57,049 nt of DNA from a virus (lineage: Duplodnaviria > Caudoviricetes): IMG/VR virus record IMGVR_UViG_3300025048_000003, positions 1 through 57,049 of that record. The stretch is one strand, 5' to 3'. Positions 1-57,049 of this stretch are shown here, one piece after another. The translations under genes were made by a program, and so were the position numbers. Positions within the stretch are counted from its first letter, which is position 1, and each line of letters opens with the position of its first letter. The notes beneath the pieces are model-generated. The model did no database searches. It saw nothing but the letters and a program-made list of their open reading frames with translations, and was not told where the DNA came from.

Positions 1-152
1 TAGGGGACGTGTCATCGCTATGTTGCGGGGAGGGTGTACATCTCAACCTGCACACCCTCACCTACCTTGATTCGTTGTACCCACAAGGTGTCGGGCAGCC
101 TCGCTTTTATAGTCTTGGCTACATCTCGCAAGGCAATTGATGTAGCTGATTG

Positions 153-545
153 TTATGACAGGAAGTCAGTGATTCTGTCCTGTGCATTCTCGATGCGTTC
201 CTCTTGCATATCATGAGCAGACCGCATCTTTTTTGAAAACCACAACTTGAATTCCATCATATCCTCACCATGACAACCCCATGAGCCATTCTTGATGACG
301 CTTCTGCGGTGTCCGTTTTGATCGTACATTACGAGGAAGGCATATATATATGGAGCGCATCTTGCAAAGCCATCTTCGATTCGATACTCGATAGCTATCT
401 TGACTTGCCTCTTTCCGAACTCATTGCGGTGAGGCAGTAAGGTGCTTGTGAGTATGGACTTGTGATTGTCGGGGTTGATTCCGATTACTTCCAGTCTGTC
501 CCATGCACCCAGCAAGTGGGTCAATGTGTTGTGTGTACATTTCAT
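153..545 (-). CDS. hypothetical early protein
   Basis: ORF track 153..584. Start moved to ATG at 545 because the longer start overlaps the promoter at 582-613. Confidence 0.6.
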   Translation of the reverse strand: MKCTHNTLTHLLGAWDRLEVIGINPDNHKSILTSTLLPHRNEFGKRQVKIAIEYRIEDGFARCAPYIYAFLVMYDQNGHRRSVIKNGSWGCHGEDMMEFKLWFSKKMRSAHDMQEERIENAQDRITDFLS

Positions 546-581
546 GTAATTGAGATTTTGATTTTGACGTTGTTGTCGATA

Positions 582-613
582 CAAAGATAAGGGACAGAAT
601 CCATTAATCCAAA
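582..613 (-). promoter_or_regulatory. Bacteroidota sigma-A-type promoter
   Basis: Minus strand reads TTTG-N20-TATCTTTG, matching the -33 TTTG / -7 TAnnTTTG consensus. Confidence 0.8.
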
Positions 614-621
614 TTTATTTT

Positions 622-882
622 CTAAGCCGCTGATTCTGAGGGGATTACAACCACTCCATCAACTTGGTCTGAGTAACACCAGTGTCCGTTGTTCAGGGTC
701 AGTACGTAATGCTCATCCAAGTTCACGCTCTCAACCTCATCCCCGTATTTCTCGCGAGGGTATTCCGTGCGCTCTACGCCTGTGACTACTGCAATTTTCT
801 GTGGGTCAGAGCCGAAGCCCCCACGATACACTACCTGTGTACCCTTGCGGATTATCCGCTTGTTCATAAACTTTGTTTTCAT
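622..882 (-). CDS. hypothetical protein
   Basis: 86 aa ORF; its start overlaps the stop of the upstream gene. Confidence 0.65.
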   Translation of the reverse strand: MKTKFMNKRIIRKGTQVVYRGGFGSDPQKIAVVTGVERTEYPREKYGDEVESVNLDEHYVLTLNNGHWCYSDQVDGVVVIPSESAA

Positions 883-1052
883 TGTTCTATTTTCTTACCT
901 GTTTTCGTATTCACCCATCCAACGCCCTCGACCCACTCCTCATCTGCATACAAGATTTGCTCTAACTCGTCGATAGTCATCTCGTAGAACTGCTCTTTCG
1001 TCATGTTCATTTCATCCCCGTAGGTCTTATACATCGTATCCCATACACTCAT
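879..1052 (-). CDS. hypothetical acidic protein (MSVWDTMYK...)
   Basis: Part of ORF 879..1136. ATG at 1052 is ATGA-coupled to the stop of the small ORF 1049..1195. Confidence 0.6.
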   Translation of the reverse strand: MSVWDTMYKTYGDEMNMTKEQFYEMTIDELEQILYADEEWVEGVGWVNTKTGKKIEQ

Positions 1053-1195
1053 TGTGACATCATTAAAAATGGATTTAAAAACTTGTTTGGTTTGGGTCGC
1101 TCCTCTACGGGATCGACGGGTATCTCGCCTCTGCATTGCGCAGTAAAGCGATTGAGGACAGCCTTGAGGAATACAGAGTATTCAGCGTCTGTCAT
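1049..1195 (-). CDS. small hypothetical protein, 48 aa (MTDAEYSVFLKAVLNRF...)
   Basis: Read by hand, below the ORF-track cutoff. Fills the gap and is ATGA-coupled to the next gene. Confidence 0.55.
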   Translation of the reverse strand: MTDAEYSVFLKAVLNRFTAQCRGEIPVDPVEERPKPNKFLNPFLMMSQ

Positions 1196-1208
1196 ATCGT
1201 GCTTGTAT

Positions 1209-1484
1209 TCAGGCTTCTTCATGAGACAATAAAATTGATTTGATTTTAGGACTCATCCTGTCGAGCATGGACTCAGCCACGCTAGTTTCAGCGTTATCCA
1301 AGTCTTCGAGGTATCCGAGTTGGTCAACCTCTCCATCATCGCCAACCTCAGGTTCAAAGTAAGCCGCTTCGTAAACAGCCTCATCAAAGGCATCACGCAG
1401 CTCGTCATTTCCTACAGGTCTGCCTGCTTCCTTGTATGAGCATAGCATATAGAACTTCTTTTCTTCAGGCTTCTGCATTGTCAT
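1209..1484 (-). CDS. hypothetical acidic protein
   Basis: 91 aa ORF in a tightly packed minus-strand operon. Confidence 0.6.
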   Translation of the reverse strand: MTMQKPEEKKFYMLCSYKEAGRPVGNDELRDAFDEAVYEAAYFEPEVGDDGEVDQLGYLEDLDNAETSVAESMLDRMSPKIKSILLSHEEA

Positions 1485-1896
1485 TATCTTTTTCTATGAA
1501 AACACTTTTTCTTTCATCTACATCGTAGTAGGCATCTTCGTTGCGCTCTACACACAAAGCATAGGCAGAACGAGAGGTAGCAACTTTCTCCGACACATCG
1601 AAGACGATGCAGTCATTGTCAATCCAAGTGCCTACGGCATATGAGACCCCACTAAGTCTGGATTCCTTGATTAGCTTGCGCACTTCGACTGCATACTTGT
1701 GCCAGATGGTGTGGAACGTGTTGGCATCGCAGATATCCAAAGGGATTTTGGTTTCTCCTGACAGACCGCCTACCATGAAGCCCTTATAAGGGACTTCAAA
1801 GTCGTATCCGTCTGATGTGAGTAGGGATGAGCCACCATCCATGAGGGTTCTGCCATAGGCAAGGCGAACAGCGTGTGTTGAGAACATTGTATTCAT
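1465..1896 (-). CDS. hypothetical protein
   Basis: ORF track 1465..1959. Start moved to ATG 1896, after the AT-rich leader and outside the tRNA-like element. Confidence 0.65.
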   Translation of the reverse strand: MNTMFSTHAVRLAYGRTLMDGGSSLLTSDGYDFEVPYKGFMVGGLSGETKIPLDICDANTFHTIWHKYAVEVRKLIKESRLSGVSYAVGTWIDNDCIVFDVSEKVATSRSAYALCVERNEDAYYDVDERKSVFIEKDNDNAEA

Positions 1897-1919
1897 ATTG
1901 AATAGATTAAAAAAATTAG

Positions 1920-2000
1920 AGCGGCTCAGGGACTCGAACCCTGCGACACTGACCTCCATCCCTGTTCCCCTCGCGATGGGTACTTAGGTAGGTAGCCGCT
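1920..2000 (-). ncRNA. tRNA-like RNA (acceptor stem and T-arm, no canonical D or anticodon arm)
   Basis: Perfect 7-bp acceptor stem AGCGGCT/AGCCGCT abutting a canonical T-arm CAGGG-TTCGAGT-CCCTG. The middle 50 nt fold as ACCT/AGGT plus CCATC/GATGG. Confidence 0.7.
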
Positions 2001-2012
2001 GATAGTGATAAG

Positions 2013-2375
2013 TTACTCGACTACATCGAGCCATTTAGAGTAAGGGAAGTTGTTTCCCCCAAGCAGGTAGATGCAGTACGAACCATTGCGGCTTTCGTAA
2101 ACTGGCTGTCCTTCGAAACTGAATTCAGTTTCTGTGCCTACCCACACCGCATACTCGTCCCCTGTTCGAGGGGAGATAGCTTTGATGTACTTACTACCAG
2201 AGGTAGTCTTGAACACTTTGAAGGGTTCTTCCTGAACCACAAGGTTCTCGTCTGCGTCGATCCCGCTTGACGTGTCGAAGCTTACACCATTGCCACCGAT
2301 GGTTTTTGCTTGGAAGGTTTGACCAAAGGTTGCAGACGCCATTGAGATGGCAAGGATGAAAAAGAAGTTTTTCAT
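2013..2375 (-). CDS. putative exported protein with Sec signal peptide
   Basis: N-terminus MKNFFFILAISMASATFG-Q is a Bacteroidota-style signal peptide followed by Gln. Confidence 0.75.
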   Translation of the reverse strand: MKNFFFILAISMASATFGQTFQAKTIGGNGVSFDTSSGIDADENLVVQEEPFKVFKTTSGSKYIKAISPRTGDEYAVWVGTETEFSFEGQPVYESRNGSYCIYLLGGNNFPYSKWLDVVE

Positions 2376-2395
2376 AATAAAGAAATAAATAAATT

Positions 2396-2448
2396 GAAAC
2401 TGACACTACTATGTAGTGTTTCGCCTACTTAAGGCTCATCAGAGTTCC
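2396..2448 (-). ncRNA. type I hammerhead ribozyme
   Basis: Minus strand: GGAACU-CUGAUGA-GCCU(UAAGU)AGGC-GAA-ACACUAC(AUA)GUAGUGU-C-AGUUUC. All core nucleotides, three stems and a GUC cleavage triplet are present. Confidence 0.92.
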
Positions 2449-2582
2449 TAACCTGCGGACTCATCGTCATCATCCGCTTGAGTGATTGTTTGCTTTTCCC
2501 CTTCAGGGGAGGAATCGTCCTCAAATTGAGCCGAACATAGGGATGCTATCGCAAGGGCACCCATCAGTAGTAACGCTCTCAT
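2448..2582 (-). CDS. 44 aa signal-peptide microprotein with acidic tail (MRALLLMGALAIASLCSA-QFEDDSS...DDDDESAG)
   Basis: Read by hand. ATGA-coupled to the upstream ORF; its stop abuts the hammerhead. Confidence 0.6.
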   Translation of the reverse strand: MRALLLMGALAIASLCSAQFEDDSSPEGEKQTITQADDDDESAG

Positions 2583-2746
2583 TTGGAGGAGGAGTTTACG
2601 AGGTCTTCAAGGCGCATCTGCTCATCGCAGGAGAGTGCATCGAAGCTTGCAGTGCAAGTGAATGCAGAGCCAAGGAGTTGAACATCGTTGAAGAGAGCCG
2701 AAGCCATTTGCGCTTTTTTGCGCTGTGTATCTGTGCTGTTATGCAT
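2579..2746 (-). CDS. small hypothetical protein (MHNSTDTQRK...)
   Basis: 3' part of ORF 2579..3055. ATG at 2746 lies downstream of the promoter at 2784-2815. Confidence 0.55.
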   Translation of the reverse strand: MHNSTDTQRKKAQMASALFNDVQLLGSAFTCTASFDALSCDEQMRLEDLVNSSSK

Positions 2747-2783
2747 AGGATTGAGATTTTGAAGTTGGCTGAATTGCCGATTG

Positions 2784-2815
2784 CAAAGATATAACAAACT
2801 TTTCGTTATTCCAAA
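2784..2815 (-). promoter_or_regulatory. Bacteroidota sigma-A-type promoter
   Basis: Minus strand TTTG-N20-TATCTTTG. Confidence 0.8.
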
Positions 2816-2840
2816 TTTAATTTTATACCCTTTAGGGTAG

Positions 2841-3083
2841 TTAGTCGATGAAGAGAGTATCGTAATGAGGCATATCCGCAGTCCAGCGGACAGCATGATG
2901 CGCCTCCTCCACGGGATCGAACACGTAGTCGCTCGAAGGAACTTCCTTGAGGAGACACCATTCACTCCCATCTTTGAGGAGTTGCCCAGCCGCCCAACTC
3001 TGGGCGTCTGACAAGCACGGAAAGCACATTTTAGTGCGGAATTCTGATTCCCCAAGGGGGAAGATAAAAGAGTAAATTGACAT
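2841..3083 (-). CDS. hypothetical protein
   Basis: 80 aa ORF with an AT-rich leader. Confidence 0.6.
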   Translation of the reverse strand: MSIYSFIFPLGESEFRTKMCFPCLSDAQSWAAGQLLKDGSEWCLLKEVPSSDYVFDPVEEAHHAVRWTADMPHYDTLFID

Positions 3084-3133
3084 AAATCTATGATTTAAAG
3101 GGTTTAATAACTAATGAAGTGATAACTACGTTA

Positions 3134-3910
3134 TCAGAATGGAGCAGTGTCAGCAATCAAAGCTTCAGCTTCAAGGCGGGCAGCCTCTATCTGAGCGGAG
3201 CGGAGTCGAGCCATGCACTCTTCGACAGTCTCACCCTCTAAGAGGGTCATTTTCATGAACTCCTTCTTACGAACCTTTGGTTCGACTACCTCGACTTCCT
3301 TACGAGGCTCGAAGGGCATAGCTTGACTACCGTCAAGAGCAACAGCTTTTGTCTTTTTGGCTTTGCCAATTCCGATGCCGTCCTTAGCTTGAGTTAACTC
3401 AAGACCAGCTTCTGACGTCCTCTTAGGACGACGGACAGCCTTTGACTTACTCTTCTTCGAAGAGCGTCTCTCTGCTGAAAGCAGAGCAAACAACTCCTTG
3501 TTTAGAACGGAACGTTCTGCTCTCTTCATCTTCTTACCAGAAGATAGAAGGGCTTCGATTTCAGCCTTCCGCCCCGTCTTCTTCGAAGACTTAGAAGCCT
3601 TCGGCTTTGGAGACTTGGCTTTTAAGCCAAGAGCATCGGCAATCTCCTTATGACTTACAGTCATAGACTCCGACTTCGAAGCCTTTGGCTTCTTAGTAGC
3701 CTTCGGCTTGGATTTGGACTTTGACTTAGAAGCCTTTGGCTTCTTAGCCTCTTCCTTCGGAACTTCGATGGACTGAAGGAACTGAACAAGTTCAGTAACT
3801 TGGAGTCGGCAGTTTGCCAACTTGCTCTCCGTTGGAGAGTAAACAAAGCTGTTTACAGCTTTCTTGAGGTCTTTCAGCATAGCTGATTTGTTTTCTAATG
3901 TCTTCGACAT
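3134..3910 (-). CDS. Lys/Ser/Ala-rich, histone-H1-like basic protein
   Basis: Repeated KPKASKS / KPKATKK motifs. First gene of the leftward operon. Confidence 0.7.
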   Translation of the reverse strand: MSKTLENKSAMLKDLKKAVNSFVYSPTESKLANCRLQVTELVQFLQSIEVPKEEAKKPKASKSKSKSKPKATKKPKASKSESMTVSHKEIADALGLKAKSPKPKASKSSKKTGRKAEIEALLSSGKKMKRAERSVLNKELFALLSAERRSSKKSKSKAVRRPKRTSEAGLELTQAKDGIGIGKAKKTKAVALDGSQAMPFEPRKEVEVVEPKVRKKEFMKMTLLEGETVEECMARLRSAQIEAARLEAEALIADTAPF

Positions 3911-3961
3911 TGTTGAGAGATTTAGATTTTCCTAAGTTGGCTGACTTCCAAAACCGACTTA

Positions 3962-4356
3962 AGAGATAAAGAGTAAATGAAGAAGTCATAAGACTCCTTC
4001 TTCATATACTCTATCTCTACTCCATTCAACCTACGGTATTAGCAAGCTAATACTCACGCCTTGACTACCAAGACACGATCCCTTTAGGGATTCAATGCGT
4101 TGGAGGAAAGCCATCAGTTTCAGCCTCTTGAGCATCTCTTCAAGAAGAGATAGTTAACCTTCAGTATTGAAGGTTGTTATCTAACCTAAGAGGTTAGGGG
4201 GAGGATTGACAGCGGTTCCTCTTGAACTACGTAGTAGTTTAGCTTCAAGCTGTTTCTAACCAATCGGTCTTATTCCTTTGATTAGTAGTTAGTTAACTAC
4301 AATCAACTCTTAACTTCGTAGAAGTTAGCTACTGACTTGGTTAGCCTAAAGGCTAA
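3962..4356. repeat. array of short inverted repeats (mini-hairpins)
   Basis: About 10 perfect 5-8 bp inverted repeats with 1-4 nt loops, plus one long imperfect hairpin at 3962-4018. Confidence 0.85.
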
Positions 4357-4526
4357 AAGTTCTGGCTAAAACCCCCTTGCATTATGCCTACGGGGTTTAC
4401 GAGATTGATTTCGGGTTCGAAGACACAACGTTAGTACGTATATAAGAATCCCCAAACTCTGTATTACACAGGAGTTTTTTGGCGATCTCATTTTTCGCCG
4501 CTTCTTGCGGTGACTTACGAACAGAG

Positions 4527-4535
4527 TTATCCACA
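4527..4535 (+). promoter_or_regulatory. consensus DnaA box TTATCCACA
   Basis: Exact match to the canonical 9-mer, in the largest non-coding region at the strand-divergence point. Confidence 0.5.
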
Positions 4536-4608
4536 AACCACCTCTCTATACTGGTTAAAAGGCTGTTACATAGAGGCTTAGGGGGTTTCATTAAAGCGTA
4601 TTGCTGAC

Positions 4609-4639
4609 TTGACTTTCTAAGAAAAAAGTTGTAACTTCG
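4609..4639 (+). promoter_or_regulatory. putative rightward promoter
   Basis: TTG-N20-TAACTTCG, one mismatch from TAnnTTTG. Confidence 0.55.
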
Positions 4640-4780
4640 CCAAAGCTATTCAGCGATAAAGCTTCATAGATGTTTTAAACCTAAGAGGCTGTCTTTAGGA
4701 TTACTTAAGTAAGTAATAAAACAGTAGCTACGTAGCGTCACTCAAACCAATTAAGTTGTAAAGGCGCAAAAACTGTACAC

Positions 4781-5044
4781 ATGGGAATATTAATAGGCTT
4801 GGCAGTGGGAGTGATCTACTGTGTTATAGGACGGGTATTCATCAAGCTTTCTAAGTTCTCTCTAGGTGCGGGATCCATAGGTGTTATTTCCTTGGGGGTT
4901 TTATCTAGGGTTATGTTTGGTGTGTTTGCTACTGTGGGGGTGATAGGGTTATTAGAACTAGATAAAGGACAGCTTCTTTCTTACTGCTTAGTACTGATGT
5001 TTATGAGCAGCGTTGTTCACCCTATTTTATCTATTAGGGAGTAA
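4781..5044 (+). CDS. small multi-pass membrane protein
   Basis: 87 aa with about three hydrophobic segments. Confidence 0.55.
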   Translation: MGILIGLAVGVIYCVIGRVFIKLSKFSLGAGSIGVISLGVLSRVMFGVFATVGVIGLLELDKGQLLSYCLVLMFMSSVVHPILSIRE

Positions 5045-5057
5045 CTATATTTGTAGT

Positions 5058-5261
5058 ATGAAGCCCATAAGAAGAAAAGCTCGACAGCTTGCTCGCCACG
5101 CAGTAGAAAGACGAAAGTTTATTGCCAAGCAATTAAAGAGAGACAAGGATCCTGGAGCCAAAGAATCAATGAAGGACATGAGGGCAGACAGGAAGAGAAT
5201 TAAGAAGAGCTATATACAGACTCGTAAGGATATCAAGAAATATATCAAATCTAAAAAGTAG
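5058..5261 (+). CDS. small basic protein (MKPIRRKARQ...)
   Basis: ATG follows TATATTTG (5046-5053) after a 4-nt spacer. Very K/R-rich. Confidence 0.65.
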   Translation: MKPIRRKARQLARHAVERRKFIAKQLKRDKDPGAKESMKDMRADRKRIKKSYIQTRKDIKKYIKSKK

Positions 5262-5273
5262 TATATTTGCTTT

Positions 5274-5909
5274 ATGAGACCGACTAATAAAAAAGAACTA
5301 GGCTTGGCCAAGTCTGCTAAAGGAGGGCAGGGAGCTTCACGAATAGAGGACCTGCTAGAAAAGCTTTCTGATTACAAGAGAAGCCAGTACGGAGACAAGT
5401 ACAAAGCGGGTGGTAAGTTTCCAGATCTAACTGGTGACGGAAAGGTCACTATGGCTGACATTCTTAAAGGTAGAGGAGTTAAGTCTGATGATTTCGAACA
5501 AGGCGGCGAAGTAAAAGGCGATGGATACAGCATTAAGATCGCAGGACAATACGCTGTAGGGTCTATTAAAACCATTCCTGATTCTGGTCAACAGTACGTT
5601 TCAATGGAGCTACCTGACGGAAAGGTTGTGCCTGTGTTCGGAGACTGGGAGAGCTATGGTAATCCTAACAGAGAAGGATTGATTGAAGACATGGATTATA
5701 GGATCTTCCCATTGGGAGACGGAACCTATTCACTAGATACTGGGGAGATGGAGAGCGAAATGAGCAGGGACGACAGCAGAAAAGTTGCTATGGAAGCCCA
5801 GGGTGGCCAAGGAGCTTCACGAATGGAAGACCTTATGGAAAAACTAAGTGACTACAAGGGAATGGGAATGACGCCAAGCGGAAGAATGAGGCCATATAAG
5901 CGACAATGA
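5274..5909 (+). CDS. hypothetical protein with internal repeat and EF-hand/dockerin-like loop
   Basis: GGQGASR[IM]EDL[LM]EKLSDYK occurs twice; DLTGDGKVTMAD loop. Confidence 0.75.
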   Translation: MRPTNKKELGLAKSAKGGQGASRIEDLLEKLSDYKRSQYGDKYKAGGKFPDLTGDGKVTMADILKGRGVKSDDFEQGGEVKGDGYSIKIAGQYAVGSIKTIPDSGQQYVSMELPDGKVVPVFGDWESYGNPNREGLIEDMDYRIFPLGDGTYSLDTGEMESEMSRDDSRKVAMEAQGGQGASRMEDLMEKLSDYKGMGMTPSGRMRPYKRQ

Positions 5910-6166
5910 GAAAAGTAACAGACCCTAAAAAGAAAGCAACAGGGGCTGAAAAGAAAGAAACGGTCGCTAACAAGAATCTTTCCGCTTATTCTGGATGGAC
6001 GACTGAAGCGCCGACGGCTCAAGAAGCTATTTCATTAGCCAGGAGAAAGGCTTTAGTCACGACAGACAAGTTAGGTCCATCAACTTTTAAGGCTAAACAC
6101 AAGCTAGTTGCTATTACAGATCCAAAGACAAAGAAAACCTTTTATAGGGTTTACTCTAACAGGTAG
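5906..6166 (+). CDS. small basic hypothetical protein
   Basis: 86 aa ORF, ATGA-coupled. Confidence 0.65.
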   Translation: MRKVTDPKKKATGAEKKETVANKNLSAYSGWTTEAPTAQEAISLARRKALVTTDKLGPSTFKAKHKLVAITDPKTKKTFYRVYSNR

Positions 6167-6255
6167 TGGGTAGTAAAAACTATTTCAATCCGAGGCTTAA
6201 ATTGCAGAGAAAAATAAATTATGATTCCAAAAAAAAAAGAACGGATAAAGCCTAG
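6166..6255 (+). CDS. micro-ORF copy 1 (MGSKNYFNPRLKLQRKINYDSKKKRTDKA)
   Basis: GTG start overlaps the upstream TAG. Paralogous to 6784..6942 with only synonymous differences over codons 2-12. Confidence 0.5.
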   Translation: MGSKNYFNPRLKLQRKINYDSKKKRTDKA

Positions 6256-6784
6256 GTATACTGAAGCTAAGGACAGAGAGGAATCCCCAGAGGAAAGACT
6301 TTCTGGCGCTTTAAGGAGTCAAGGGAGAAAACCCCAGGATTTGCTTTATATGCTTGAGTCTATGCGATCACCGACCGCTGTAGAGAGAAGAACCGAAATG
6401 TTTGACCCTAGCGCCAGATTTTCCCCTAGAGGAAGGGCTTTTGATCAAAACGGATCTGTAAGATATCAGGCTCCCTCTGAGACTGAAGGCGAGTATAGAA
6501 CCCAAGGTGTTATTCCCAGTAAGGGAGACGTTTCAGAAATTACTGGAGGCAGAGGAGAGACTAGCTCTAGAGGTCAGATACAAGTTGCAAAGATGCTGCG
6601 CGACCCAGCCGTTATGAGATATTTTATGGATCTATATGAAAAGGCGGGAGAGCAAAGAGCAGGCGGAGCAGCTACTTTAAGTAGTAACAAAAAGTCTTTA
6701 CTTGGGTCCATACTTGAATGCCTTCCAGATAAAGAGGGTAAAGTCCCTGCTAGTTGTAAAGGTCCCAAAGCCGCTTACAATTAA
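6221..6784 (+). CDS. hypothetical protein
   Basis: 187 aa ORF with an A-rich leader. Confidence 0.7.
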   Translation: MIPKKKERIKPRYTEAKDREESPEERLSGALRSQGRKPQDLLYMLESMRSPTAVERRTEMFDPSARFSPRGRAFDQNGSVRYQAPSETEGEYRTQGVIPSKGDVSEITGGRGETSSRGQIQVAKMLRDPAVMRYFMDLYEKAGEQRAGGAATLSSNKKSLLGSILECLPDKEGKVPASCKGPKAAYN

Positions 6785-6942
6785 TGGGTAGTAAAAACTA
6801 CTTTAATCCTCGGCTCAAAAGAATTAACCCTGCATCTGTTGCGGAAAAAAATAAATTTAATGAGGCTAAGCAAAAACCTAACACTCAGGGAAGCGGTAAA
6901 GTCAAACACAGCCACCCGTCTGGGAATAGACAACAGACCTGA
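6784..6942 (+). CDS. micro-ORF copy 2 (MGSKNYFNPRLKRINPASVAEK...)
   Basis: ATG overlaps the upstream TAA; runs out of frame into the endolysin start. Confidence 0.5.
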   Translation: MGSKNYFNPRLKRINPASVAEKNKFNEAKQKPNTQGSGKVKHSHPSGNRQQT

Positions 6943-7321
6943 TGAATGGGATATAGGAAACCTAAAGGCTATAGCGGAAAACATTTTCCAGCCTATACGT
7001 GATCATTTCGGTGTACCCATTGGGGTGTCTTCTGGATACCGAGGGAAGGACTTAAATAAAGCTGTAGGGGGGAGTAAGTACTCTCAGCATATGACAGGAG
7101 AGGCTTTGGATATAGACGCGGATATCCACGGAAAGGTAACTAACGCTGATATATTTAAATTCGTTAAAAATAACCTTCACTGGGATCAGATGATCTGGGA
7201 GTTCGGAGATGACGAGAACCCCGCATGGATTCACGTGTCATTCAAAGAAGGTGGCGGTAACAGATGTCAGGTCAAGCGAGCCTACCGAGATGAAAAGGGT
7301 ATCTACTACAGGGTGTTGTAA
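6860..7321 (+). CDS. endolysin, peptidase M15A family
   Basis: Motifs SSGYR...N..VGG...SQH..GEALD and WIHVS. Start moved to ATG 6860 (MRLSKNLTL). Confidence 0.85.
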   Translation: MRLSKNLTLREAVKSNTATRLGIDNRPDEWDIGNLKAIAENIFQPIRDHFGVPIGVSSGYRGKDLNKAVGGSKYSQHMTGEALDIDADIHGKVTNADIFKFVKNNLHWDQMIWEFGDDENPAWIHVSFKEGGGNRCQVKRAYRDEKGIYYRVL

Positions 7322-7725
7322 AAACGCTGTACCGCTAGCCTACCTTTCTGCGTCATCGCATAACGAACTCTGTAATTATATTTTGTCTCATCACGAAACA
7401 GGTGGTCCTCTAGCGTCTGAGACGGTGTAAGCTTATCGAAGTGTTTATATAAGTACCCACTAGACACAAGGGGGTATATCATTCTATCAGCTAGGTTCTT
7501 CTTGTACATACCGTAGTTCTCTGCTACCCACGATATAGTAAAGAATTCTAAATCGTAAAGGAACAGCATCAAGTTTAGGTAAGATCTGGTTAGGTCTGGG
7601 TTGCTCTCCAGAAAGTCATCCGTAGCGCTACGCAAGTTCTTTAAGTGATTATGCTTTACATACCTTTCTGGAAGCTTTGAAACCTCTCGAAATAACCTTG
7701 TTTTCTTAACGCTTGACCTAGGCAT
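7306..7725 (-). CDS. putative winged-helix DNA-binding protein
   Basis: Pattern LV..GYL ... Y.MT.KGR resembles the MarR-type wing. Lone counter-oriented gene. Confidence 0.5.
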   Translation of the reverse strand: MPRSSVKKTRLFREVSKLPERYVKHNHLKNLRSATDDFLESNPDLTRSYLNLMLFLYDLEFFTISWVAENYGMYKKNLADRMIYPLVSSGYLYKHFDKLTPSQTLEDHLFRDETKYNYRVRYAMTQKGRLAVQRFYNTL

Positions 7726-7765
7726 GTGTATTGTGTCGTATATTTGACTTAAACAAATTTACATC

Positions 7766-8062
7766 ATGAACCCTAAGGACACCCTCTTCTTTGCCGAAAT
7801 GTATTCTCTCGTCAAAAAGATGGAGGAGACAATTGATGAGTTCGAAATGAAAGATCGCACCCTAGCCTCTATAGTCGTTGGAGTTATAGACTTCGAAGCT
7901 GTAGAAGATGGAGATGAAAGCGCAGAGATGAAAACAATGTACAGCTTTAACCTAGAAAGTAGGGCGGAGTTAGATACACTAAAAGAAGTAATGGATAGCG
8001 CATATCAAGAAAACGATTCATTAGACGACCTCTTGGGTGATTTGGGCATATCCCTAAACTAA
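7766..8062 (+). CDS. acidic hypothetical protein
   Basis: 98 aa ORF downstream of TATATTTG at 7739-7746. Confidence 0.7.
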   Translation: MNPKDTLFFAEMYSLVKKMEETIDEFEMKDRTLASIVVGVIDFEAVEDGDESAEMKTMYSFNLESRAELDTLKEVMDSAYQENDSLDDLLGDLGISLN

Positions 8063-8063
8063 A

Positions 8064-8300
8064 ATGGAAGGACTTATTAGAAAAATTGTCGTCGGCAAGG
8101 AGCCCAAAGACGGCATGGCTTATTATATCGGCATGAAAGCTGGCCGAGGTGTTGTATCCGCTATACTAGAAGATGAACGTCACTTGCATAAGTTTGGCAA
8201 GAAGAGATATCTTGTATATATTGAGAACGATGAAGGTACCTTGCTATGGAAATCCATAGATGAGATGCCCTGTATGTTAGAGTTTGATCTGAATTTTTAA
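8064..8300 (+). CDS. hypothetical protein
   Basis: 78 aa ORF, contiguous in the operon. Confidence 0.7.
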   Translation: MEGLIRKIVVGKEPKDGMAYYIGMKAGRGVVSAILEDERHLHKFGKKRYLVYIENDEGTLLWKSIDEMPCMLEFDLNF

Positions 8301-8303
8301 TTG

Positions 8304-8888
8304 ATGAGAACATTTGACTTATTTATCGTTAAGCTAGACAAACGGCTTGATGATAAGATGACGACCCCTGGAGGGCTGGAGCTTTTTATAGATACTAAAT
8401 TTAATGAGTTTGAAAACAGAATCCAAGAAGGTCCCGTTGTTGCGGCGCCTTTTAAACACGATACAGGGGTTGAGGTTGGGGACACGCTTTATTTCCATCA
8501 TCTGGTGGTGCTTAACGAAGGTCAGGCACTTACTGGAGAGCCTAATCACTATACTGTTCGCTTTGATCCAGAGCATACTATTAATAACCAGGCTATTGCT
8601 TATAAAGATCAGCATACTGGGGATATACGCCCTCTTGCGGGTTGGAGCCTTCTTGAGCCAGTCGAAGAAGAGGAGGTTCAAGAGTCGGACACTATCGAAT
8701 TGGTTAAACTATCAGAGGTCCCTGTCACAAAAGGTCGTGTCGCGTTTGAGGCTCCTTGGATTAATGAGATAGGAGCTAAAGTGGGTGACATAGTTGGATT
8801 TCGCAAGAACATGGACTATCGAGTTAACATTGATGGTAAGGAGTATTACCGAACCCGCGCAGAAGATTTGTTATATGTCGAAGTCTAA
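8304..8888 (+). CDS. GroES-like co-chaperonin, apparently two tandem domains
   Basis: T.GGL.L, G.VVA.P, VEVGD.LYF in the first half; IRPL.GW.LLEP, KVGD.VGF, IDGKEYY..R.EDLL in the second. Confidence 0.7.
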   Translation: MRTFDLFIVKLDKRLDDKMTTPGGLELFIDTKFNEFENRIQEGPVVAAPFKHDTGVEVGDTLYFHHLVVLNEGQALTGEPNHYTVRFDPEHTINNQAIAYKDQHTGDIRPLAGWSLLEPVEEEEVQESDTIELVKLSEVPVTKGRVAFEAPWINEIGAKVGDIVGFRKNMDYRVNIDGKEYYRTRAEDLLYVEV

Positions 8889-9165
8889 ATTCACTACTGT
8901 AAGCGCCGCTAGAAGACTCATGCAAAGCATGGAGATAGCTATCAATAATATGATCGAGGAAGTCAAAAAGCCAGTAGACCCCGAAGCAGGGGGCTCTGCG
9001 CGTAAGGCCGAGCTCCAATCCATAAAGCAAACTGCTATCGACTGTAAAGAGCTTTTGGTGGAGCGCCAGAGGCTAGAACAAATGGTTAAAGAACTAAACG
9101 ACAATGGAGAAATCGAAAAAGACAAAGACTACTCAGGAGGATTCGCAGAGCGATTCTCAAAATAA
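8875..9165 (+). CDS. putative terminase small subunit
   Basis: Helical 96 aa protein just upstream of TerL, with a GGFAERFSK end. Assignment is by synteny. Confidence 0.5.
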   Translation: MSKSKFTTVSAARRLMQSMEIAINNMIEEVKKPVDPEAGGSARKAELQSIKQTAIDCKELLVERQRLEQMVKELNDNGEIEKDKDYSGGFAERFSK

Positions 9166-9246
9166 CCCAAGCGGACTTGTATATTGGGGCGACTATGACT
9201 TTGACAATCAGACAGTTACAAGCTGTCACCTAGAAGTTAACTATAC

Positions 9247-9323
9247 GCCCTCGTAGCTCAGCTGGATAGAGCAACAGCCTTCTAAGCTGTGGGTCCTAGG
9301 TTCGAGTCCTAGCGGGGGTACCA
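9247..9323 (+). tRNA. tRNA-Arg (anticodon UCU) with encoded CCA
   Basis: Acceptor GCCCTCG/CGGGGGT, D-arm GCTC/GAGC, anticodon arm ACAGC-CTTCTAA-GCTGT, T-loop TTCGAGT, 3' ACCA. Confidence 0.97.
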
Positions 9324-9338
9324 ATTAAATTAAAAACT

Positions 9339-9527
9339 ATGCCTAATCTTATTTGTAAAAAATGTAAAGCAGAGAAATCTGTAAGAAGCCTGACCATGAA
9401 GCTTAAGAACGGTAGTGTTTACTACCCTGAAGGGCAGTGCGAATGCGGCGAACAAATGGAGATTAAAAACCCTAAAGAAGGCGTACCTTCGCTGGGTAGA
9501 ATGAACTCACATGGACAGAGCTACTGA
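9339..9527 (+). CDS. small zinc-ribbon protein
   Basis: CKKC ... CECG. Confidence 0.65.
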   Translation: MPNLICKKCKAEKSVRSLTMKLKNGSVYYPEGQCECGEQMEIKNPKEGVPSLGRMNSHGQSY

Positions 9528-11662
9528 TGTCCAATTTAATTGACATAGAAGGTTATGAAGCTAAGGGGATTAAGATCGACCCTAACGGTACAGAAGGAGA
9601 AACTGTCGAGCTCCACGGGTTACTCGTGGTCCTGCCGAAGAAACCGCGCAAATCGGAAATTCTCTTCCATGACCAACCAAAGAAGTTGCAGCTGTGGAAA
9701 CGCATCTCTATGCCAGAGGAAATGCGTAGGATACGCAGTATGGATGAGTGGTTCGAAAAGCCTGCCGAGTTTCGGAACAAGTTTCGTTCTTACATCGAAC
9801 AAGAGTTTCAGCGTAGGCGTGACGGTGTATGGTTTTACAATAATGGGAAACCTACGTATATTACAGGGAGACACTATATGTTTCTACAATGGTCTAAAAT
9901 TGATATCGGATATCCATCATACCTCGCTTTCCAAAAAGACATCTTTACGCACATGGCTGCTTGTGAAGCTGACCCTCGTTGTTTCGGTCAGCTTTATACT
10001 AAGTGTCGTCGTTCTGGCTACACTAACGTATGCTCTGCTGTCTTGGTGGATGAAGCTAGTCAAGTTAAAGAGAAGCTTCTTGGCATACAGTCGAAGACTG
10101 GTAAAGACTCGCAGGAAAACATCTTTATGAAGAAGGTGGTTGCGATCTTTCGCAGCTACCCATTCTTTTTTAAGCCTATCCAGGACGGTACCACAAACCC
10201 ACGTATGGAGCTAGCATTTCGGGAACCTTCGAAGCGTATTACTAAAAACAATAAAACATCTCAGATTGGTGATGCCCTTAATTCAGTAATCAACTGGAAG
10301 AACACCACGAACAACGCATATGACGGCGAAAAGCTACACATGTTATATCTCGATGAGGCTGGTAAGTGGGAGAAACCCACTGACATCAGAGAGGCGTGGA
10401 GGATTGAGCGTACTTGCTTGATCGTGGGTAAAAGAGTGGTCGGTAAAGCTCTGGTGGGGAGTACAGTAAACCCCATGAATAAAGGAGGTGAAGAGTACCG
10501 AGAGTTATGGGCTGACTCCGATCCTAATGAAAGAAATCAGAACGGACGAACTAGGTCAGGACTATACAGAATATTCATCCCAGCCTATAACGCACTAGAA
10601 GGGTTCTTTGATGTTTACGGTAACGCTGTTATTGATGACCCCTCCCAAAACGTACATATACATGGTATAGACGGGGAGGTTATTGATCAAGGCAGTAAGA
10701 CTTACCTTAAAAACGAGCGCAGCTCCTTTAAAAACGACCCCTCTGAACTAAACGAGATCATTCGTCAGTTCCCTTTTACTGAGGACGAGGCCTTTAGAGA
10801 TAGTATCGAGGGCAGTCTATTTAATATCGGTAAGATCTACCAGCAAATAGAGTTTAATGAAGATATGTTTCCTAGCCCAGTAGTAAAGGGTAACTTCATG
10901 TGGAGAAAGAAAGACGAAGAGGTTGTTTTCTCTCCAGATCCTAATGGTAGGTTTAGGGTGTCCTGGATGCCACCCGATCACCTAAGAAATCAGAAGAGTG
11001 ACGAGCGAGGCAAAAAGGTGGCCCCTAATTCGCATATCGGAGTAGGAGGTGTTGACTCGTATGATTTAGACGCTACCGTTGACGGCAGGGGATCTAAAGG
11101 TGCTCTTCATATGTATAATAAGTTCAGTATGGATGCCCCTTCAAATATGTTTGTTGTGGAGTATGCGTCTCGCCCTGACCTTGCCAGTATATTTTACGAA
11201 GATGTATTGATGTGCGCTTTTTTCTACGGATATCCTTTGCTTGTAGAGAACAATAAGTACGGTATCGTAAGGTACTTTGAGTCAAGAGGTTACGACGGTT
11301 ACTTAATGGATCGACCTGATTTCTTAAAGACTGGCAACTCATCTGCTAACGTAAGGACTAAGGGTATTCCATCGAACTCACAAGATGTGATACAGTCTCA
11401 CGCTCAATCTATCGAAGCCTATATACATGACCATGTAGGCATAAAGGCTGAGACTGAGGAGTTTGGAAATATGTACTTTAACAAAACCTTAGAGGATTGG
11501 ATTGCGTATAAAATAGACAAGAGGACTAAGTTTGACTTGACAATCAGCTCTGGGTTGGCGCTTCTTGGTGCTCAGAAATCTAAAAAGAAAGAGCGTGTTG
11601 TTTCAGACCTTGGTAATAAGAAGTTTTTTAGGACTCACAAGCCTAAAGCCTGGCACTTCTAG
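9527..11662 (+). CDS. terL: terminase large subunit
   Basis: Walker A KCRRSGYT, Walker B LYLDEAGK, GST motif, nuclease GGVDSYD. Directly upstream of the portal. Confidence 0.92.
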   Translation: MSNLIDIEGYEAKGIKIDPNGTEGETVELHGLLVVLPKKPRKSEILFHDQPKKLQLWKRISMPEEMRRIRSMDEWFEKPAEFRNKFRSYIEQEFQRRRDGVWFYNNGKPTYITGRHYMFLQWSKIDIGYPSYLAFQKDIFTHMAACEADPRCFGQLYTKCRRSGYTNVCSAVLVDEASQVKEKLLGIQSKTGKDSQENIFMKKVVAIFRSYPFFFKPIQDGTTNPRMELAFREPSKRITKNNKTSQIGDALNSVINWKNTTNNAYDGEKLHMLYLDEAGKWEKPTDIREAWRIERTCLIVGKRVVGKALVGSTVNPMNKGGEEYRELWADSDPNERNQNGRTRSGLYRIFIPAYNALEGFFDVYGNAVIDDPSQNVHIHGIDGEVIDQGSKTYLKNERSSFKNDPSELNEIIRQFPFTEDEAFRDSIEGSLFNIGKIYQQIEFNEDMFPSPVVKGNFMWRKKDEEVVFSPDPNGRFRVSWMPPDHLRNQKSDERGKKVAPNSHIGVGGVDSYDLDATVDGRGSKGALHMYNKFSMDAPSNMFVVEYASRPDLASIFYEDVLMCAFFYGYPLLVENNKYGIVRYFESRGYDGYLMDRPDFLKTGNSSANVRTKGIPSNSQDVIQSHAQSIEAYIHDHVGIKAETEEFGNMYFNKTLEDWIAYKIDKRTKFDLTISSGLALLGAQKSKKKERVVSDLGNKKFFRTHKPKAWHF

Positions 11663-11708
11663 TTTTACTATATTTGCATTGGAGTTATAATAACTCAGCT
11701 CATTGCAA

Positions 11709-14138
11709 ATGTACAGTAATAACAAAAAATCTAGCTTTCCAGACCCTTTAGCACCTTCTGAGCAAAAACAAAGCAAGGAATATGGTCTTAGCTATGCCAA
11801 AGCTGTGTACAAACAGTGGGGCAAGATGGATCAGCATAATTCTATTTTTGGGAATAGAAAAAAAACGTTTGAAAGAAATCGAAGGTACGCAAATGGAACT
11901 CAGGACACGGCCATTTACAAGTCTCTTCTTACCTCTTTAGACCCTAACAATGGCGATGGAAGTATGATCAATATTGATTTTACTCCAGTTCCTATTTTAC
12001 CCAAGTTCGTTCGAATCGTTGTAAACAAAATTCTATCGCTCTCTCCATATCCTAATCTAGAAGCTATTGACCCTCTGTCTTCTTCAGAGAAGGACAAAGA
12101 AAGAAGAAAGATAGAAATGATGATACTGGCTAAAAATCAACTAGTCAAGATTGAAGAAAAAACAGGCGTTGTTGTAGGCAAAAGCTCTAGTGAGATACCA
12201 GAAACGCTAGAGGAGGCTGAAATATTTATAGGAGAAAACATTAAGTCTTCTTCCGAGATAGCAGCACAAATAGGTACTAATTTGACGCTTGACTGGAATG
12301 ATTTTAACGACTCTGTTCTTAGGAGGTGCGTAAACGATCTCGCCGTTACTGGTATGTCCGTGGTGAAGAGGTCAAACGACCCTAGTTATGGGATAAAAAC
12401 TGACTACATAGATCCCGTTAACTTCGTTCATAGCTTTACAGAAGATCCAAATTTTTCTGACCTTACTTATGCTGGTCATGTTCGGTATGTTCCTATCCAT
12501 GAGTTAAAACGCATGGCTGGAGATCAGTTTACCGAGGAGGAGTTTAAGGAGATTGCTCAAACAGCTCAAAAGAAATATGGATACGATTCAGGCAAGCTGT
12601 CTCAATCCTCTTATGATAGAACAAACAATAGGTCTAGTTTTGGTTACGACGAATACATGGTTGAGGTGCTTGACTTTGAGTTTATGTCTGTTGATTGCGA
12701 ATACTTCGAGAATAAAGAAAGCAGATATGGTAATGTGGGGTTTTACTCTAAAGGTGAAAACTACAAAGGCCCTCAAAACTCTGTTTTTAACAGGGAGGTT
12801 GTTAAGCTAGAGTCTGCTTCTATATATGGAGGTTGTTATGTTTTGGGTACTGATTTTCTCTTCAATTACAGCAAGAAAAACAACATACCTAAAAACGTTC
12901 ACGACATCTCTAAAACCAACCTGTCGTATTCGGTTTGTTCTACAAACATCTTAGACATGATGCCTAAGTCTATGGTTGATAGCTGCATCGGTTTCGCTGA
13001 TCAATTACAGCTTACTCACCTGAAGATTCAGCAGGCAGTCGCTAAAGCAAAACCAGATGGTATCATCATTGATATTGAGGGGTTAGAAAACGTTCAGCTG
13101 GGAAAAGGCGGGGAATTACAGCCTTTGGACTTACACGACATTTATGAGCAGACTGGCGTGTTCTACTACAGGAGTAAAAACCCAGAGGGGGGGTTCCAAA
13201 ACCCACCTATTCGTGAAATAGGCAACAGCATTAGAAACGTAAATGAACTGATAGGGCTGTATAACCACTACCTAAAGATGATCCGCGACGCGACAGGAAT
13301 TAACGAAGTGATGGACGCTTCTTCTCCTAAGGGTGATGCGCTTGTTGGTGTTCGTCAACAAGCCTTGGCAGCAGCCAACAACGCTATATATGATATTACT
13401 AACGCTTCTATGATTCTTTACAAGAAGGTTTGTAGCGATATTGTTAAGTGTTTACAGGTAATTCATCCCGACTCTATTCTACACCGTATTTACGAAAACG
13501 CTATTGGGGTGGAAAACATGTCGGTTTTGACCTCTTTCCACAATTTATCTATGTACAACTTTGGGGTTCGTGTAGTTAAAGAAATGGAAGATTCTGAGCG
13601 TCAGTACTTAGAACAAAATATTCAGATAGCTCTTAGTCAGAAGGAAATAGATCTAGAGGACGCCATAGCTGTTCGTCAGTTAAGAGATATAAACCAAGCT
13701 GAAAAGCTTCTTGTTGTTCGTAGAAAAAAGAGAATGGCTAAACAACAACAGGTTGCTATGCAGAATTCTCAGCAGCAAGCTCAGATTCAACAGCAGTCAG
13801 CTCAAGCATCATCTGAAGCTAGACAGCAAGAGATGCAAATGGAAGCTCAACTAAAAGCTCAAGAGCTGGAGTTAAAAGCCCAGCTTGAAGCTCAGCTAGA
13901 GGAAGTTAAACACGGGTTTAGAAAAGAGATAGAGATCATTAAGGCTGATGCTATGTCCAACAAGTCTGAATCAGAAAGGCAGTTTAAGTCTCAGATCGAA
14001 AACACAAAAGATGACCGTAAGGACGATAGAGTCAAAAAGCAGGCCGTTGAGCAGAGCAAGTTGCTTTCTCAAAGAAATGGTGAGAGAGGGGAATTACCAG
14101 AGCAATCGGCAGACATAACATCAGAAATACTAGGATAA
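11709..14138 (+). CDS. portal protein
   Basis: About 810 aa, follows TerL; PILPKFV motif and Q-rich coiled-coil C-terminus as in crAss-like portals. Confidence 0.85.
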   Translation: MYSNNKKSSFPDPLAPSEQKQSKEYGLSYAKAVYKQWGKMDQHNSIFGNRKKTFERNRRYANGTQDTAIYKSLLTSLDPNNGDGSMINIDFTPVPILPKFVRIVVNKILSLSPYPNLEAIDPLSSSEKDKERRKIEMMILAKNQLVKIEEKTGVVVGKSSSEIPETLEEAEIFIGENIKSSSEIAAQIGTNLTLDWNDFNDSVLRRCVNDLAVTGMSVVKRSNDPSYGIKTDYIDPVNFVHSFTEDPNFSDLTYAGHVRYVPIHELKRMAGDQFTEEEFKEIAQTAQKKYGYDSGKLSQSSYDRTNNRSSFGYDEYMVEVLDFEFMSVDCEYFENKESRYGNVGFYSKGENYKGPQNSVFNREVVKLESASIYGGCYVLGTDFLFNYSKKNNIPKNVHDISKTNLSYSVCSTNILDMMPKSMVDSCIGFADQLQLTHLKIQQAVAKAKPDGIIIDIEGLENVQLGKGGELQPLDLHDIYEQTGVFYYRSKNPEGGFQNPPIREIGNSIRNVNELIGLYNHYLKMIRDATGINEVMDASSPKGDALVGVRQQALAAANNAIYDITNASMILYKKVCSDIVKCLQVIHPDSILHRIYENAIGVENMSVLTSFHNLSMYNFGVRVVKEMEDSERQYLEQNIQIALSQKEIDLEDAIAVRQLRDINQAEKLLVVRRKKRMAKQQQVAMQNSQQQAQIQQQSAQASSEARQQEMQMEAQLKAQELELKAQLEAQLEEVKHGFRKEIEIIKADAMSNKSESERQFKSQIENTKDDRKDDRVKKQAVEQSKLLSQRNGERGELPEQSADITSEILG

Positions 14139-14139
14139 G

Positions 14140-14544
14140 ATGAGTAAGGTTTTAAACTTAGACAGGTCACAGCGTCTTGATTTAATATGTAGAAAAGGAG
14201 ATACGTTTACACTTAATCTAGAGCTTAAAGACGAAAGCGGTGTGGCCTTAGACCTCAATGACCAAAGAAACAAGTACGCCTTTAAGATGGATGTCCGACT
14301 TAGTGATACCGATCAGTTAAATGTAGTTGATGTAACCCCTAAAATTTCTGCTGACACCCCTGGCTTGGTTACTTTCTCTGTTGATGCCGTTAACATGATT
14401 ATGGATTCTGGTCTTTATGTTTATGATATTCAACAAACCAGGACGGATCCAGCCCCAGACCCAGATGTTGTGCTTTCTGTAGACACCTTGATATTTGGTA
14501 CATTCAAAGTAAATGAAGACGTAACCATCGACTCAGTTAAATAA
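14140..14544 (+). CDS. tail fibre attachment (BppU-like) protein
   Basis: Pattern ..KGDTF...L.LKD..G...DL and G.YVYDIQ...TL..G.F.V.EDVT. Confidence 0.55.
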   Translation: MSKVLNLDRSQRLDLICRKGDTFTLNLELKDESGVALDLNDQRNKYAFKMDVRLSDTDQLNVVDVTPKISADTPGLVTFSVDAVNMIMDSGLYVYDIQQTRTDPAPDPDVVLSVDTLIFGTFKVNEDVTIDSVK

Positions 14545-17500
14545 TGGCAAAGGTTAAGATTACAGTATCGAAAGGTCCTCAAGGCCCTCAAGGACCTCAA
14601 GGACCTTTAGGTCCAGTCGGTCCCTCTGGCCCTCAGGGTATCCAAGGTCAGCCTGGATCAGACGGAACCGTAACGGGTAATATAAATAATATTAGCAACG
14701 TTTCCTTAGATTTTAATGCAGCTAATCTAACCACACAACTAATACCAACCGTAGGGGATGTAAGCCCTTTGTATCAGAGGGTTTTAGTTTGGGATCCAGT
14801 TGACAACAACATTAAGCTCCTTGAAGACACCCCAGGAACCTATGTTGTTAACGCAATCGGAGGTAGCCCGTCAGCTGGATATCAATTTGTTAGTCCTATA
14901 TTTTCTTCAACAACGGGCGGATCTATACCTGGCCTCTTTGCTAGTGACGCCACTATATCTGTAAATGAGTCTGGTCAAATACCAACCTCTGCTAACTTAT
15001 ATGTAAATGGTAATGTAAGGTTCAATGGAGCCATACAGGTGGGCGACACATCTAGCATATCTTACTCTTTCCCAACCGCAGATGGTTCTGCTGGTCATTT
15101 TCTCAAGACAGACGGAAACGGTCAATTATCGTTTGCCGCAGGATCTTCACTCTCCTTGGGTACTACTAGCACTACAGCTCTTGCTGGAGACACCACAACT
15201 ATAACCTCCGCGCAAGCATCAGCTATTACCGCTAATACGTCAAAAGTTAGCTACACTGATGCAAGCGCGGTAGCTGCAAATTCTGTAAAGGTTGGCATCA
15301 CTACGCAGCAAGCTTCTGACATAACTGCAAACAATGCAAAGACGGGAATAACGTCAGGGCAAGCTTCGGCAATAACGGCAAACACAGCAAAAGTTAGTTA
15401 CACTGATGGGGCTGTAGATTCAAGAATTGCAGCCGCTAACATATCGGACTTAACCGATATTCCAGCTATAGGAACGGCGGGTCAAGTGTTAGTCGTAAAC
15501 TCTGGAGCCACAGCTTTGGAGTATGCTGATCAGACCTCAGGGGGGAGCTCTGCCTGGACGACTACTGGTAACGACATCTACTACACTACTGGTAATGTAG
15601 GTATTGGTACAACCTCACCTAGCCAAGCCCTTCATGTAAGTGGTACGGATAAGCATATCTACATTGAGGACGGTAATCTGAAGCTGGACAGGAATAACGA
15701 GGGCAGGATTGAGTTCGGACTTGCTGCCCAGATGTGGGGGGCAAGCAATGCTAACTCTGCTTACCTTGAGAAAAGTGGAAGCGACTACCGCATAGACTTT
15801 CATACTCAGACGGGTGGATTAACATCTAGAAACACTTCAACTGGAAAGTATTTTAAAATTGAGCCTGAGCTATTCACCGTTAACGATTACGGAGCATTTA
15901 AGTACGTACAGCACAACGCGGCTAACAACAACAGCGGTAAGGTTTTAGAGTTTAGCAACGGGTCGGCCTCAGCCAACAGAGGTCTCGTTCAGATAAACGG
16001 AGACCTCAAGATTAACGACTACACAACTAGTAGTGCGGTTGAAAAAATTAAGCTTAGAAACGACGGGAAGATTAAAGCTATTTTTGGCACAGAGAATGTT
16101 ATTATTGGTGATGCGGAACAAAGCTTAACGGGGTATTCAAATACAGCAATCGGTTCATTTGCTCTTAGAGAAGCTGTATATGCTAATCAAAACGTAGCTA
16201 TTGGTCAGCAAGCTCAGAGGTATACAACTGGAAATTACAACGTGACGGTTGGTACTCAAGCCAATATGTATACCACGGGCTCCAGTAATGTAGTTGTTGG
16301 TGGTTTAGCAGCAAAGGGAGGTTCTACCTCTTCCTTTACTAACACAGTAGCAGTCGGCCACCAGGCTTTGACATCGCTGACTTCTGGGGCTAAAAATACA
16401 GCTGTTGGTTATCAAGTAAACTACGCTGTTACTACGGGTGCCAATAATACAGGTGTTGGCTTTCAAGCAAATAGATTTAATGTCACTACCAGCAATAACA
16501 CTGGATTCGGTTATCTTGCAAACAGCAGAAGCACGGGCTCTAATAACACGGCGGTTGGGTCTGAAGCTGCTGAGGGGGTAATTGGATCTTCCACCTTCTC
16601 TAACACGGTAGCCGTCGGTTACCAAGCTTTAACTGCACTGACTACAGGGGCTTCAAACACCGCTGTCGGTTACCAAGCGTTAACTGCGCTGACTACAGGG
16701 TCTAATAACACCGCTTTCGGGTATCAGGCGTTAGACACGACTGTCTCTGGGTCTCACAACACGGCAATCGGCAGGCTAGCAGGCTTCAGTCTTACAAGTG
16801 GCATTATCAATACGTTTGTTGGTTATAACGCTGGATACAACGTAACCTCATCAGGTAATAATGTTCTTATCGGCGGGCAAGCAGGCGAGGGTGTTTCGAC
16901 TGGGAGCGGAAACAACGTCGTTATCGGCAATGCTTCGATGCGTAACGTATCCACTGACGCAGCGTATAGCGTTTCCATTGGTTCTTCGGCGTTCAGATAC
17001 GGAACAGGTGACAATACCGTTGCTGTCGGTTATCAGGCCGCTATGGGTGTTTCAGGTTCAACTACATCCAACACACTAGCTGTAGGCTACCAAGCCTTAA
17101 CTGCATTAACTACTGGTTCTGGTAATACAGCTGTAGGTTATCAAGCTGGATTAGCTACAACGACAGGAGCTTCTAACGTTTTCGTTGGTTATCAAGCTGG
17201 ATCAGCCGTTACTACAGATTCCAACAAGCTCTATATAGCCAACTCAAATACATCCACCCCGCTTATTTATGGTGAGTTCGATAATGATGTCATAAAGGTT
17301 AACGGTACACTTGAAGTTACGGAAGGGATCACGATAAATAAGACAGCAGACACACACTTCAGCCACAATGGGGATGTGATGTATTTCGGGTCAGGTTCTA
17401 CTACGCAGGGAGAGCTTTGTTACCTCAACTCAAGCGGGGGGTGGACAGCAGCTGATGCTGATGCCACAGGCACAGCAGGTGGCGTGATGCTGGCTATCGC

Positions 17501-17732
17501 TCTGGGTACTGACCCTGATGTTGACGGAATGTTGTTGCGTGGTATGTTTACTCTCGATCACGACCCAGGAACTATCGCTGATGAGTTGTATGTTTCAACA
17601 ACCGCTGGAGATATCACGGGTGCTGTTCCCTCAGGGACTGGAGACGTAGTTCGCGTAGTAGGCTACTGCCTAGACAGCACTAACGGACAGATTTGGTTTA
17701 ACCCATCTAACGACTTTATAGTTCTTGCATAA
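14544..17732 (+). CDS. tail fibre protein
   Basis: N-terminal collagen (GPQ)n, GNVGIGTTSP motif, many 14-aa NTAVGYQAL-type repeats. Confidence 0.85.
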   Translation: MAKVKITVSKGPQGPQGPQGPLGPVGPSGPQGIQGQPGSDGTVTGNINNISNVSLDFNAANLTTQLIPTVGDVSPLYQRVLVWDPVDNNIKLLEDTPGTYVVNAIGGSPSAGYQFVSPIFSSTTGGSIPGLFASDATISVNESGQIPTSANLYVNGNVRFNGAIQVGDTSSISYSFPTADGSAGHFLKTDGNGQLSFAAGSSLSLGTTSTTALAGDTTTITSAQASAITANTSKVSYTDASAVAANSVKVGITTQQASDITANNAKTGITSGQASAITANTAKVSYTDGAVDSRIAAANISDLTDIPAIGTAGQVLVVNSGATALEYADQTSGGSSAWTTTGNDIYYTTGNVGIGTTSPSQALHVSGTDKHIYIEDGNLKLDRNNEGRIEFGLAAQMWGASNANSAYLEKSGSDYRIDFHTQTGGLTSRNTSTGKYFKIEPELFTVNDYGAFKYVQHNAANNNSGKVLEFSNGSASANRGLVQINGDLKINDYTTSSAVEKIKLRNDGKIKAIFGTENVIIGDAEQSLTGYSNTAIGSFALREAVYANQNVAIGQQAQRYTTGNYNVTVGTQANMYTTGSSNVVVGGLAAKGGSTSSFTNTVAVGHQALTSLTSGAKNTAVGYQVNYAVTTGANNTGVGFQANRFNVTTSNNTGFGYLANSRSTGSNNTAVGSEAAEGVIGSSTFSNTVAVGYQALTALTTGASNTAVGYQALTALTTGSNNTAFGYQALDTTVSGSHNTAIGRLAGFSLTSGIINTFVGYNAGYNVTSSGNNVLIGGQAGEGVSTGSGNNVVIGNASMRNVSTDAAYSVSIGSSAFRYGTGDNTVAVGYQAAMGVSGSTTSNTLAVGYQALTALTTGSGNTAVGYQAGLATTTGASNVFVGYQAGSAVTTDSNKLYIANSNTSTPLIYGEFDNDVIKVNGTLEVTEGITINKTADTHFSHNGDVMYFGSGSTTQGELCYLNSSGGWTAADADATGTAGGVMLAIALGTDPDVDGMLLRGMFTLDHDPGTIADELYVSTTAGDITGAVPSGTGDVVRVVGYCLDSTNGQIWFNPSNDFIVLA
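16140..17210 (+). repeat. coding tandem repeats (NTAVGYQALTALTTG type)
   Basis: Visible in both the translation and the DNA; boundaries approximate. Confidence 0.8.
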
Positions 17733-18949
17733 TGCCAGACATAACATCACATAACGGAATAGACGTGGCAAACATAGCATCAATAAACGGACAAGACGTC
17801 CCAAGCGGCGGCGGTACATCAGAACCCAGTTCTGGAATCCTTGCTCTTGGCGGTGGCGCATATGGGAGCAATACTATGACGCATGGGGAATCACCAAGCG
17901 TTTACAGAACGGCTGAGTTTCACTCTAGTGTGTCTTCACCTCCAAGCGCTTCTGACATCGCTAAGGTAAAAGGGGGGAGATACGCAATGGGCATGCTAGA
18001 TAGCTCAGGAAACCTATTTATGGTCAGCAGTGGTAGCAACTATCGTGGTAGCGGTATCTACGGAGGTTACGTGCGTCAGTTTGGACTTGAGCTAACTTCA
18101 GTTGCTGAATTTAGCTGCGGCGATAACCACACACTTGCTGTAAAGACAGACGGAACACTTTGGGGGATAGGCACTAATAGCTATGGTCAGCTAGGAAGAG
18201 GAAACACGAGTTCTCAGTATAGCACTTTCGCTCAGATTGGAACTGACACAAACTGGTCAAAAGTCTCTTGCGGAGAGGATTTTAGCGTCGCAATAAAAAC
18301 TACAGGCGCTTTGTATAGCGCGGGCCGCAACAGAAGCGGAAGAACAGGACAAGGGACTACTAGCAGTAACACTACGTCTTGGACACAAATAGGAACTGAC
18401 ACCGATTGGACTCAAATCTCTACAGGTCAGGAAGCTTCTGCCGCTATAAAGGGGGGGACTTTAGTTACCTGGGGGGATGACGGGTCAAATCAACTTGGTC
18501 TTTCGGGCTCTGGCGATCAGACCTCTCCTGGTACAGCAAACTCCGACACGGACTGGCAAAGCGTCCATGTGGGTGCTAACTACATCAAGGCTATAAAAAC
18601 TACCGATGGTCACCACTACCATTGCGGAAATGGCGGTGGCTTTGGTGGGGGAACTAGGGGGGATGGATCTGCAAGCAGCATAACTAGTTTTACGCGAATT
18701 GGAAGCGATACTGGTTGGACTGAGTTCCTTGAGAGTAAATACTCTAGTTTTGCTTATTATGTTTTTGGTAAGAAAAGTGGAAGCTGGTATGGTTGTGGCA
18801 GATTCGACAAAGCGCCATACATAAGGGTGAGCGGCACCTCCACCAACTCAAGTACAAGCACCTTTATTAATTTCACCAGTCCAGCTCCTTCGCTTATCGG
18901 TTTTGGAAACGCTGATTCTGGTAACCCTGAATTTATATACATAGTTTGA
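17732..18949 (+). CDS. RCC1/BLIP-II repeat beta-propeller protein, probable receptor-binding or fibre tip
   Basis: Repeats SCG.NHTLAVKTDGTLWG.G.N.YGQLG and QIGTDT.W..VS.G. Confidence 0.85.
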   Translation: MPDITSHNGIDVANIASINGQDVPSGGGTSEPSSGILALGGGAYGSNTMTHGESPSVYRTAEFHSSVSSPPSASDIAKVKGGRYAMGMLDSSGNLFMVSSGSNYRGSGIYGGYVRQFGLELTSVAEFSCGDNHTLAVKTDGTLWGIGTNSYGQLGRGNTSSQYSTFAQIGTDTNWSKVSCGEDFSVAIKTTGALYSAGRNRSGRTGQGTTSSNTTSWTQIGTDTDWTQISTGQEASAAIKGGTLVTWGDDGSNQLGLSGSGDQTSPGTANSDTDWQSVHVGANYIKAIKTTDGHHYHCGNGGGFGGGTRGDGSASSITSFTRIGSDTGWTEFLESKYSSFAYYVFGKKSGSWYGCGRFDKAPYIRVSGTSTNSSTSTFINFTSPAPSLIGFGNADSGNPEFIYIV

Positions 18950-18950
18950 T

Positions 18951-19208
18951 ATGGCAATATATACAGTAACGATTACGAGCGAGGATGATTTAAATCAATC
19001 CTGGGCGGACTCTAGATCTCCTAACTTTTTGTGGAAGTTTAATGAAGAACAATTAGATGACTGCGTTCAAGTTGGAGAAGGTCAGTGGCAGGCCACTTAC
19101 GAAAGCATGGAGGTGTCCTCTTCAAAAACATACACATATTTAGACATGGTTAATGGAGGCGAGGTTACTTACACGCTTCCTGCTGGTGAATACGGAATCA
19201 AGCCGTAA
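18951..19208 (+). CDS. hypothetical protein (tail module)
   Basis: 85 aa ORF, contiguous. Confidence 0.65.
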   Translation: MAIYTVTITSEDDLNQSWADSRSPNFLWKFNEEQLDDCVQVGEGQWQATYESMEVSSSKTYTYLDMVNGGEVTYTLPAGEYGIKP

Positions 19209-19246
19209 CTTTGTTTTTACTATCTTTGTCACTATAAAACAACATT

Positions 19247-19516
19247 ATGGCATTTTTATTTCAATCAAAGTCTTGGACTATCACAGGTGAGAAAGAGTTC
19301 GAAAACCACTTCACACTTTTAAATCCAACGCTATCTGTAATGCAGGTAAGCGTACATGAAGAAAACGTATACATCTCTATGCGGGCTGTAGAGAACGGGG
19401 GTGTGTTTGTGCACAACTTAAACGTTCAGTACAATAACGACGCTGGAGAGACAGACCTGGATGTGATCGTAGACGCAGCCGTCGATCAGGCATTCCCTGA
19501 GGCTACCGTCGTATAA
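19247..19516 (+). CDS. hypothetical protein (tail module)
   Basis: 89 aa ORF after TATCTTTG at 19221-19228. Confidence 0.65.
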   Translation: MAFLFQSKSWTITGEKEFENHFTLLNPTLSVMQVSVHEENVYISMRAVENGGVFVHNLNVQYNNDAGETDLDVIVDAAVDQAFPEATVV

Positions 19517-19538
19517 TACAGCTTACACGATCACAAAG

Positions 19539-19561
19539 AAGGCCCTCGCGGGCCTTTTTTT
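19539..19561 (+). terminator. intrinsic terminator
   Basis: AAGGCCC-TCGC-GGGCCTT followed by a T run. Confidence 0.85.
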
Positions 19562-19580
19562 ATTTTCTTATCTTTGTTTC

Positions 19581-20792
19581 ATGGCTGTAATTGTAGGAGA
19601 TACCATAGAGATCATTGTTTCTAGCCCAACGGTTAAAAACACAATCAGCGTATCAACTCCAGCGCCAAACAATACAATTACAGTTTCCCAAGGATTTGTT
19701 GCTGCTGTGGGGTCTGGTGGGGGCTCTGGTAGCGGAGGAACGGTAACCAGTATAACTGCTGGGGAGGGTCTCATTGGAGGAACTATAACCTCCGCTGGAA
19801 CTATAAGCCTTCCAGATACTAACGTAACACCAGGTCAGTACACGTCTGCAAACATTACCGTAGATGAAAAGGGTAGAATTACATCCGCCACCAATGGGTC
19901 TACAGGCACTGGAAGTGATGGTGAGACGCTAACCACTCAGGTTATAAACATAACCAACAACGACCCTGCTTTCGATCATATGACCACTCCTATATCTATA
20001 GGCACTTCTTTAGAGGATATATTGATTGATATGCTTTCTGTTTATAGCACCACCGTGATATTTCTCAACTCATTGAGCGTGTCTCAGCTTGGTTCTAATG
20101 GCGAATGGGGTTCATATCAACAGCTTTTCAACGTACCAGTAAGAGAGGTGGGGGCTGGAATTAGGATAAATGGATTTACATTTAGTATACCCGACACCTC
20201 AAAAACTCAAGATAATTCTGTTTCTTTTATCGCTAATAATATCGTTCATGAAAGCGGACTCGCTGATAATGTTTTTGCCCCAACCTTATCTACTGTTTTT
20301 GAGTCTATTCCTTCAGTCCCTACATCTAACTTTTTAAAGGTTTCTGCCGTAGATGATGGGGGAGGGGAAAGTATAAACATATTTTCTGCAAGTAAAGCCA
20401 TTCAATGGAGGAGAAGGGTTAAGGTCGGGTCTAGTTCAACAGCCTCTCTTGCTGATTCTGCTGCTGCTCAGACATTGTTTGGTGGTCTTTCCACAATATT
20501 TAACGGATTAATCAATGAGTCTGTCATAGATACATCTGGGGATTCTGGAACAAACACTAACGGAAACTTTACCTATATAATTTACCCAGTTAGTTTTGGG
20601 GTTATTTCTAGTATAATTCAGGACAATGGATTTCAAGTCGTTTCTGATTTTCAAATAATGATTAACCCATCTACAAACTCCACTACATTTAACATCCAAA
20701 ATGAATATGGAGTAGTTTCTGAGTATAATATTTATAGATCTAACGATTCTGGAGTCTTCGGTATTAACACACCTATATCTATTTCATTCTAA
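19581..20792 (+). CDS. tail fibre-like structural protein
   Basis: GTVTSITAG.GL.GG.IT..GTI and G.Y..ANITVD.KGRIT.A.NG fibre motifs. Confidence 0.75.
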   Translation: MAVIVGDTIEIIVSSPTVKNTISVSTPAPNNTITVSQGFVAAVGSGGGSGSGGTVTSITAGEGLIGGTITSAGTISLPDTNVTPGQYTSANITVDEKGRITSATNGSTGTGSDGETLTTQVINITNNDPAFDHMTTPISIGTSLEDILIDMLSVYSTTVIFLNSLSVSQLGSNGEWGSYQQLFNVPVREVGAGIRINGFTFSIPDTSKTQDNSVSFIANNIVHESGLADNVFAPTLSTVFESIPSVPTSNFLKVSAVDDGGGESINIFSASKAIQWRRRVKVGSSSTASLADSAAAQTLFGGLSTIFNGLINESVIDTSGDSGTNTNGNFTYIIYPVSFGVISSIIQDNGFQVVSDFQIMINPSTNSTTFNIQNEYGVVSEYNIYRSNDSGVFGINTPISISF

Positions 20793-21499
20793 TGCCAGTA
20801 TTTCCAGGACTAGTAAGGCACAATAACTCTACGGAGGCCATAATAGATGTGACTCAGGATCAAGTAAAGGGTCTTGGTTTGTTTGATTCCACCAGCGACA
20901 GATCTTCCCTTTCAAATAAAGTACAGACTAACGGCTTCCTTGCTGTAACCCAAGTAAACAACACTTACAAGGCTTTTGTTTACAACGGAAACGACTGGAC
21001 CAGCGATTCTTCCTGGACGGAGGTGGGCTCTATACCAGGGGGTAGCAAGTATTCTGTGCTTGCAAAATTAAGTGATCTTGAAAACGATTATGACTGGACA
21101 GAATCACCTCAGTTTGAGTCTGTTTTGGTCACAAGAAACAGCAGCTCTAATTCACCCGCTATTAACCTCTTTAGATCTAGAGGCTCTGAAGGATCCCTAG
21201 CTGAAACCCAATCTGGAGACGTAATAGCTCAAGTGGCTTTCTTTGGTTCTAGCATAGGCGGCAATAAAGCAACAGCTGGAAAAATGGTATTCACTCAGGT
21301 TCAGTCTGCTGGATACGGACCAGGGGTTTCTACTAAGATGGAGCTTTTTGTAGGCAACGATAGTGGCGACGTAGCGGCGCTTACACTAAACGAAGAAAAA
21401 GTTGTATCTATTTCAAGACAGTCTACAGCTCCTACTCCAGTTGCTGGAGGTATATATGCCAACACCAGTAATCAGTTGTTTTTTGGGATAGATAATTAA
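20792..21499 (+). CDS. tail fibre-associated protein
   Basis: 235 aa, S/G-rich, between fibre genes. Confidence 0.6.
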   Translation: MPVFPGLVRHNNSTEAIIDVTQDQVKGLGLFDSTSDRSSLSNKVQTNGFLAVTQVNNTYKAFVYNGNDWTSDSSWTEVGSIPGGSKYSVLAKLSDLENDYDWTESPQFESVLVTRNSSSNSPAINLFRSRGSEGSLAETQSGDVIAQVAFFGSSIGGNKATAGKMVFTQVQSAGYGPGVSTKMELFVGNDSGDVAALTLNEEKVVSISRQSTAPTPVAGGIYANTSNQLFFGIDN

Positions 21500-21532
21500 T
21501 CGTATATTTGTATCAAATAAAAAGTAAGAGAT

Positions 21533-22780
21533 ATGGCTTCAGTCTGGAAAAGAGTATTAACCCAGGAGGATTTAGCTCCCAACACTGGTACAGTAGGTGC
21601 CTCTATTGCAAACAGCCAGGAGGGTCTTGTGACTGGAAATAGCGTGTTTGATTATATCGCAGCTCAAAACTTCGGTTCTGGAGCGGGCGACATTCAATCC
21701 GTAAATCAAGGCAATGGAATTGAAACTTCTGCTACCGCTGGAGGTAACGCAGGAAACATAGCCAGTGGAGATTCTTTCATCAGGGTGAAGCCAGCTGCAA
21801 ATGGAGGTATCACTGTTGACGCAGCAGGTGTGGCTCTTTCATCAACCGTTGCTGGTAACGGATTGACCCAATCTAATGGCGTGATCAACGTGGCTGGTCA
21901 GAGTGGTATTACGGTTACCGCTAACAATATTGCTGTAAACCCAGACGACGTTACTATTGAGGTTGCAAGTGCATCTGGAGACGTACGGGTTAAGGATGGT
22001 GGTATTTCTTTTGTCAAGCTTTCTGATGCAGCGGTTCATATATCTACCGACAACTCTGGAAACTTTCCTTCGACAGACACTGAGCTAGCTTCCGCTAGGG
22101 CTATTGGTTTGTCTTTCCCTAATGTGTCTCTCCTTGGGGTAGCCAATGGAACCCAAACAACTAATTACCTTCAGCTAAATGCAAGCGGTAGTGGTATTCA
22201 GGAGGTTACTATGGGGGTTATCGACATCAGCGATGACACAGACTTCGCTGTAAATAACAGCAGCAACAATCAGCAAGACGTAGATTTAACTTTTGCTAAC
22301 TCTACCCTTACTGCCACAACTCCTGGATTAAGCACTTCATCTAACGTTACGTTCGCTAACGTTAATGCAACTGGCAACCTTAGCGTTGGGGGGGACGCGA
22401 CAATTACTGGTAACCTTACCGTTCAGGGAGATACCGTAACCATGAATACTTCAACTATCTTGGTTGAAGACAAATTGATTACTCTTGGAAATGTTTCCAA
22501 CGCATCCGTCACCACCGCTAACAACGCTGGTATTCAGGTTAATGCTAGCTCAACCGCTACTGAGTGGCCTGAGCTTCGATGGCTTAAGGACGGTCCTTTG
22601 ACTGGATGGCACGTAGAAAACTACAAGAACGCAAGAACTGGAGACTCTCTTCACCCTATTGCTGTCATGGAGGTTAAGGATAACGCAACTCCTATTCAGA
22701 CAGACGAGTCTGGAGGGATTGGATCTTTCTGGTTTGATAAGACTTCTGACAATCTTTACATCTGCACTAACATATCTTAA
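21533..22780 (+). CDS. tail fibre-like protein
   Basis: GNLTVQG.TVT.NT....VEDKLITL motif; G/N/T-rich. Confidence 0.75.
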   Translation: MASVWKRVLTQEDLAPNTGTVGASIANSQEGLVTGNSVFDYIAAQNFGSGAGDIQSVNQGNGIETSATAGGNAGNIASGDSFIRVKPAANGGITVDAAGVALSSTVAGNGLTQSNGVINVAGQSGITVTANNIAVNPDDVTIEVASASGDVRVKDGGISFVKLSDAAVHISTDNSGNFPSTDTELASARAIGLSFPNVSLLGVANGTQTTNYLQLNASGSGIQEVTMGVIDISDDTDFAVNNSSNNQQDVDLTFANSTLTATTPGLSTSSNVTFANVNATGNLSVGGDATITGNLTVQGDTVTMNTSTILVEDKLITLGNVSNASVTTANNAGIQVNASSTATEWPELRWLKDGPLTGWHVENYKNARTGDSLHPIAVMEVKDNATPIQTDESGGIGSFWFDKTSDNLYICTNIS

Positions 22781-22783
22781 TAT

Positions 22784-22957
22784 ATGCCCCTTTTAGGAAA
22801 CAAGAAGCCTGAATCCCAGGTATCAACCGACACCTTAGGTCAGCAGGAATTAAATTATTTACTTATTTTGTTGTCTGAGTCTAAGTTTGAGGGAAAAGAT
22901 GTACTTTTGCTTAGTAGTATAGTTCAAAAGCTGAACAATCAGCTGGAGGCTAAATAA
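22784..22957 (+). CDS. 57 aa helical protein (MPLLGNKKPESQ...), possible fibre chaperone
   Basis: Read by hand; fills the intergenic gap. Confidence 0.6.
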   Translation: MPLLGNKKPESQVSTDTLGQQELNYLLILLSESKFEGKDVLLLSSIVQKLNNQLEAK

Positions 22958-22980
22958 ATTTAATCTTTTAATTAATTCAA

Positions 22981-23133
22981 ATGAAGTTAGACATTCAAGA
23001 AGTCTTCTTTCTGAAGCAGTGTGCAGAATCATCAACTATTAAGGCTTCTGACGCAGCCATTGTTGCTAAGACTTTAGAGAAACTAGAAAAAGAGTTTTCC
23101 AGGCTTGAAGCTCAAGCTGAAAAAGATAAATAA
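22981..23133 (+). CDS. 50 aa helical protein (MKLDIQEVFFLK...), possible fibre chaperone
   Basis: Read by hand; AT-rich leader and coiled-coil C-terminus. Confidence 0.6.
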   Translation: MKLDIQEVFFLKQCAESSTIKASDAAIVAKTLEKLEKEFSRLEAQAEKDK

Positions 23134-23138
23134 TAATC

Positions 23139-23888
23139 ATGGCTAGTGTTTGGAAGAGGCTACTTGCAGCCCTGGTTGATGACACCTCACCTCAGTTGGG
23201 TGGTAACCTGGATGTTAATGGAAATGATATTTCAAGCACTTCTGACGGCAATGTAATAATATCCCCCGACGGCACGGGTGTTTTAGAAGTTAAAGGGGAT
23301 ACCAACGATGGTGCGATTCAGCTTAACTGCAATGTAAATACTCACGGAGTAAAAATACAATCGCCTCCCCACAGTGCAGGAGCTAGCTATACCCTAGTTC
23401 TTCCTGATGACACAGGAACTAACGGCCAAGCCCTTACCACTGATGGTTCGGGAAATCTATCTTTTTCGGATGTAGCTTCAAGCGGAACAGTTCATGTGGG
23501 ATCTGGAATTAGTAGCGCTGGAAATACAGGCGCAGGAGCCTCAACAACTACTTATGGTGGGTCTTCAGGGACTAACTCTTCTGCTGGTAGGGTTTACTAC
23601 TATACTGGAGTAGCGTGGTTACCCGCTGCACCTAATAGCGCTTCAGCAAACACAAAAATGCTGGGGATCTCAATGGGGGGAAACACTGGTGTGGGTATGT
23701 GCTTGGAGGGTTTTGTGAAAACAACCGCCACTAATTTAACCCCAGGAAGCAGAGCGTATATAAGCAACAACGCAAGCGTCACCACAACGGCTCCAACCAC
23801 TTCTGGATATTATTCTAGAATAATCGGCTATGCTGTTTCTAGTTCCGTTATATTTTTCGATCCATCTAAGGAGTACGAAACGGTATAA
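23139..23888 (+). CDS. tail fibre-like protein
   Basis: DTSPQLGGNLDVNG and YTL.LP...GT.GQAL.TDGSGNLSF fibre motifs. Confidence 0.75.
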   Translation: MASVWKRLLAALVDDTSPQLGGNLDVNGNDISSTSDGNVIISPDGTGVLEVKGDTNDGAIQLNCNVNTHGVKIQSPPHSAGASYTLVLPDDTGTNGQALTTDGSGNLSFSDVASSGTVHVGSGISSAGNTGAGASTTTYGGSSGTNSSAGRVYYYTGVAWLPAAPNSASANTKMLGISMGGNTGVGMCLEGFVKTTATNLTPGSRAYISNNASVTTTAPTTSGYYSRIIGYAVSSSVIFFDPSKEYETV

Positions 23889-23920
23889 ATCTCTTATTTT
23901 GTTTTTATTATCTTTGCTCT

Positions 23921-24205
23921 ATGCCTAGGGTAAAAAAGAAGAAGAACGTTAGCCTGAAGATGGGCAAGCATAAGTCCCGATCTGGCGGACTTACCAAGGC
24001 TGGTGTGGCTAAATACAACAGAGAGACAGGAAGTAACATAAAGACCGCTGTCACCACACCCCCTTCTAAACTTAAGAAAGGCAGCAAGGCAGCAAAAAGA
24101 AGAAAGTCTTTCTGCGCCAGAATGTCTGGGGTAAAAGGACCTATGAAAAAACCCAACGGAAAGCCAACCAGGAAGGCTCTTGCGTTACGTAAATGGAACT
24201 GTTAA
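23921..24205 (+). CDS. small basic phage protein (DUF6321-like)
   Basis: GGLT.AG...YNR.TGS and RRKSFCARM ... AL.KW.C motifs. Confidence 0.7.
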   Translation: MPRVKKKKNVSLKMGKHKSRSGGLTKAGVAKYNRETGSNIKTAVTTPPSKLKKGSKAAKRRKSFCARMSGVKGPMKKPNGKPTRKALALRKWNC

Positions 24206-24206
24206 G

Positions 24207-24392
24207 ATGAATGCTGTAAAGTACAACAAGGGTGGTAAGTTAAAGGTTAGCACGGCTACTAAGGCTGTCGCAGCTCCTAGTGGATTTCACTGGATGGAGG
24301 AGAGGGGTAGATACTTTCTTATGAAGGGTGGCTACAAGCCCCACCCTGGCGCCGTAAAGGAAGCCAAGTTTAAGATCGCAAATCACTCATGA
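24207..24392 (+). CDS. small basic protein
   Basis: MNAVKYNKGGKL...APSGFHWM; start moved to ATG 24207. Confidence 0.65.
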   Translation: MNAVKYNKGGKLKVSTATKAVAAPSGFHWMEERGRYFLMKGGYKPHPGAVKEAKFKIANHS

Positions 24393-24577
24393 AACCAAAG
24401 AAGAAAAGCAACTGCGGTTGCAAGAAGTACAAGAAAGGGGGTTCTGTAAAAGATGCTTGCTATCATAAAGTGAAGTCGCGATACAGCGTATGGCCTTCTG
24501 CCTATGCTTCTGGGGCTTTAGCTAAATGCAGAAAGGTAGGTGCTAAAAACTGGGGCAATGGCGGTAAGAAAAACTAA
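24389..24577 (+). CDS. small basic protein
   Basis: KDACYHKVK.RY.VWPSAYASGAL.KCRK motif, recurrent in aquatic phages. Confidence 0.7.
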   Translation: MKPKKKSNCGCKKYKKGGSVKDACYHKVKSRYSVWPSAYASGALAKCRKVGAKNWGNGGKKN

Positions 24578-24797
24578 AGCAGGTCTTAACCTAAAGCGTT
24601 GGTTTAAAGAGGACTGGAGGACTTTATCTGGAGATAAGGATTACTCAAAAGGTGATCGCTCATTTAGACCAACTAAAAGAATATCTAAAGATACTCCAGC
24701 AACAGCCTCTGAGTTAACTACAGCAGATAAAGCCAGAGGAAGAAAAGAGAAGCGAGAGAAGGGCAGGGTAAGTCGCTGGAAGAAGAGCTCTAAATAA
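24558..24797 (+). CDS. small basic protein
   Basis: LKRWFKEDW ... RP.KRIS..TP.TA.EL motif. Confidence 0.7.
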   Translation: MAVRKTKAGLNLKRWFKEDWRTLSGDKDYSKGDRSFRPTKRISKDTPATASELTTADKARGRKEKREKGRVSRWKKSSK

Positions 24798-24841
24798 CAG
24801 ATAGCAAATAAGTTATATATTTGCACTTCAAGTAAAATTTA

Positions 24842-25930
24842 ATGGATCAAGAAAACACCAACCCAGTAGAAGACACGGCTCAAGAAGCTGTTGTCTCTAC
24901 GCCAGAAGAGTCTACGTCATCATTTAGCTTCGTAAGCGATGAAGAGGTAGCTCAAATGAATCAACCACAAGAACAGCCTACACAGGAAGCTGCTCCAGAG
25001 GTTGAACAACCACAAGAAACTTTTTCTGAACCAACGGAAGCGCAACCAGAGGTTCAGCAAGAATATGCACCAGAAGAAGTCGAGACGGCTGTGTTCGAAT
25101 TCCTTAGCGAAAGGCTTGGGAGGAACGTAAGCTCACTTGACGACTTACAGGCGCAGCAGCAGGAGCAAAGAGAGATTGACGAGCGTATTTCTGTGATTGC
25201 GGATTTTGTCGAAAAGACTGGCCGCGACCCACAAGATTGGTTTATCTATCAGTCAATGAACCCATCCGAAATGGATGACATGACTGCTATTCAGGTCCAG
25301 ATGGCATCTGATTACCCAAACCTATCGCAAGAAGAAATCGGTATGTTGGTCTCTAGCAAGTATAAGCTCGATCCAGATCTTAACTCAGAAGACGAGGTGA
25401 AGCTTTCGCAACTGCAAATGAAGATAGACGCATCTAATGCGCGTAAGGGGATTGACGATATGCGATTGCAGTATCAGGCCCCAGAACGCCAAGCAGAAGC
25501 AGACTCTTCGCCGATTGATGATACTTGGATTTCAAACATGCGTAGTGAACTGGATGCTATGGAAGGGATTGAATTCAATCTTGGAAATGACAAGACGTTT
25601 ACTTTCGGTATGGATGAGAACTACAAGAATCAGCTGGCTGAAAAAAACACTCGCCTTGACGAGTTTTTCGATCCTTATGTGCGAGAGGACGGGAGCTGGG
25701 ATTACGACACTCTGAATATGCACAGAGCTGTGATTGACAACGTAGAGAGCATTGTCCAGTCTGTTTACAGACAGGGTATGTCCGACGGTCAGCGCGGCAT
25801 TGTGAATAAAGCAGCGAACGTATCTCCTACGTCTCCAAATCAAGGACAAGCACCTAATGGACCCGACCCACTGACTCAGCAACTAAAAGAAGCGCTGGGG
25901 GTGAATAAGGGAGGGTTCGGATTTATCTAA
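24842..25930 (+). CDS. putative capsid scaffolding protein
   Basis: Acidic, E/Q-rich N-terminus; immediately upstream of the MCP. Confidence 0.7.
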   Translation: MDQENTNPVEDTAQEAVVSTPEESTSSFSFVSDEEVAQMNQPQEQPTQEAAPEVEQPQETFSEPTEAQPEVQQEYAPEEVETAVFEFLSERLGRNVSSLDDLQAQQQEQREIDERISVIADFVEKTGRDPQDWFIYQSMNPSEMDDMTAIQVQMASDYPNLSQEEIGMLVSSKYKLDPDLNSEDEVKLSQLQMKIDASNARKGIDDMRLQYQAPERQAEADSSPIDDTWISNMRSELDAMEGIEFNLGNDKTFTFGMDENYKNQLAEKNTRLDEFFDPYVREDGSWDYDTLNMHRAVIDNVESIVQSVYRQGMSDGQRGIVNKAANVSPTSPNQGQAPNGPDPLTQQLKEALGVNKGGFGFI

Positions 25931-25947
25931 TTTTTAAAAAAAATATT

Positions 25948-27336
25948 ATGGCTAATAGCTTAGTAAATAAGGCTGACAACACTGGCGGATCGCTAAGTGG
26001 ATCGGGCTTGAAAACAACCCCAGAGAATTATATTTCTCTAGGAGCTTTGTTGGACCCAACAAAACCAGACGTACAAGACTTGTATGTCCAGACATTTGGG
26101 GATCAAGGAATTACAGGTTTTTTGGAGCTCACAGGAGCTAAAAAGAACGCAGGGACTGCTGACCTTTCTGAGTGGTACGAAGAAGGCAGACTACACAAAA
26201 CACTTGCTTACACTGCTCTTACAGCAGCTGAGCCAGGTGTTCTTGCTTGCGACAATGACCCTGTTGGCGAGAACGTTAGATTAAACGATGTTCTTTTGTT
26301 GCACGACGGGCAGAGAGTAGTTGTAGTAGATATTGATGCTGCTACATCTTCTGTTAAGGTGGCTAGCCTCAAGGGTGGAAACACAACCGCAATTGGAACT
26401 ACTAGTAAGACAGCTGCCATTATTGGAAATATTTACGCTCAGGGAACCGATCAGCCTTCTTCATTCTATCAAACTGGTCTGGTAAAGAGAACCAACCCAT
26501 ACATCATCACTAAGGAGATGTACGAGGTAAGCGGATCTCAGGCTACTAACATCGGTTGGTTGAACGTAAACGGACAGTACATGTGGTACTTGAAGAACGA
26601 AATGGATGCTCGTAAGCGGTTCATGAATCAGCGAGAGATGATGTTGTTGTACTCTCAGGGAGTAACCACAACTGCCGACTCAATCGGCATGGGTGATGCC
26701 CAAGGTACTTCCATTGCTGGGTCTGAAGGTTATTTTTCTGCTGTAGAGGCTAGAGGTATCACAGCTAGCGTTTCTGGTGGTGCTCAGGGTTCGTTCGCTT
26801 CTATGAGCGATGTCGATCAGATCATCCTCGAACTCGACAAAGAAGGAGCTCCTGCTGAGTACGCTATGTACGTAAACAGAGCAACATCTTTGGATCTCGA
26901 CGACATGCTCGCTAGCGGTATCGCTACACAGGTGACTGCTGGCTTGGCTGGTCAGTTCGGTGCGTTTAACAATGACGCTGACATGGCTGTACGGCTTGGC
27001 TTTAAGTCATTTACTCGTGGTGGATATACTTTCCACAAGCACGACTGGAAGCTGTTAAATGACCCAACATTGGGTGCTTTGAGCAATGTCTTTAAAGGAG
27101 CTATGATTCCAATGTCTCAAGTTGCTGACGCTAAGTCTGGTGTTAAGTCACCAGCTTTGCAGATGAACTACAAGGCTGCTGGAAGCTACTCTCGTGAGAT
27201 GGAGCACTGGGTAACTGGTGGTGGTGTTCTCGGACACTCCAACGCTGCAAACGGTAAGGATACTGCTATCTTTAACTACCGTTCTGAGTGTAACCTCGTT
27301 ACTCGCGCTGCTAACCAGCACGTTGTATTGAAATAA
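25948..27336 (+). CDS. major capsid protein
   Basis: 462 aa with W.EEGRLH, GF.SF.RGGY.FHK.DWK.LND and SEC.L....AN motifs; follows the scaffold and precedes a strong terminator. Confidence 0.85.
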   Translation: MANSLVNKADNTGGSLSGSGLKTTPENYISLGALLDPTKPDVQDLYVQTFGDQGITGFLELTGAKKNAGTADLSEWYEEGRLHKTLAYTALTAAEPGVLACDNDPVGENVRLNDVLLLHDGQRVVVVDIDAATSSVKVASLKGGNTTAIGTTSKTAAIIGNIYAQGTDQPSSFYQTGLVKRTNPYIITKEMYEVSGSQATNIGWLNVNGQYMWYLKNEMDARKRFMNQREMMLLYSQGVTTTADSIGMGDAQGTSIAGSEGYFSAVEARGITASVSGGAQGSFASMSDVDQIILELDKEGAPAEYAMYVNRATSLDLDDMLASGIATQVTAGLAGQFGAFNNDADMAVRLGFKSFTRGGYTFHKHDWKLLNDPTLGALSNVFKGAMIPMSQVADAKSGVKSPALQMNYKAAGSYSREMEHWVTGGGVLGHSNAANGKDTAIFNYRSECNLVTRAANQHVVLK

Positions 27337-27352
27337 TTAATCTGAAGTGATT

Positions 27353-27378
27353 GAGAAGGCCCTTCGGGGCTTTCTCTT
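27353..27378 (+). terminator. hairpin / terminator after the MCP gene
   Basis: GAGAAGGCCC-TTCG-GGGCTTTCTC. Confidence 0.75.
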
Positions 27379-27401
27379 GATCTTCATAATATTTAGAACA
27401 A

Positions 27402-27800
27402 ATGGCTAATATTTTTCCTTTAATTTCAGAAAGGGCATCAGAAACGGTGACTCTTTCTATCGCCGCAGCAGATACATCAGCTACTCACAGCCTCGCGGTA
27501 AAATCAAGAACGATCCTTATAGATGCTGAGGGTGCGGACGCTGCGTGTACTCACGTAGTGAACGTAACGGCTCCAAATGGAATGATCTTTTTTGTTGACT
27601 TTCTTGACTCTGGATCTCTTAATGCAAACACCGCTACTGCCGCAGCGAGCTCTGTTACACTTAAAAAAGGAGATAACACAATTCTTCTTGATGCTGTAGC
27701 TGAGGCTGCTTGTGTTCGGGTAACCGAAAATGGCTTTGTAGACGGGTCTAACATCCTTGGAACCGCGTTAGGAGCCACTTCAGGCGCTACATTCGGGTAA
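27402..27800 (+). CDS. putative auxiliary capsid protein
   Basis: 132 aa, A/T/S-rich, directly after the MCP. Confidence 0.5.
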   Translation: MANIFPLISERASETVTLSIAAADTSATHSLAVKSRTILIDAEGADAACTHVVNVTAPNGMIFFVDFLDSGSLNANTATAAASSVTLKKGDNTILLDAVAEAACVRVTENGFVDGSNILGTALGATSGATFG

Positions 27801-27875
27801 AATACACTGGTAATTGAGTTCGGACTTCGGTCCTTACTCTCTTATCTCTTTTTCGAACTTTAATTTAATACTATT

Positions 27876-28700
27876 ATGAATCAAACAACTAAGCGCCCAC
27901 CAGGGCGACCAAAAAAAGCTGCACCCGCAGTAGCTGTGGCAGAAGCCCCAGCAAAACAACAGCCTAAGAAGAAGGCTATTCGACGTCAAGAGAAGGTATC
28001 CGCCACCCAGGAATACAAAGCCAATGGGAGCGGTGCTGTAATGATGCTTATGCAGAGCGGCATCACTGTGTACGACGAAGAAACAGGTATGGTGCGAGAG
28101 ATTCGCTATTGCGAGAATGAAAACTCTATCTGGAAAGATGAACAAGCTGATCGGTCTGTAAAGACCCCAGTCATCTTCCGTATGGGTAGACTATTTGTAA
28201 ACGAACGACAGCCTAACCTCCAAAACTTCCTTGAGATCCATCCTGAGAACAAAGCCAACGGCGGTAGTCTGTTCGAGCTAGTAGACAACCTAAAAAAGGT
28301 TGAGGTAGATATCGACAACGAGTTCCTCGTAAACGATGCTATTACTATGCTTCGAAATAAAGAGCTTGATGAGCTTCTAGCTGTAGCCTTGGCGTATGGG
28401 ATGGACATTGACCGCCCTACCTCTGAGGTAAAGCATGACCTTCTCCTCAAGGCTAAGAAGTCACCGAAGGTATTCATCGAGTCATTCGATAACCCAGTAG
28501 TGGCTATGAAGTCTAAGATTAGACAAGCAATTTCTTATCAAATTATAAAAGCAGACAACGATGGCATTAAGTGGTTTGACACTAACAAGCACATTGTATC
28601 GGTGCCTGCTGGACAGGATCCTGTTGACGTTTTTGTTCGTTACTGCTTGACCGAGGCTGCTGCCCCCGTCGTAGCCGAGATCGAGCGACAGTTGGACTAA
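27876..28700 (+). CDS. conserved morphogenesis-module protein
   Basis: 274 aa with REIRYC.NE.S and LQ.FL..HP.N motifs; position typical of crAss-like head modules. Confidence 0.65.
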   Translation: MNQTTKRPPGRPKKAAPAVAVAEAPAKQQPKKKAIRRQEKVSATQEYKANGSGAVMMLMQSGITVYDEETGMVREIRYCENENSIWKDEQADRSVKTPVIFRMGRLFVNERQPNLQNFLEIHPENKANGGSLFELVDNLKKVEVDIDNEFLVNDAITMLRNKELDELLAVALAYGMDIDRPTSEVKHDLLLKAKKSPKVFIESFDNPVVAMKSKIRQAISYQIIKADNDGIKWFDTNKHIVSVPAGQDPVDVFVRYCLTEAAAPVVAEIERQLD

Positions 28701-28720
28701 ACGTATCTATATATGGACAG

Positions 28721-28754
28721 GAGAGGCTCCCTTTTTTGGGGGCTTTTTCTTTTT
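28721..28754 (+). terminator. intrinsic terminator
   Basis: GAGAGGCTCCC-loop-GGGGGCTTTTT followed by a T-rich tail. Confidence 0.7.
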
Positions 28755-28768
28755 CGTATATTTGCTTC

Positions 28769-29512
28769 ATGGCAAAGACAATGGGAGCTAGTGTAGTAAC
28801 CGTATATGAAGCAGTGCGTGATCTCGCTAACAAGGATCAGCAGGGCTTTGTCACGGATAATGAGTTTAACTCATTTGCTAGAGTGGCTCAGCTTAATATA
28901 TTCAATGCGCTTTTTGACGAGCTCAAGGATGCAAGGAGAATGTCTAGAAACACCTTCAATCCAAGCAGGGATAAAGACAGAAGAAAAAGAATTCTTGAAG
29001 ACCTTTCTTCATTTTCCACATCGGCTGTCATTGCAAAAAGCTCTGAAGTATTTAACATGACTGACGACTCAGGCGCTGATATGTCTAGAATTATTAGCAT
29101 AAGCACTGCGGGAAGCATAATATTGGACGTGTCTACTACAACCCCTATTGATATTTGCTATGATGAGGAGAAGATAGAAAGAATACTCATCAGTAACATT
29201 AGCGCCCCTACAGAAGATTTTCCTGTAGCTCTTGTTTCAGATGACATTCATGTATTTCCCACATCCATAAACAAGATTAAGGTTAGATACTACAGATTTC
29301 CTATGGGAAGGTCAAGCACGGGCGCAACATCAACCACAGCTGTAACTTACACCACCAGTGGCTCTAGCATTGATTTTGAGCTTCCAGAGCATTATGTGTC
29401 TGATTTAGTTTATGAAATAGCCAGGATGATTGGGGTTAACTTGAGGGACAATGACGTCATCACATACACGGGGCAAGAGATGACGAATAAGAAACAAGCA
29501 GAGACATTATAA
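28769..29512 (+). CDS. tail ring / adaptor protein
   Basis: LANK.Q.GF.T..EFN..A..AQ motif; synteny before the muzzle gene. Confidence 0.65.
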   Translation: MAKTMGASVVTVYEAVRDLANKDQQGFVTDNEFNSFARVAQLNIFNALFDELKDARRMSRNTFNPSRDKDRRKRILEDLSSFSTSAVIAKSSEVFNMTDDSGADMSRIISISTAGSIILDVSTTTPIDICYDEEKIERILISNISAPTEDFPVALVSDDIHVFPTSINKIKVRYYRFPMGRSSTGATSTTAVTYTTSGSSIDFELPEHYVSDLVYEIARMIGVNLRDNDVITYTGQEMTNKKQAETL

Positions 29513-30339
29513 TGGCTAGAAATACAGTACCTCTTAATCAGATCATAAATGACTTCATCATCACTCTTGCTGATGATGATTATGCTGGAAACGCTTCTGA
29601 CGTCCAAGTAAGAACTCACGCTTTGCGGGGTATTCGCGATATGGGATTTGATGTGTCTAAAAAAATTCGCTCTTTAGTCCTTGCTATAAACAGCGTAAAC
29701 AATACCGTCGAGCTTCCAGACGATTTTGTAGATTGGAGCAAGGTCGGTGTGGTTGGCTCTGATGGGTTGGTATATGTTCTTGGGGAAAACAAAAACATAA
29801 ACTACTCTCAGGCCTACCAGGATGGTCACGGCATAAAAGTAACAGACTCAGATGACGCTGCCGACTCCGATGGAGACGGGGTGTTTGACAGGATTGAGGA
29901 TAAGAATTCTACAGCTGGTTCAGTTGAATCAACTGATTTCAATTCAACGGTATTTAGGGATTACTACTACGGTAACCAAAACGCTATTTACGGAGCTGGA
30001 GGTGGCAGGTATAGAGGTGAGTTTAGGGTTAACCTAGATCAGAACAGGATTGAAATTAGCCCAATATCTAATGTGTCAGAAGTGGTTATTGAATATGTGG
30101 CTGATGAAGCTAGATCTAAAAACCCTTCGGTTCACGTATATCTCGAAGAGGCGCTTACCTCTTATATGTATTACAGAATAATTGAGCGTAAAGCCTCCGT
30201 GCCAGCCAACGAAAAAGCTAGGGCCAGAACAGAATATTACAACGAACTCAGAAAAGCAAATGCTCGTATGAAGTCATTTACTAAAGAAGAGGCGTTGAAG
30301 ACAATCAGAAAGAATTACAAACAGTCACCTAAGTTCTAA
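29512..30339 (+). CDS. tail ring / tubular protein
   Basis: LP.DFV...KV and EEAL..Y.YY motifs; synteny. Confidence 0.65.
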   Translation: MARNTVPLNQIINDFIITLADDDYAGNASDVQVRTHALRGIRDMGFDVSKKIRSLVLAINSVNNTVELPDDFVDWSKVGVVGSDGLVYVLGENKNINYSQAYQDGHGIKVTDSDDAADSDGDGVFDRIEDKNSTAGSVESTDFNSTVFRDYYYGNQNAIYGAGGGRYRGEFRVNLDQNRIEISPISNVSEVVIEYVADEARSKNPSVHVYLEEALTSYMYYRIIERKASVPANEKARARTEYYNELRKANARMKSFTKEEALKTIRKNYKQSPKF

Positions 30340-33300
30340 TGGCGATTGATAAACTAATACCACGCTTCCTCGTCAGTGATGAGGACGAGCGTTTGCTGAA
30401 AGAGGGCGCCATGACCGACGCTCTCAACGTAACTATATCTGAAAGCGGAGACCAAAGTGAGGGTGTGTTAAAGGGCGTGAAAGGCACCATAGGGGCTAGT
30501 GCCTCTACTGGTGCAGACTTGGTGGCGAGCGGAGATCCAATAACAGCAATAGGTAGTGTTGCAGACCATGTAAACGGAAAGATATACTTTTTTGTAGCGG
30601 ATGATACTGGATCCACTCAAGACGCTATATATCAGTACGATACAGCAACCGACACTTACAGGTCTGTTTACAGGAGCTCTTACTTTAATTTCAATCCCTC
30701 CGATCCCGTTAAGGCCGATATAGTAAGAAGAGACTTCGACGACAGCGGAAGACCTCAGACTGTAATCTATTTTACAGACGGGGTAAACCCACCTAGAAAA
30801 ATAAACGTTGACAGAGCCCTAGAAGGGGACTATGGGGTTATGGAGGCTACTGGTCATTTAGATTTTGCTTTTCAATCAATAAAAGCAGCCCCGAACTTTC
30901 CACCCACATTTAGGTTTGAAACAGACTCAAGTGTAGAGCTTAATAATTTTACTAAGGACACCTTTCAGTTCGCTACGCAGCTTATATACAACGATGGTGA
31001 AGAGTCTGCCCTGTCACCATACTCTAAATTAGCGTTTTCTAAATCGGTTACCTATCAAGGTATGCCTAATAGTTCTGGTAAGATAAACGATAATAACGTT
31101 TGTAAAATTATAACGAACTGGTCTCCATCTCAATTCGATTTTGAGCATATCGCTGACGTTGCGAAAATAAGGCTGTTGGCTAGAAGTGGTAATGATGGTG
31201 TGTTTTTTAAAATAGATGAGTTTAATCCAACCGCATCAATTTCTAGGAATATATATGGGAGTAATGTAAATATATTTAACAATATATCTCAAGAGTATAA
31301 ATGGTACAATGAAGGTGTTTATGCATCTGTAGACCAGACAACAGTAAATAAGATGTTTGATAATATCCCGTTTACCGCTGAAGGTCAGGCTGTGGCGGGA
31401 AATAGGTTGTTTTACTCTAACTACACTGAAGGCAGGGATAACGTTGATACTAGCGTTAGCATGACCGTAAACTATGAGAAACCACCCAGCAGCTCAACGA
31501 GTGACTATACAGGAAGTGCTTCTTCTATAATTCAAGAAGCTAATGGGGGGTCTGCAGCGGGCGTGGCTAATAATGGAGATGTATTTATAAACCTAGTTGG
31601 AGGTGGGATTTCTTGGCCTGATGGTTCGACGGATCCAGCTGGTTTGGTTCCAGCGGGAACCACGACAACTATATCGTTTAACTACAATGCTCAAGGGTTT
31701 TTTTACGGAAGCCCATACGTTACTCAGCTAACTTGTAAAGATGCGACGGAGGCCCAAAATACTTTCACCATGAATTTGGGTACTGGAGCGGGCGACGGAC
31801 TCCACATAGATCTTGGAGACGCAAACGCAAGTGTATCTGCCACCATTACTAACGTAGAAGAAATAACAGTTAGTGCTTTGGCTACGCTGTTTATGAATAA
31901 GTTTACGGATGAGGTTACCGCTACAAAAACTTACAATATAGCCAACCCTTCTATCACTGGTGTTGTCACAAGCGGCAGCGGTACATCTAACTTCACTGCT
32001 GGATCGTCCGTTGCTTTTGGTGCCGACGTAGTTGTTTCTTATGCATTTGAGGCTGAAGTTAGCGGGTCTGGCGATGGTGACTTTGTTTTAAAGCCTTACA
32101 TAACGAACGCTACGTTTTCCAATCCTACTCAGAATAGCGGGGAGTTTTCTATATACGCTCAATCTTTTCTTTCTTCAGATGAGCAGTCTGATTTAAACTA
32201 TAACATTACCAACACAACCTATTTAAATCAAGAAACAGCAGATTCAAACGCTTTAACTAGCCTTAGGTCATTTAAAGCTGGGTGTACTCACGACCTCGGT
32301 ATTGTTTACTTTGATAAGTTTAATAGGTCAGGATTTGTAAATAAGCTGGGCTCTTTTTATGTAAAGCCTTTTTCTGCTAGATCGGCTGATGAAGAGGGTC
32401 CTGTTTCTGTTACCTTAACGATGGCTAGCCAACCACCTCCTTGGGCATCAGCCTGGCAGTTGGTTTATCCTGGTGCGTCTACTTATGAAAGCTTTGTTAC
32501 TTACACCACTGGAGGTGGATATGTACCTACAAACCCCGATGAGGCTATACCCACCACCCCATCACAGACCGCTGCTCGCGCAGTAACGGGCAAGAAGCAT
32601 GTCTACGTTTCCCTGAACACGCTTGAGAAGTACAAAACCGAAAAAAGCTCCTTAAGAGACTATTCTTTTACTGTAGGGGACAAGCTAAGAGTTATTTCTT
32701 ATGATTCCGATAATGACAATACCCCAGATATTGACTATGTTAAGGCTAACGATGGGTCTCCAGTAGAGTTTGATATAATCGGTGTTGAAATCCTTGGTAC
32801 CTCGGACAATCCCCTCGCTGGCAATGCGAGTACTGTACCAGACCATTTGCAGGGAACCTTTCTAGTGTTAGAGGCTCCAGCCGTTGAGTCTAGCTTGCAG
32901 GTAGACACTAACAGCAACGGCGCAACCGACTCTGGATTAAAGTTCGATGGGTGGGATTGGTTTACACTAAGCAATACCGCTTATCCAGACGCTACAGCTG
33001 CTTCTCAGGCAAACTACTGGGGAAGAAATAGCTTGGTGGAAATACTTACGCCTAGGAAAACCGTTTCCGATCAGGTTTATTACGAAGTGGGGGAATCTCA
33101 TAAGGCTAATGTATGGGATGGAGTTAAATTCACCACTCAGCACGGACCTACTATAACACTTACGGAGGGAGATGTTCACTGGAGGCAGATAGCAACATCT
33201 ACAGCCTTCTATGACGGCGCCTGGACCACTCAGATCAACGACCCCGACACATGGAGGTTCGAAGAAGCCTGGGTGGAGACTAGCGCGGTATCTGATTTCT

Positions 33301-34646
33301 TTTCTTCTAAAGACTGGAGCAGGGGAAGGCCCCATGTTGCTTTTGAGCGATCTGCTGAAAGAAGGGTTGAGAATGGAATTATTTTTGGAGATGCTTATGC
33401 AGAGGATGTTGAGAAGCTGTCTCTAACTTCTTTTAACCCTAGTTTAGGTAACTTCGATTCCGTTGAATCTTCTTATGGTCCGCTAAGATATTTAGGTAAC
33501 TATAACGATGACTTAGTTGGCCTTCAGCAAAACAAGCTCAGTTTAATTCCAGTCGGCAAGAATATAATCGAATATGCAGGGGGATCAAGCAACGTGGCTA
33601 TTTCCACAGACGTATTAGGCCAAAAAAGATATTCTACTGGTGACTATGGATGCGGAAACAATCCAGAAGCTGTTTTGATAAAAGATAATACGGTTTACTT
33701 TGTGGATAAGTCTAGGCAAGCTGTTTGCGTCCTTTCAGGGGGACAGCTAACACCTATATCTGAGAAGAACATGAGTTCTTTCTTTGAAGACTTCTTTTCA
33801 GTTTCGGCTACAAAATATGTAAGTGGATATGATCCTAGAGATAACTTCTACTATATAACTAGACTCACCTCTGACGGAACTAATCAATCGACTGTTGGTT
33901 ATGACGCAAGTAGAGGTGTTTGGCAGAGCAGGTACAGCTTCACCCCAGACGTATATGCAGATGTAGACAACATGATGTATAGTGCGAAATACAAAGACGG
34001 CACAACAGACCTCATGTTTTGGAGGCATGATTCGTCAAATAGAAACGTTTTTCACGGTGAAGGCGTCGCCGCTTCTTCTTTTCAAATGGTTTCAAAGATT
34101 TCGCCCTCTAAAGTTAAAGTATTTAAATCTATCTCTATCGAGGGTGATGGATCTACCAACGCAAACTGGGACATAAGTCCAGGTATAACCACCGACCTTG
34201 GTCAGTTGTCTGGAACCATAACCTTATTCACAGGAGATAGAGAGGGTAGCTACTACGCTGCAATACCCAGAGATACGTCTGGCAACAGCACGAGCGAAAA
34301 TGTTTATTTAGGCAACTTGACCGCCTCTAACGGCAACACTACATTCACCTCAAGTAACGTCAGGATAGACAGGTTAAATATTCCCCTTGGTGTAGACGTG
34401 TCTATAAACTCTGAAACTGTTCAGATTAGCGCTGTATCTAAAAACAGCTTTACTTTGTCTGCAACAAACTCAAGCATCGCTGGTGACAACATAACTATGG
34501 AGGGTCCAGAAGCTAACGGAGACGTCATGAGGGGTCATTGGGCAAAAATAAACCTAACAAACACAGCAGGTGGTAACGGGGAGTTATACTCAATTAACGT
34601 TAACGTGTCCGATTCTAAGTATCATAGCTCACTAGGAGAACAATAA
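30339..34646 (+). CDS. tail stabilisation / muzzle protein (P22 gp10-like position)
   Basis: 1435 aa with D.DERL...G...DALN, YFTDG.NPPRKIN, Q...GNRL.Y.NY.EG and YG....PE motifs. Confidence 0.75.
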   Translation: MAIDKLIPRFLVSDEDERLLKEGAMTDALNVTISESGDQSEGVLKGVKGTIGASASTGADLVASGDPITAIGSVADHVNGKIYFFVADDTGSTQDAIYQYDTATDTYRSVYRSSYFNFNPSDPVKADIVRRDFDDSGRPQTVIYFTDGVNPPRKINVDRALEGDYGVMEATGHLDFAFQSIKAAPNFPPTFRFETDSSVELNNFTKDTFQFATQLIYNDGEESALSPYSKLAFSKSVTYQGMPNSSGKINDNNVCKIITNWSPSQFDFEHIADVAKIRLLARSGNDGVFFKIDEFNPTASISRNIYGSNVNIFNNISQEYKWYNEGVYASVDQTTVNKMFDNIPFTAEGQAVAGNRLFYSNYTEGRDNVDTSVSMTVNYEKPPSSSTSDYTGSASSIIQEANGGSAAGVANNGDVFINLVGGGISWPDGSTDPAGLVPAGTTTTISFNYNAQGFFYGSPYVTQLTCKDATEAQNTFTMNLGTGAGDGLHIDLGDANASVSATITNVEEITVSALATLFMNKFTDEVTATKTYNIANPSITGVVTSGSGTSNFTAGSSVAFGADVVVSYAFEAEVSGSGDGDFVLKPYITNATFSNPTQNSGEFSIYAQSFLSSDEQSDLNYNITNTTYLNQETADSNALTSLRSFKAGCTHDLGIVYFDKFNRSGFVNKLGSFYVKPFSARSADEEGPVSVTLTMASQPPPWASAWQLVYPGASTYESFVTYTTGGGYVPTNPDEAIPTTPSQTAARAVTGKKHVYVSLNTLEKYKTEKSSLRDYSFTVGDKLRVISYDSDNDNTPDIDYVKANDGSPVEFDIIGVEILGTSDNPLAGNASTVPDHLQGTFLVLEAPAVESSLQVDTNSNGATDSGLKFDGWDWFTLSNTAYPDATAASQANYWGRNSLVEILTPRKTVSDQVYYEVGESHKANVWDGVKFTTQHGPTITLTEGDVHWRQIATSTAFYDGAWTTQINDPDTWRFEEAWVETSAVSDFFSSKDWSRGRPHVAFERSAERRVENGIIFGDAYAEDVEKLSLTSFNPSLGNFDSVESSYGPLRYLGNYNDDLVGLQQNKLSLIPVGKNIIEYAGGSSNVAISTDVLGQKRYSTGDYGCGNNPEAVLIKDNTVYFVDKSRQAVCVLSGGQLTPISEKNMSSFFEDFFSVSATKYVSGYDPRDNFYYITRLTSDGTNQSTVGYDASRGVWQSRYSFTPDVYADVDNMMYSAKYKDGTTDLMFWRHDSSNRNVFHGEGVAASSFQMVSKISPSKVKVFKSISIEGDGSTNANWDISPGITTDLGQLSGTITLFTGDREGSYYAAIPRDTSGNSTSENVYLGNLTASNGNTTFTSSNVRIDRLNIPLGVDVSINSETVQISAVSKNSFTLSATNSSIAGDNITMEGPEANGDVMRGHWAKINLTNTAGGNGELYSINVNVSDSKYHSSLGEQ

Positions 34647-34659
34647 CTATATTTGCATT

Positions 34660-35838
34660 ATGCCAGCACCATTAATACCACTAGCTCTGCTAGCCGCGCC
34701 TACGATAATTAATCAGCAGACTGATAAAAAGAGGCTTCAACGTGATACTGATCGAGTAAATAACAGATTAGATAGGCTGGGGGCTCAAGAAAAAGATCTT
34801 CTAGGTAAAAGACAGTACGGAGTTGGAAATTCGTACAATCAGTTTTTGGCTGCTTCAAAACAAGACAAAGCTGCTGATCTGTTAAGGCAACAAGCGTCAC
34901 AGCAAGAAGCTGCTGGTATTGGTGCGCTTAAGGCTGGAGGCGCAAAAGCGTTGCTTGGTGGGTTGGGTTCTGTGCAAGGAGCGGCAGCCAATAAGATGGC
35001 TGGGATAGAGGCTGATTCTCAGGCCAGGCAACAGATTGCCTTAAAGGAATATGCAACGCAAGAACAGCTTTCCAGCGACCGAAATGTACGTCTTGCCTCT
35101 CAAGACTTAAAAAGAACTCAAGCTCTTCATGATTTATCAAGATCTAACAGGGAGCTGTTACGGGGTGAAAAGAGAAGGCAGAAAAATGCGAGAACGGATC
35201 AGTATATGAACATGGCCTCTCAGTTTCTTACTGGTAAGAACGGAGCCAAAGTTCCAGAGTATGTAGATGGAGGATCAAAAGTTGGAAACTTTCTTTTTGG
35301 AGAGCCAGGAGACGACGCTGACAAGAAATTTTTTGAGAAAGACAGAACCGTTGCTGCTGCTGGAGCCTTTTCTCAGGGGGTTAAAGAAGCTAGGGAGATG
35401 AGCAGGTATACTGGTCTTTCGGGAGGACTTCCTCGTGAGGCAGACCAGACCGCTGAAGAGGAAGAAGAAGCGATTCAAAAACGTGAAAATGAATCTGCCA
35501 CTGAGAAGAATACAGCTTTTGAGCGAATTATGGGGAGGCGTCTTGGTGAAAATCTTAACTTTGAGGGCGGCCTAAACGCCACTAAAAAAAGGCTGCTTGA
35601 AAACACAGCTACAGACGAAAAAAGAAATGGCGGCGTACAGAAGACTCCTGGTAAGTTTTCTCACGCAACCAACCCAATAGACATTATGCGAGAGGGCTCT
35701 AAGATTGGAGAAATGACTGGGGGTGAATATATTTTTAACCCAAACCAAGCCAGAACACTAGAGGCCTTGGCTTCTAAGGGGGGCTCTCCCCTTCATAAAT
35801 ATGTAAAGGGTTTGCTAAAAGAATTTGACAAGAGATGA
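34660..35838 (+). CDS. internal cargo / ejection protein 1
   Basis: Q/A/G-rich helical protein with TPG.FSH..NPID and E.TGGEYIFNP motifs; follows the muzzle gene. Confidence 0.6.
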   Translation: MPAPLIPLALLAAPTIINQQTDKKRLQRDTDRVNNRLDRLGAQEKDLLGKRQYGVGNSYNQFLAASKQDKAADLLRQQASQQEAAGIGALKAGGAKALLGGLGSVQGAAANKMAGIEADSQARQQIALKEYATQEQLSSDRNVRLASQDLKRTQALHDLSRSNRELLRGEKRRQKNARTDQYMNMASQFLTGKNGAKVPEYVDGGSKVGNFLFGEPGDDADKKFFEKDRTVAAAGAFSQGVKEAREMSRYTGLSGGLPREADQTAEEEEEAIQKRENESATEKNTAFERIMGRRLGENLNFEGGLNATKKRLLENTATDEKRNGGVQKTPGKFSHATNPIDIMREGSKIGEMTGGEYIFNPNQARTLEALASKGGSPLHKYVKGLLKEFDKR

Positions 35839-36872
35839 ACGAAGCCTACGAGAATAAAAGAAGGGAGCTTATTAAGTCGATGGATTCTTCTGCGTCTCAA
35901 ACAATGTTTGAAATGCATCAAGCTATGTCTGCTGAGTGGGCGGCAGCGCTTTCGAATAAGATTGACGACTTTGCTGATATGGGGAGCAATGGGGTAAGTA
36001 TGTTTGCTCAGGTGGCCTCTCAGCTGACTCAGTTTATAGATGCTAAAGAAGAGTACTTTAAACAGAATTTTGGTTCTTTCGAGTCAGCTACTCCTTCTTC
36101 TCCTACCTTTATGGGGGCTATGCTAAGGTCTTTTGGTAATGCTTCAAATCCCGCAGAGTTTGATGCTCAAGGAGTAAAGGACGCTAAGGATCAAAACGAT
36201 TACGAATCAGCCCTCAAATCTGTTAATACGGGGTATAGGTTCGGCTCAGTCACTATCGAGCCAGACGGGGTGTTTGTTGTGTTTAAGGGCTTGCCATCTA
36301 ACATATTAGAAGCGCAGGATCCTGAGATGCCATTTGCACCTTCTTTGGTAGAGTTGCCTATTGTAAATGGAGCTGATTTCACTAAGCAAAAAGCCCCAAC
36401 AAAGGTCATGGAAAGTGCTGAGTCCATCAAGTCCTGGATGCAAGGACAGCTTAGCGAAAACCCAGAAGCTTTAAAGAATTCAGTTAGAAACTATCTAGCG
36501 ATACAAAAAGAACAAGGAAAGAGTATAACCGAAGAGGAGGTAATGGCTGATGAGCAACACATGGAGGCGGCTAAAATGCTGTACATAGAACAGGCTTCTT
36601 CTTTAGTTACTCCTGAAGAGATGCCAACTCCAGAGAGAAATGAGGAAGGAAGCTCTGTTGCTATCCAAGATGAAGAGGTTTCTGGAATGACCTTCGCTGG
36701 TGGCGGTAGGTTTGAGTTTACCATGAAGGATGGGGCAAAGATGCCCGCTCAGATATTTAGAGACGTTAAAGATATGGATGGCGTGTCCAAATCTGTATTC
36801 TCTAGGTTCGAAGCTAAGTATGGATCTGGAGCTGCAAGAAAATTAGGTTTTCTGCTCAGCAAAGAGGACTGA
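35835..36872 (+). CDS. internal cargo / ejection protein 2
   Basis: 345 aa; synteny only. Confidence 0.5.
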   Translation: MNEAYENKRRELIKSMDSSASQTMFEMHQAMSAEWAAALSNKIDDFADMGSNGVSMFAQVASQLTQFIDAKEEYFKQNFGSFESATPSSPTFMGAMLRSFGNASNPAEFDAQGVKDAKDQNDYESALKSVNTGYRFGSVTIEPDGVFVVFKGLPSNILEAQDPEMPFAPSLVELPIVNGADFTKQKAPTKVMESAESIKSWMQGQLSENPEALKNSVRNYLAIQKEQGKSITEEEVMADEQHMEAAKMLYIEQASSLVTPEEMPTPERNEEGSSVAIQDEEVSGMTFAGGGRFEFTMKDGAKMPAQIFRDVKDMDGVSKSVFSRFEAKYGSGAARKLGFLLSKED

Positions 36873-36907
36873 CCAAATTTGGTTATCTTTGTTGAAAATG
36901 ATCACCT

Positions 36908-39900
36908 ATGAGTCAAGAGTTTGAAAGCAGGGTAAACGAATTGGTTGTAGCACGGAATCTACCTTACAACGAAGCTGCTGAAATCGTAACCAGGGAGTTA
37001 GCTGAAGAAGGGGTTGAAGAAACCCAAAAAAAAAAGGATACAAATTCCGAGCCTTCGGGTGGGAAGTTCAGCTCTGTAGAACAGCCTAGCCTTCCCTTGA
37101 CTGCGTGGCAGGTCAATCAAATTTCCGAAAACCCTGAGTTTGAAGAGGATATCATAAACACCTCAAGGACCGCAGCTGATCAGTCCGAGGTGGACTCGTT
37201 AAACGCTGAGTATCAAGCGCGTGTAGATAAATACAACTCAGAGTTTAATACTGAGGCAACCAAGCTTATAGACGTACTGAGCGAAACTCAAGATGAGGGG
37301 TATGATGATATTTACAGTAGGTTTCAGGAAGAGACTGGAGTGTCTCTTGACGAAGATCAGGTCAAAGAGATAACAGCTTTAGCTACAGAAAGAAAAGACA
37401 GCAAGATTGCCCTTGATAGCGCCTACAAGAAGGCTCAGGAAGACTCAAGTTCAACGGGTCGGTTTGATCCACTTCAAGGGTTTTATCGAGAGCTGGGATA
37501 CGATGAGGAAGAGATTGAAGACATAGAGGTAGAGTGGAACGGGGCAAGAACTAGAAACGAAGCTATAAGCTCAGCCTTTGAGTTTTCCCCTAACGTTGAA
37601 TCTTTTACTGAGGATATCAGCGCTTTAAACCTAGACCCAGAAAGAGAACAAGCCTTTGTAGCCTCTTACACAAAAGCTTTTAATCAAGCAGGAGAAGCTA
37701 TATATGAAAGCTCTATTAACTCTCCTGGTAAGCTGTCTAGGAGAGCTAGGGCTTTAGAGAAGCAGGCAAGAAAGATAGAGAGGGATTTGGGTAAGGATAA
37801 TCTAGCTCTTTACAAACAGGGCGAGACATTAGGCGGGGAGGCGACAAAGAAAGGTCAAGAGTATGAGCGACTGATGTTTGAAGCTTCTCAGCTTAGAAAC
37901 AATTTAGAGCAGTCAAGATCTGAAAACAGAAGGGTAAGAGATTTTGCTAAGGCTCATCCAGTTGCGGTTAGATCCGCCTTCTCTTTAATCGCTTCTGCGG
38001 AAAGACAGTTTCTTGAGGGTGCGTCAGAAGAAGTGTTAAGCGGTTTCTATAATGGTAATCTGACTTTCGAAGAGGCCATAGCAACTCAGTTCAACAGAGA
38101 CTACTATGAGTCTCAGGATTCAACTGTGCTTTACCCTAGTGGAGTTTATTTTGAGGGAGAGGATCGCATGGCTTTCGTTCCTGAGGTAACCCCTCTCTCT
38201 GGAGTTACTGACGCTCCTGTGTTCGGAGACCCATACATGTCTGTTGACCCTTTAACTGGTAGAGAGGTTGCTAGCGGTAAAAGAAACTTGACTAACGAGG
38301 AAATAGAAGCGGTAAATAAAAAGAAAGAAGAGTATCTAAAAGAAGAGTTTCAAAAGCTGTCGGAGGGTATGACAGACGAAGAGAAAGCTGAGTTCGAGGA
38401 GATTATTCGTGATAGAAGTGGAATCGCTATGTCTCTTAGAGGGGACGAAAACTTCGGCGGTACTGGGTTTGAATTTACTGGTCATTTGGATTTTATAGGC
38501 GGCCTAGCAGACCTTCCAGGAATTATAGCTTCAGCTCCAGTTCACCTCGGAGCTCATATTGATTATCAGGTTGCTATATCTATGGCAAAAACTGAAGAAG
38601 AAAGAAACGAAATAGAAGAAAACAATAGGTCTATACATGACAGAATTGAGTCTGATTTTGATGCAGGCGGAAAGGAATGGGCGGAGAATTTATCTGCTTT
38701 TGATGTGAGCGGAAAAGGTGCGATGGAAAGCCTTTTCAATGGAGATATATACGGTGGACTTATTAAGGCTACAAATTCAATTGGAGAAATGGCTCCAGAC
38801 ACTGTAGCTGCTATGGGGTTAAGTATGGCTACTGGGGGTGCTGGAGTAGGACTTTTATTCTATACCAACAGCATGGTAAGAACATTCAACTCTGTAAGGG
38901 ATGAGGAGTGGTACAAGAACTCTTCTGGCATGGAGAGAGCTCTTTTTCTAAATGGGATGTCTATTCTTGAGGCCGCCACGGAGAAGGTTGCAACTGCTGC
39001 CCAATTAAGACTATTGACCGCTAAGACTACTAGGGGGTTGGGAGAAACCACCAGGTCTCTTGCGAAAAGAAAAATAACTAACTTTTTTGGAGACGCAGGC
39101 ATAGACACAGGCATGGAGCTAGTAAACACAATAGGTCAGGCTTCTATAGAGTACAAAGCGGGGGGGAGAACAGGCTTTGAGGGCTTTGCTTACGAGTTAG
39201 GGGATGTAGCCCTTTCTAGCTTTGGATTGAGTGGTAGTACCTCATTAGTTGGAGCAGCTAAAAATAAGATCAGCGCATCTCTTTCTTCTAGCGCGGACAT
39301 AAACAACATGGGTGCTACTAGGTTTTTCCGAACAGAAATGGAAAGCATCATCAGCTCTACTGAAGCGAACAGCAAAGAAAGAGAGGTTGCTTTAAATGCA
39401 CTTACTGAAGACATGGGTGTTATAGGCGCTATTCAACTGGACTCGTTTGAGTTTCATCAGTTTATAGGTGATCAGAATGCGGCTGACGGTATTGAGCTTC
39501 TTGACAATTCGCTTGAGTTAGTATCGATAACTAAGCAAATCGAAGCCAGCACATCCAACAAAGAAAAAGAAGCCCTGAGGTTACAGGCGGAAAAGATTGT
39601 AGCTGACAGAACAAAGATTGAAGGTAAGTATATTAATTTGTTTGCCGCTCAAGAAGGTATTATGGAGGGCGCTCAAGTATCCAACAGACTAGAGACATTA
39701 AACGAAAGAGCCTCTATGTTCGAGGCTTACGCAAAAAAACTAGAGAGTCAAAACAACCCTATTCAGGCTGACTCAATGCGTAAAAGAGCCGAGAGGGTAA
39801 GAAACTCTGCTGAGTCCCTTGAGGTTCAAATGGAGCTAAATGAAAAGGTATCTAGCGGGGATGTGTTATCCAGCGAGGGTAGAAACGCCAGTAACATTAC

Positions 39901-42900
39901 CGACAAGATTGTTGAAATGAATGTGGCTCAGGTTGTCGTTGACGCTGAGATAGCTAGCATGCTTGAGAAGAGAGGCTACAAAAAGGTTGAGTACAGTGGA
40001 AGCGGAACAGATCAGTTCTTGATGGTTGATTCTGTTTACCCTGTTGCTTTAGTAAACCCTCAATCTACTTCTTTTGAAGAGGCTCAATCAGAAATAGCAC
40101 TAAACAGAATAGTTGACTCAGGATCCATCAACGAAGAGTTCAGACCTCAGTTGATTTCTGAGCTTGCCAGAATGACTCAAAGAGGAGCTAACGAAACAGA
40201 CTTGTTTAAAAAGGCTTCAGAGTTGCTTAGCGAAGATGAAAAGACCAAGGTTACGGAAATATCAGAAAGAAGATTAGAAGATGTTGAAGACCTAACTAAA
40301 AACCCAGAAGCCGTACTGACCGAAAGTGCTAGTCAATCTCTTGACGTTTTATCTAAGGCCTTCTCTGGAACTCAAGCGAAAGCAATCTCAGACCTAGATC
40401 TGGCAAGAAAAGAGATTGAGCGTATACAGGGGGAAAAGGGCTTGACGCAAGATCAAAAAAATGAGCAAATTGAAAAAGAAAAAAAAGAATACTTAAATGG
40501 ATCAAGCGGGAAAAACGCTCTTTATGTAGAGGGAGAAATACTCCTTACAGAAAGAGCCACATCAAAAGACGTCGTTGAGGAGTATGCTCACGCATTTATT
40601 AAAAATAAAGTACAAGGTGTAGACAACGTTGCAAAGCAATTAAGGTCTGACTTGAATGAAATAATGGAATCGGATCAGGTTCTTGTTGATGCTGTCAATG
40701 AGAAGATGAGGTACTACAGGGAGGAGTTTGGGGCTAGCGACAGAATGCTGGCTGAGGAAAAGTACGTAGAGATTATAGCCGCTTATGTAGCTAATGAGAA
40801 AAGCCTAAAGGCTTCTACTATTGACAGAATGACTCAGTTTTTCGCTAAGCTCTTCCCTTCGTTTACTGAGAGTGGAGGTAGCTCTAGGGCAGTTCTAGAT
40901 AAGCTGTCTAAAAGCCTGAGAGACGGAAACAGTCAGGATATATCCAGTCAATTTGAAGAGTTGTTTAAGCTTGATCCTAGCGAGCAATCTAAAGTAGACG
41001 AAGCCCAGCAAGTTCCTGTTTCTGATCAAACAGCTTACAGTGCTAATAGAAGGCCTACTTTTCTAGACAACAAGAAGGTTACATACTACAAGTCATACGC
41101 TTCCAACTACGACTCTACCTCTCGGACTTACGGGGCTCCGCAGTCATACACGTTTAACGACTATTTTCACTTTGCCAATTGGTATAGAAAGATGACTGGT
41201 AATGGTGCTTACACTAGGATCGGTCAAATGACATACGTGGATGATTCGGGTAACGTAAAAACATTAAACCCACCAAAGCAGCTGCTTGACAGAAACACTG
41301 GGGCTCCAGTAGTCATACAGCCAGCCATGAAGAGTATGTATCAGACCTCTCTCGACAGAAAGAACGCCCAAGCCAATGAAAAGAACGAAAGAAGGCTTTC
41401 AGCTATTAAGGCAGTGCAGCTAGCAAAGGAACAGCTTTGGGAGGTAATGAGGCGAACTGATCCTGGAATAGGAGGCGGTAACGCAAACTCAATAATTGAT
41501 TCCCTTATGTCTGATTTCACACCAGAAGGCGTGAATAGCGAGACAAAGACAAATAGATTCGGTGACCCAATAAAAGAAAATGTAAAAGGATCTCCTGAAT
41601 ATCATGAGGCTCTTCTCGATAGGGTAAACGATTACGTACAAGAGAACTACGCTGGTGAGTCTATTCTGTATTCAGCTGCTTTTAGAAGGTCTCTTTCAGA
41701 AGCTTCTGACATGAAGCCTGCTCAAAAAAGAAAGCTTCTAGAAGACGGACTAAGAAGAACTAAAGACTTACTAGATCCAGAAACTTTAGCACAGATTAAT
41801 CTTTATATGGATCAAGCTGGTGAGGGTAAAATAGGTAGCGGAGTTCCAGCTCACTTAATGCAACAGATGTATTTTGCTATGTTGATTCAGGAAACTCAAA
41901 TGGAGTTAATTCTGAACGGCAACGATCTGACAAAAAACAAAGAGGATATGTCTCTGATGAGCGAGGTTGTCGCTAAAGAGTTGATGTTTGTAGATGATTT
42001 TCTAAATAAAAACCCAAGAAACTTTTATAAGAATTTCTACAAGCAGGTAAACTCCACTAAGAATAAAGACGGATCATACAGTGATCCCTTAGCTATACAG
42101 ACTGTAGGGAAGTCTCAAGACTCTGACGGTAACTTTACCGTAGATAACCCTCAGAAGCTAGAGCTGGCCAGAAAGCACAAAGACTTGTTTATTGCTATAG
42201 TCGCTGTAACGTCAAACGGAAACAGGGCTGTTCCTAATCTGTCAGAAAGTCTAAGAATTTATTCTGCTGTTCTTGAAGATCTGTTGCAAACACCTGGCAA
42301 AAACCCATCTAAAGTAGACTTCGCTAGAACAAAGCTGTTGATCGAATCTATAACTAGCCAGGGTCTTAAAGCTTCTCAATTTAACGGCCAAAGAAGTGCT
42401 GTTCCTATAGCTGTTGGGTTAAAGAACCTCCTAAACATTGACGGAATATCAAATGGACTTCCTCATTACAGGTTTGAATCTCCTACAACCTTTAAGAGAA
42501 ACGCATTAAAAAAGACGGGAGACAATCGGATCAGTATTCAGGATTCTTTAGGGAACTGGTCTAAGGTAGGCGCTTTTATGAGCAATCTATATCAAGACCA
42601 ATCTGTATTGACTCAAGACAGGCACTTGGTTAACTATCTAGACTCTAGGTATAGACCCTCTGAGGTTGTTAGTTTTCAAGTAGGCGACGTTCTTTCTGTG
42701 TTAAGGGAATTTGAGTATGGAAGAATAGATGCGGTTCAAAAAGAGTGGATGATAAGAACAGCTGATGGATCCACCGTATATGATTTAAAGAAGGTTGCTA
42801 AATGGGTTAAGGACAACATGGGCTCAAAGTCTACCAGGTCTGACGGAACGGTAGTATGCACGGGGGACAACTTAAAAAAAGAATTAAGATATTTATACGA

Positions 42901-45900
42901 CAATCGCATGACTCAAAAGGGGTCAGCTGGAAATCTCTTTGATGGTAACATTGAGGTGGTTGATTCTATTGTTGAACAACTTAGAAGGAAACCAGGGTAT
43001 AAATCTGTAACGAGAAGCGAGGTTATGCAGATGATCTTTGCAGCTAATCATGTACTTCCTCGGGCTGTGGGTGTTGCAAACAGAATCTATGATGATTTCT
43101 CTCAAGAGACATTTGAAAAAGCAATAGAAAAGCTTGAGTCATCTGCTGTTCAGCAAGGCACTCCAGCTGAAATGCTTAGCCGATTCACGAAAATACCTGA
43201 GATAGAAAACGACTTTAAGGGAAAGCCTGACTCTGAAAAGCTTCAAGCATATATAGATAGAGCAGACCTAAGTGAAGGCATGGGTCAGTTCATGAAAGGA
43301 GAAAACACTGAGGCTGTAATGTTCTCGGCAAAGAAAGTTCTCGATCTATCAGCGCACCCACAAAGCAGATCTTACAATCTGCCTGGAGTCTTTAAGGGTA
43401 GAAGCGTGAAGTCTATGCAGAACGTGAAGTTTGGTACTGGAAAGATTGACATCAACAAACTACTAGAAGGGAGAGCTTCAGAGGTTAACATAAAAGGGAA
43501 GGTATCTGAAGACAAACCATCAGATCAGTTTGATGAATTTGTTGAAGGGGTAGTATTTATGAGGCATCCTCTTCACGGAGACTCCTTTGTTGATTCTTAC
43601 GGTAATATCATCAAGAGTGCTGAGCAGGTGTATATGTCAGGTGATGTCATCATCGCTTCTGGGAAAGTTAGATATGCTGGAAACTCTATTGAGAGAGGCA
43701 AGAAGTCAGAGAACATAGTGATAGAAAACCCAGAGCATTTCCGAGCGTTTAATAACTTCATGTCTATCATGAAGCAGAGAAACCAGTCTCTAGCCAACGA
43801 GTCTACTGAAATGTTCGAAATGGCTTACAAGTCATTGACAGCCAAGGATCGAGCAAGGTTTGCCAACCTAACCATAGACGAGCACGGTAACGTAATAAAA
43901 GGGAGAAGACTTAGGGGTACATCTAAACGCCTTGCAAACTCTTCTGAGTTCGGAAGATTCAAAAATGAAATTGTAAGTAATCCAGAAAACTATATTGACA
44001 GACAGAGCATTGCAAACGAAAAGAAAAACTTAGAAGATCTTAGCGCTCAAGAGCTCGTTAGTTTGATGAGGGGCGACGCTTTGGATAATTTAGCGACAAG
44101 AAACGACGATGTTGGTGTCCTAGCAGGAGTCGAACTAATAAACAGGATGCAAGAAACAGGCAATGACATAGGCATTGCTGGAGTTCTGGATAGGTTGTCT
44201 GCGGTTGGAACAACAGCTGGTAGAATTCTCAGACACATGGCTGAACTGAAGACAAGCAGTCCTCAGGGAATGGCAAGTGTGATAATTAAAAAAGCAGAAG
44301 CGCAGGGTAAGATTCTTTCTGAAGAGCAAAAGAACAAAATCCTTGAAGCCACCAAAACATACATGGCAGCTTACAAGAAAGCTCAAGACTTGCTGGAAAG
44401 AGGAATAGCTGGAGAGGACGTAGAAGCTGAGTTTAAAAAAGCGAAGAAAGACTTAAACGAAACTCAGTCTAAGCTTGATACTCTGGCTAATATGTATACG
44501 GAAAAAAGCTGGTCCGAGATAGGCACTCAACTCGTTCAGGGTAACTTGCTTACTATGATGTCTCAGTCTAGGAACGTGGTTTACAACCTAGCAAACGTAA
44601 TACCGAAGACTGTAATTGATATTATGTCGATGCCTACTTCCAAGGCTTTTGAGCTCATGGGCTTACATAAAGAAAAGAGAAAGCTGTCTCTTGCTGGGTA
44701 CTTGTACGCTTTAAGAAAGTTTGGGTCTGGATCCGTGGAGGCTATGGAGCAGGTGATTACGGGCAGGGAAGAAGACATGTCTGAGTGGAGGATGAGTAGA
44801 GGGTTCATGCCTATTAGATCATTGATGGCTGCTATGTCAAGCGACCTTCCAGAGGGCGTTACTCTCAGGAATGAAGTCAATCAAAGGGCTAAGCTTTTAG
44901 TTCAGGGTACTTTTGGAATTCCTGCCGAAGCCATGTTCAGGCTCTTAAGCTTGGGTGATGTTCCTTTCAGAAGGTTTGCCGAGGGACTGGAGCTTTACAG
45001 TCTGGCAAAAGCAAAAGGTCTTGAAGGTGATGCGCTTGCTCAGTTCTTAAAGTTTCCAGATAAAGCTAGCGCAGAGCAAGGGGCAACCGAGGGTAGAAAG
45101 CTAACCTTCCAGGAACCTATGGGTCTTGCGAGAGGGAGTATGTGGATCATTGATAACATCTCAAAAGGAATGGGTGAAGCATTTAAGAACGTTAAAGGCT
45201 TTGATGCTGAAGGGTTCTTTAAGTATCTCATTAGGCTTAACGTTCCTTATGTTTCTACGATAGCAAACTTTACCGAAGAGACTCTTACTTATGCTTCTCC
45301 AGTAGTTGGAATTGGAAAGATGGGTATTCAAATGGGTAACAAAGATTACACAGAGGCATCTAAAACGCTGAGTAAGGTCATGGTTGGACAGGCGATAAGC
45401 ACGACAGCTTTGCATCTCATCTCTCAGGGTCTTCTAAGCGGAAGTGTAGACTGGGAGGATGATGAAAAAACAAACCTCATGTACGATACATTCCCGCCAA
45501 ACAGCATAAACGTTGACGGGTTAAGAAGAATGCTAGAGGGTGGTGATCCTGCTCCGCAGGCTGGTGATGAGTTTAGATCCTATCAGACGCTTGGGGTTTT
45601 CGGAACTATAATGGGTGCTTACGCTCACTCTACTTCTCCAGAAGCTGCAAAAGAAATGGCTGAACAACCCTTTAGCAGCAACAACGTACTAAAGAAAGTG
45701 TTCGGATTCGATAATGTATCAGTGATGGCGTATATGATGGATCAAAGCTTCCTTCAGGGACTGAACGGAATTACAAGTGTAATCTCAAGCACTAAGGATC
45801 CTGAGGATTTTGAAAGGGCTTTCTTTAGATACGCAGAAACAATATCTAAAGCTTTCTCTTCTATGTTCCTGCCTAACGTGCTGAGCGGAATTGATCAGTC

Positions 45901-46558
45901 AAGCAGGGAGTTTATGCCAGACAAACGAGATGTAGATCTAGCAGACAGAATAAAAAACCACGTAAGGGAAAGGACTTTCGACACTGGCGGACTTCCAGTA
46001 AAAGTGAATTGGAAAGGTGAGAGAATTGATCAGGCTCCTGTTGGTGGAAATCAGTTTTCGTACTATATGTTCGACGCAACAAAAAAACGAGAAGCCTCAC
46101 AGGATGAAACTTCTATAGAGATATTAAACCTATACCTAAGGACTGGAGTATTAACGAAGGCTGTTGGAACGCCTTATTATGCCTCTTCTGTGTATAGAAA
46201 AATACGTAAACCTTCGGTTCGTAGAGGCAAGGCTAAAAAAGCTTATCAAGCCTTAGGGGTTAATTACAGCTTTTTAGAAAGCCCAGAAGAAGACTTTAAC
46301 ATTAAGCTTACCGCTGAGGAAGTAAATAAAGCTCTTGAAATGAGCAATGTACCGAGGTACAATGAGATTAAGAATTTTATGCAAACAGAAGACTATCAAG
46401 CTATGACAGACGTCGAGAAGATAGAGTCTCTTGATGATATCAACAATAGATACAAGTCTCTTCTATCGTATAACCCAGACGGTTCGTTTATGGAGCACAG
46501 TAAATATATATTGGACTTAATGGAGTCAAGATATCTAGAGCAGTATGGACAAAATTAA
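36908..46558 (+). CDS. giant (3216 aa) virion cargo / polyvalent protein
   Basis: Size and position; zincin-like EEYAH...EE motif; TSNG...K.G.F..NL...LT.DRH segment; hydrophobic G/A-rich stretch. Confidence 0.75.
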   Translation: MSQEFESRVNELVVARNLPYNEAAEIVTRELAEEGVEETQKKKDTNSEPSGGKFSSVEQPSLPLTAWQVNQISENPEFEEDIINTSRTAADQSEVDSLNAEYQARVDKYNSEFNTEATKLIDVLSETQDEGYDDIYSRFQEETGVSLDEDQVKEITALATERKDSKIALDSAYKKAQEDSSSTGRFDPLQGFYRELGYDEEEIEDIEVEWNGARTRNEAISSAFEFSPNVESFTEDISALNLDPEREQAFVASYTKAFNQAGEAIYESSINSPGKLSRRARALEKQARKIERDLGKDNLALYKQGETLGGEATKKGQEYERLMFEASQLRNNLEQSRSENRRVRDFAKAHPVAVRSAFSLIASAERQFLEGASEEVLSGFYNGNLTFEEAIATQFNRDYYESQDSTVLYPSGVYFEGEDRMAFVPEVTPLSGVTDAPVFGDPYMSVDPLTGREVASGKRNLTNEEIEAVNKKKEEYLKEEFQKLSEGMTDEEKAEFEEIIRDRSGIAMSLRGDENFGGTGFEFTGHLDFIGGLADLPGIIASAPVHLGAHIDYQVAISMAKTEEERNEIEENNRSIHDRIESDFDAGGKEWAENLSAFDVSGKGAMESLFNGDIYGGLIKATNSIGEMAPDTVAAMGLSMATGGAGVGLLFYTNSMVRTFNSVRDEEWYKNSSGMERALFLNGMSILEAATEKVATAAQLRLLTAKTTRGLGETTRSLAKRKITNFFGDAGIDTGMELVNTIGQASIEYKAGGRTGFEGFAYELGDVALSSFGLSGSTSLVGAAKNKISASLSSSADINNMGATRFFRTEMESIISSTEANSKEREVALNALTEDMGVIGAIQLDSFEFHQFIGDQNAADGIELLDNSLELVSITKQIEASTSNKEKEALRLQAEKIVADRTKIEGKYINLFAAQEGIMEGAQVSNRLETLNERASMFEAYAKKLESQNNPIQADSMRKRAERVRNSAESLEVQMELNEKVSSGDVLSSEGRNASNITDKIVEMNVAQVVVDAEIASMLEKRGYKKVEYSGSGTDQFLMVDSVYPVALVNPQSTSFEEAQSEIALNRIVDSGSINEEFRPQLISELARMTQRGANETDLFKKASELLSEDEKTKVTEISERRLEDVEDLTKNPEAVLTESASQSLDVLSKAFSGTQAKAISDLDLARKEIERIQGEKGLTQDQKNEQIEKEKKEYLNGSSGKNALYVEGEILLTERATSKDVVEEYAHAFIKNKVQGVDNVAKQLRSDLNEIMESDQVLVDAVNEKMRYYREEFGASDRMLAEEKYVEIIAAYVANEKSLKASTIDRMTQFFAKLFPSFTESGGSSRAVLDKLSKSLRDGNSQDISSQFEELFKLDPSEQSKVDEAQQVPVSDQTAYSANRRPTFLDNKKVTYYKSYASNYDSTSRTYGAPQSYTFNDYFHFANWYRKMTGNGAYTRIGQMTYVDDSGNVKTLNPPKQLLDRNTGAPVVIQPAMKSMYQTSLDRKNAQANEKNERRLSAIKAVQLAKEQLWEVMRRTDPGIGGGNANSIIDSLMSDFTPEGVNSETKTNRFGDPIKENVKGSPEYHEALLDRVNDYVQENYAGESILYSAAFRRSLSEASDMKPAQKRKLLEDGLRRTKDLLDPETLAQINLYMDQAGEGKIGSGVPAHLMQQMYFAMLIQETQMELILNGNDLTKNKEDMSLMSEVVAKELMFVDDFLNKNPRNFYKNFYKQVNSTKNKDGSYSDPLAIQTVGKSQDSDGNFTVDNPQKLELARKHKDLFIAIVAVTSNGNRAVPNLSESLRIYSAVLEDLLQTPGKNPSKVDFARTKLLIESITSQGLKASQFNGQRSAVPIAVGLKNLLNIDGISNGLPHYRFESPTTFKRNALKKTGDNRISIQDSLGNWSKVGAFMSNLYQDQSVLTQDRHLVNYLDSRYRPSEVVSFQVGDVLSVLREFEYGRIDAVQKEWMIRTADGSTVYDLKKVAKWVKDNMGSKSTRSDGTVVCTGDNLKKELRYLYDNRMTQKGSAGNLFDGNIEVVDSIVEQLRRKPGYKSVTRSEVMQMIFAANHVLPRAVGVANRIYDDFSQETFEKAIEKLESSAVQQGTPAEMLSRFTKIPEIENDFKGKPDSEKLQAYIDRADLSEGMGQFMKGENTEAVMFSAKKVLDLSAHPQSRSYNLPGVFKGRSVKSMQNVKFGTGKIDINKLLEGRASEVNIKGKVSEDKPSDQFDEFVEGVVFMRHPLHGDSFVDSYGNIIKSAEQVYMSGDVIIASGKVRYAGNSIERGKKSENIVIENPEHFRAFNNFMSIMKQRNQSLANESTEMFEMAYKSLTAKDRARFANLTIDEHGNVIKGRRLRGTSKRLANSSEFGRFKNEIVSNPENYIDRQSIANEKKNLEDLSAQELVSLMRGDALDNLATRNDDVGVLAGVELINRMQETGNDIGIAGVLDRLSAVGTTAGRILRHMAELKTSSPQGMASVIIKKAEAQGKILSEEQKNKILEATKTYMAAYKKAQDLLERGIAGEDVEAEFKKAKKDLNETQSKLDTLANMYTEKSWSEIGTQLVQGNLLTMMSQSRNVVYNLANVIPKTVIDIMSMPTSKAFELMGLHKEKRKLSLAGYLYALRKFGSGSVEAMEQVITGREEDMSEWRMSRGFMPIRSLMAAMSSDLPEGVTLRNEVNQRAKLLVQGTFGIPAEAMFRLLSLGDVPFRRFAEGLELYSLAKAKGLEGDALAQFLKFPDKASAEQGATEGRKLTFQEPMGLARGSMWIIDNISKGMGEAFKNVKGFDAEGFFKYLIRLNVPYVSTIANFTEETLTYASPVVGIGKMGIQMGNKDYTEASKTLSKVMVGQAISTTALHLISQGLLSGSVDWEDDEKTNLMYDTFPPNSINVDGLRRMLEGGDPAPQAGDEFRSYQTLGVFGTIMGAYAHSTSPEAAKEMAEQPFSSNNVLKKVFGFDNVSVMAYMMDQSFLQGLNGITSVISSTKDPEDFERAFFRYAETISKAFSSMFLPNVLSGIDQSSREFMPDKRDVDLADRIKNHVRERTFDTGGLPVKVNWKGERIDQAPVGGNQFSYYMFDATKKREASQDETSIEILNLYLRTGVLTKAVGTPYYASSVYRKIRKPSVRRGKAKKAYQALGVNYSFLESPEEDFNIKLTAEEVNKALEMSNVPRYNEIKNFMQTEDYQAMTDVEKIESLDDINNRYKSLLSYNPDGSFMEHSKYILDLMESRYLEQYGQN

Positions 46559-46973
46559 AGACACTAAGCTAGGAGCTTGGCTAAAGACTAAGGCTCCTGG
46601 CGTACTTGACACAGTGGGCGACCTTCTTCCAGATAGGGGAGGGCTCGGCATTGTAAAAAACCTACTCAAGAAGGAATCAGGTATTGATCCAGCCGAAGCA
46701 AAGGCTAAGGTAGACGCAGAGGTTCAGTTCCAGAAGAACGTAACAGAGCGTTGGCAAGCAGACATGAGCAGCGACATTAAGCTAGCGAAGCTTATCAGAC
46801 CTGTAATGTTGATTGTATTAATAGTCGTTTTTGTAACAACCATGTTTCTTGATAGCCTTGATAATCAGCCATTTAACGTAAAAGATAGTTACGTATCTTT
46901 ACTTGAAATATTAATGTTAACCGTATTCGGAGCCTACTTCGCTGGTAGGACCGTAGAAAAAACCAGGAAGTAA
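46545..46973 (+). CDS. putative holin (3TM, GTA-holin-like)
   Basis: RW.ADM.SD..L.K.IRP, two C-terminal hydrophobic helices and YF.GR..EK. Confidence 0.7.
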   Translation: MDKIKDTKLGAWLKTKAPGVLDTVGDLLPDRGGLGIVKNLLKKESGIDPAEAKAKVDAEVQFQKNVTERWQADMSSDIKLAKLIRPVMLIVLIVVFVTTMFLDSLDNQPFNVKDSYVSLLEILMLTVFGAYFAGRTVEKTRK

Positions 46974-47182
46974 TGCCTGATAACTTAAGTCATTTTGAAT
47001 TTTTAGCGGTGGCGGGTGCTCTAGTCGGTGGGTGGATAAAATTTCAATCAGACTACAACAGGCTTTCGTCTCGTGTTGCTGTTCTTGAGGCGGACAACTC
47101 TGAGTTTAAAGAAGACATGAAGCAGCTTCTAAGGGAGATTCAAGAGGTAAAGCTTCTCTTAGCTAAGAACCAGATGCAATGA
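46973..47182 (+). CDS. small membrane-anchored coiled-coil protein
   Basis: N-terminal hydrophobic helix followed by heptad pattern; next to the holin. Confidence 0.6.
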   Translation: MPDNLSHFEFLAVAGALVGGWIKFQSDYNRLSSRVAVLEADNSEFKEDMKQLLREIQEVKLLLAKNQMQ

Positions 47183-48309
47183 GGTTTGTGATCCTTACAC
47201 TCTGCCTGCTCTCACAGTACGTGATTGTAGGGCAGGACTCATGCGCTGTATTTGGTGGTGAAAACATACAGCCTAGAATGATGGGATACGTCCCAGAACC
47301 TATCCAGTGGGAAGAAATAGATTATGTCTACCACGTACATTACACCGACAGCTTCCCTGATAGTTATATTTCAGAAGACATCATCATGGATGCCCACGAG
47401 CATTTAAATGAAGAGTTTGACGAGGCCATGATAACCTTTGACCTTGTGTCAATTGCGTATCATAACTTCGATGAGTTCTGGGCAGCCCCAGCAATACTAG
47501 ACAATAACAACGTATGCCTCCCCTACAGTTCAAGCGGTTGGAACTGGATGGAAGACTATGTAGAAGATTTAATATGGGATAGAGAGGAGTATATGAATGT
47601 ACATATATTCCCCCAGTTTTGCGGCGGTATATTGGGATTCGCGTGGACTGCTTATGCCTCGACTGACCTTGATGGAGTTTGGGTTAGGTCTGATATGATA
47701 GGCAGGTATGGACCGCAACTAACAGACTCTGCAAGAATGGAAAACAAAACCTTAATACATGAGGTAGGCCACTTTGTTGGTTTGCATCATGTGTTTAGGA
47801 ATGTGGACAACTGCGGTCAGGTCTTAGGGGATTGCCTACAGACAGGAGACTATGTGTGTGACACGCCTCCAACTAAAATAAACTGGAGCTGCGTTAATCC
47901 TATTTGCCCACCAGGAGCTTACGACTACACACCGAATAATCATATGGATTACTACGTTGACTCATGCAGAACTAACTTTACAGAAGGGCAAATAGAGAGA
48001 ATACATGCAGCACTTCCTATACTACGTCCAGGGATTACAGATCAACCACCTTATTGTTTAGGGGATATAAACGGAGACCACGTAGTTGGGATGATGGACC
48101 TTATGTTGATGTTAACAAACTGGGAAGACCCATACTGGACGCCAGGAGACTTAAATGGCAATGGATACTTTAATGTAATAGACTTCTCAATACTCCTAAG
48201 TCAGTGGGGTACAATATGTTACGGTGCCGAACTTGATCCTTTTTATAGGGAGGAACCACTACCCGTCTTGAAACTAGAAAGGGGCCGAAGCCCCTTTCCA
48301 TTCAAGTAG
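47179..48309 (+). CDS. secreted M43 (pappalysin/ulilysin-like) zinc metalloprotease with C-terminal dockerin-like repeats
   Basis: Signal peptide; HEVGHFVGLHH; GD.VCDTPP; N.MDY Met-turn; GDINGD.VV...DL and GDLNGNG..N..DF. Confidence 0.85.
   Translation: MRFVILTLCLLSQYVIVGQDSCAVFGGENIQPRMMGYVPEPIQWEEIDYVYHVHYTDSFPDSYISEDIIMDAHEHLNEEFDEAMITFDLVSIAYHNFDEFWAAPAILDNNNVCLPYSSSGWNWMEDYVEDLIWDREEYMNVHIFPQFCGGILGFAWTAYASTDLDGVWVRSDMIGRYGPQLTDSARMENKTLIHEVGHFVGLHHVFRNVDNCGQVLGDCLQTGDYVCDTPPTKINWSCVNPICPPGAYDYTPNNHMDYYVDSCRTNFTEGQIERIHAALPILRPGITDQPPYCLGDINGDHVVGMMDLMLMLTNWEDPYWTPGDLNGNGYFNVIDFSILLSQWGTICYGAELDPFYREEPLPVLKLERGRSPFPFK
48277..48298 (-). terminator. hairpin / terminator at the convergence point
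   Basis: Minus strand GAAAGGGGC-TTCG-GCCCCTTTC, downstream of nrdJ. Confidence 0.7.
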
Positions 48310-48343
48310 TACAGCTGGGATATCCAGCATTGATCGATCCGCT

Positions 48344-50236
48344 TCATCGAACTGGGCATGCGCCTCCTTCGCAATCGTCAATCTCAACCTCATCCAATCC
48401 TAACTGATCAATGGATGTGATTGGGGTTACTGTCTTGCGCATATCTAGGTAAGTACCCTCGTCAATCTCCTCCAGAGGAGCCTGCTTAAAGCCATGCTCG
48501 TTATGAAGCAAAAAAGATACAGATTTCACGTTCTTAAAGTGCTTGTCTAACCACTCCTTTATGCCGTCTAACTCTTCCTTACGATAGTAAATAGTAACCG
48601 ATACAGCATTATCAGACCACTCAGCCTGTAGGCGCTTAATAACCTCTAACTGATCTAAAGCTGTCATGTCGTTAGCAAACATGGTTCCTTTAGGGAACTT
48701 GCATGGGAAGCTTACAACTATAGTGGACTTGTCTTCTGTGCCGTCAAAGTTCAACACAAACTCCACAGGGTACCCGTGCTTCCTGGCGGCATGTGCCAGA
48801 CTGCTATCAGCTGACATTCTGATTCGTCGAATATAATATTCGCTGTATCCTGGGTGCGCTCCTGGTGTAACGCCAGCAAGTAGACTAAGCGTTCCAGATG
48901 GCTTGACTGTTGTAAGTTTAATGGATGCTGGATATCCTGCCAATTGAGAGTATTCTTTGTCATACGATCGTAGGTAATCATAGCAATCAGCTAACCAAGA
49001 CCGCTGCTCTTCAGTAGCTTGCAAGTATCCAGTGACTCCGATACCCATACGCATGTTCTTGTGTACGATGTCCTCGGTCTCCTTCACGGCACATTTGATA
49101 GCCAGGCTGTGCTTGTTAATTCTATAAAGATAACGCGCAACTTTTTTAAGCTCCTCGTAGTGCTCGATGTTTGGGAGATAAATCTCAGCCAAGCAGCACG
49201 TCTCGAAGTTAGCTAGCGACTGTTCAGCACAAGGATTAAATCCCTGTACGTCTGGATCTGGGTACTCAACTTCAAATGTGCGTCCCATGCGTCGTGATGC
49301 AGATAGGTTAATGAGTCCGTATGGTTCTCCGTTACCGTTGTATCCCTCCCAGAACTCAGCAGGCAGCTTCGAGATATCATCACAAACGACAGAGTTGTTA
49401 CTCATCGCTCTCCAGTTAGGGATACCTCCTAGGTCCCATCGCTTTGCTTGCAAGTACTCTACATCATCGCAGTCTCCGATAGCAATCTGTGCTGACCTTC
49501 GAACGTTACCAGCTACAACGATTCTACCGATGATGTTCATTACATCAAGGCAGTCAACAGGGCTGAGACGCTGACCTGATTTCTTGTTTAAGATTTCATT
49601 GATCTCTTGCATACCCCAGACCAGATCCTCAGGCCCTGAAGCTGTCCCTCCGAATCCTTTAATGGCAGACCCCTTAGATCGTATGAGATGTGTAGCATAT
49701 GTAAAGTCCTCACCCGTAACGAAGGAAGCCTCCAGGACGCGCTGTAAAAGCTCTACCCATCCCTCACGACTGTCAGGAACAATAAAGTCTGCGTCGTTCT
49801 CGTCTATACGCTCTACCTTAACTCGGTTCTTGACCTTTGGTAATTGGTATACGTTCTCTCGCTGGATGTTAAAACCTACACCTGAGCCAAGCATAAGCAT
49901 TTCAAACGCCCATGTAAATGGACGAATAGGATCATCTACCACTACGAACGCGCAGTTCTGTAGAGACGGTAGTCCCAGTCGGTCAACTGTTTTGGTACCT
50001 AGCTGCCAGAGAAATCGCCCTGCCACGGTGCCTTTCAGCTCCATCATTATCTTCTTCAGCTCACCCTCTTCGAATTGAGTAAAGCCTACGTTGAGTTGGT
50101 CACGACACGCATCAATCACTCGATCAACGGTGTCCTCCCACTCTTCTGTTTTGCCATCGGCAGTTTGTCTGGAATAGGTACGCTTATAGACAGCATACCC
50201 TACCTCGCCCCAAGGGACAAGTGAAGGATCATACAT
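48344..50236 (-). CDS. nrdJ: class II (adenosylcobalamin-dependent) ribonucleotide reductase
   Basis: NCAF, VVAGNVRRSA, NPCAEQ, TTVKPSGT and C-terminal CEGGACP; no beta-subunit gene nearby. Confidence 0.93.
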   Translation of the reverse strand: MYDPSLVPWGEVGYAVYKRTYSRQTADGKTEEWEDTVDRVIDACRDQLNVGFTQFEEGELKKIMMELKGTVAGRFLWQLGTKTVDRLGLPSLQNCAFVVVDDPIRPFTWAFEMLMLGSGVGFNIQRENVYQLPKVKNRVKVERIDENDADFIVPDSREGWVELLQRVLEASFVTGEDFTYATHLIRSKGSAIKGFGGTASGPEDLVWGMQEINEILNKKSGQRLSPVDCLDVMNIIGRIVVAGNVRRSAQIAIGDCDDVEYLQAKRWDLGGIPNWRAMSNNSVVCDDISKLPAEFWEGYNGNGEPYGLINLSASRRMGRTFEVEYPDPDVQGFNPCAEQSLANFETCCLAEIYLPNIEHYEELKKVARYLYRINKHSLAIKCAVKETEDIVHKNMRMGIGVTGYLQATEEQRSWLADCYDYLRSYDKEYSQLAGYPASIKLTTVKPSGTLSLLAGVTPGAHPGYSEYYIRRIRMSADSSLAHAARKHGYPVEFVLNFDGTEDKSTIVVSFPCKFPKGTMFANDMTALDQLEVIKRLQAEWSDNAVSVTIYYRKEELDGIKEWLDKHFKNVKSVSFLLHNEHGFKQAPLEEIDEGTYLDMRKTVTPITSIDQLGLDEVEIDDCEGGACPVR

Positions 50237-50277
50237 ATTAAAAAAATTAAAAAATTAAAAACGGACCACTAAGATAG

Positions 50278-50778
50278 TCAATAGCCCTTAAAATACTTCC
50301 ACACCCTGTACGTTTCTAAAGACTTGAGGTCCAACAAGTTAAGTGTTGTTATGACATCCTCTCGATCTTTTCGAGTGTACTTTTTCTTGTATGAATCTCG
50401 CTTATGCGACACAAATACATCTTCCACATTCTCCTCGCAGTAAGACACTAAGTCTTCTCGATCAACGATACTGAATCCACCTTCTTCTGGCATGTCGAAT
50501 GCTATGATTTTAGCACCCCCATACATCCATCCTGGGTTTCCAGCTACGTTTTTAAACTCACACCAAATCTCATCTGGTAGGTTATTACCCTTTACGTCCA
50601 CTCCCCACCTTCCCTCTACCTCTTCGTGTTGCATCCAGAAGTCAACATGCATATGCACATCATCCTTTCTGCCTGACTTTACGACCTGAAGACCTAGGTC
50701 TCTTGCCGCACGTTCAAAGCGTACTTCAGCTACCCTTCCTGTTGAGAACGAATATCGTTTTCTGTTTTGACTTTGCAT
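50278..50778 (-). CDS. putative PD-(D/E)xK nuclease-fold protein
   Basis: E..F ... HVDF ... VDVK ... E.KNV.G.PGW pattern. Confidence 0.55.
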   Translation of the reverse strand: MQSQNRKRYSFSTGRVAEVRFERAARDLGLQVVKSGRKDDVHMHVDFWMQHEEVEGRWGVDVKGNNLPDEIWCEFKNVAGNPGWMYGGAKIIAFDMPEEGGFSIVDREDLVSYCEENVEDVFVSHKRDSYKKKYTRKDREDVITTLNLLDLKSLETYRVWKYFKGY

Positions 50779-51010
50779 CGTGGTTTGCTTCAGAGTGTTC
50801 AAATGAAGCTTCCTTTACAAGGTCAAGCTCCTGATTCATCATTATGCGAATACCCGCAACCATATTGGCTACGTTTCCAGAATCCTCACGGGGATCTCCG
50901 TTATCATCGAATAGCTCTTCAAAAAACTCATCAATGAGTTCATGAAGCCTTACGGTGGCTATCCTGTAGCTAGCTCCTAGCTGTTCCTTTGTTAACTCGT
51001 TTTTTGCCAT
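50726..51010 (-). CDS. hypothetical protein
   Basis: 94 aa ORF overlapping both neighbours. Confidence 0.6.
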   Translation of the reverse strand: MAKNELTKEQLGASYRIATVRLHELIDEFFEELFDDNGDPREDSGNVANMVAGIRIMMNQELDLVKEASFEHSEANHDAKSKQKTIFVLNRKGS

Positions 51011-51458
51011 ATCCTAGTTCTTTAAGTTTCACTATAGCCTGCTCAATCTGGTGTTTGTTTTTACAGATGAACAAAGCGGGGACTGGTTCTCCTGAGTCTA
51101 TCAAGTGCTTAAGGAACAGCTTCCAACGCATCGGAAAGTCATGATGCGAAGGAGTGTACCCTTTGGTTTCGATAATCCATTCTCCGTTTGGTCCTACGAA
51201 GTCTGGAGTGTATTTAATGGGAAGGACTATCGCACCACTACGATCCGATAAGTCTTTCCGCTTGGTAGTCATCTTCAAGTAAGTTCCTGGATACCTAAAC
51301 TTATCTACGAGCATATACTCGTGAGTTTCATAGGTGAAGTTAACCTTATGCTCAGACAATAAGTCTGCACAGGTCTTCTCTAGTCCGCTTTTATACTTAC
51401 CTAAATTGCGTTTTTTTGCTGATTTGCGCTTAGGAGTTCCGCTTTTCTGTCGTTTCAC
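50970..51458 (-). CDS. endonuclease I-like Holliday junction resolvase
   Basis: YKSGLE...A..L, YTPDF and IIETKG motifs as in T7 gp3-like enzymes. Confidence 0.75.
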   Translation of the reverse strand: MKRQKSGTPKRKSAKKRNLGKYKSGLEKTCADLLSEHKVNFTYETHEYMLVDKFRYPGTYLKMTTKRKDLSDRSGAIVLPIKYTPDFVGPNGEWIIETKGYTPSHHDFPMRWKLFLKHLIDSGEPVPALFICKNKHQIEQAIVKLKELGYGKKRVNKGTARS

Positions 51459-51475
51459 TCAAGCTAAGGTACAGC

Positions 51476-53293
51476 CTAAGTGTCTAAAAACGAAGAGTTC
51501 ATGGGAAAAACAAAGGGTTCTTGTTTGCCCCCCTCCAAATCAACAGACTCAAACATCATTCTCTGAGTCTTAAATGCACGGAAACCAGTTCTAGATGTGT
51601 TCATTTCAAATCTAAATGGCTCCTCAAGTGGAGTAGGTTCACCACCTGTTTCTACGTCACGCACCTTACGCACATGAAATTCTGTGATCTTGCGCTCAGA
51701 CGGGGTTGGGTGTTGCACCTTTCTATGTATAGTCAAGAACGAGTCAGCTCTATTCACGAACTTACCTCCACCCTCGGTGTCCTCAGCGTATGGTGCTACA
51801 GGCAATCCATCCTCACCCTTGATTCGCTGTGAAGCAGTAACAGCATGCATGTTTAACCACACTGCGATGTTGTTTGCTGTAGAGAATGTAAGAAACTCAG
51901 AGGCGGCTTCGTAGTGATATTCATGTACGCCGATACCTGACTTGCCCATGTCTAGCTTTAGGCTGTTATACGGGTCTACAAACACAGCATCCACCTCTTG
52001 CTGCTTCATCACCTTCTCAAGGAATACAATGATGTCTGAGTAGCTGTATACTTGTTTATTGCTAATTACCGTAAAGTACTTACCCACCCATTCGTATGCC
52101 TTCTTGCGCTCCATGTAGTTCATGGAGGAGATAGGCTTGTTTAGGGCGAATTGTATAAGGGTCATCTTCAACGAAGCTGTTCGGTTCTCTGATGAGTATA
52201 CAACCCATTTCCACCCATGCCGCACAGTAGCGTTGACCATGAGGTATAGAGCCATTGTAGTCTTACCGACATTACTATGCCCATTGATGATAGTGAACTC
52301 TCGCTTGTACCTGAAGTACTGATCGAGATCCTTGTCGCCCGTGTCTAAACCTACGGGTATACGCCCATTAGCGTAGTCATCAATCCACCTGAAGTCCTCA
52401 TCGTCTGAGGATATAAAGGACATGTCTCCGTCGTTGACCAGCATCTCACGCTGTGCCTTCTTCTCGTCGTCGATGGTGGCTCGGATAGGGTCTTGCTTGC
52501 CCTTTTCGATGGCGTCTCGTATGGTGTTTATGGTATGCTTCTCGTCATCTACATCGCGCTTGAGTATCTCACGAGTAAGTACACGGACTACCTCGTCCTC
52601 TTCCATACGTCCAGCGGCTACATACCCACCACACAACCTAGCAGCACGAAGAAGGGTAGCATGTTTCTCCCCGTCATCGCACTGACGTATCATACGTGCA
52701 GCTAGATTTAACTTTAAGTAATCTGTGTAAACGCCTGATTGTGAGACAGCTACCTGAGATTCACTCTTCTCTGTAGCAAATGCTCCGAAGCTGCTTGACT
52801 CATCCTTGATGATGATGTCTGGGTCGTATGACTCGAAGCATGCGCGAGACTCATTGATTCCTGACTCGTCTACCTCTAGGTCGTACTGCTTACCGAAGTA
52901 TGTACGCAACGCACGGAAGTGATCACGATGCCTTTCGGGGTGAGTTATCCTGACTAACGCTTTGAGTCCATCACCCGACGGAGATACCCAGCAGCTGTAT
53001 ACATACGGGTCAGTACTGAGAAGAGCTTTGGATACGTCAACATCAATATGATCGAAGTCCAGAACAATGTATCCGCTATGTTTTTCAATTGATTGGTCTT
53101 TTCTGTCGCCAAACTCACCGCTGAATAGTACAACGGGCAGGCTCTTTTTAAAATCTTTTTCTCCACCGCGAACAGCTTCAATCGTTGGCGCAGAAGTCCC
53201 CTCTTGTATTCTTTTGAGGGCAGTCACAATCGGAATCACATGGGCATCCGCCTTGGACTTCTTGTACAGGTCTTTGTATATCGTTACGTTCAT
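51476..53293 (-). CDS. primase-helicase: BT4734/VirE-N-like primase domain fused to a DnaB-like helicase
   Basis: K..LP...FSG.F, LDFD, SPSG.GLK in the N-terminal part; Walker A GHSNVGKT, VFVDPYN and NRAD in the C-terminal part. Confidence 0.85.
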   Translation of the reverse strand: MNVTIYKDLYKKSKADAHVIPIVTALKRIQEGTSAPTIEAVRGGEKDFKKSLPVVLFSGEFGDRKDQSIEKHSGYIVLDFDHIDVDVSKALLSTDPYVYSCWVSPSGDGLKALVRITHPERHRDHFRALRTYFGKQYDLEVDESGINESRACFESYDPDIIIKDESSSFGAFATEKSESQVAVSQSGVYTDYLKLNLAARMIRQCDDGEKHATLLRAARLCGGYVAAGRMEEDEVVRVLTREILKRDVDDEKHTINTIRDAIEKGKQDPIRATIDDEKKAQREMLVNDGDMSFISSDDEDFRWIDDYANGRIPVGLDTGDKDLDQYFRYKREFTIINGHSNVGKTTMALYLMVNATVRHGWKWVVYSSENRTASLKMTLIQFALNKPISSMNYMERKKAYEWVGKYFTVISNKQVYSYSDIIVFLEKVMKQQEVDAVFVDPYNSLKLDMGKSGIGVHEYHYEAASEFLTFSTANNIAVWLNMHAVTASQRIKGEDGLPVAPYAEDTEGGGKFVNRADSFLTIHRKVQHPTPSERKITEFHVRKVRDVETGGEPTPLEEPFRFEMNTSRTGFRAFKTQRMMFESVDLEGGKQEPFVFPMNSSFLDT

Positions 53294-53498
53294 CCGAGTA
53301 TTTGTATTCGATTAGTAGATTTAAATAATGGATAGCCTTCAGGACATCCTCCTTGCCGTTCTTGAATTCGTGTCGGCATACGTATTTAATTACATTCCCC
53401 TCTATGAAGGGTATGTCGTTCGCTGCTATGAATTCAGTGGGCTGAATCTTCATTTCCTTGTAGTGCTTACCGCCTACTTGTTTATCGCTATGTTTCAT
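53178..53498 (-). CDS. DUF3310-like protein
   Basis: QVGG.HYK, GNVIKY..R...KNG.ED..KA.HYL. Confidence 0.8.
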   Translation of the reverse strand: MKHSDKQVGGKHYKEMKIQPTEFIAANDIPFIEGNVIKYVCRHEFKNGKEDVLKAIHYLNLLIEYKYSDERNDIQRPVQEVQGGCPCDSDCDCPQKNTRGDFCAND

Positions 53499-53736
53499 TG
53501 GGGTGTGATGTTGTTCCAACTTGTTTTATCGAAGTTATGGAATCAATCACAATGGTCTTGTTCTTGGCTTTAGCGGTAAACAACTCACGCTCAAGTCTTG
53601 ACATTGTTTTTCCATCCTTCTTCATGATATCTATAGGGTTATCATAATCGCTTACGATCCACACGTTTCTAGATTGTGGTCGCTTATTCTTAATCGTTGT
53701 GACCTTTGCGGTCATGAAGTATATAGGTCGTCCCAT
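53488..53736 (-). CDS. hypothetical protein
   Basis: Start moved to ATG 53736, downstream of the terminator. Confidence 0.6.
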   Translation of the reverse strand: MGRPIYFMTAKVTTIKNKRPQSRNVWIVSDYDNPIDIMKKDGKTMSRLERELFTAKAKNKTIVIDSITSIKQVGTTSHPNET

Positions 53737-53750
53737 AATGCTAGAGGAAA

Positions 53751-53781
53751 GAAAAGGGGCGGAGCCGAAACCCACGCCCCC
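53751..53781 (-). terminator. intrinsic terminator after the SSB gene
   Basis: Minus strand GGGGCGTGGGT-TTCG-GCTCCGCCCC-TTTT. Confidence 0.75.
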
Positions 53782-53803
53782 TCGCTTAACCAAGCTGTAT
53801 TAA

Positions 53804-54106
53804 TTAAAACGGAAGGTCAGAAGACCCTTCGGATTTAGTTGTTGTGCGACGCTCCTGCGCAGCCTCACTATTAGGATCCCACACACTCAGGCATGGCTTG
53901 CCATTCTTCGACATGAATAGTCGAAATCTAACGTTGCCGCCCTGACCCTGTGCATCACGCTTGGTGGTGTACTGATCGATGGCATCCTTAAGCTCGTTAT
54001 CCTTGAGACGGAAAGACCATCCCATTAACTCGCCATTGTCATTGTAGCTAGGCTCATCGGCCCAACCTACTAGTACGCTTTCGTACTTCTTTGTTTGTTC
54101 ACTCAT
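53804..54106 (-). CDS. putative single-stranded DNA-binding protein
   Basis: 100 aa ending in DLPF, within the recombination cluster. Confidence 0.65.
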   Translation of the reverse strand: MSEQTKKYESVLVGWADEPSYNDNGELMGWSFRLKDNELKDAIDQYTTKRDAQGQGGNVRFRLFMSKNGKPCLSVWDPNSEAAQERRTTTKSEGSSDLPF

Positions 54107-54210
54107 GTTAATGAATTAAAAATTAAAATAAAGGTTATTAAAAATAAAGAATAAACTCCTAAGGCTAAGCAGCCGTTTATCAATCGGTTAAATGTTGACT
54201 TATACTTCAT
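54103..54210 (-). CDS. 35 aa single-TM microprotein (MKYKSTFNRLINGCLALGVYSLFLITFILIFNSLT)
   Basis: Read by hand; overlaps both neighbours and is ATGA-coupled to the SSB gene. Confidence 0.45.
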   Translation of the reverse strand: MKYKSTFNRLINGCLALGVYSLFLITFILIFNSLT

Positions 54211-54982
54211 AGTTTAGGTAGTCTGTTTGGGGGTTATAGTCTTGCTCCAGAAAGTTCGTGATACGCTTGAGTGCATCATGGAATTTCATTTCTCCTGTAA
54301 AAAGAGTGGAGTCAGAACATTTAACGAGGGCAGGAAGGTACGGGTAAGTTTTCTCTTGTACAACCCAATAGAAATCTTTTATACCAAACACCTCTGTGTA
54401 GATGTAAGCTTGGATATCATATGAGAAGTCCTTGATAGCATACCGAAACTTCTCTGAGCTACGTGCTGACTTACTATCGCTAATGAATCCATCGCCTAAG
54501 CAGTCGAGGAATCCCTTCACTTGTACGCCATGTAGTTCTTCGAGGAATCCTACCTGATAATCACCCTTGAGGTGAGAGTCAAGCAAACCACATGTAGCTA
54601 GCCTATCGATCATATCGTTAGCCATCTTCCATTCATCTCCTGACACGATTGTCTTCCCCTCCTCGGCCGCCTCCTCTTTGATTTCCGTTAGCTTAGCCTT
54701 GTACTCGGCAGTAAGTGTAGGTTTCTTAGAGGCTTGAGCCTTGTCGGATAGAGTGGTTACGATGGCAGACGGAGACATGACCGTGTACTTCTCGAAAGCT
54801 TTATCCCGTTCGAACAACAGCATATCGTACATAGTACCGAAGTCTAGCGCGTCTGATTTGTATTTGACTTCTCCCTTCATGTAGCGATCGAACTGAGCCA
54901 TATCGCCTAGGGCTTGCTTGAGAGACGAGTACGACAAGTGAGACTTGCCGTACCGCTCCATTAATTTATCTGATATATTCAT
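54200..54982 (-). CDS. RecE/ExoVIII-like PD-(D/E)xK exonuclease
   Basis: LSYSSLK, A..FG...D..L.E, KG.LD, D.KS and YDIQAY.Y motifs. Confidence 0.75.
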   Translation of the reverse strand: MNISDKLMERYGKSHLSYSSLKQALGDMAQFDRYMKGEVKYKSDALDFGTMYDMLLFERDKAFEKYTVMSPSAIVTTLSDKAQASKKPTLTAEYKAKLTEIKEEAAEEGKTIVSGDEWKMANDMIDRLATCGLLDSHLKGDYQVGFLEELHGVQVKGFLDCLGDGFISDSKSARSSEKFRYAIKDFSYDIQAYIYTEVFGIKDFYWVVQEKTYPYLPALVKCSDSTLFTGEMKFHDALKRITNFLEQDYNPQTDYLNYEV

Positions 54983-55287
54983 TGGTCTTCGTATAATGGT
55001 GTGCCGTCTTCAAGCATGTACTCATAGGTTTCTATCTCAGCCCAGTGGGTAGGCTTTCCAGCAGTACACCAGAAGGCTTTACCCTTTGTGTTGATGTGAT
55101 ACTCTGCGATGTCTACATCACCTAGGAAGTCTTTGTGTTTAATGAAATACAACCCTGTACATATTGGCTCTTCGTTGTCGTTATCAACCCAGTTCTTAGG
55201 CATCCTAGCCGTGAGACACTGACGTCGAAAGCTTGAAAACGTAGCTATGTTAGTTAGCTTACGGCTTAGTACTGGGTACTTACTCAT
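54979..55287 (-). CDS. hypothetical protein
   Basis: 102 aa, ATGA-coupled. Confidence 0.6.
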   Translation of the reverse strand: MSKYPVLSRKLTNIATFSSFRRQCLTARMPKNWVDNDNEEPICTGLYFIKHKDFLGDVDIAEYHINTKGKAFWCTAGKPTHWAEIETYEYMLEDGTPLYEDQ

Positions 55288-55856
55288 CGTACAAACTTCT
55301 GTAATCCAGACATTTGCTTGTCGGTAAGGCTTTCACCATACTTACCTACGATAGACTCATATGCTTTCTTCTTGTCGGTCTGCGACTTGATGTAAGCAAC
55401 AGCCTTATCCATGATGTTTTCAGGCGGGTCGGTATCAAACTTTTCTTGTATCATCTTCACCTTATCGGACTTAGTAAGCTCGGCAGGTGCAGCTTTGTCT
55501 TGCTTAGCGATAGCATCAGAAACCTCGTTAGCTGAAGCGATTGATGTATCAATACCAATGCCGAGCATAGCCAATGCACGACCGATAGCTGACGTCTCGC
55601 AGTTCTCTACGTAGCTAGTCTTGTTGATGTTGCTACTACCTTGCACTTCATGTGCATGACCTACTGATATGATGCGATTGTCAGCATCTACGATCGATGC
55701 CTTGCATACACATTGACCTTCGTCTAGCACAGTAAACTCTGTGATAAGGCTCCAGTTCTTATACTGCTCCTCCTGTCGGAAGAACTTGATTCGTTCGTTT
55801 ACTTCAACGTACTGCTTGCCACGAATGTTCGTGGTCTTGAATTTGTAATTACTCAT
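55284..55856 (-). CDS. putative single-strand annealing protein (Rad52-like fold)
   Basis: I.GK.YV.V.ERI and INKTSY.ENCETSAIGRALA..GIG motifs; near the exonuclease and SSB. Confidence 0.65.
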   Translation of the reverse strand: MSNYKFKTTNIRGKQYVEVNERIKFFRQEEQYKNWSLITEFTVLDEGQCVCKASIVDADNRIISVGHAHEVQGSSNINKTSYVENCETSAIGRALAMLGIGIDTSIASANEVSDAIAKQDKAAPAELTKSDKVKMIQEKFDTDPPENIMDKAVAYIKSQTDKKKAYESIVGKYGESLTDKQMSGLQKFVR

Positions 55857-56221
55857 ACGAGTTCTTGTTTTAGATTTTCAGCTAGACCCTCTAGCCTTTT
55901 GATTTGGATTCTAATTGTTGTAAGCTTCTCTTCGATGCTGTTGTATTGGAGGTGTACACTGCACAGCCTTACAGCTAGCAGGTACTTCTCTTCGTACCCA
56001 TCCCACGAAAACAGATTGCCTTCATGCTGACGTTGATGGTGTATGACCGTACTGTGGTCTCTGCCAAAGCTTTTACCCACCTCTGTCTTGGTCATGTAGT
56101 GAGCCATAGCGACCATCAGTGCGGCTCGTGCCTGAACTTGTGGTGCTTTCCTGGATATGTTGGGGGTGAGGTTGAGGGTAGCATAGTACTCCTCTTGTAG
56201 CCTTTTGATGTCATCATTCAT
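55853..56221 (-). CDS. stand-alone DnaA domain IV-like helix-turn-helix protein
   Basis: SRK...V.AR ... EVGK.FGRDHSTVIH matches the DnaA C-terminal signature; no AAA+ domain. Confidence 0.7.
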   Translation of the reverse strand: MNDDIKRLQEEYYATLNLTPNISRKAPQVQARAALMVAMAHYMTKTEVGKSFGRDHSTVIHHQRQHEGNLFSWDGYEEKYLLAVRLCSVHLQYNSIEEKLTTIRIQIKRLEGLAENLKQELV

Positions 56222-56235
56222 TGGATTTGCTGGTT

Positions 56236-56267
56236 CAAATTTAAAGTTTAATTGTTATTAATGCAAG
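56236..56267 (-). promoter_or_regulatory. Bacteroidota-type promoter for the replication block
   Basis: Minus strand CTTG-N20-TAAATTTG. Confidence 0.65.
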
Positions 56268-56366
56268 GAAAGGAGAGACTTTGTTTCTCAACGCTCTCAA
56301 TGTTGTGCTGTCTCCAGCACACGGCGTGTTGCAGGATCTCTCTGCACACCATCCGTCTCTCCCCTT
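56265..56366 (-). ncRNA. candidate structured RNA (multibranch)
   Basis: Closing stem GGAGAGAC/GTCTCTCC encloses a GTGCTG-GAGA-CAGCAC hairpin and a TGCAG/CTGCA hairpin; intergenic. Confidence 0.5.
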
Positions 56367-56367
56367 G

Positions 56368-56682
56368 TCAGCGTTCTGACAATGATATGTCGTAACTGCT
56401 GAGTGTTTCGTAAAATTTAACGTAGTGATACATAGACCTTGACACTTCGGTAAGGCTGTTAGCTACACGCTCCACGGATATGCTGTCTTCCTTGAGTAAG
56501 TCTTCGACTAAACTCTCTGCGACATCAGGGAACTGAGGTAGATACTCTGATACATTTTTGCTTAGCCACACGTCAATGTCTGCTTCAAGTATATCGTCGC
56601 AAGCATACATGGCTGCTAGACGTTCTGCGTTTGATGGGTCTTTGTTTTCCAATACGATTTGGATTGCTTGTTCGTTAGTCAT
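56368..56682 (-). CDS. hypothetical protein
   Basis: 104 aa ORF. Confidence 0.65.
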   Translation of the reverse strand: MTNEQAIQIVLENKDPSNAERLAAMYACDDILEADIDVWLSKNVSEYLPQFPDVAESLVEDLLKEDSISVERVANSLTEVSRSMYHYVKFYETLSSYDISLSER

Positions 56683-56818
56683 ATGTAATGTTTAGTACCT
56701 GCTGTATGTTAATTCCTGTCTTCTCGGCGTATGCACCAGACGGGGTGTAGTATGTCTTGCCGTCTCGCTCATAACTCCAGAGCTGCTGTGTAATTTCAGA
56801 ATCCGTATTCCATCCCAT
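56675..56818 (-). CDS. 47 aa hypothetical protein (MGWNTDSEITQQLW...)
   Basis: Read by hand; fills the gap and overlaps both neighbours. Confidence 0.5.
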   Translation of the reverse strand: MGWNTDSEITQQLWSYERDGKTYYTPSGAYAEKTGINIQQVLNITYD

Positions 56819-56978
56819 CTTCGTATAGCTTTTTAAGTTTAATGTCTAGTGTTCCGTCGTAGTAGTCAGCTTCGGGGGATCTCATCACCTCCATGAATTC
56901 CATGAACAGCTTACGCCCATCGTTCTTCGTGTGTTCAGCTGACTGATTCGTATATATTGATATCCTTGGCTCGCTCAT
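56796..56978 (-). CDS. hypothetical protein
   Basis: 60 aa ORF in the operon. Confidence 0.55.
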   Translation of the reverse strand: MSEPRISIYTNQSAEHTKNDGRKLFMEFMEVMRSPEADYYDGTLDIKLKKLYEDGMEYGF

Positions 56979-57049
56979 TTGTTTCCGTTTTTAAAGAACC
57001 ATCCAAACTTGTTGTTAAACCAAGTCGGAAGTTCCACACTCATAAGCGT

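Follow-up and report, generated by a model that had tools for sequence, protein, structure and literature searches.

Are the two small RNA structures that bracket a 120-amino-acid gene in this phage the two ends of a single device, which cuts one defined messenger out of a longer early transcript, or are they separate signals that happen to lie on either side of the same gene? The window, that is, the whole stretch of 57,049 nucleotides analysed here, is a podovirus genome with a flavobacterial host. The original prediction for this locus described a hammerhead ribozyme ahead of the gene and a tRNA mimic behind it, and proposed that the three together form an excision cassette. Every one of its coordinates, all on the minus strand, holds on re-reading; both the complete hammerhead and the tRNA-like element are present, and their structures and covariation in related phages back them both. 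The excision cassette did not survive the comparison with these relatives, in which the two RNAs occur independently of one another, the outcome that the prediction had itself named as speaking against it. On balance, we think it probable that the early small-gene operon of the window houses two independent RNA modules.

The Early Operon

A promoter-like site, composed of TTTG, a 20-nt spacer and TATCTTTG, lies ahead of the operon at positions 2784..2815 of the minus strand, where it was located by a regex scan, and the motif is retained in relatives. We infer from its sequence that it is an active promoter. The first operon gene encodes 55 amino acids (2579..2746, minus strand; MHNSTDTQRKKAQ...), and is conserved in relatives but without a Pfam or PHROG match. 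Its stop overlaps, as ATGA, the start of a 44-aa ORF (2448..2582, minus strand), which ends with a TAG stop at 2450-2448 and whose product has a hydrophobic N-terminus, judged by eye to be a signal peptide, and an acidic tail. The hammerhead comes next, followed by the 120-aa gene (2013..2375, minus strand, with its ATG at 2375), whose product also has a hydrophobic N-terminus, is likely exported, and gives a weak match to phrog_16207 only (E 2.7e-4). The tRNA-like element then precedes a 143-aa gene (1465..1896, minus strand, with its ATG at 1896), the product of which resembles phrog_17808 (E 5.7e-10).

These proteins offer few clues from homology. The phrog_17808-like protein has no Pfam family and gave no match to cultured phages by tblastn; its AlphaFold2 model has a pLDDT of 87.3, and a fold search of this model against the PDB returned nothing significant (best E 0.022, TM 0.17). 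Among 10 neighbouring proteins, none belongs to a Pfam family and the matches are to two PHROGs of unknown function only, and a DNA search of positions 1400-3200 against cultured phages gave no match. As for the polycistronic early transcript of the original prediction, the layout is in its favour to this extent: both RNAs sit on the coding strand of what, from the sequence, looks like one operon, and below position 4600 of the minus strand the scan found just two Bacteroidota-type promoter motifs, at ~2815-2784 and ~613-582.

A Hammerhead Ribozyme on a Stop Codon

Positions 2396..2448 of the minus strand hold a type I hammerhead ribozyme of 53 nt with an open stem I, recognised by reading its core and stems and from its MFE fold. 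Stem I (GGAACU/AGUUUC) is followed by the core CUGAUGA, stem II (GCCU/AGGC) by GAAA, and stem III (CACUAC/GUAGUG) by U-C, and the C17 position of the fold places the predicted self-cleavage site between C2402 and A2401 (2401..2402, minus strand), 26 nt ahead of the ATG at 2375. The final base of the TAG of the 44-aa ORF is the first G of stem I. The structural parts that define the type are found: the core is conserved (CUGANGA and GAAA, with U-H where cleavage is expected), and it is surrounded by three covarying helices, of which stems II and III are closed and stem I is open. For 2450-2390, the MFE structure is precisely the hammerhead with its three stems, at an energy of -15.3 kcal/mol (z -2.39; 3 of 200 shuffles were as good), and a descriptor script matches the window once and 200 shuffles of it not at all. 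Over the 586,669 b formed by the window and the related loci, the matches of this descriptor fall in homologous places only.

The comparison of seven aligned variants gives the same picture, since the core CUGAUGA, GAAA and UC is invariant, and 99.2% of the cells in the 17 pairs are paired, against 26-40% in a control where the 3' partner was slid by 1-3 columns. Both sides have changed in 10 of these 17 pairs; the compensatory changes touch all three stems, and every stem is kept in related phages. Two further hammerheads, missed by the descriptor script, were detected with model R2: one in the related locus L109, with a large insert in stem III, and one in the cultured Flavobacterium phage NC_055853.1 (33.6 bits, E 8e-8). 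At gathering thresholds, Rfam reports neither of the two RNAs, whether for the window or for the loci of 12 relatives; below threshold (E<=10) the hammerhead of the window scores 19.9 bits with Hammerhead_3 (cut-off 48.5) and 17 bits with RAGATH-1 (cut-off 56.3), and that of L010 scores 22.2 bits with Hammerhead_1, again below its gathering cut-off of 34. Judged by its core, its fold and its covariation, the segment 2396..2448 is a real and complete type I hammerhead, for which cleavage is predicted.

The placement of this ribozyme is regular. In all seven contexts examined, the upstream gene stops at most 3 nt before the hammerhead or within it, using the first UGA of CUGAUGA as its stop codon, and 24-29 nt separate the predicted cut from the next ATG (7 of 7). 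Five related genomes were searched whole and hold 0 or 1 hammerhead each; it is dispensable, because two of the five have none. The neighbouring genes differ from phage to phage: a 49-aa ORF similar to the 44-aa ORF is found downstream of the hammerhead in L066 and L099, and a 117-aa homologue of the 120-aa protein precedes it in L099. A circular permutation between the order of the window (44-aa ORF, hammerhead, 120-aa gene) and that of L099 (117-aa gene, hammerhead, 49-aa ORF) was considered and rejected, as neither order is a cyclic permutation of the other.

A tRNA-like Element with a Palindromic Loop

The second RNA, found by sequence reading, is an element of 81 nt (1920..2000, minus strand) that starts 12 nt past the stop of the 120-aa gene and is separated by 23 nt from the ATG at 1896 of the next gene. 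Its architecture comprises an acceptor stem of 7 bp (AGCGGCU/AGCCGCU), a long irregular arm, an 8-nt linker and a canonical T arm (CAGGG-UUCGAGU-CCCUG, with the loop UUCGAGU); the D arm is absent. The long arm ends in a 7-nt apical loop that contains the palindromic hexamer UCGCGA (1971..1976, minus strand). The element has the features of the t-element type, i.e., a 7-bp acceptor stem stacked on the T stem and a T loop of the form GGTTCRANYCC. Its reality rests on conservation and covariation, because minihelix matches are not rare (a lone acceptor stem plus T arm was met 64 times in 200 shuffles, ~0.3 per window) and its fold energy is ordinary when set against shuffles (z -0.51).

Both kinds of evidence are available from relatives. 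All 10 distinct sequences are 81 nt long and the acceptor stem never exceeds 7 bp, an invariance that is partly by construction, because the patterns used to gather the family fixed parts of the element and miss divergent members. In the alignment of these 10 variants, 100% of the cells in the 25 pairs are paired, and the covariation score of 0.213, compared with 0.100 in shuffles, was reached by none of 500 of them. Pair 9-48 is either CG or AU, pair 15-38 is CG, UA or UG, and the acceptor stem, T stem and T loop are invariant or compensated. The apical loop exists with four hexamers, UCGCGA, GUGCAC, CUGCAG and CAGCUG, every one of which is self-complementary, and the variants display double and quadruple compensatory changes. 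A search of the flanks, extending up to 1.5 kb per side, revealed no conserved second copy of the palindrome that could act as a partner in cis. From this covariation and conservation, both RNAs of the operon are judged to be real and conserved.

The tRNA-like element matches no Rfam family, a literature search found no description of it, and its sole match in cultured phage DNA is a 20-nt stretch in the T arm of a tRNA-Lys. Other RNAs that combine an acceptor stem with a T arm are present in relatives, with lengths of 45, 48, 72, 81 and 161 nt, and the minihelix is the only part they have in common; the 45-nt class has compensatory changes in both stems. Model R1, which represents the 81-nt element, matches these other classes weakly and at the level of the minihelix (13-28 bits), and for this reason we do not unite them with it in one family.

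A Cutting Signal or a Functional RNA

The high sequence conservation and the palindromic loop suggest that the tRNA-like element has a function beyond that of a cutting signal. Taken further, this leads to a different explanation, in which the element is mainly a functional RNA and is not primarily there to be cut: as a small RNA it could form dimers by way of its palindromic loop, or as a leader it could regulate the phrog_17808-like gene, e.g., by binding a protein as a tRNA mimic. This explanation agrees with the spacing, as the phrog_17808-like gene begins 21-23 nt after the element in 37 of the 40 copies fetched, but the same gene is found without the element in L004, L005, L006, L008, L010 and L099, and its product carries no sign of RNA binding, be it a Pfam family or a significant PDB fold match. 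The explanation would also fit the identity of the element between phages (80-86%, when the adjacent protein is only 28-33% identical), and its four compensated palindromes with no nearby partner in cis; the structurally different classes in relatives, however, share the minihelix alone, and this is what RNase P and RNase Z read. Further in favour of a functional RNA is the L016 type, where the element stands directly after a promoter-like site, first in the transcript and not between cistrons, so that separating cistrons cannot be its sole role. A functional RNA is also compatible with processing and does not strictly exclude it. All considered, we regard this explanation, taken as the main role of the element, as rather unlikely.

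Linkage of the Two RNAs

The cassette explanation states that the hammerhead, its cargo and the tRNA mimic are inherited together, as one dedicated unit able to accept different cargo. It seems improbable to us. The hammerhead is placed at exactly 402 nt from the tRNA-like element in 15 of the 34 copies fetched, belonging to at least three different contigs, but these 15 are near-identical relatives and many of them are one contig fetched twice. Linkage around a swapped cargo, which the original prediction had suggested as a check, is indeed seen in L066, where the two RNAs enclose the 49-aa ORF at a distance of 184 nt. A hammerhead stands upstream of the tRNA-like element in two of its seven gene contexts and is absent within 900 nt in the other five, and the tRNA-like element is found downstream of the hammerhead in two of eight contexts, the remaining ones being L010, L096, L099, L106, L109 and the cultured Flavobacterium phage. 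L099 has the hammerhead and the 49-aa cargo of L066, minus the tRNA-like element, and this element tracks the downstream phrog_17808-like gene and not the cargo. Since related phages carry the RNAs separately, these are signals independent of each other and do not make up a single gene-excision cassette; with the failure of the cassette, the finding becomes less singular.

A very unlikely explanation is that the tRNA-like element is an odd-shaped decoding tRNA, or what is left of a site of integration within a tRNA gene of the host. The acceptor stem and the canonical T arm are those of a tRNA, and the 7-nt loop, if read as an anticodon loop, yields NGC (alanine) anticodons in all four variants, but the D arm is missing, position 33 varies among U, G and C, and base 33 covaries with 38 and base 34 with 37 in the manner of pairs, unlike in an anticodon loop. 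The element is thus not the cloverleaf with D and anticodon arms that tRNA finders call: ARAGORN places neither a tRNA nor a tmRNA at the element, be it in the window or in seven loci, its sole call in the window being a tRNA-Arg at 9247-9323, and the Rfam tRNA model RF00005 matches in the window this tRNA-Arg gene only. As to integration, the element has the two halves of its acceptor stem, unlike an attP remnant, and against an origin from a host tRNA, the 24 nt at the 3' end have no exact match in genome_contigs (bacterial and archaeal species genomes). That both RNAs are chance motifs devoid of function is scarcely credible, for although they score below the Rfam gathering thresholds and minihelix matches do arise randomly, covariation in both, conservation across phages with diverged proteins and the lack of any hammerhead descriptor match in the shuffles speak against it.

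Proposed Mechanism and Significance

Given the structures, covariation, positions and independence of the two RNAs, their best reading, and one that we consider fairly probable, is that each of them independently punctuates an early polycistronic transcript, in analogy to the hammerheads of prophages and the t-elements of plant mitochondria; the transcript itself, the cleavages and the dimerisation we infer from sequence. In the window, as it happens, the two RNAs lie on either side of the 120-aa gene. The hammerhead on the stop codon of the 44-aa ORF would probably cut itself after C2402 and, because stem I is open, the whole body of the ribozyme, made up of stems II and III and terminating in a 2',3'-cyclic phosphate, would stay on the upstream mRNA and give it a structured 3' terminus; downstream, the mRNA of the 120-aa protein would begin with a 5'-OH and a short, A/U-rich leader of 26 nt. 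The tRNA-like element retains precisely the parts read by the enzymes that process tRNA ends, i.e., the 7-bp acceptor stem on a 5-bp T stem and the T loop. Host RNase P would probably cut its 5' end at 2001/2000, and RNase Z or an equivalent would probably cut on its 3' side, near 1919, thereby freeing the phrog_17808-like mRNA with a leader of ~22 nt. If both RNAs were cut, the products would be an mRNA of ~401 nt and an RNA of 81 nt, and the latter, once released, may pair with a second copy through its palindromic loop, as its covariation would suggest.

A wider statement is possible, and we offer it tentatively: flavobacterial podoviruses might punctuate their early operons with a type I hammerhead on a stop codon and with diverse minihelix elements, 45 to 161 nt long, which would enlist the RNase P and RNase Z of the host, the 81-nt class being in addition a small RNA that forms a kissing-loop homodimer. 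If true, this toolkit would be the bacterial-virus counterpart of mitochondrial tRNA punctuation. The hammerhead lineage provides a clean and testable case for the role of phage hammerheads, as there is one per genome, set on a stop codon and ~26 nt from a start, and it is also found in a cultured Flavobacterium phage whose host is known. In vB_FspP_elemoF_6-3D, which infects Flavobacterium sp. BAL314, the 5'-OH end expected from the hammerhead, around record position 16045-16102, would lie 28 nt ahead of the start of gp67. For the tRNA-like element, the covarying palindromic loop predicts RNA dimerisation; cleavage by the tRNA enzymes of the host, should it occur, would mean that phages employ tRNA mimics as signals for mRNA processing, a use documented for organelles and eukaryotic nuclei.

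Comparison with Known Systems

In the mascRNA/MALAT1 system, RNase P and RNase Z cut a tRNA-like fold, by which the end of the long RNA is defined and a small RNA is freed. Membership of the tRNA-like element in the mascRNA family was considered and rejected, as its match to Rfam RF01684 (mascRNA type) covers 17 nt of the T arm (16.4 bits, E 2.2) and mascRNA is eukaryotic. The DIS kissing loop of HIV-1 has a self-complementary stretch of 6 nt in its apical loop, which varies between strains and yet stays palindromic. The element of the window likewise has a 6-nt loop sequence that is variable and always palindromic; unlike the DIS, its loop comprises 7 nt and is borne by a tRNA-like scaffold, and the dimerisation is predicted from covariation.

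Gene-flanking hammerheads in phage transcripts are not new: in the portion of Perreault et al. (2011, PMC3088659) considered here, prophage hammerheads that flank genes are reported to cleave in vitro, with the proposed role of cutting long phage transcripts to gene-length mRNAs, and in a haloarchaeal virus a hammerhead is followed by a start codon at 13 nt, and a 5' end was mapped near the cleavage site. Like these, the hammerhead of the window lies between phage genes and the identity of its cargo gene varies; unlike the tandem sets in that text, it is single in its genome (0 or 1 in five relatives), and unlike the hammerheads described there it is of type I. That it is set on the upstream stop codon, with the next ATG following at a near-constant 24-29 nt, is a regularity not found in that portion.

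Theta (HDV-like) ribozymes, in the portion of Kienbeck et al. (2024, PMC10879173) considered here, stand directly 3' of real, often suppressor, phage tRNAs and trim their trailers. The likeness consists in a small self-cleaving ribozyme type combined with a tRNA-shaped RNA, in phages whose hosts include Bacteroidota; the difference is that the hammerhead here is 402 nt upstream of, and unlinked to, a tRNA-like RNA that is no tRNA.

The portion of Forner et al. (2007, PMC1920247) considered here describes the t-elements of plant mitochondria as non-canonical tRNA-like structures in mRNA precursors, found by means of the GGTTCRANYCC T-loop motif, with ends that coincide with the 5' or 3' ends of mRNAs and with cleavage by RNase P and RNase Z as the proposed cause. 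The tRNA-like element of the window matches the same motif. Unlike the t-elements of that account, it belongs to a DNA phage of bacteria and not to an organelle, is known here from sequence alone, and has a fixed 81-nt form, a palindromic loop and a tight link to one gene family.

Genomic Context and the Putative Transcript

The window is a virus record of 57,049 b with an estimated completeness of 94% (IMG/VR), and PHROG families cover its large terminase, portal and structural proteins. In a tblastn search, this terminase shares 41–47% identity with those of the Flavobacterium phage vB_FspP_elemo isolates and of an uncultured podovirus, and it also matches Cellulophaga phages (110 records in all, each below 60% identity). 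These matches make one of the Flavobacteriia the most likely host. The structural, late half of the genome contains a single ORF of 3,216 aa (36908–46558, plus strand).

The elements discussed here lie in a minus-strand run of small genes that matched two PHROGs of unknown function and, among 10 proteins, no Pfam family. In order of transcription, they are a 44-aa ORF (2582–2448), a hammerhead (2448–2396) predicted to cut between C2402 and A2401 (26 nt upstream of the ATG at 2375), a 120-aa ORF (2375–2013), a 12-nt spacer, a tRNA-like element of 81 nt (2000–1920), and a 23-nt spacer that leads to the next ATG at 1896. When the sequence was re-read, every element was found where the original prediction had placed it.

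Bacteroidota promoters have the consensus TTTG-N20-TAnnTTTG. A pattern scan with this consensus gave only two sites on the minus strand below 4600, at 2815–2784 and ~613–582, which are promoter-like by sequence fit; since there are only these two, the genes from a conserved 55-aa gene down to ~620 plausibly form one transcript. The two sites are nearly identical (TAAATTTGG..N..TATCTTTG) and bracket the operon, and the motif is kept in relatives.

The gene directly downstream of the tRNA-like element (1465–1896, minus strand) encodes a phrog_17808-like protein of 143 aa, for which AlphaFold2 gave a confident model (pLDDT 87.3, pTM 0.81) from a 38-sequence alignment. A search of the PDB with this model returned no significant match (best E 0.022, TM 0.17), no Pfam family was matched, and neither fold nor family searches gave any sign of a link to RNA.

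The Hammerhead

Read from its 5′ end, the hammerhead comprises stem I (GGAACU), the core CUGAUGA, stem II (GCCU-UAAGU-AGGC), GAAA, stem III (CACUAC-AUA-GUAGUG), U, the C at the predicted cut, and AGUUUC as the second strand of stem I. Energy minimisation of 2450–2390 reproduces this fold exactly (−15.3 kcal/mol, z −2.39, equaled by 3 of 200 shuffles). Rfam did not report it at the gathering threshold; at E ≤ 10, the sub-threshold matches were Hammerhead_3 (19.9 bits, misaligned) and the RAGATH-1 hammerhead (17 bits). A descriptor script that demands the core and three stems matched the window once and 200 shuffles of it not at all, and in 586,669 b of the window and loci fetched from related phages it gave 18 matches, all in homologous places.

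Seven distinct hammerhead sequences were aligned across relatives. When they are laid out on the ribozyme fold, 99.2% of cells are paired and both sides change in 10 of the 17 pairs, support that is in part by construction because most variants came from the descriptor, which demands pairing. Slid controls pair in only 26–40% of cells, and the covariation score of 0.622 (0.209 in shuffles) was reached by none of 500. A covariance model of the hammerhead, R2, recovered two copies that the descriptor had missed, one at locus L109, with an insert of ~80 nt in stem III, and one in the cultured Flavobacterium phage vB_FspP_elemoF_6-3D (NC_055853.1), here the elemo phage. Five relatives were searched whole, and three carry one hammerhead each and two carry none.

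Placement between cistrons follows a regular pattern. In all seven contexts examined, the stop codon of the upstream ORF falls within the 5′ part of the hammerhead or no more than 3 nt ahead of it. The window, L106, L109 and the elemo phage have a UAG that supplies the opening G of stem I, L010 and L096 use the first UGA of CUGAUGA, and L066/L099 have a UAA 3 nt upstream of stem I. The predicted cut precedes the next ATG by 24–29 nt, that is, by 26 nt in the window, L066/L099 and L109, 28 nt in L096 and the elemo phage, 29 nt in L106, and 24 nt in L010. Given known hammerhead chemistry, after cleavage with an open stem I the upstream mRNA would retain the stop codon and the ribozyme with its entire fold, while the downstream mRNA would keep only six stem I bases and an A/U-rich leader and would begin with a 5′-OH. 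The hammerhead is ordinary in kind but unusually regular in placement.

The elemo phage allows the role of the hammerhead to be tested in culture. Its copy (NC_055853.1 16045–16102, minus strand; locus L120:1246–1303; R2 33.6 bits, E 8e-8) lies over the stop codon of a 20-aa ORF absent from the annotation, 28 nt before gp67, and its stem II could not be drawn convincingly. The annotated 35-aa CDS gp66, which overlies it on the opposite strand, is probably a spurious call.

The tRNA-like Element

In the 81-nt element, an acceptor stem of 7 bp (AGCGGCU/AGCCGCU) is combined with a T stem of 5 bp, whose loop UUCGAGU conforms to the GGTTCRANYCC motif; there is no D arm. An encoded CCA is absent from it and present in the window's normal tRNA-Arg (anticodon UCU; 9247–9323, plus strand), on the opposite strand. 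ARAGORN did not call the element, nor did Rfam, whose sole match was its 17-nt T arm to mascRNA (16.4 bits, E 2.2). Because its fold is no better than that of shuffled sequence (z −0.51) and a generic acceptor-plus-T-arm finder gave ~0.3 matches per shuffled window (64 in 200 shuffles), sequence alone proves nothing here, and the evidence comes from comparison.

Pattern scans of virus and metagenome collections gathered 34 copies including the window's, many of them the same contig fetched twice, with 10 distinct sequences, each exactly 81 nt. Every sequence forms all 25 pairs of the drawn structure, and the covariation score (0.213 vs 0.100 in shuffles) was reached by none of 500 shuffles. 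The scans fixed AAGTACC, GGGGAAC and GTTCGA, or in one case the 3′ 24 nt instead, so invariance at those places follows from the search itself, which also missed members that are more distant. For the middle of the long arm, RNAalifold draws an alternative register that differs slightly (13–14 with 44–45, 15 with 42) and also covaries; either of the two may be correct.

The 7-nt apical loop consists of an A and a hexamer, UCGCGA (window type), GUGCAC, CUGCAG or CAGCUG, and all four variants are perfect palindromes. Pair 25–30 is CG, UA or GC and pair 26–29 is UA, CG or AU, such that switching between hexamers takes two or four changes at once. In the flanks searched (up to 1.5 kb on each side), the hexamer has no conserved second copy. 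The simplest explanation of the four variants is that the loop pairs two copies of the RNA, as a putative kissing loop.

Separate Occurrence of the Two RNAs

The original prediction joined hammerhead, 120-aa cargo gene and tRNA mimic into one candidate mRNA excision cassette and called for a test of their linkage in related genomes. The relatives contradict the cassette, as each RNA occurs alone. What fills the slot between the 55-aa gene and the phrog_17808-like gene varies, and L004, L005, L006 and L008 carry other tiny genes there and neither RNA. The 81-nt element has seven gene contexts, and a hammerhead lies within 900 nt in two, after the 120-aa gene (window type) and after a 49-aa peptide gene (L066). 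There is none within that distance after MYNHFLEF-type, MSRYENGY-type, 26-aa and 60-aa genes, or where the element directly follows a promoter-like site (L016). Counted by copy, 16 of 34 have a hammerhead upstream (15 at 402 nt, one at 184 nt) and 18 do not, three of which are uninformative (<100 nt of upstream sequence). Conversely, the hammerhead occurs without the element in L010, L096, L099, L106, L109 and the elemo phage. L099 shares the hammerhead and 49-aa cargo of L066, yet in place of the element it has only 20 nt. Its hammerhead is preceded by the gene of a 117-aa protein homologous to the 120-aa protein and followed by the small acidic peptide gene, the reverse of the window's order.

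The 81-nt element instead tracks the downstream phrog_17808-like gene, whose ORF begins 21–23 nt after it in 37 of 40 fetched copies, a 59-aa gene intervening in the other three (L016 type). It is 80–86% identical between phages whose phrog_17808-like proteins are 28–33% identical. What stands of the original reading is transcript punctuation: although the cassette is not a unit, both RNAs are very probably processing signals on one transcript.

Other Minihelix RNAs near the Same Gene

Near the phrog_17808-like gene, relatives carry further RNAs that are alike in acceptor stem and T arm only. These are of 45 nt (L109:1331–1375, L110:~1093–1138, with compensatory changes in both stems), 48 nt (L096:3268–3315), 72 nt (L098:2087–2158; also L099), a different 81 nt (L100:3191–3271; also L101 and L102) and 161 nt (L004–L008 and L094; fold z −2.34). 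R1, the covariance model of the 81-nt element, matches these RNAs weakly (13–28 bits), so the shared minihelix is not taken as common descent. A further acceptor-plus-T-arm RNA, of ~99 nt, lies at L008:4834–4932. The 45-, 48-, 72-, 81- and ~99-nt RNAs have unrelated inserts, and as a group they resemble a modular set of tRNA-minihelix elements. Both RNase P and RNase Z recognise the acceptor stem and T arm, and a processing role is favoured mainly because this is exactly the part that is shared.

At window 1–23 (minus strand), the record start cuts within the 5′ end of a multi-branched RNA of ~161 nt, downstream of a 143-aa gene at 584–153. The ends of this RNA form a 7-bp acceptor stem beside a canonical T arm. 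Relatives carry five full copies, including L004:4787–4947, L008:4672–4832 and L094:2897–3057. A conserved stretch of ~75 nt right after the stop of the homologous 143-aa gene (L002:4800–4870, L004:4580–4650) resembles a hammerhead in its AAUGAG...CGAAAC, but has no CUGANGA core; its fold does not surpass that of shuffled sequence (z 0.10), and Rfam gave no match.

Comparison with Known Systems

Perreault et al. (2011; PMC3088659) report prophage hammerheads that flank single genes or short gene blocks, propose that they process long phage transcripts, demonstrate in vitro cleavage of such arrays, and describe a hammerhead from a haloarchaeal virus that lies 13 nt upstream of a start codon, close to a mapped 5′ end. 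Because gene-flanking phage hammerheads are already reported there, the window's hammerhead is a further case of a described kind. For the tRNA-like element, the literature searched yielded no description of this sort of element in phages. Its closest analogue in the sources consulted is the plant-mitochondrial t-elements of Forner et al. (2007; PMC1920247). These are tRNA-like but non-canonical, their ends match those of mRNAs, and they are proposed to guide RNase P and RNase Z. Theta ribozymes, described as trimming real phage tRNAs (PMC10879173), offer a looser analogy. The tRNA-like element with its palindromic loop, together with its relatives, is more novel than the hammerhead.

Follow-up and report, generated by a model that had tools for sequence, protein, structure and literature searches.

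A type I hammerhead ribozyme between two small genes of a phage genome and its family of phage-borne relatives

The stretch of DNA analysed here (the window, 57,049 nt) is a whole IMG/VR virus record, linear and estimated to be about 94% complete. Between two of its small genes lies a complete type I hammerhead on the minus strand, 53 nt long and read from 2448 to 2396, with all core bases in place and three stems of 6, 4 and 7 bp. Judged from its sequence, this ribozyme is almost certainly real, and we think it very probable that it cleaves in vivo. The explanation that we favour as a whole, with moderate confidence, is that a genuine type I hammerhead cuts an operon transcript and thereby acts as punctuation for the downstream gene; that the cut serves the leader of that gene through translation or stability is, as a separate matter, only slightly better than an even proposition.

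Structure of the ribozyme and its standing against chance

By minimum free energy the 53 nt fold precisely into the secondary structure of a hammerhead, a three-way junction, at -13.8 kcal/mol, and extending the sequence by 40 nt at either end leaves this fold in place. The conserved bases at the junction are all as required (A15.1 at 2419, U16.1 at 2403, C17 rather than G at 2402, G10.1 at 2435 and C11.1 at 2423), and the junction and cleavage-site columns are invariant or nearly so across the family, among the matches listed. Both ends of the element lie in stem I and loops close stems II and III, which is the type I topology. Since the flanking genes are also on the minus strand, the ribozyme lies in sense. 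An earlier note on this DNA had given the coordinates, the core (CUGAUGA, GAAA and GUC) and the stem pairings, all of which prove correct on the minus strand. It had likewise placed the element on the sense strand, as is borne out by both neighbouring genes being on the minus strand, and had put its start at the last base of the upstream stop codon, where the final G of the TAG at 2450-2448 is indeed the first base of stem I. Its description of the ribozyme as filling an intergenic gap holds in part: the element does lie between two genes, but it takes up only 53 of the 72 nt, the remaining 20 nt (2395-2376) forming the leader of the gene downstream. The parts of the ribozyme and its neighbours are collected in Table 1.

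Table 1. Features of the window around the ribozyme, in the order of the minus strand, and ribozymes of three cultured phages (positions are those of the window unless an accession is given)
Feature	Position	Strand	Basis and remarks
Promoter-like module, Bacteroidota type: TTTG, then TATCTTTG about 20 nt on	2784..2819	-	Sequence; consensus from general background
Probable 55-aa ORF, ATG at 2745, overlapping the 44-aa ORF by ATGA	2579..2745	-	Deduced from where the promoter-like module lies
Upstream 44-aa ORF, signal-peptide-like N-terminus, acidic tail	2448..2582	-	TAG 2450-2448; frame kept in L002 (86% identity) and L003 (100%)
Unpaired A at -1, the A of the TAG stop	2449	-	A in 98% of 100 family members (among the matches listed)
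Stem I, 5' strand, GGAACU	2443..2448	-	Sequence; first G also closes the upstream TAG; covariation at each of the 6 pairs in the family
Catalytic core C3-A9, CUGAUGA	2436..2442	-	Sequence; invariant in the family alignment (A2) apart from N7
Stem II and loop, GCCU / UAAGU / AGGC, 4 bp, 5-nt loop, G10.1-C11.1 first	2423..2435	-	3 of 4 pairs covary
Core G12 A13 A14 (GAA)	2420..2422	-	Sequence
Stem III, 7 bp opening with A15.1-U16.1, loop AUA	2403..2419	-	Sequence; stem covaries in the family
C17	2402	-	Hammerhead consensus position; predicted cut 3' of C17, between 2402 and 2401
Stem I, 3' strand, AGUUUC, 6 bp with one G-U	2396..2401	-	Would form the 5' end of the downstream RNA after the cut
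20-nt A/U-rich, G-free leader, starting with conserved AA (+1, +2)	2376..2395	-	Sequence; length within the commonest spacing of the family (19-21 nt)
Downstream 120-aa ORF, signal-peptide-like N-terminus	2013..2375	-	ATG 20 nt past the ribozyme; 96-97% identical in L002 and L003; weak PHROG 16207 match, E 2.7e-4
Cellulophaga phage phi19:3 ribozyme	NC_021789 21769-21817	-	R1 50.1 bits; predicted cut between 21775 and 21774
Cellulophaga phage phi18:3 ribozyme	NC_021794 21904-21958		R1 32 bits
Flavobacterium phage elemoF_6-3D ribozyme	NC_055853 16045-16102		R1 41.1 bits

Taken alone, the core words (CTGATGA, 6-36 nt, CGAAA) are not significant in the window, with one match against 0.29 expected and at least one match in 25 of 100 shuffles, and the fold energy by itself is unremarkable (z -1.7, with an equally good fold in 11 of 200 shuffles). 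The full descriptor (core, three stems, U-H) was run on 1000 simulated windows, first-order Markov copies of the window searched on both strands, and found two matches when the stems were loose (at least 4, 3 and 4 bp) and none at 6, 4 and 7 bp. A covariance model, R1, was built from 24 hammerheads of other phages, all of them 50 nt long, with the window and its two near-identical relatives left out; run on the window with filters off, it scored 53.7 bits (E 2.5e-12) at the ribozyme, the next match reaching 11.9 bits. A chance origin is practically excluded, and the earlier view that the element matches the type I hammerhead consensus is now backed by a covarying family as well as by this independent model.

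The 11.9-bit match, at 843..825, was considered as a second hammerhead or a remnant and was rejected, as it is a plain hairpin inside coding sequence. With filters off, R1 found no second hammerhead in the window, so the gene-bracketing pairs of Perreault 2011 are not seen here. Given this single copy, most gene junctions of the window do without a ribozyme, and RNA circularisation between paired hammerheads, which we also considered, is inapplicable to it.

A search with the Rfam hammerhead models had been suggested as a check, and on this point the expectation was disappointed, no hammerhead model reaching threshold: at gathering score Rfam reported a tRNA alone on the window. In E-value mode, Hammerhead_3 (RF00008) gave 19.9 bits against a gathering score of 48.5 and in the wrong register, RAGATH-1-hammerhead (RF03152) gave 17.0 bits against 56.3, though in the correct register, and Hammerhead_1 (RF00163, gathering score 34) had no match at E<=10 on the genome. 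These models describe the same class of ribozyme, and the window scores far below their curated cut-offs. Rfam at gathering score also reported no hammerhead in 20 loci of the family described below. We take these misses as false negatives of the models and not as counter-evidence.

A phage-borne family of the same architecture

Two IMG/VR contigs are near-identical to the window around the site; the ribozyme is unchanged in one of them (L002) and differs solely in the loop of stem III in the other (L003). Hammerheads of the same build with different stem sequences were found with the descriptor among 80 terminase-based relatives, in L016 (two copies), L018 and L070. A scan of IMG/VR with a pattern that specified stem I as GGNANN, the core, and CGAAAC at an 11-nt spacer, and nothing else, returned at least 123 stretches, and at least 105 distinct hammerheads of the same architecture occur in at least 215 sources. 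Among the matches listed, the full three-stem descriptor was passed by 99 of the 111 distinct pattern-only matches, and all three stem II pairs that the pattern does not demand form in 110 of the 111. Two of the 12 that failed the descriptor, among the matches listed, are truncated at contig ends; by eye, several of the remaining failures in that list are hammerheads with a stem III mismatch or a large insertion, and about four are chance matches.

Covariation was assessed on 99 R1 matches from 79 sources, comprising 84 distinct rows, among the matches listed. Pairing occurs in 99.1% of cells in this set, against 28-36% after the partners have been shifted by 1-3 columns, in an alignment that leans toward structure because its sequences were filtered by a pairing descriptor, part of stem I was fixed and the rows were fitted to R1. 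Again among the matches listed, both sides have changed in 12 of 15 pairs (304 cells), and none of 500 shuffles reaches any of the five measures used. The pattern-only count (110 of 111) is an unbiased test, and it agrees with the model-fitted covariation.

A stricter pattern gave 96 distinct matches among the IMG/VR loci collected, and the same pattern found only three stretches in 185,579 species genomes (one in a Bacteroidota MAG and two sites in a Nitrosopumilus MAG); the family is essentially phage-borne. Relatives' genomes hold two to three copies, spaced 235-1841 nt apart, among the matches listed. When the stretch upstream of TerL was searched in the 18 TerL relatives that have at least 7 kb of DNA there, only three carried the ribozyme, so it is dispensable or mobile. 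The idea that the ribozyme is tied to one gene family was rejected, as the downstream proteins differ between loci. Six loci found with a 13-nt-spacer pattern (L086-L091) were set aside as unrelated: L091 gave one weak R1 match (23.5 bits), and the remaining five gave no match.

Gene context and the flanks of stem I

The genes of the window include those for a large terminase, a portal, virion proteins, a ribonucleotide reductase, a primase/helicase, an endolysin and GroES. For the large terminase (TerL), identity is 41-47% with Flavobacterium phages of the genus Elemovirus and with an uncultured podovirus, and 34-35% with Cellulophaga phages; a megablast of positions 1-8000 against a phage collection gave no match. 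TAnnTTTG boxes precede many genes of the window, and we take these boxes to be the Bacteroidota -7 promoter element. The promoter consensus of Bacteroidota is TTTG at -33 with TAnnTTTG at -7. Our reading is that the window represents a podophage of marine Bacteroidota.

The promoter-like module at 2819-2784 is a likely start of the transcript that carries the ribozyme. Between it and the ATG at 2745 lies a G-poor leader of about 30 nt which, by eye, is like the leaders that follow the hammerhead in relatives, and the 55-aa ORF opened by this ATG is probably the true form of a 158-aa ORF with a TTG start. The unit probably runs from the promoter through the 55-aa ORF, the 44-aa ORF, the ribozyme and the 20-nt leader to the 120-aa ORF, and no terminator-like site was found on the minus strand between 2448 and 2375. 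Pfam and PHROG searches on the flanking small proteins gave nothing informative, with no family at all for the 44-aa ORF, and the 120-aa protein has relatives in two other IMG/VR loci only. In five plus-strand genes (at 5274, 19581, 34660 and two more) TAnnTTTG stands just 3-4 nt before the ATG, a distance that would give leaderless mRNAs and so, once more, translation that depends on the 5' end. A tandem promoter-like module similar to that at 2819-2784 is also present at 617-582.

The longest upstream ORF on the same strand ends at -14 to +10 of the ribozyme start in 76 of 103 cases among the matches listed; 13 of these 76, in the same list, abut the ribozyme, nine share its first G as the end of a TAG, as in the window, and 19 stop at the core UGA of CUGAUGA. 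This packing of the stop codon in effect makes the ribozyme a 3' UTR for the gene before it. On its other side, if the first ATG with a frame of at least 40 codons is taken as the start, the distance from the ribozyme is 10-27 nt in 82 of 101 cases, 17-24 nt in 72 and 19-21 nt in 53, among the matches listed. The remaining starts among those matches comprise seven on an ATG inside stem I, which are probably artefacts of a crude ORF rule, and 11 that lie further off, and in one case there is none. The leader is poor in G, with 1-8% at +1 to +9 and at +11 to +12 and 12% at +10, among the matches listed. The window agrees with every one of these features of the family context, yet its leader sequence is unlike the commonest leader of the family. 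In 10 of 37 distinct contexts that common leader has no hammerhead before it and instead stands directly after the 3' end of a tRNA, after promoter-like palindromic repeats or after another element of about 120 nt. The example of this element in L097 folds at -54.7 kcal/mol (z -6.1), and no Rfam family was found for it.

The earlier note had called the ribozyme minimal, which is probably wrong in a functional sense. Stem I has 6 bp in nearly all members among the matches listed, and the bases just outside it are conserved, with A at -1 in 98% and A at +1 and at +2 in 92% each (about 100 distinct members, among the matches listed), the 3' flank being demanded by no pattern. Loop II has the consensus U (97%), N, A (88%), N, U (90%) among the matches listed, so that the flanks and the ends of the loop are conserved at 90-98%. 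The +1 base and the last base of loop II also co-vary: they are pairable in 96 of 99 cases among the matches listed, against a shuffled mean of 85.1 and with none of 2000 shuffles doing as well, in a screen of 50 position pairs that ignored kinship. The combinations at these two positions, among the matches listed, are A:U in 90, U:A in three, U:G in two, C:G in one, G:G in two and A:G in one, and one member swaps both the -1/first-loop and the +1/last-loop pair from A:U to U:A. It is this conservation of flanks and loop ends, together with the covarying +1 and last loop II bases, that makes the word minimal doubtful.

If one considers what these bases may do, there is a weak hint that the flanks of stem I make a tertiary contact with loop II, as in full-length hammerheads. 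The known tertiary contact of the full-length type I hammerhead of the Schistosoma type has unpaired bases in stem I, some 6 bp from the junction, opposite the loop of a stem II of 4 bp. The present family has the same geometry, but here the bases in question do not form an internal bulge; they flank an open stem I as single strands, and the contact they would make is a predicted one. A pseudoknot between the 5' flank (-5 to -2) and loop II was also considered and is unsupported: the lowest shuffle count, at -4 with loop position 2, was 10 of 2000, and with 50 tests made this does not convince.

Possible roles of the cut and related systems

In the explanation that we favour, a leftward operon of small genes near one end of the phage would be transcribed, probably from the module at 2819-2784, through the 55-aa and 44-aa ORFs, and the 53-nt ribozyme would fold co-transcriptionally and cut itself after C17 (2402). 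The folded ribozyme, bearing a 2',3'-cyclic phosphate, would then be the end of the upstream RNA. The downstream RNA would start with 5'-OH-AGUUUC and would thus have a 26-nt leader (6 nt of stem I and 20 nt beyond it), free of G apart from the single G of stem I and unstructured, ahead of the AUG of the 120-aa gene. The cut would act as punctuation: once separated from the upstream cistron, the downstream one would have a short leader with a free end, as promoter-proximal genes do, and this free leader may allow translation of the 120-aa gene, and perhaps its stabilisation, without dependence on the cistrons before it. Such a leader would suit hosts whose ribosomes ignore Shine-Dalgarno sequences and choose their starts by low structure and upstream adenines. 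As described in the available text of two papers (PMC6847099, PMC13000457), the ribosomes of Bacteroidia make no use of Shine-Dalgarno sequences, and initiation is tuned by mRNA structure and upstream adenines. The occurrence of the same leader after a hammerhead, a tRNA, a structured element and promoter-like repeats supports a processing logic of this kind. In RiboJ, an engineered insulator of type III origin, a hammerhead placed just upstream of the ribosome-binding region gives a defined 5' end. Counting against the role is the fact that a 5'-OH end can mark an RNA for decay and not for protection, as with the glmS ribozyme and RNase J1 in Bacillus.

A broader reading, which we put forward tentatively and regard as doubtful when all its parts are joined, is that marine Bacteroidota podophages use several end-making devices (a type I hammerhead, a tRNA, a second structured RNA of about 120 nt, a promoter) to give each small gene the same short, G-poor leader with a free 5' end, which would make translation in Shine-Dalgarno-blind hosts hinge on proximity to the 5' end. 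The hammerhead would on this account cut fast by way of two tertiary A-U contacts from the flanks of an open 6-bp stem I, a type of contact not known to have been described for hammerheads, and its core would often supply the upstream stop.

The ribozyme may also cleave for other reasons. The benefit could lie upstream, in the formation or stabilisation of the 3' end of the 55-aa and 44-aa messages (a structured end that bears a cyclic phosphate, resists 3' exonucleases and serves in place of a terminator), or in lowered downstream expression through decay of the 5'-OH RNA. The stop codons packed against or inside the ribozyme (76 of 103, among the matches listed) and the lack of a terminator-like site on the minus strand between 2448 and 2375 both fit this, and Perreault et al. 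(PMC3088659), in the text available, left the purpose of their hammerheads open and mention regulated cleavage. We nevertheless hold it to be rather unlikely, as it leaves unexplained the tight start spacing of 17-24 nt and the conserved G-poor leader, as well as the presence of the same leader after tRNAs and promoter-like sites. It is less probable still that the ribozyme and leader form a cassette boundary of about 75 nt which promotes recombinational shuffling of small accessory genes, with RNA cleavage secondary. T4-type phages, which have promoter-stem-loop linkers, offer an analogue for such a boundary. Near-identical ribozymes and leaders do precede different downstream proteins in different contigs, and the several copies per genome (235-1841 nt apart, among the matches listed), the patchy occurrence among TerL relatives (3 of 18) and the poor conservation of the flanking genes (the 120-aa protein being found in just two other IMG/VR loci) point the same way. 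However, the stems covary while the core and the cleavage site stay invariant, which shows selection on the RNA fold and on catalysis and not on DNA identity alone, and a recombination linker needs just the sequence identity that covarying stems erode. A role as a cassette boundary and a role as punctuation are compatible with one another.

That the element is a chance or decayed hammerhead-like motif, and inactive, we regard as extremely improbable. The frequency of the core words in shuffles (25 of 100), the modest fold (z -1.7) and the lack of an Rfam match at threshold could be cited for it, as could the consensus-like candidates of which some were inactive according to the available text of Perreault et al. 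(PMC3088659). Yet none of the 1000 simulated windows holds anything as good, R1 gives E 2.5e-12, the motif is kept in two relatives with changes in the loop only, the family covaries and the core has no deviation from the consensus.

Punctuation of a transcript by a hammerhead, the reading that we prefer, has a background in other systems. That phage hammerheads are known had been pointed out before, rightly: in its available text, Perreault 2011 (PMC3088659) reports hammerheads of all three types that flank prophage genes, often in clusters, and proposes that long phage transcripts are cut by them into gene-length mRNAs, tandem arrays having been cleaved in vitro. Since such gene-flanking phage hammerheads are already on record there (PMC3088659), the ribozyme of the window is a further, unannotated case of a known phage type. 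It shares with those described in the available text the catalytic core, the three-stem junction, encoding in the DNA of phage intergenic regions and the frequent presence of several copies per gene block (PMC3088659). The same text describes examples that come mostly from prophages of Proteobacteria and Firmicutes, many of them type II and often with a pseudoknot between loop I and the tail. In contrast, the present family, when set against the text of that paper (PMC3088659), is type I, has an open stem I of exactly 6 bp, resides in lytic-looking marine Bacteroidota podophages and stands at a fixed distance from the start codon.

The HHphage hammerhead of haloviruses HF1 and HF2, as presented in the available text of PMC3088659, lies 13 nt before a start codon, and a transcript 5' end has been mapped to no more than 3 nt from the cleavage site. 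Its position a few nt upstream of a start codon in an early polycistronic transcript is a likeness to the present ribozyme; it differs in its archaeal host, in a variant core with insertions, in its need for high salt and in standing before the first ORF and not between ORFs (PMC3088659). Type I hammerheads are usual in bacteria and phages according to the available text of a 2026 paper (PMC13725137), which also reports them in 5' UTRs and intergenic regions of chrysovirids and fusarivirids, with the self-cut end confirmed by RACE and a role in translation initiation proposed. These too have type I topology and a long helix III and lie just upstream of an ORF (one cuts 7 nt before the start codon), but they belong to RNA viruses of fungi and plants, which rely on eukaryotic translation, and the usual loop-loop contacts are seemingly missing in those described (PMC13725137, available text). 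In the literature covered, which was partial, we found no description of hammerheads in Flavobacterium or Cellulophaga phages or of a leader-coupled arrangement. Within the same partial coverage, the features of the subfamily that we did not find described are the open 6-bp stem I with its conserved A flanks, stops inside the ribozyme, the coupling to a leader and the Bacteroidota phage hosts.

Three cultured phages carry the ribozyme (Table 1), each between small hypothetical genes on the same strand and unannotated in the GenBank record, and R1 gave no match on phi40:1 and MW202828. An annotation blind spot is thereby exposed, with Rfam thresholds that miss the family and GenBank records that leave the ribozyme unannotated. 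Since phage hammerheads were discovered in 2011 it has been asked what they are for, and the present family gives unusually clean handles on this question: its architecture is rigid, its distance to the start codon is fixed, its hosts belong to a phylum in which translation is initiated in an unusual way, and it occurs in cultured phage-host pairs in which end-mapping and mutants are feasible. Two further details of the cultured phages may be recorded: in phi18:3 a gene for an ArdA anti-restriction protein lies further down the strand of the ribozyme, and in elemoF a 35-aa ORF is annotated over the ribozyme on the opposite strand.

Structured RNAs before the common leader

In other loci gathered for comparison, a second conserved structured RNA of ~120 nt occupies the exact place of the hammerhead, immediately 5' of the same leader, the short G-poor stretch that separates family hammerheads from the next ATG. 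One of its hairpins is long and GA/UC-rich and a second carries GAGAGUCG in the loop, whilst the outer helix finds its partner in the leader's first bases. The L097 example has a folding energy of -54.7 kcal/mol (z -6.1). There is no Rfam family for this RNA, and we consider it a further candidate ribozyme or processing element. In one relative, the common leader instead begins 6 nt past the 3' end of a tRNA gene (L096:1377-1536, +), an arrangement that looks like tRNA punctuation substituting for the hammerhead. The window itself carries a tRNA-Arg gene, and tRNAs are also present at the corresponding place in relatives.

Coordinates of RNA, gene and promoter-like features
Feature	Location	Strand	Setting
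~120-nt structured RNA	L097:286-425	+	
~120-nt structured RNA	L096:38-197	+	
~120-nt structured RNA	L124:1-109	+	
~120-nt structured RNA	L135:2286-2431	-	
~120-nt structured RNA	L170:2011-2170	-	
tRNA-Arg (anticodon TCT)	window 9247-9323	+	immediately 5' of terminase gene
ArdA anti-restriction gene, phi18:3	NC_021794.1 20432-20998 (L225:1-99)		leftward operon
TAnnTTTG box	window 5262-5276	+	before ATG
TAnnTTTG box	window 19569-19583	+	before ATG
TAnnTTTG box	window 23909-23923	+	before ATG
TAnnTTTG box	window 28757-28771	+	before ATG
TAnnTTTG box	window 34648-34662	+	before ATG
Promoter-like tandem	window 2784-2819	-	inside 158-aa TTG-started ORF 3055..2579
Promoter-like tandem	window 582-617	-	

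Hammerheads in cultured phages and an archaeal repeat

In Flavobacterium phage elemoF_6-3D, gp66, a 35-aa hypothetical protein on the strand opposite to every neighbour, is annotated exactly over the hammerhead (NC_055853.1 16030-16137; L224:1031-1138) and is probably a spurious gene call. The hammerhead operon of Cellulophaga phage phi18:3 runs on into an ArdA gene, echoing the ardA-hammerhead association described by Perreault et al. (PMC3088659).

Unlike the phage setting of the window family, an archaeal setting was found in a Nitrosopumilus MAG (OZ241981.1), where a repeated non-coding element of ~400 nt, present at two sites ~1.7 Mb apart (L227 and L228, ~82% identity), holds a type I hammerhead of the window-family build, scoring 45-51 bits with R1, our covariance model of 24 phage hammerheads. 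Within the element, an internal direct repeat lies ahead of a degenerate copy.

Promoter-like sites and other features of the window

Five plus-strand genes have TAnnTTTG, which we take to be the -7 type box of Bacteroidota, 3-4 nt 5' of their ATG, and this short spacing suggests that several structural-module genes are expressed from leaderless mRNAs. On the minus strand there are two similar promoter-like tandems (TAAATTTGG, ~20 nt, then TATCTTTG). Since one falls inside the 158-aa ORF, the real gene is probably a 55-aa form starting from ATG 2745.

The 3216-aa ORF (36908-46558, +) has no family in Pfam or PHROG, and its 392-aa and 345-aa neighbours are without a PHROG match. Downstream of the hammerhead, an 8-bp A-U hairpin can arise in the opening 20 nt of the 120-aa ORF, counted from its AUG (2356-2375, -), and the start codon would lie within it; this pairing may be a side effect of the Lys/Asn and Phe codons there.
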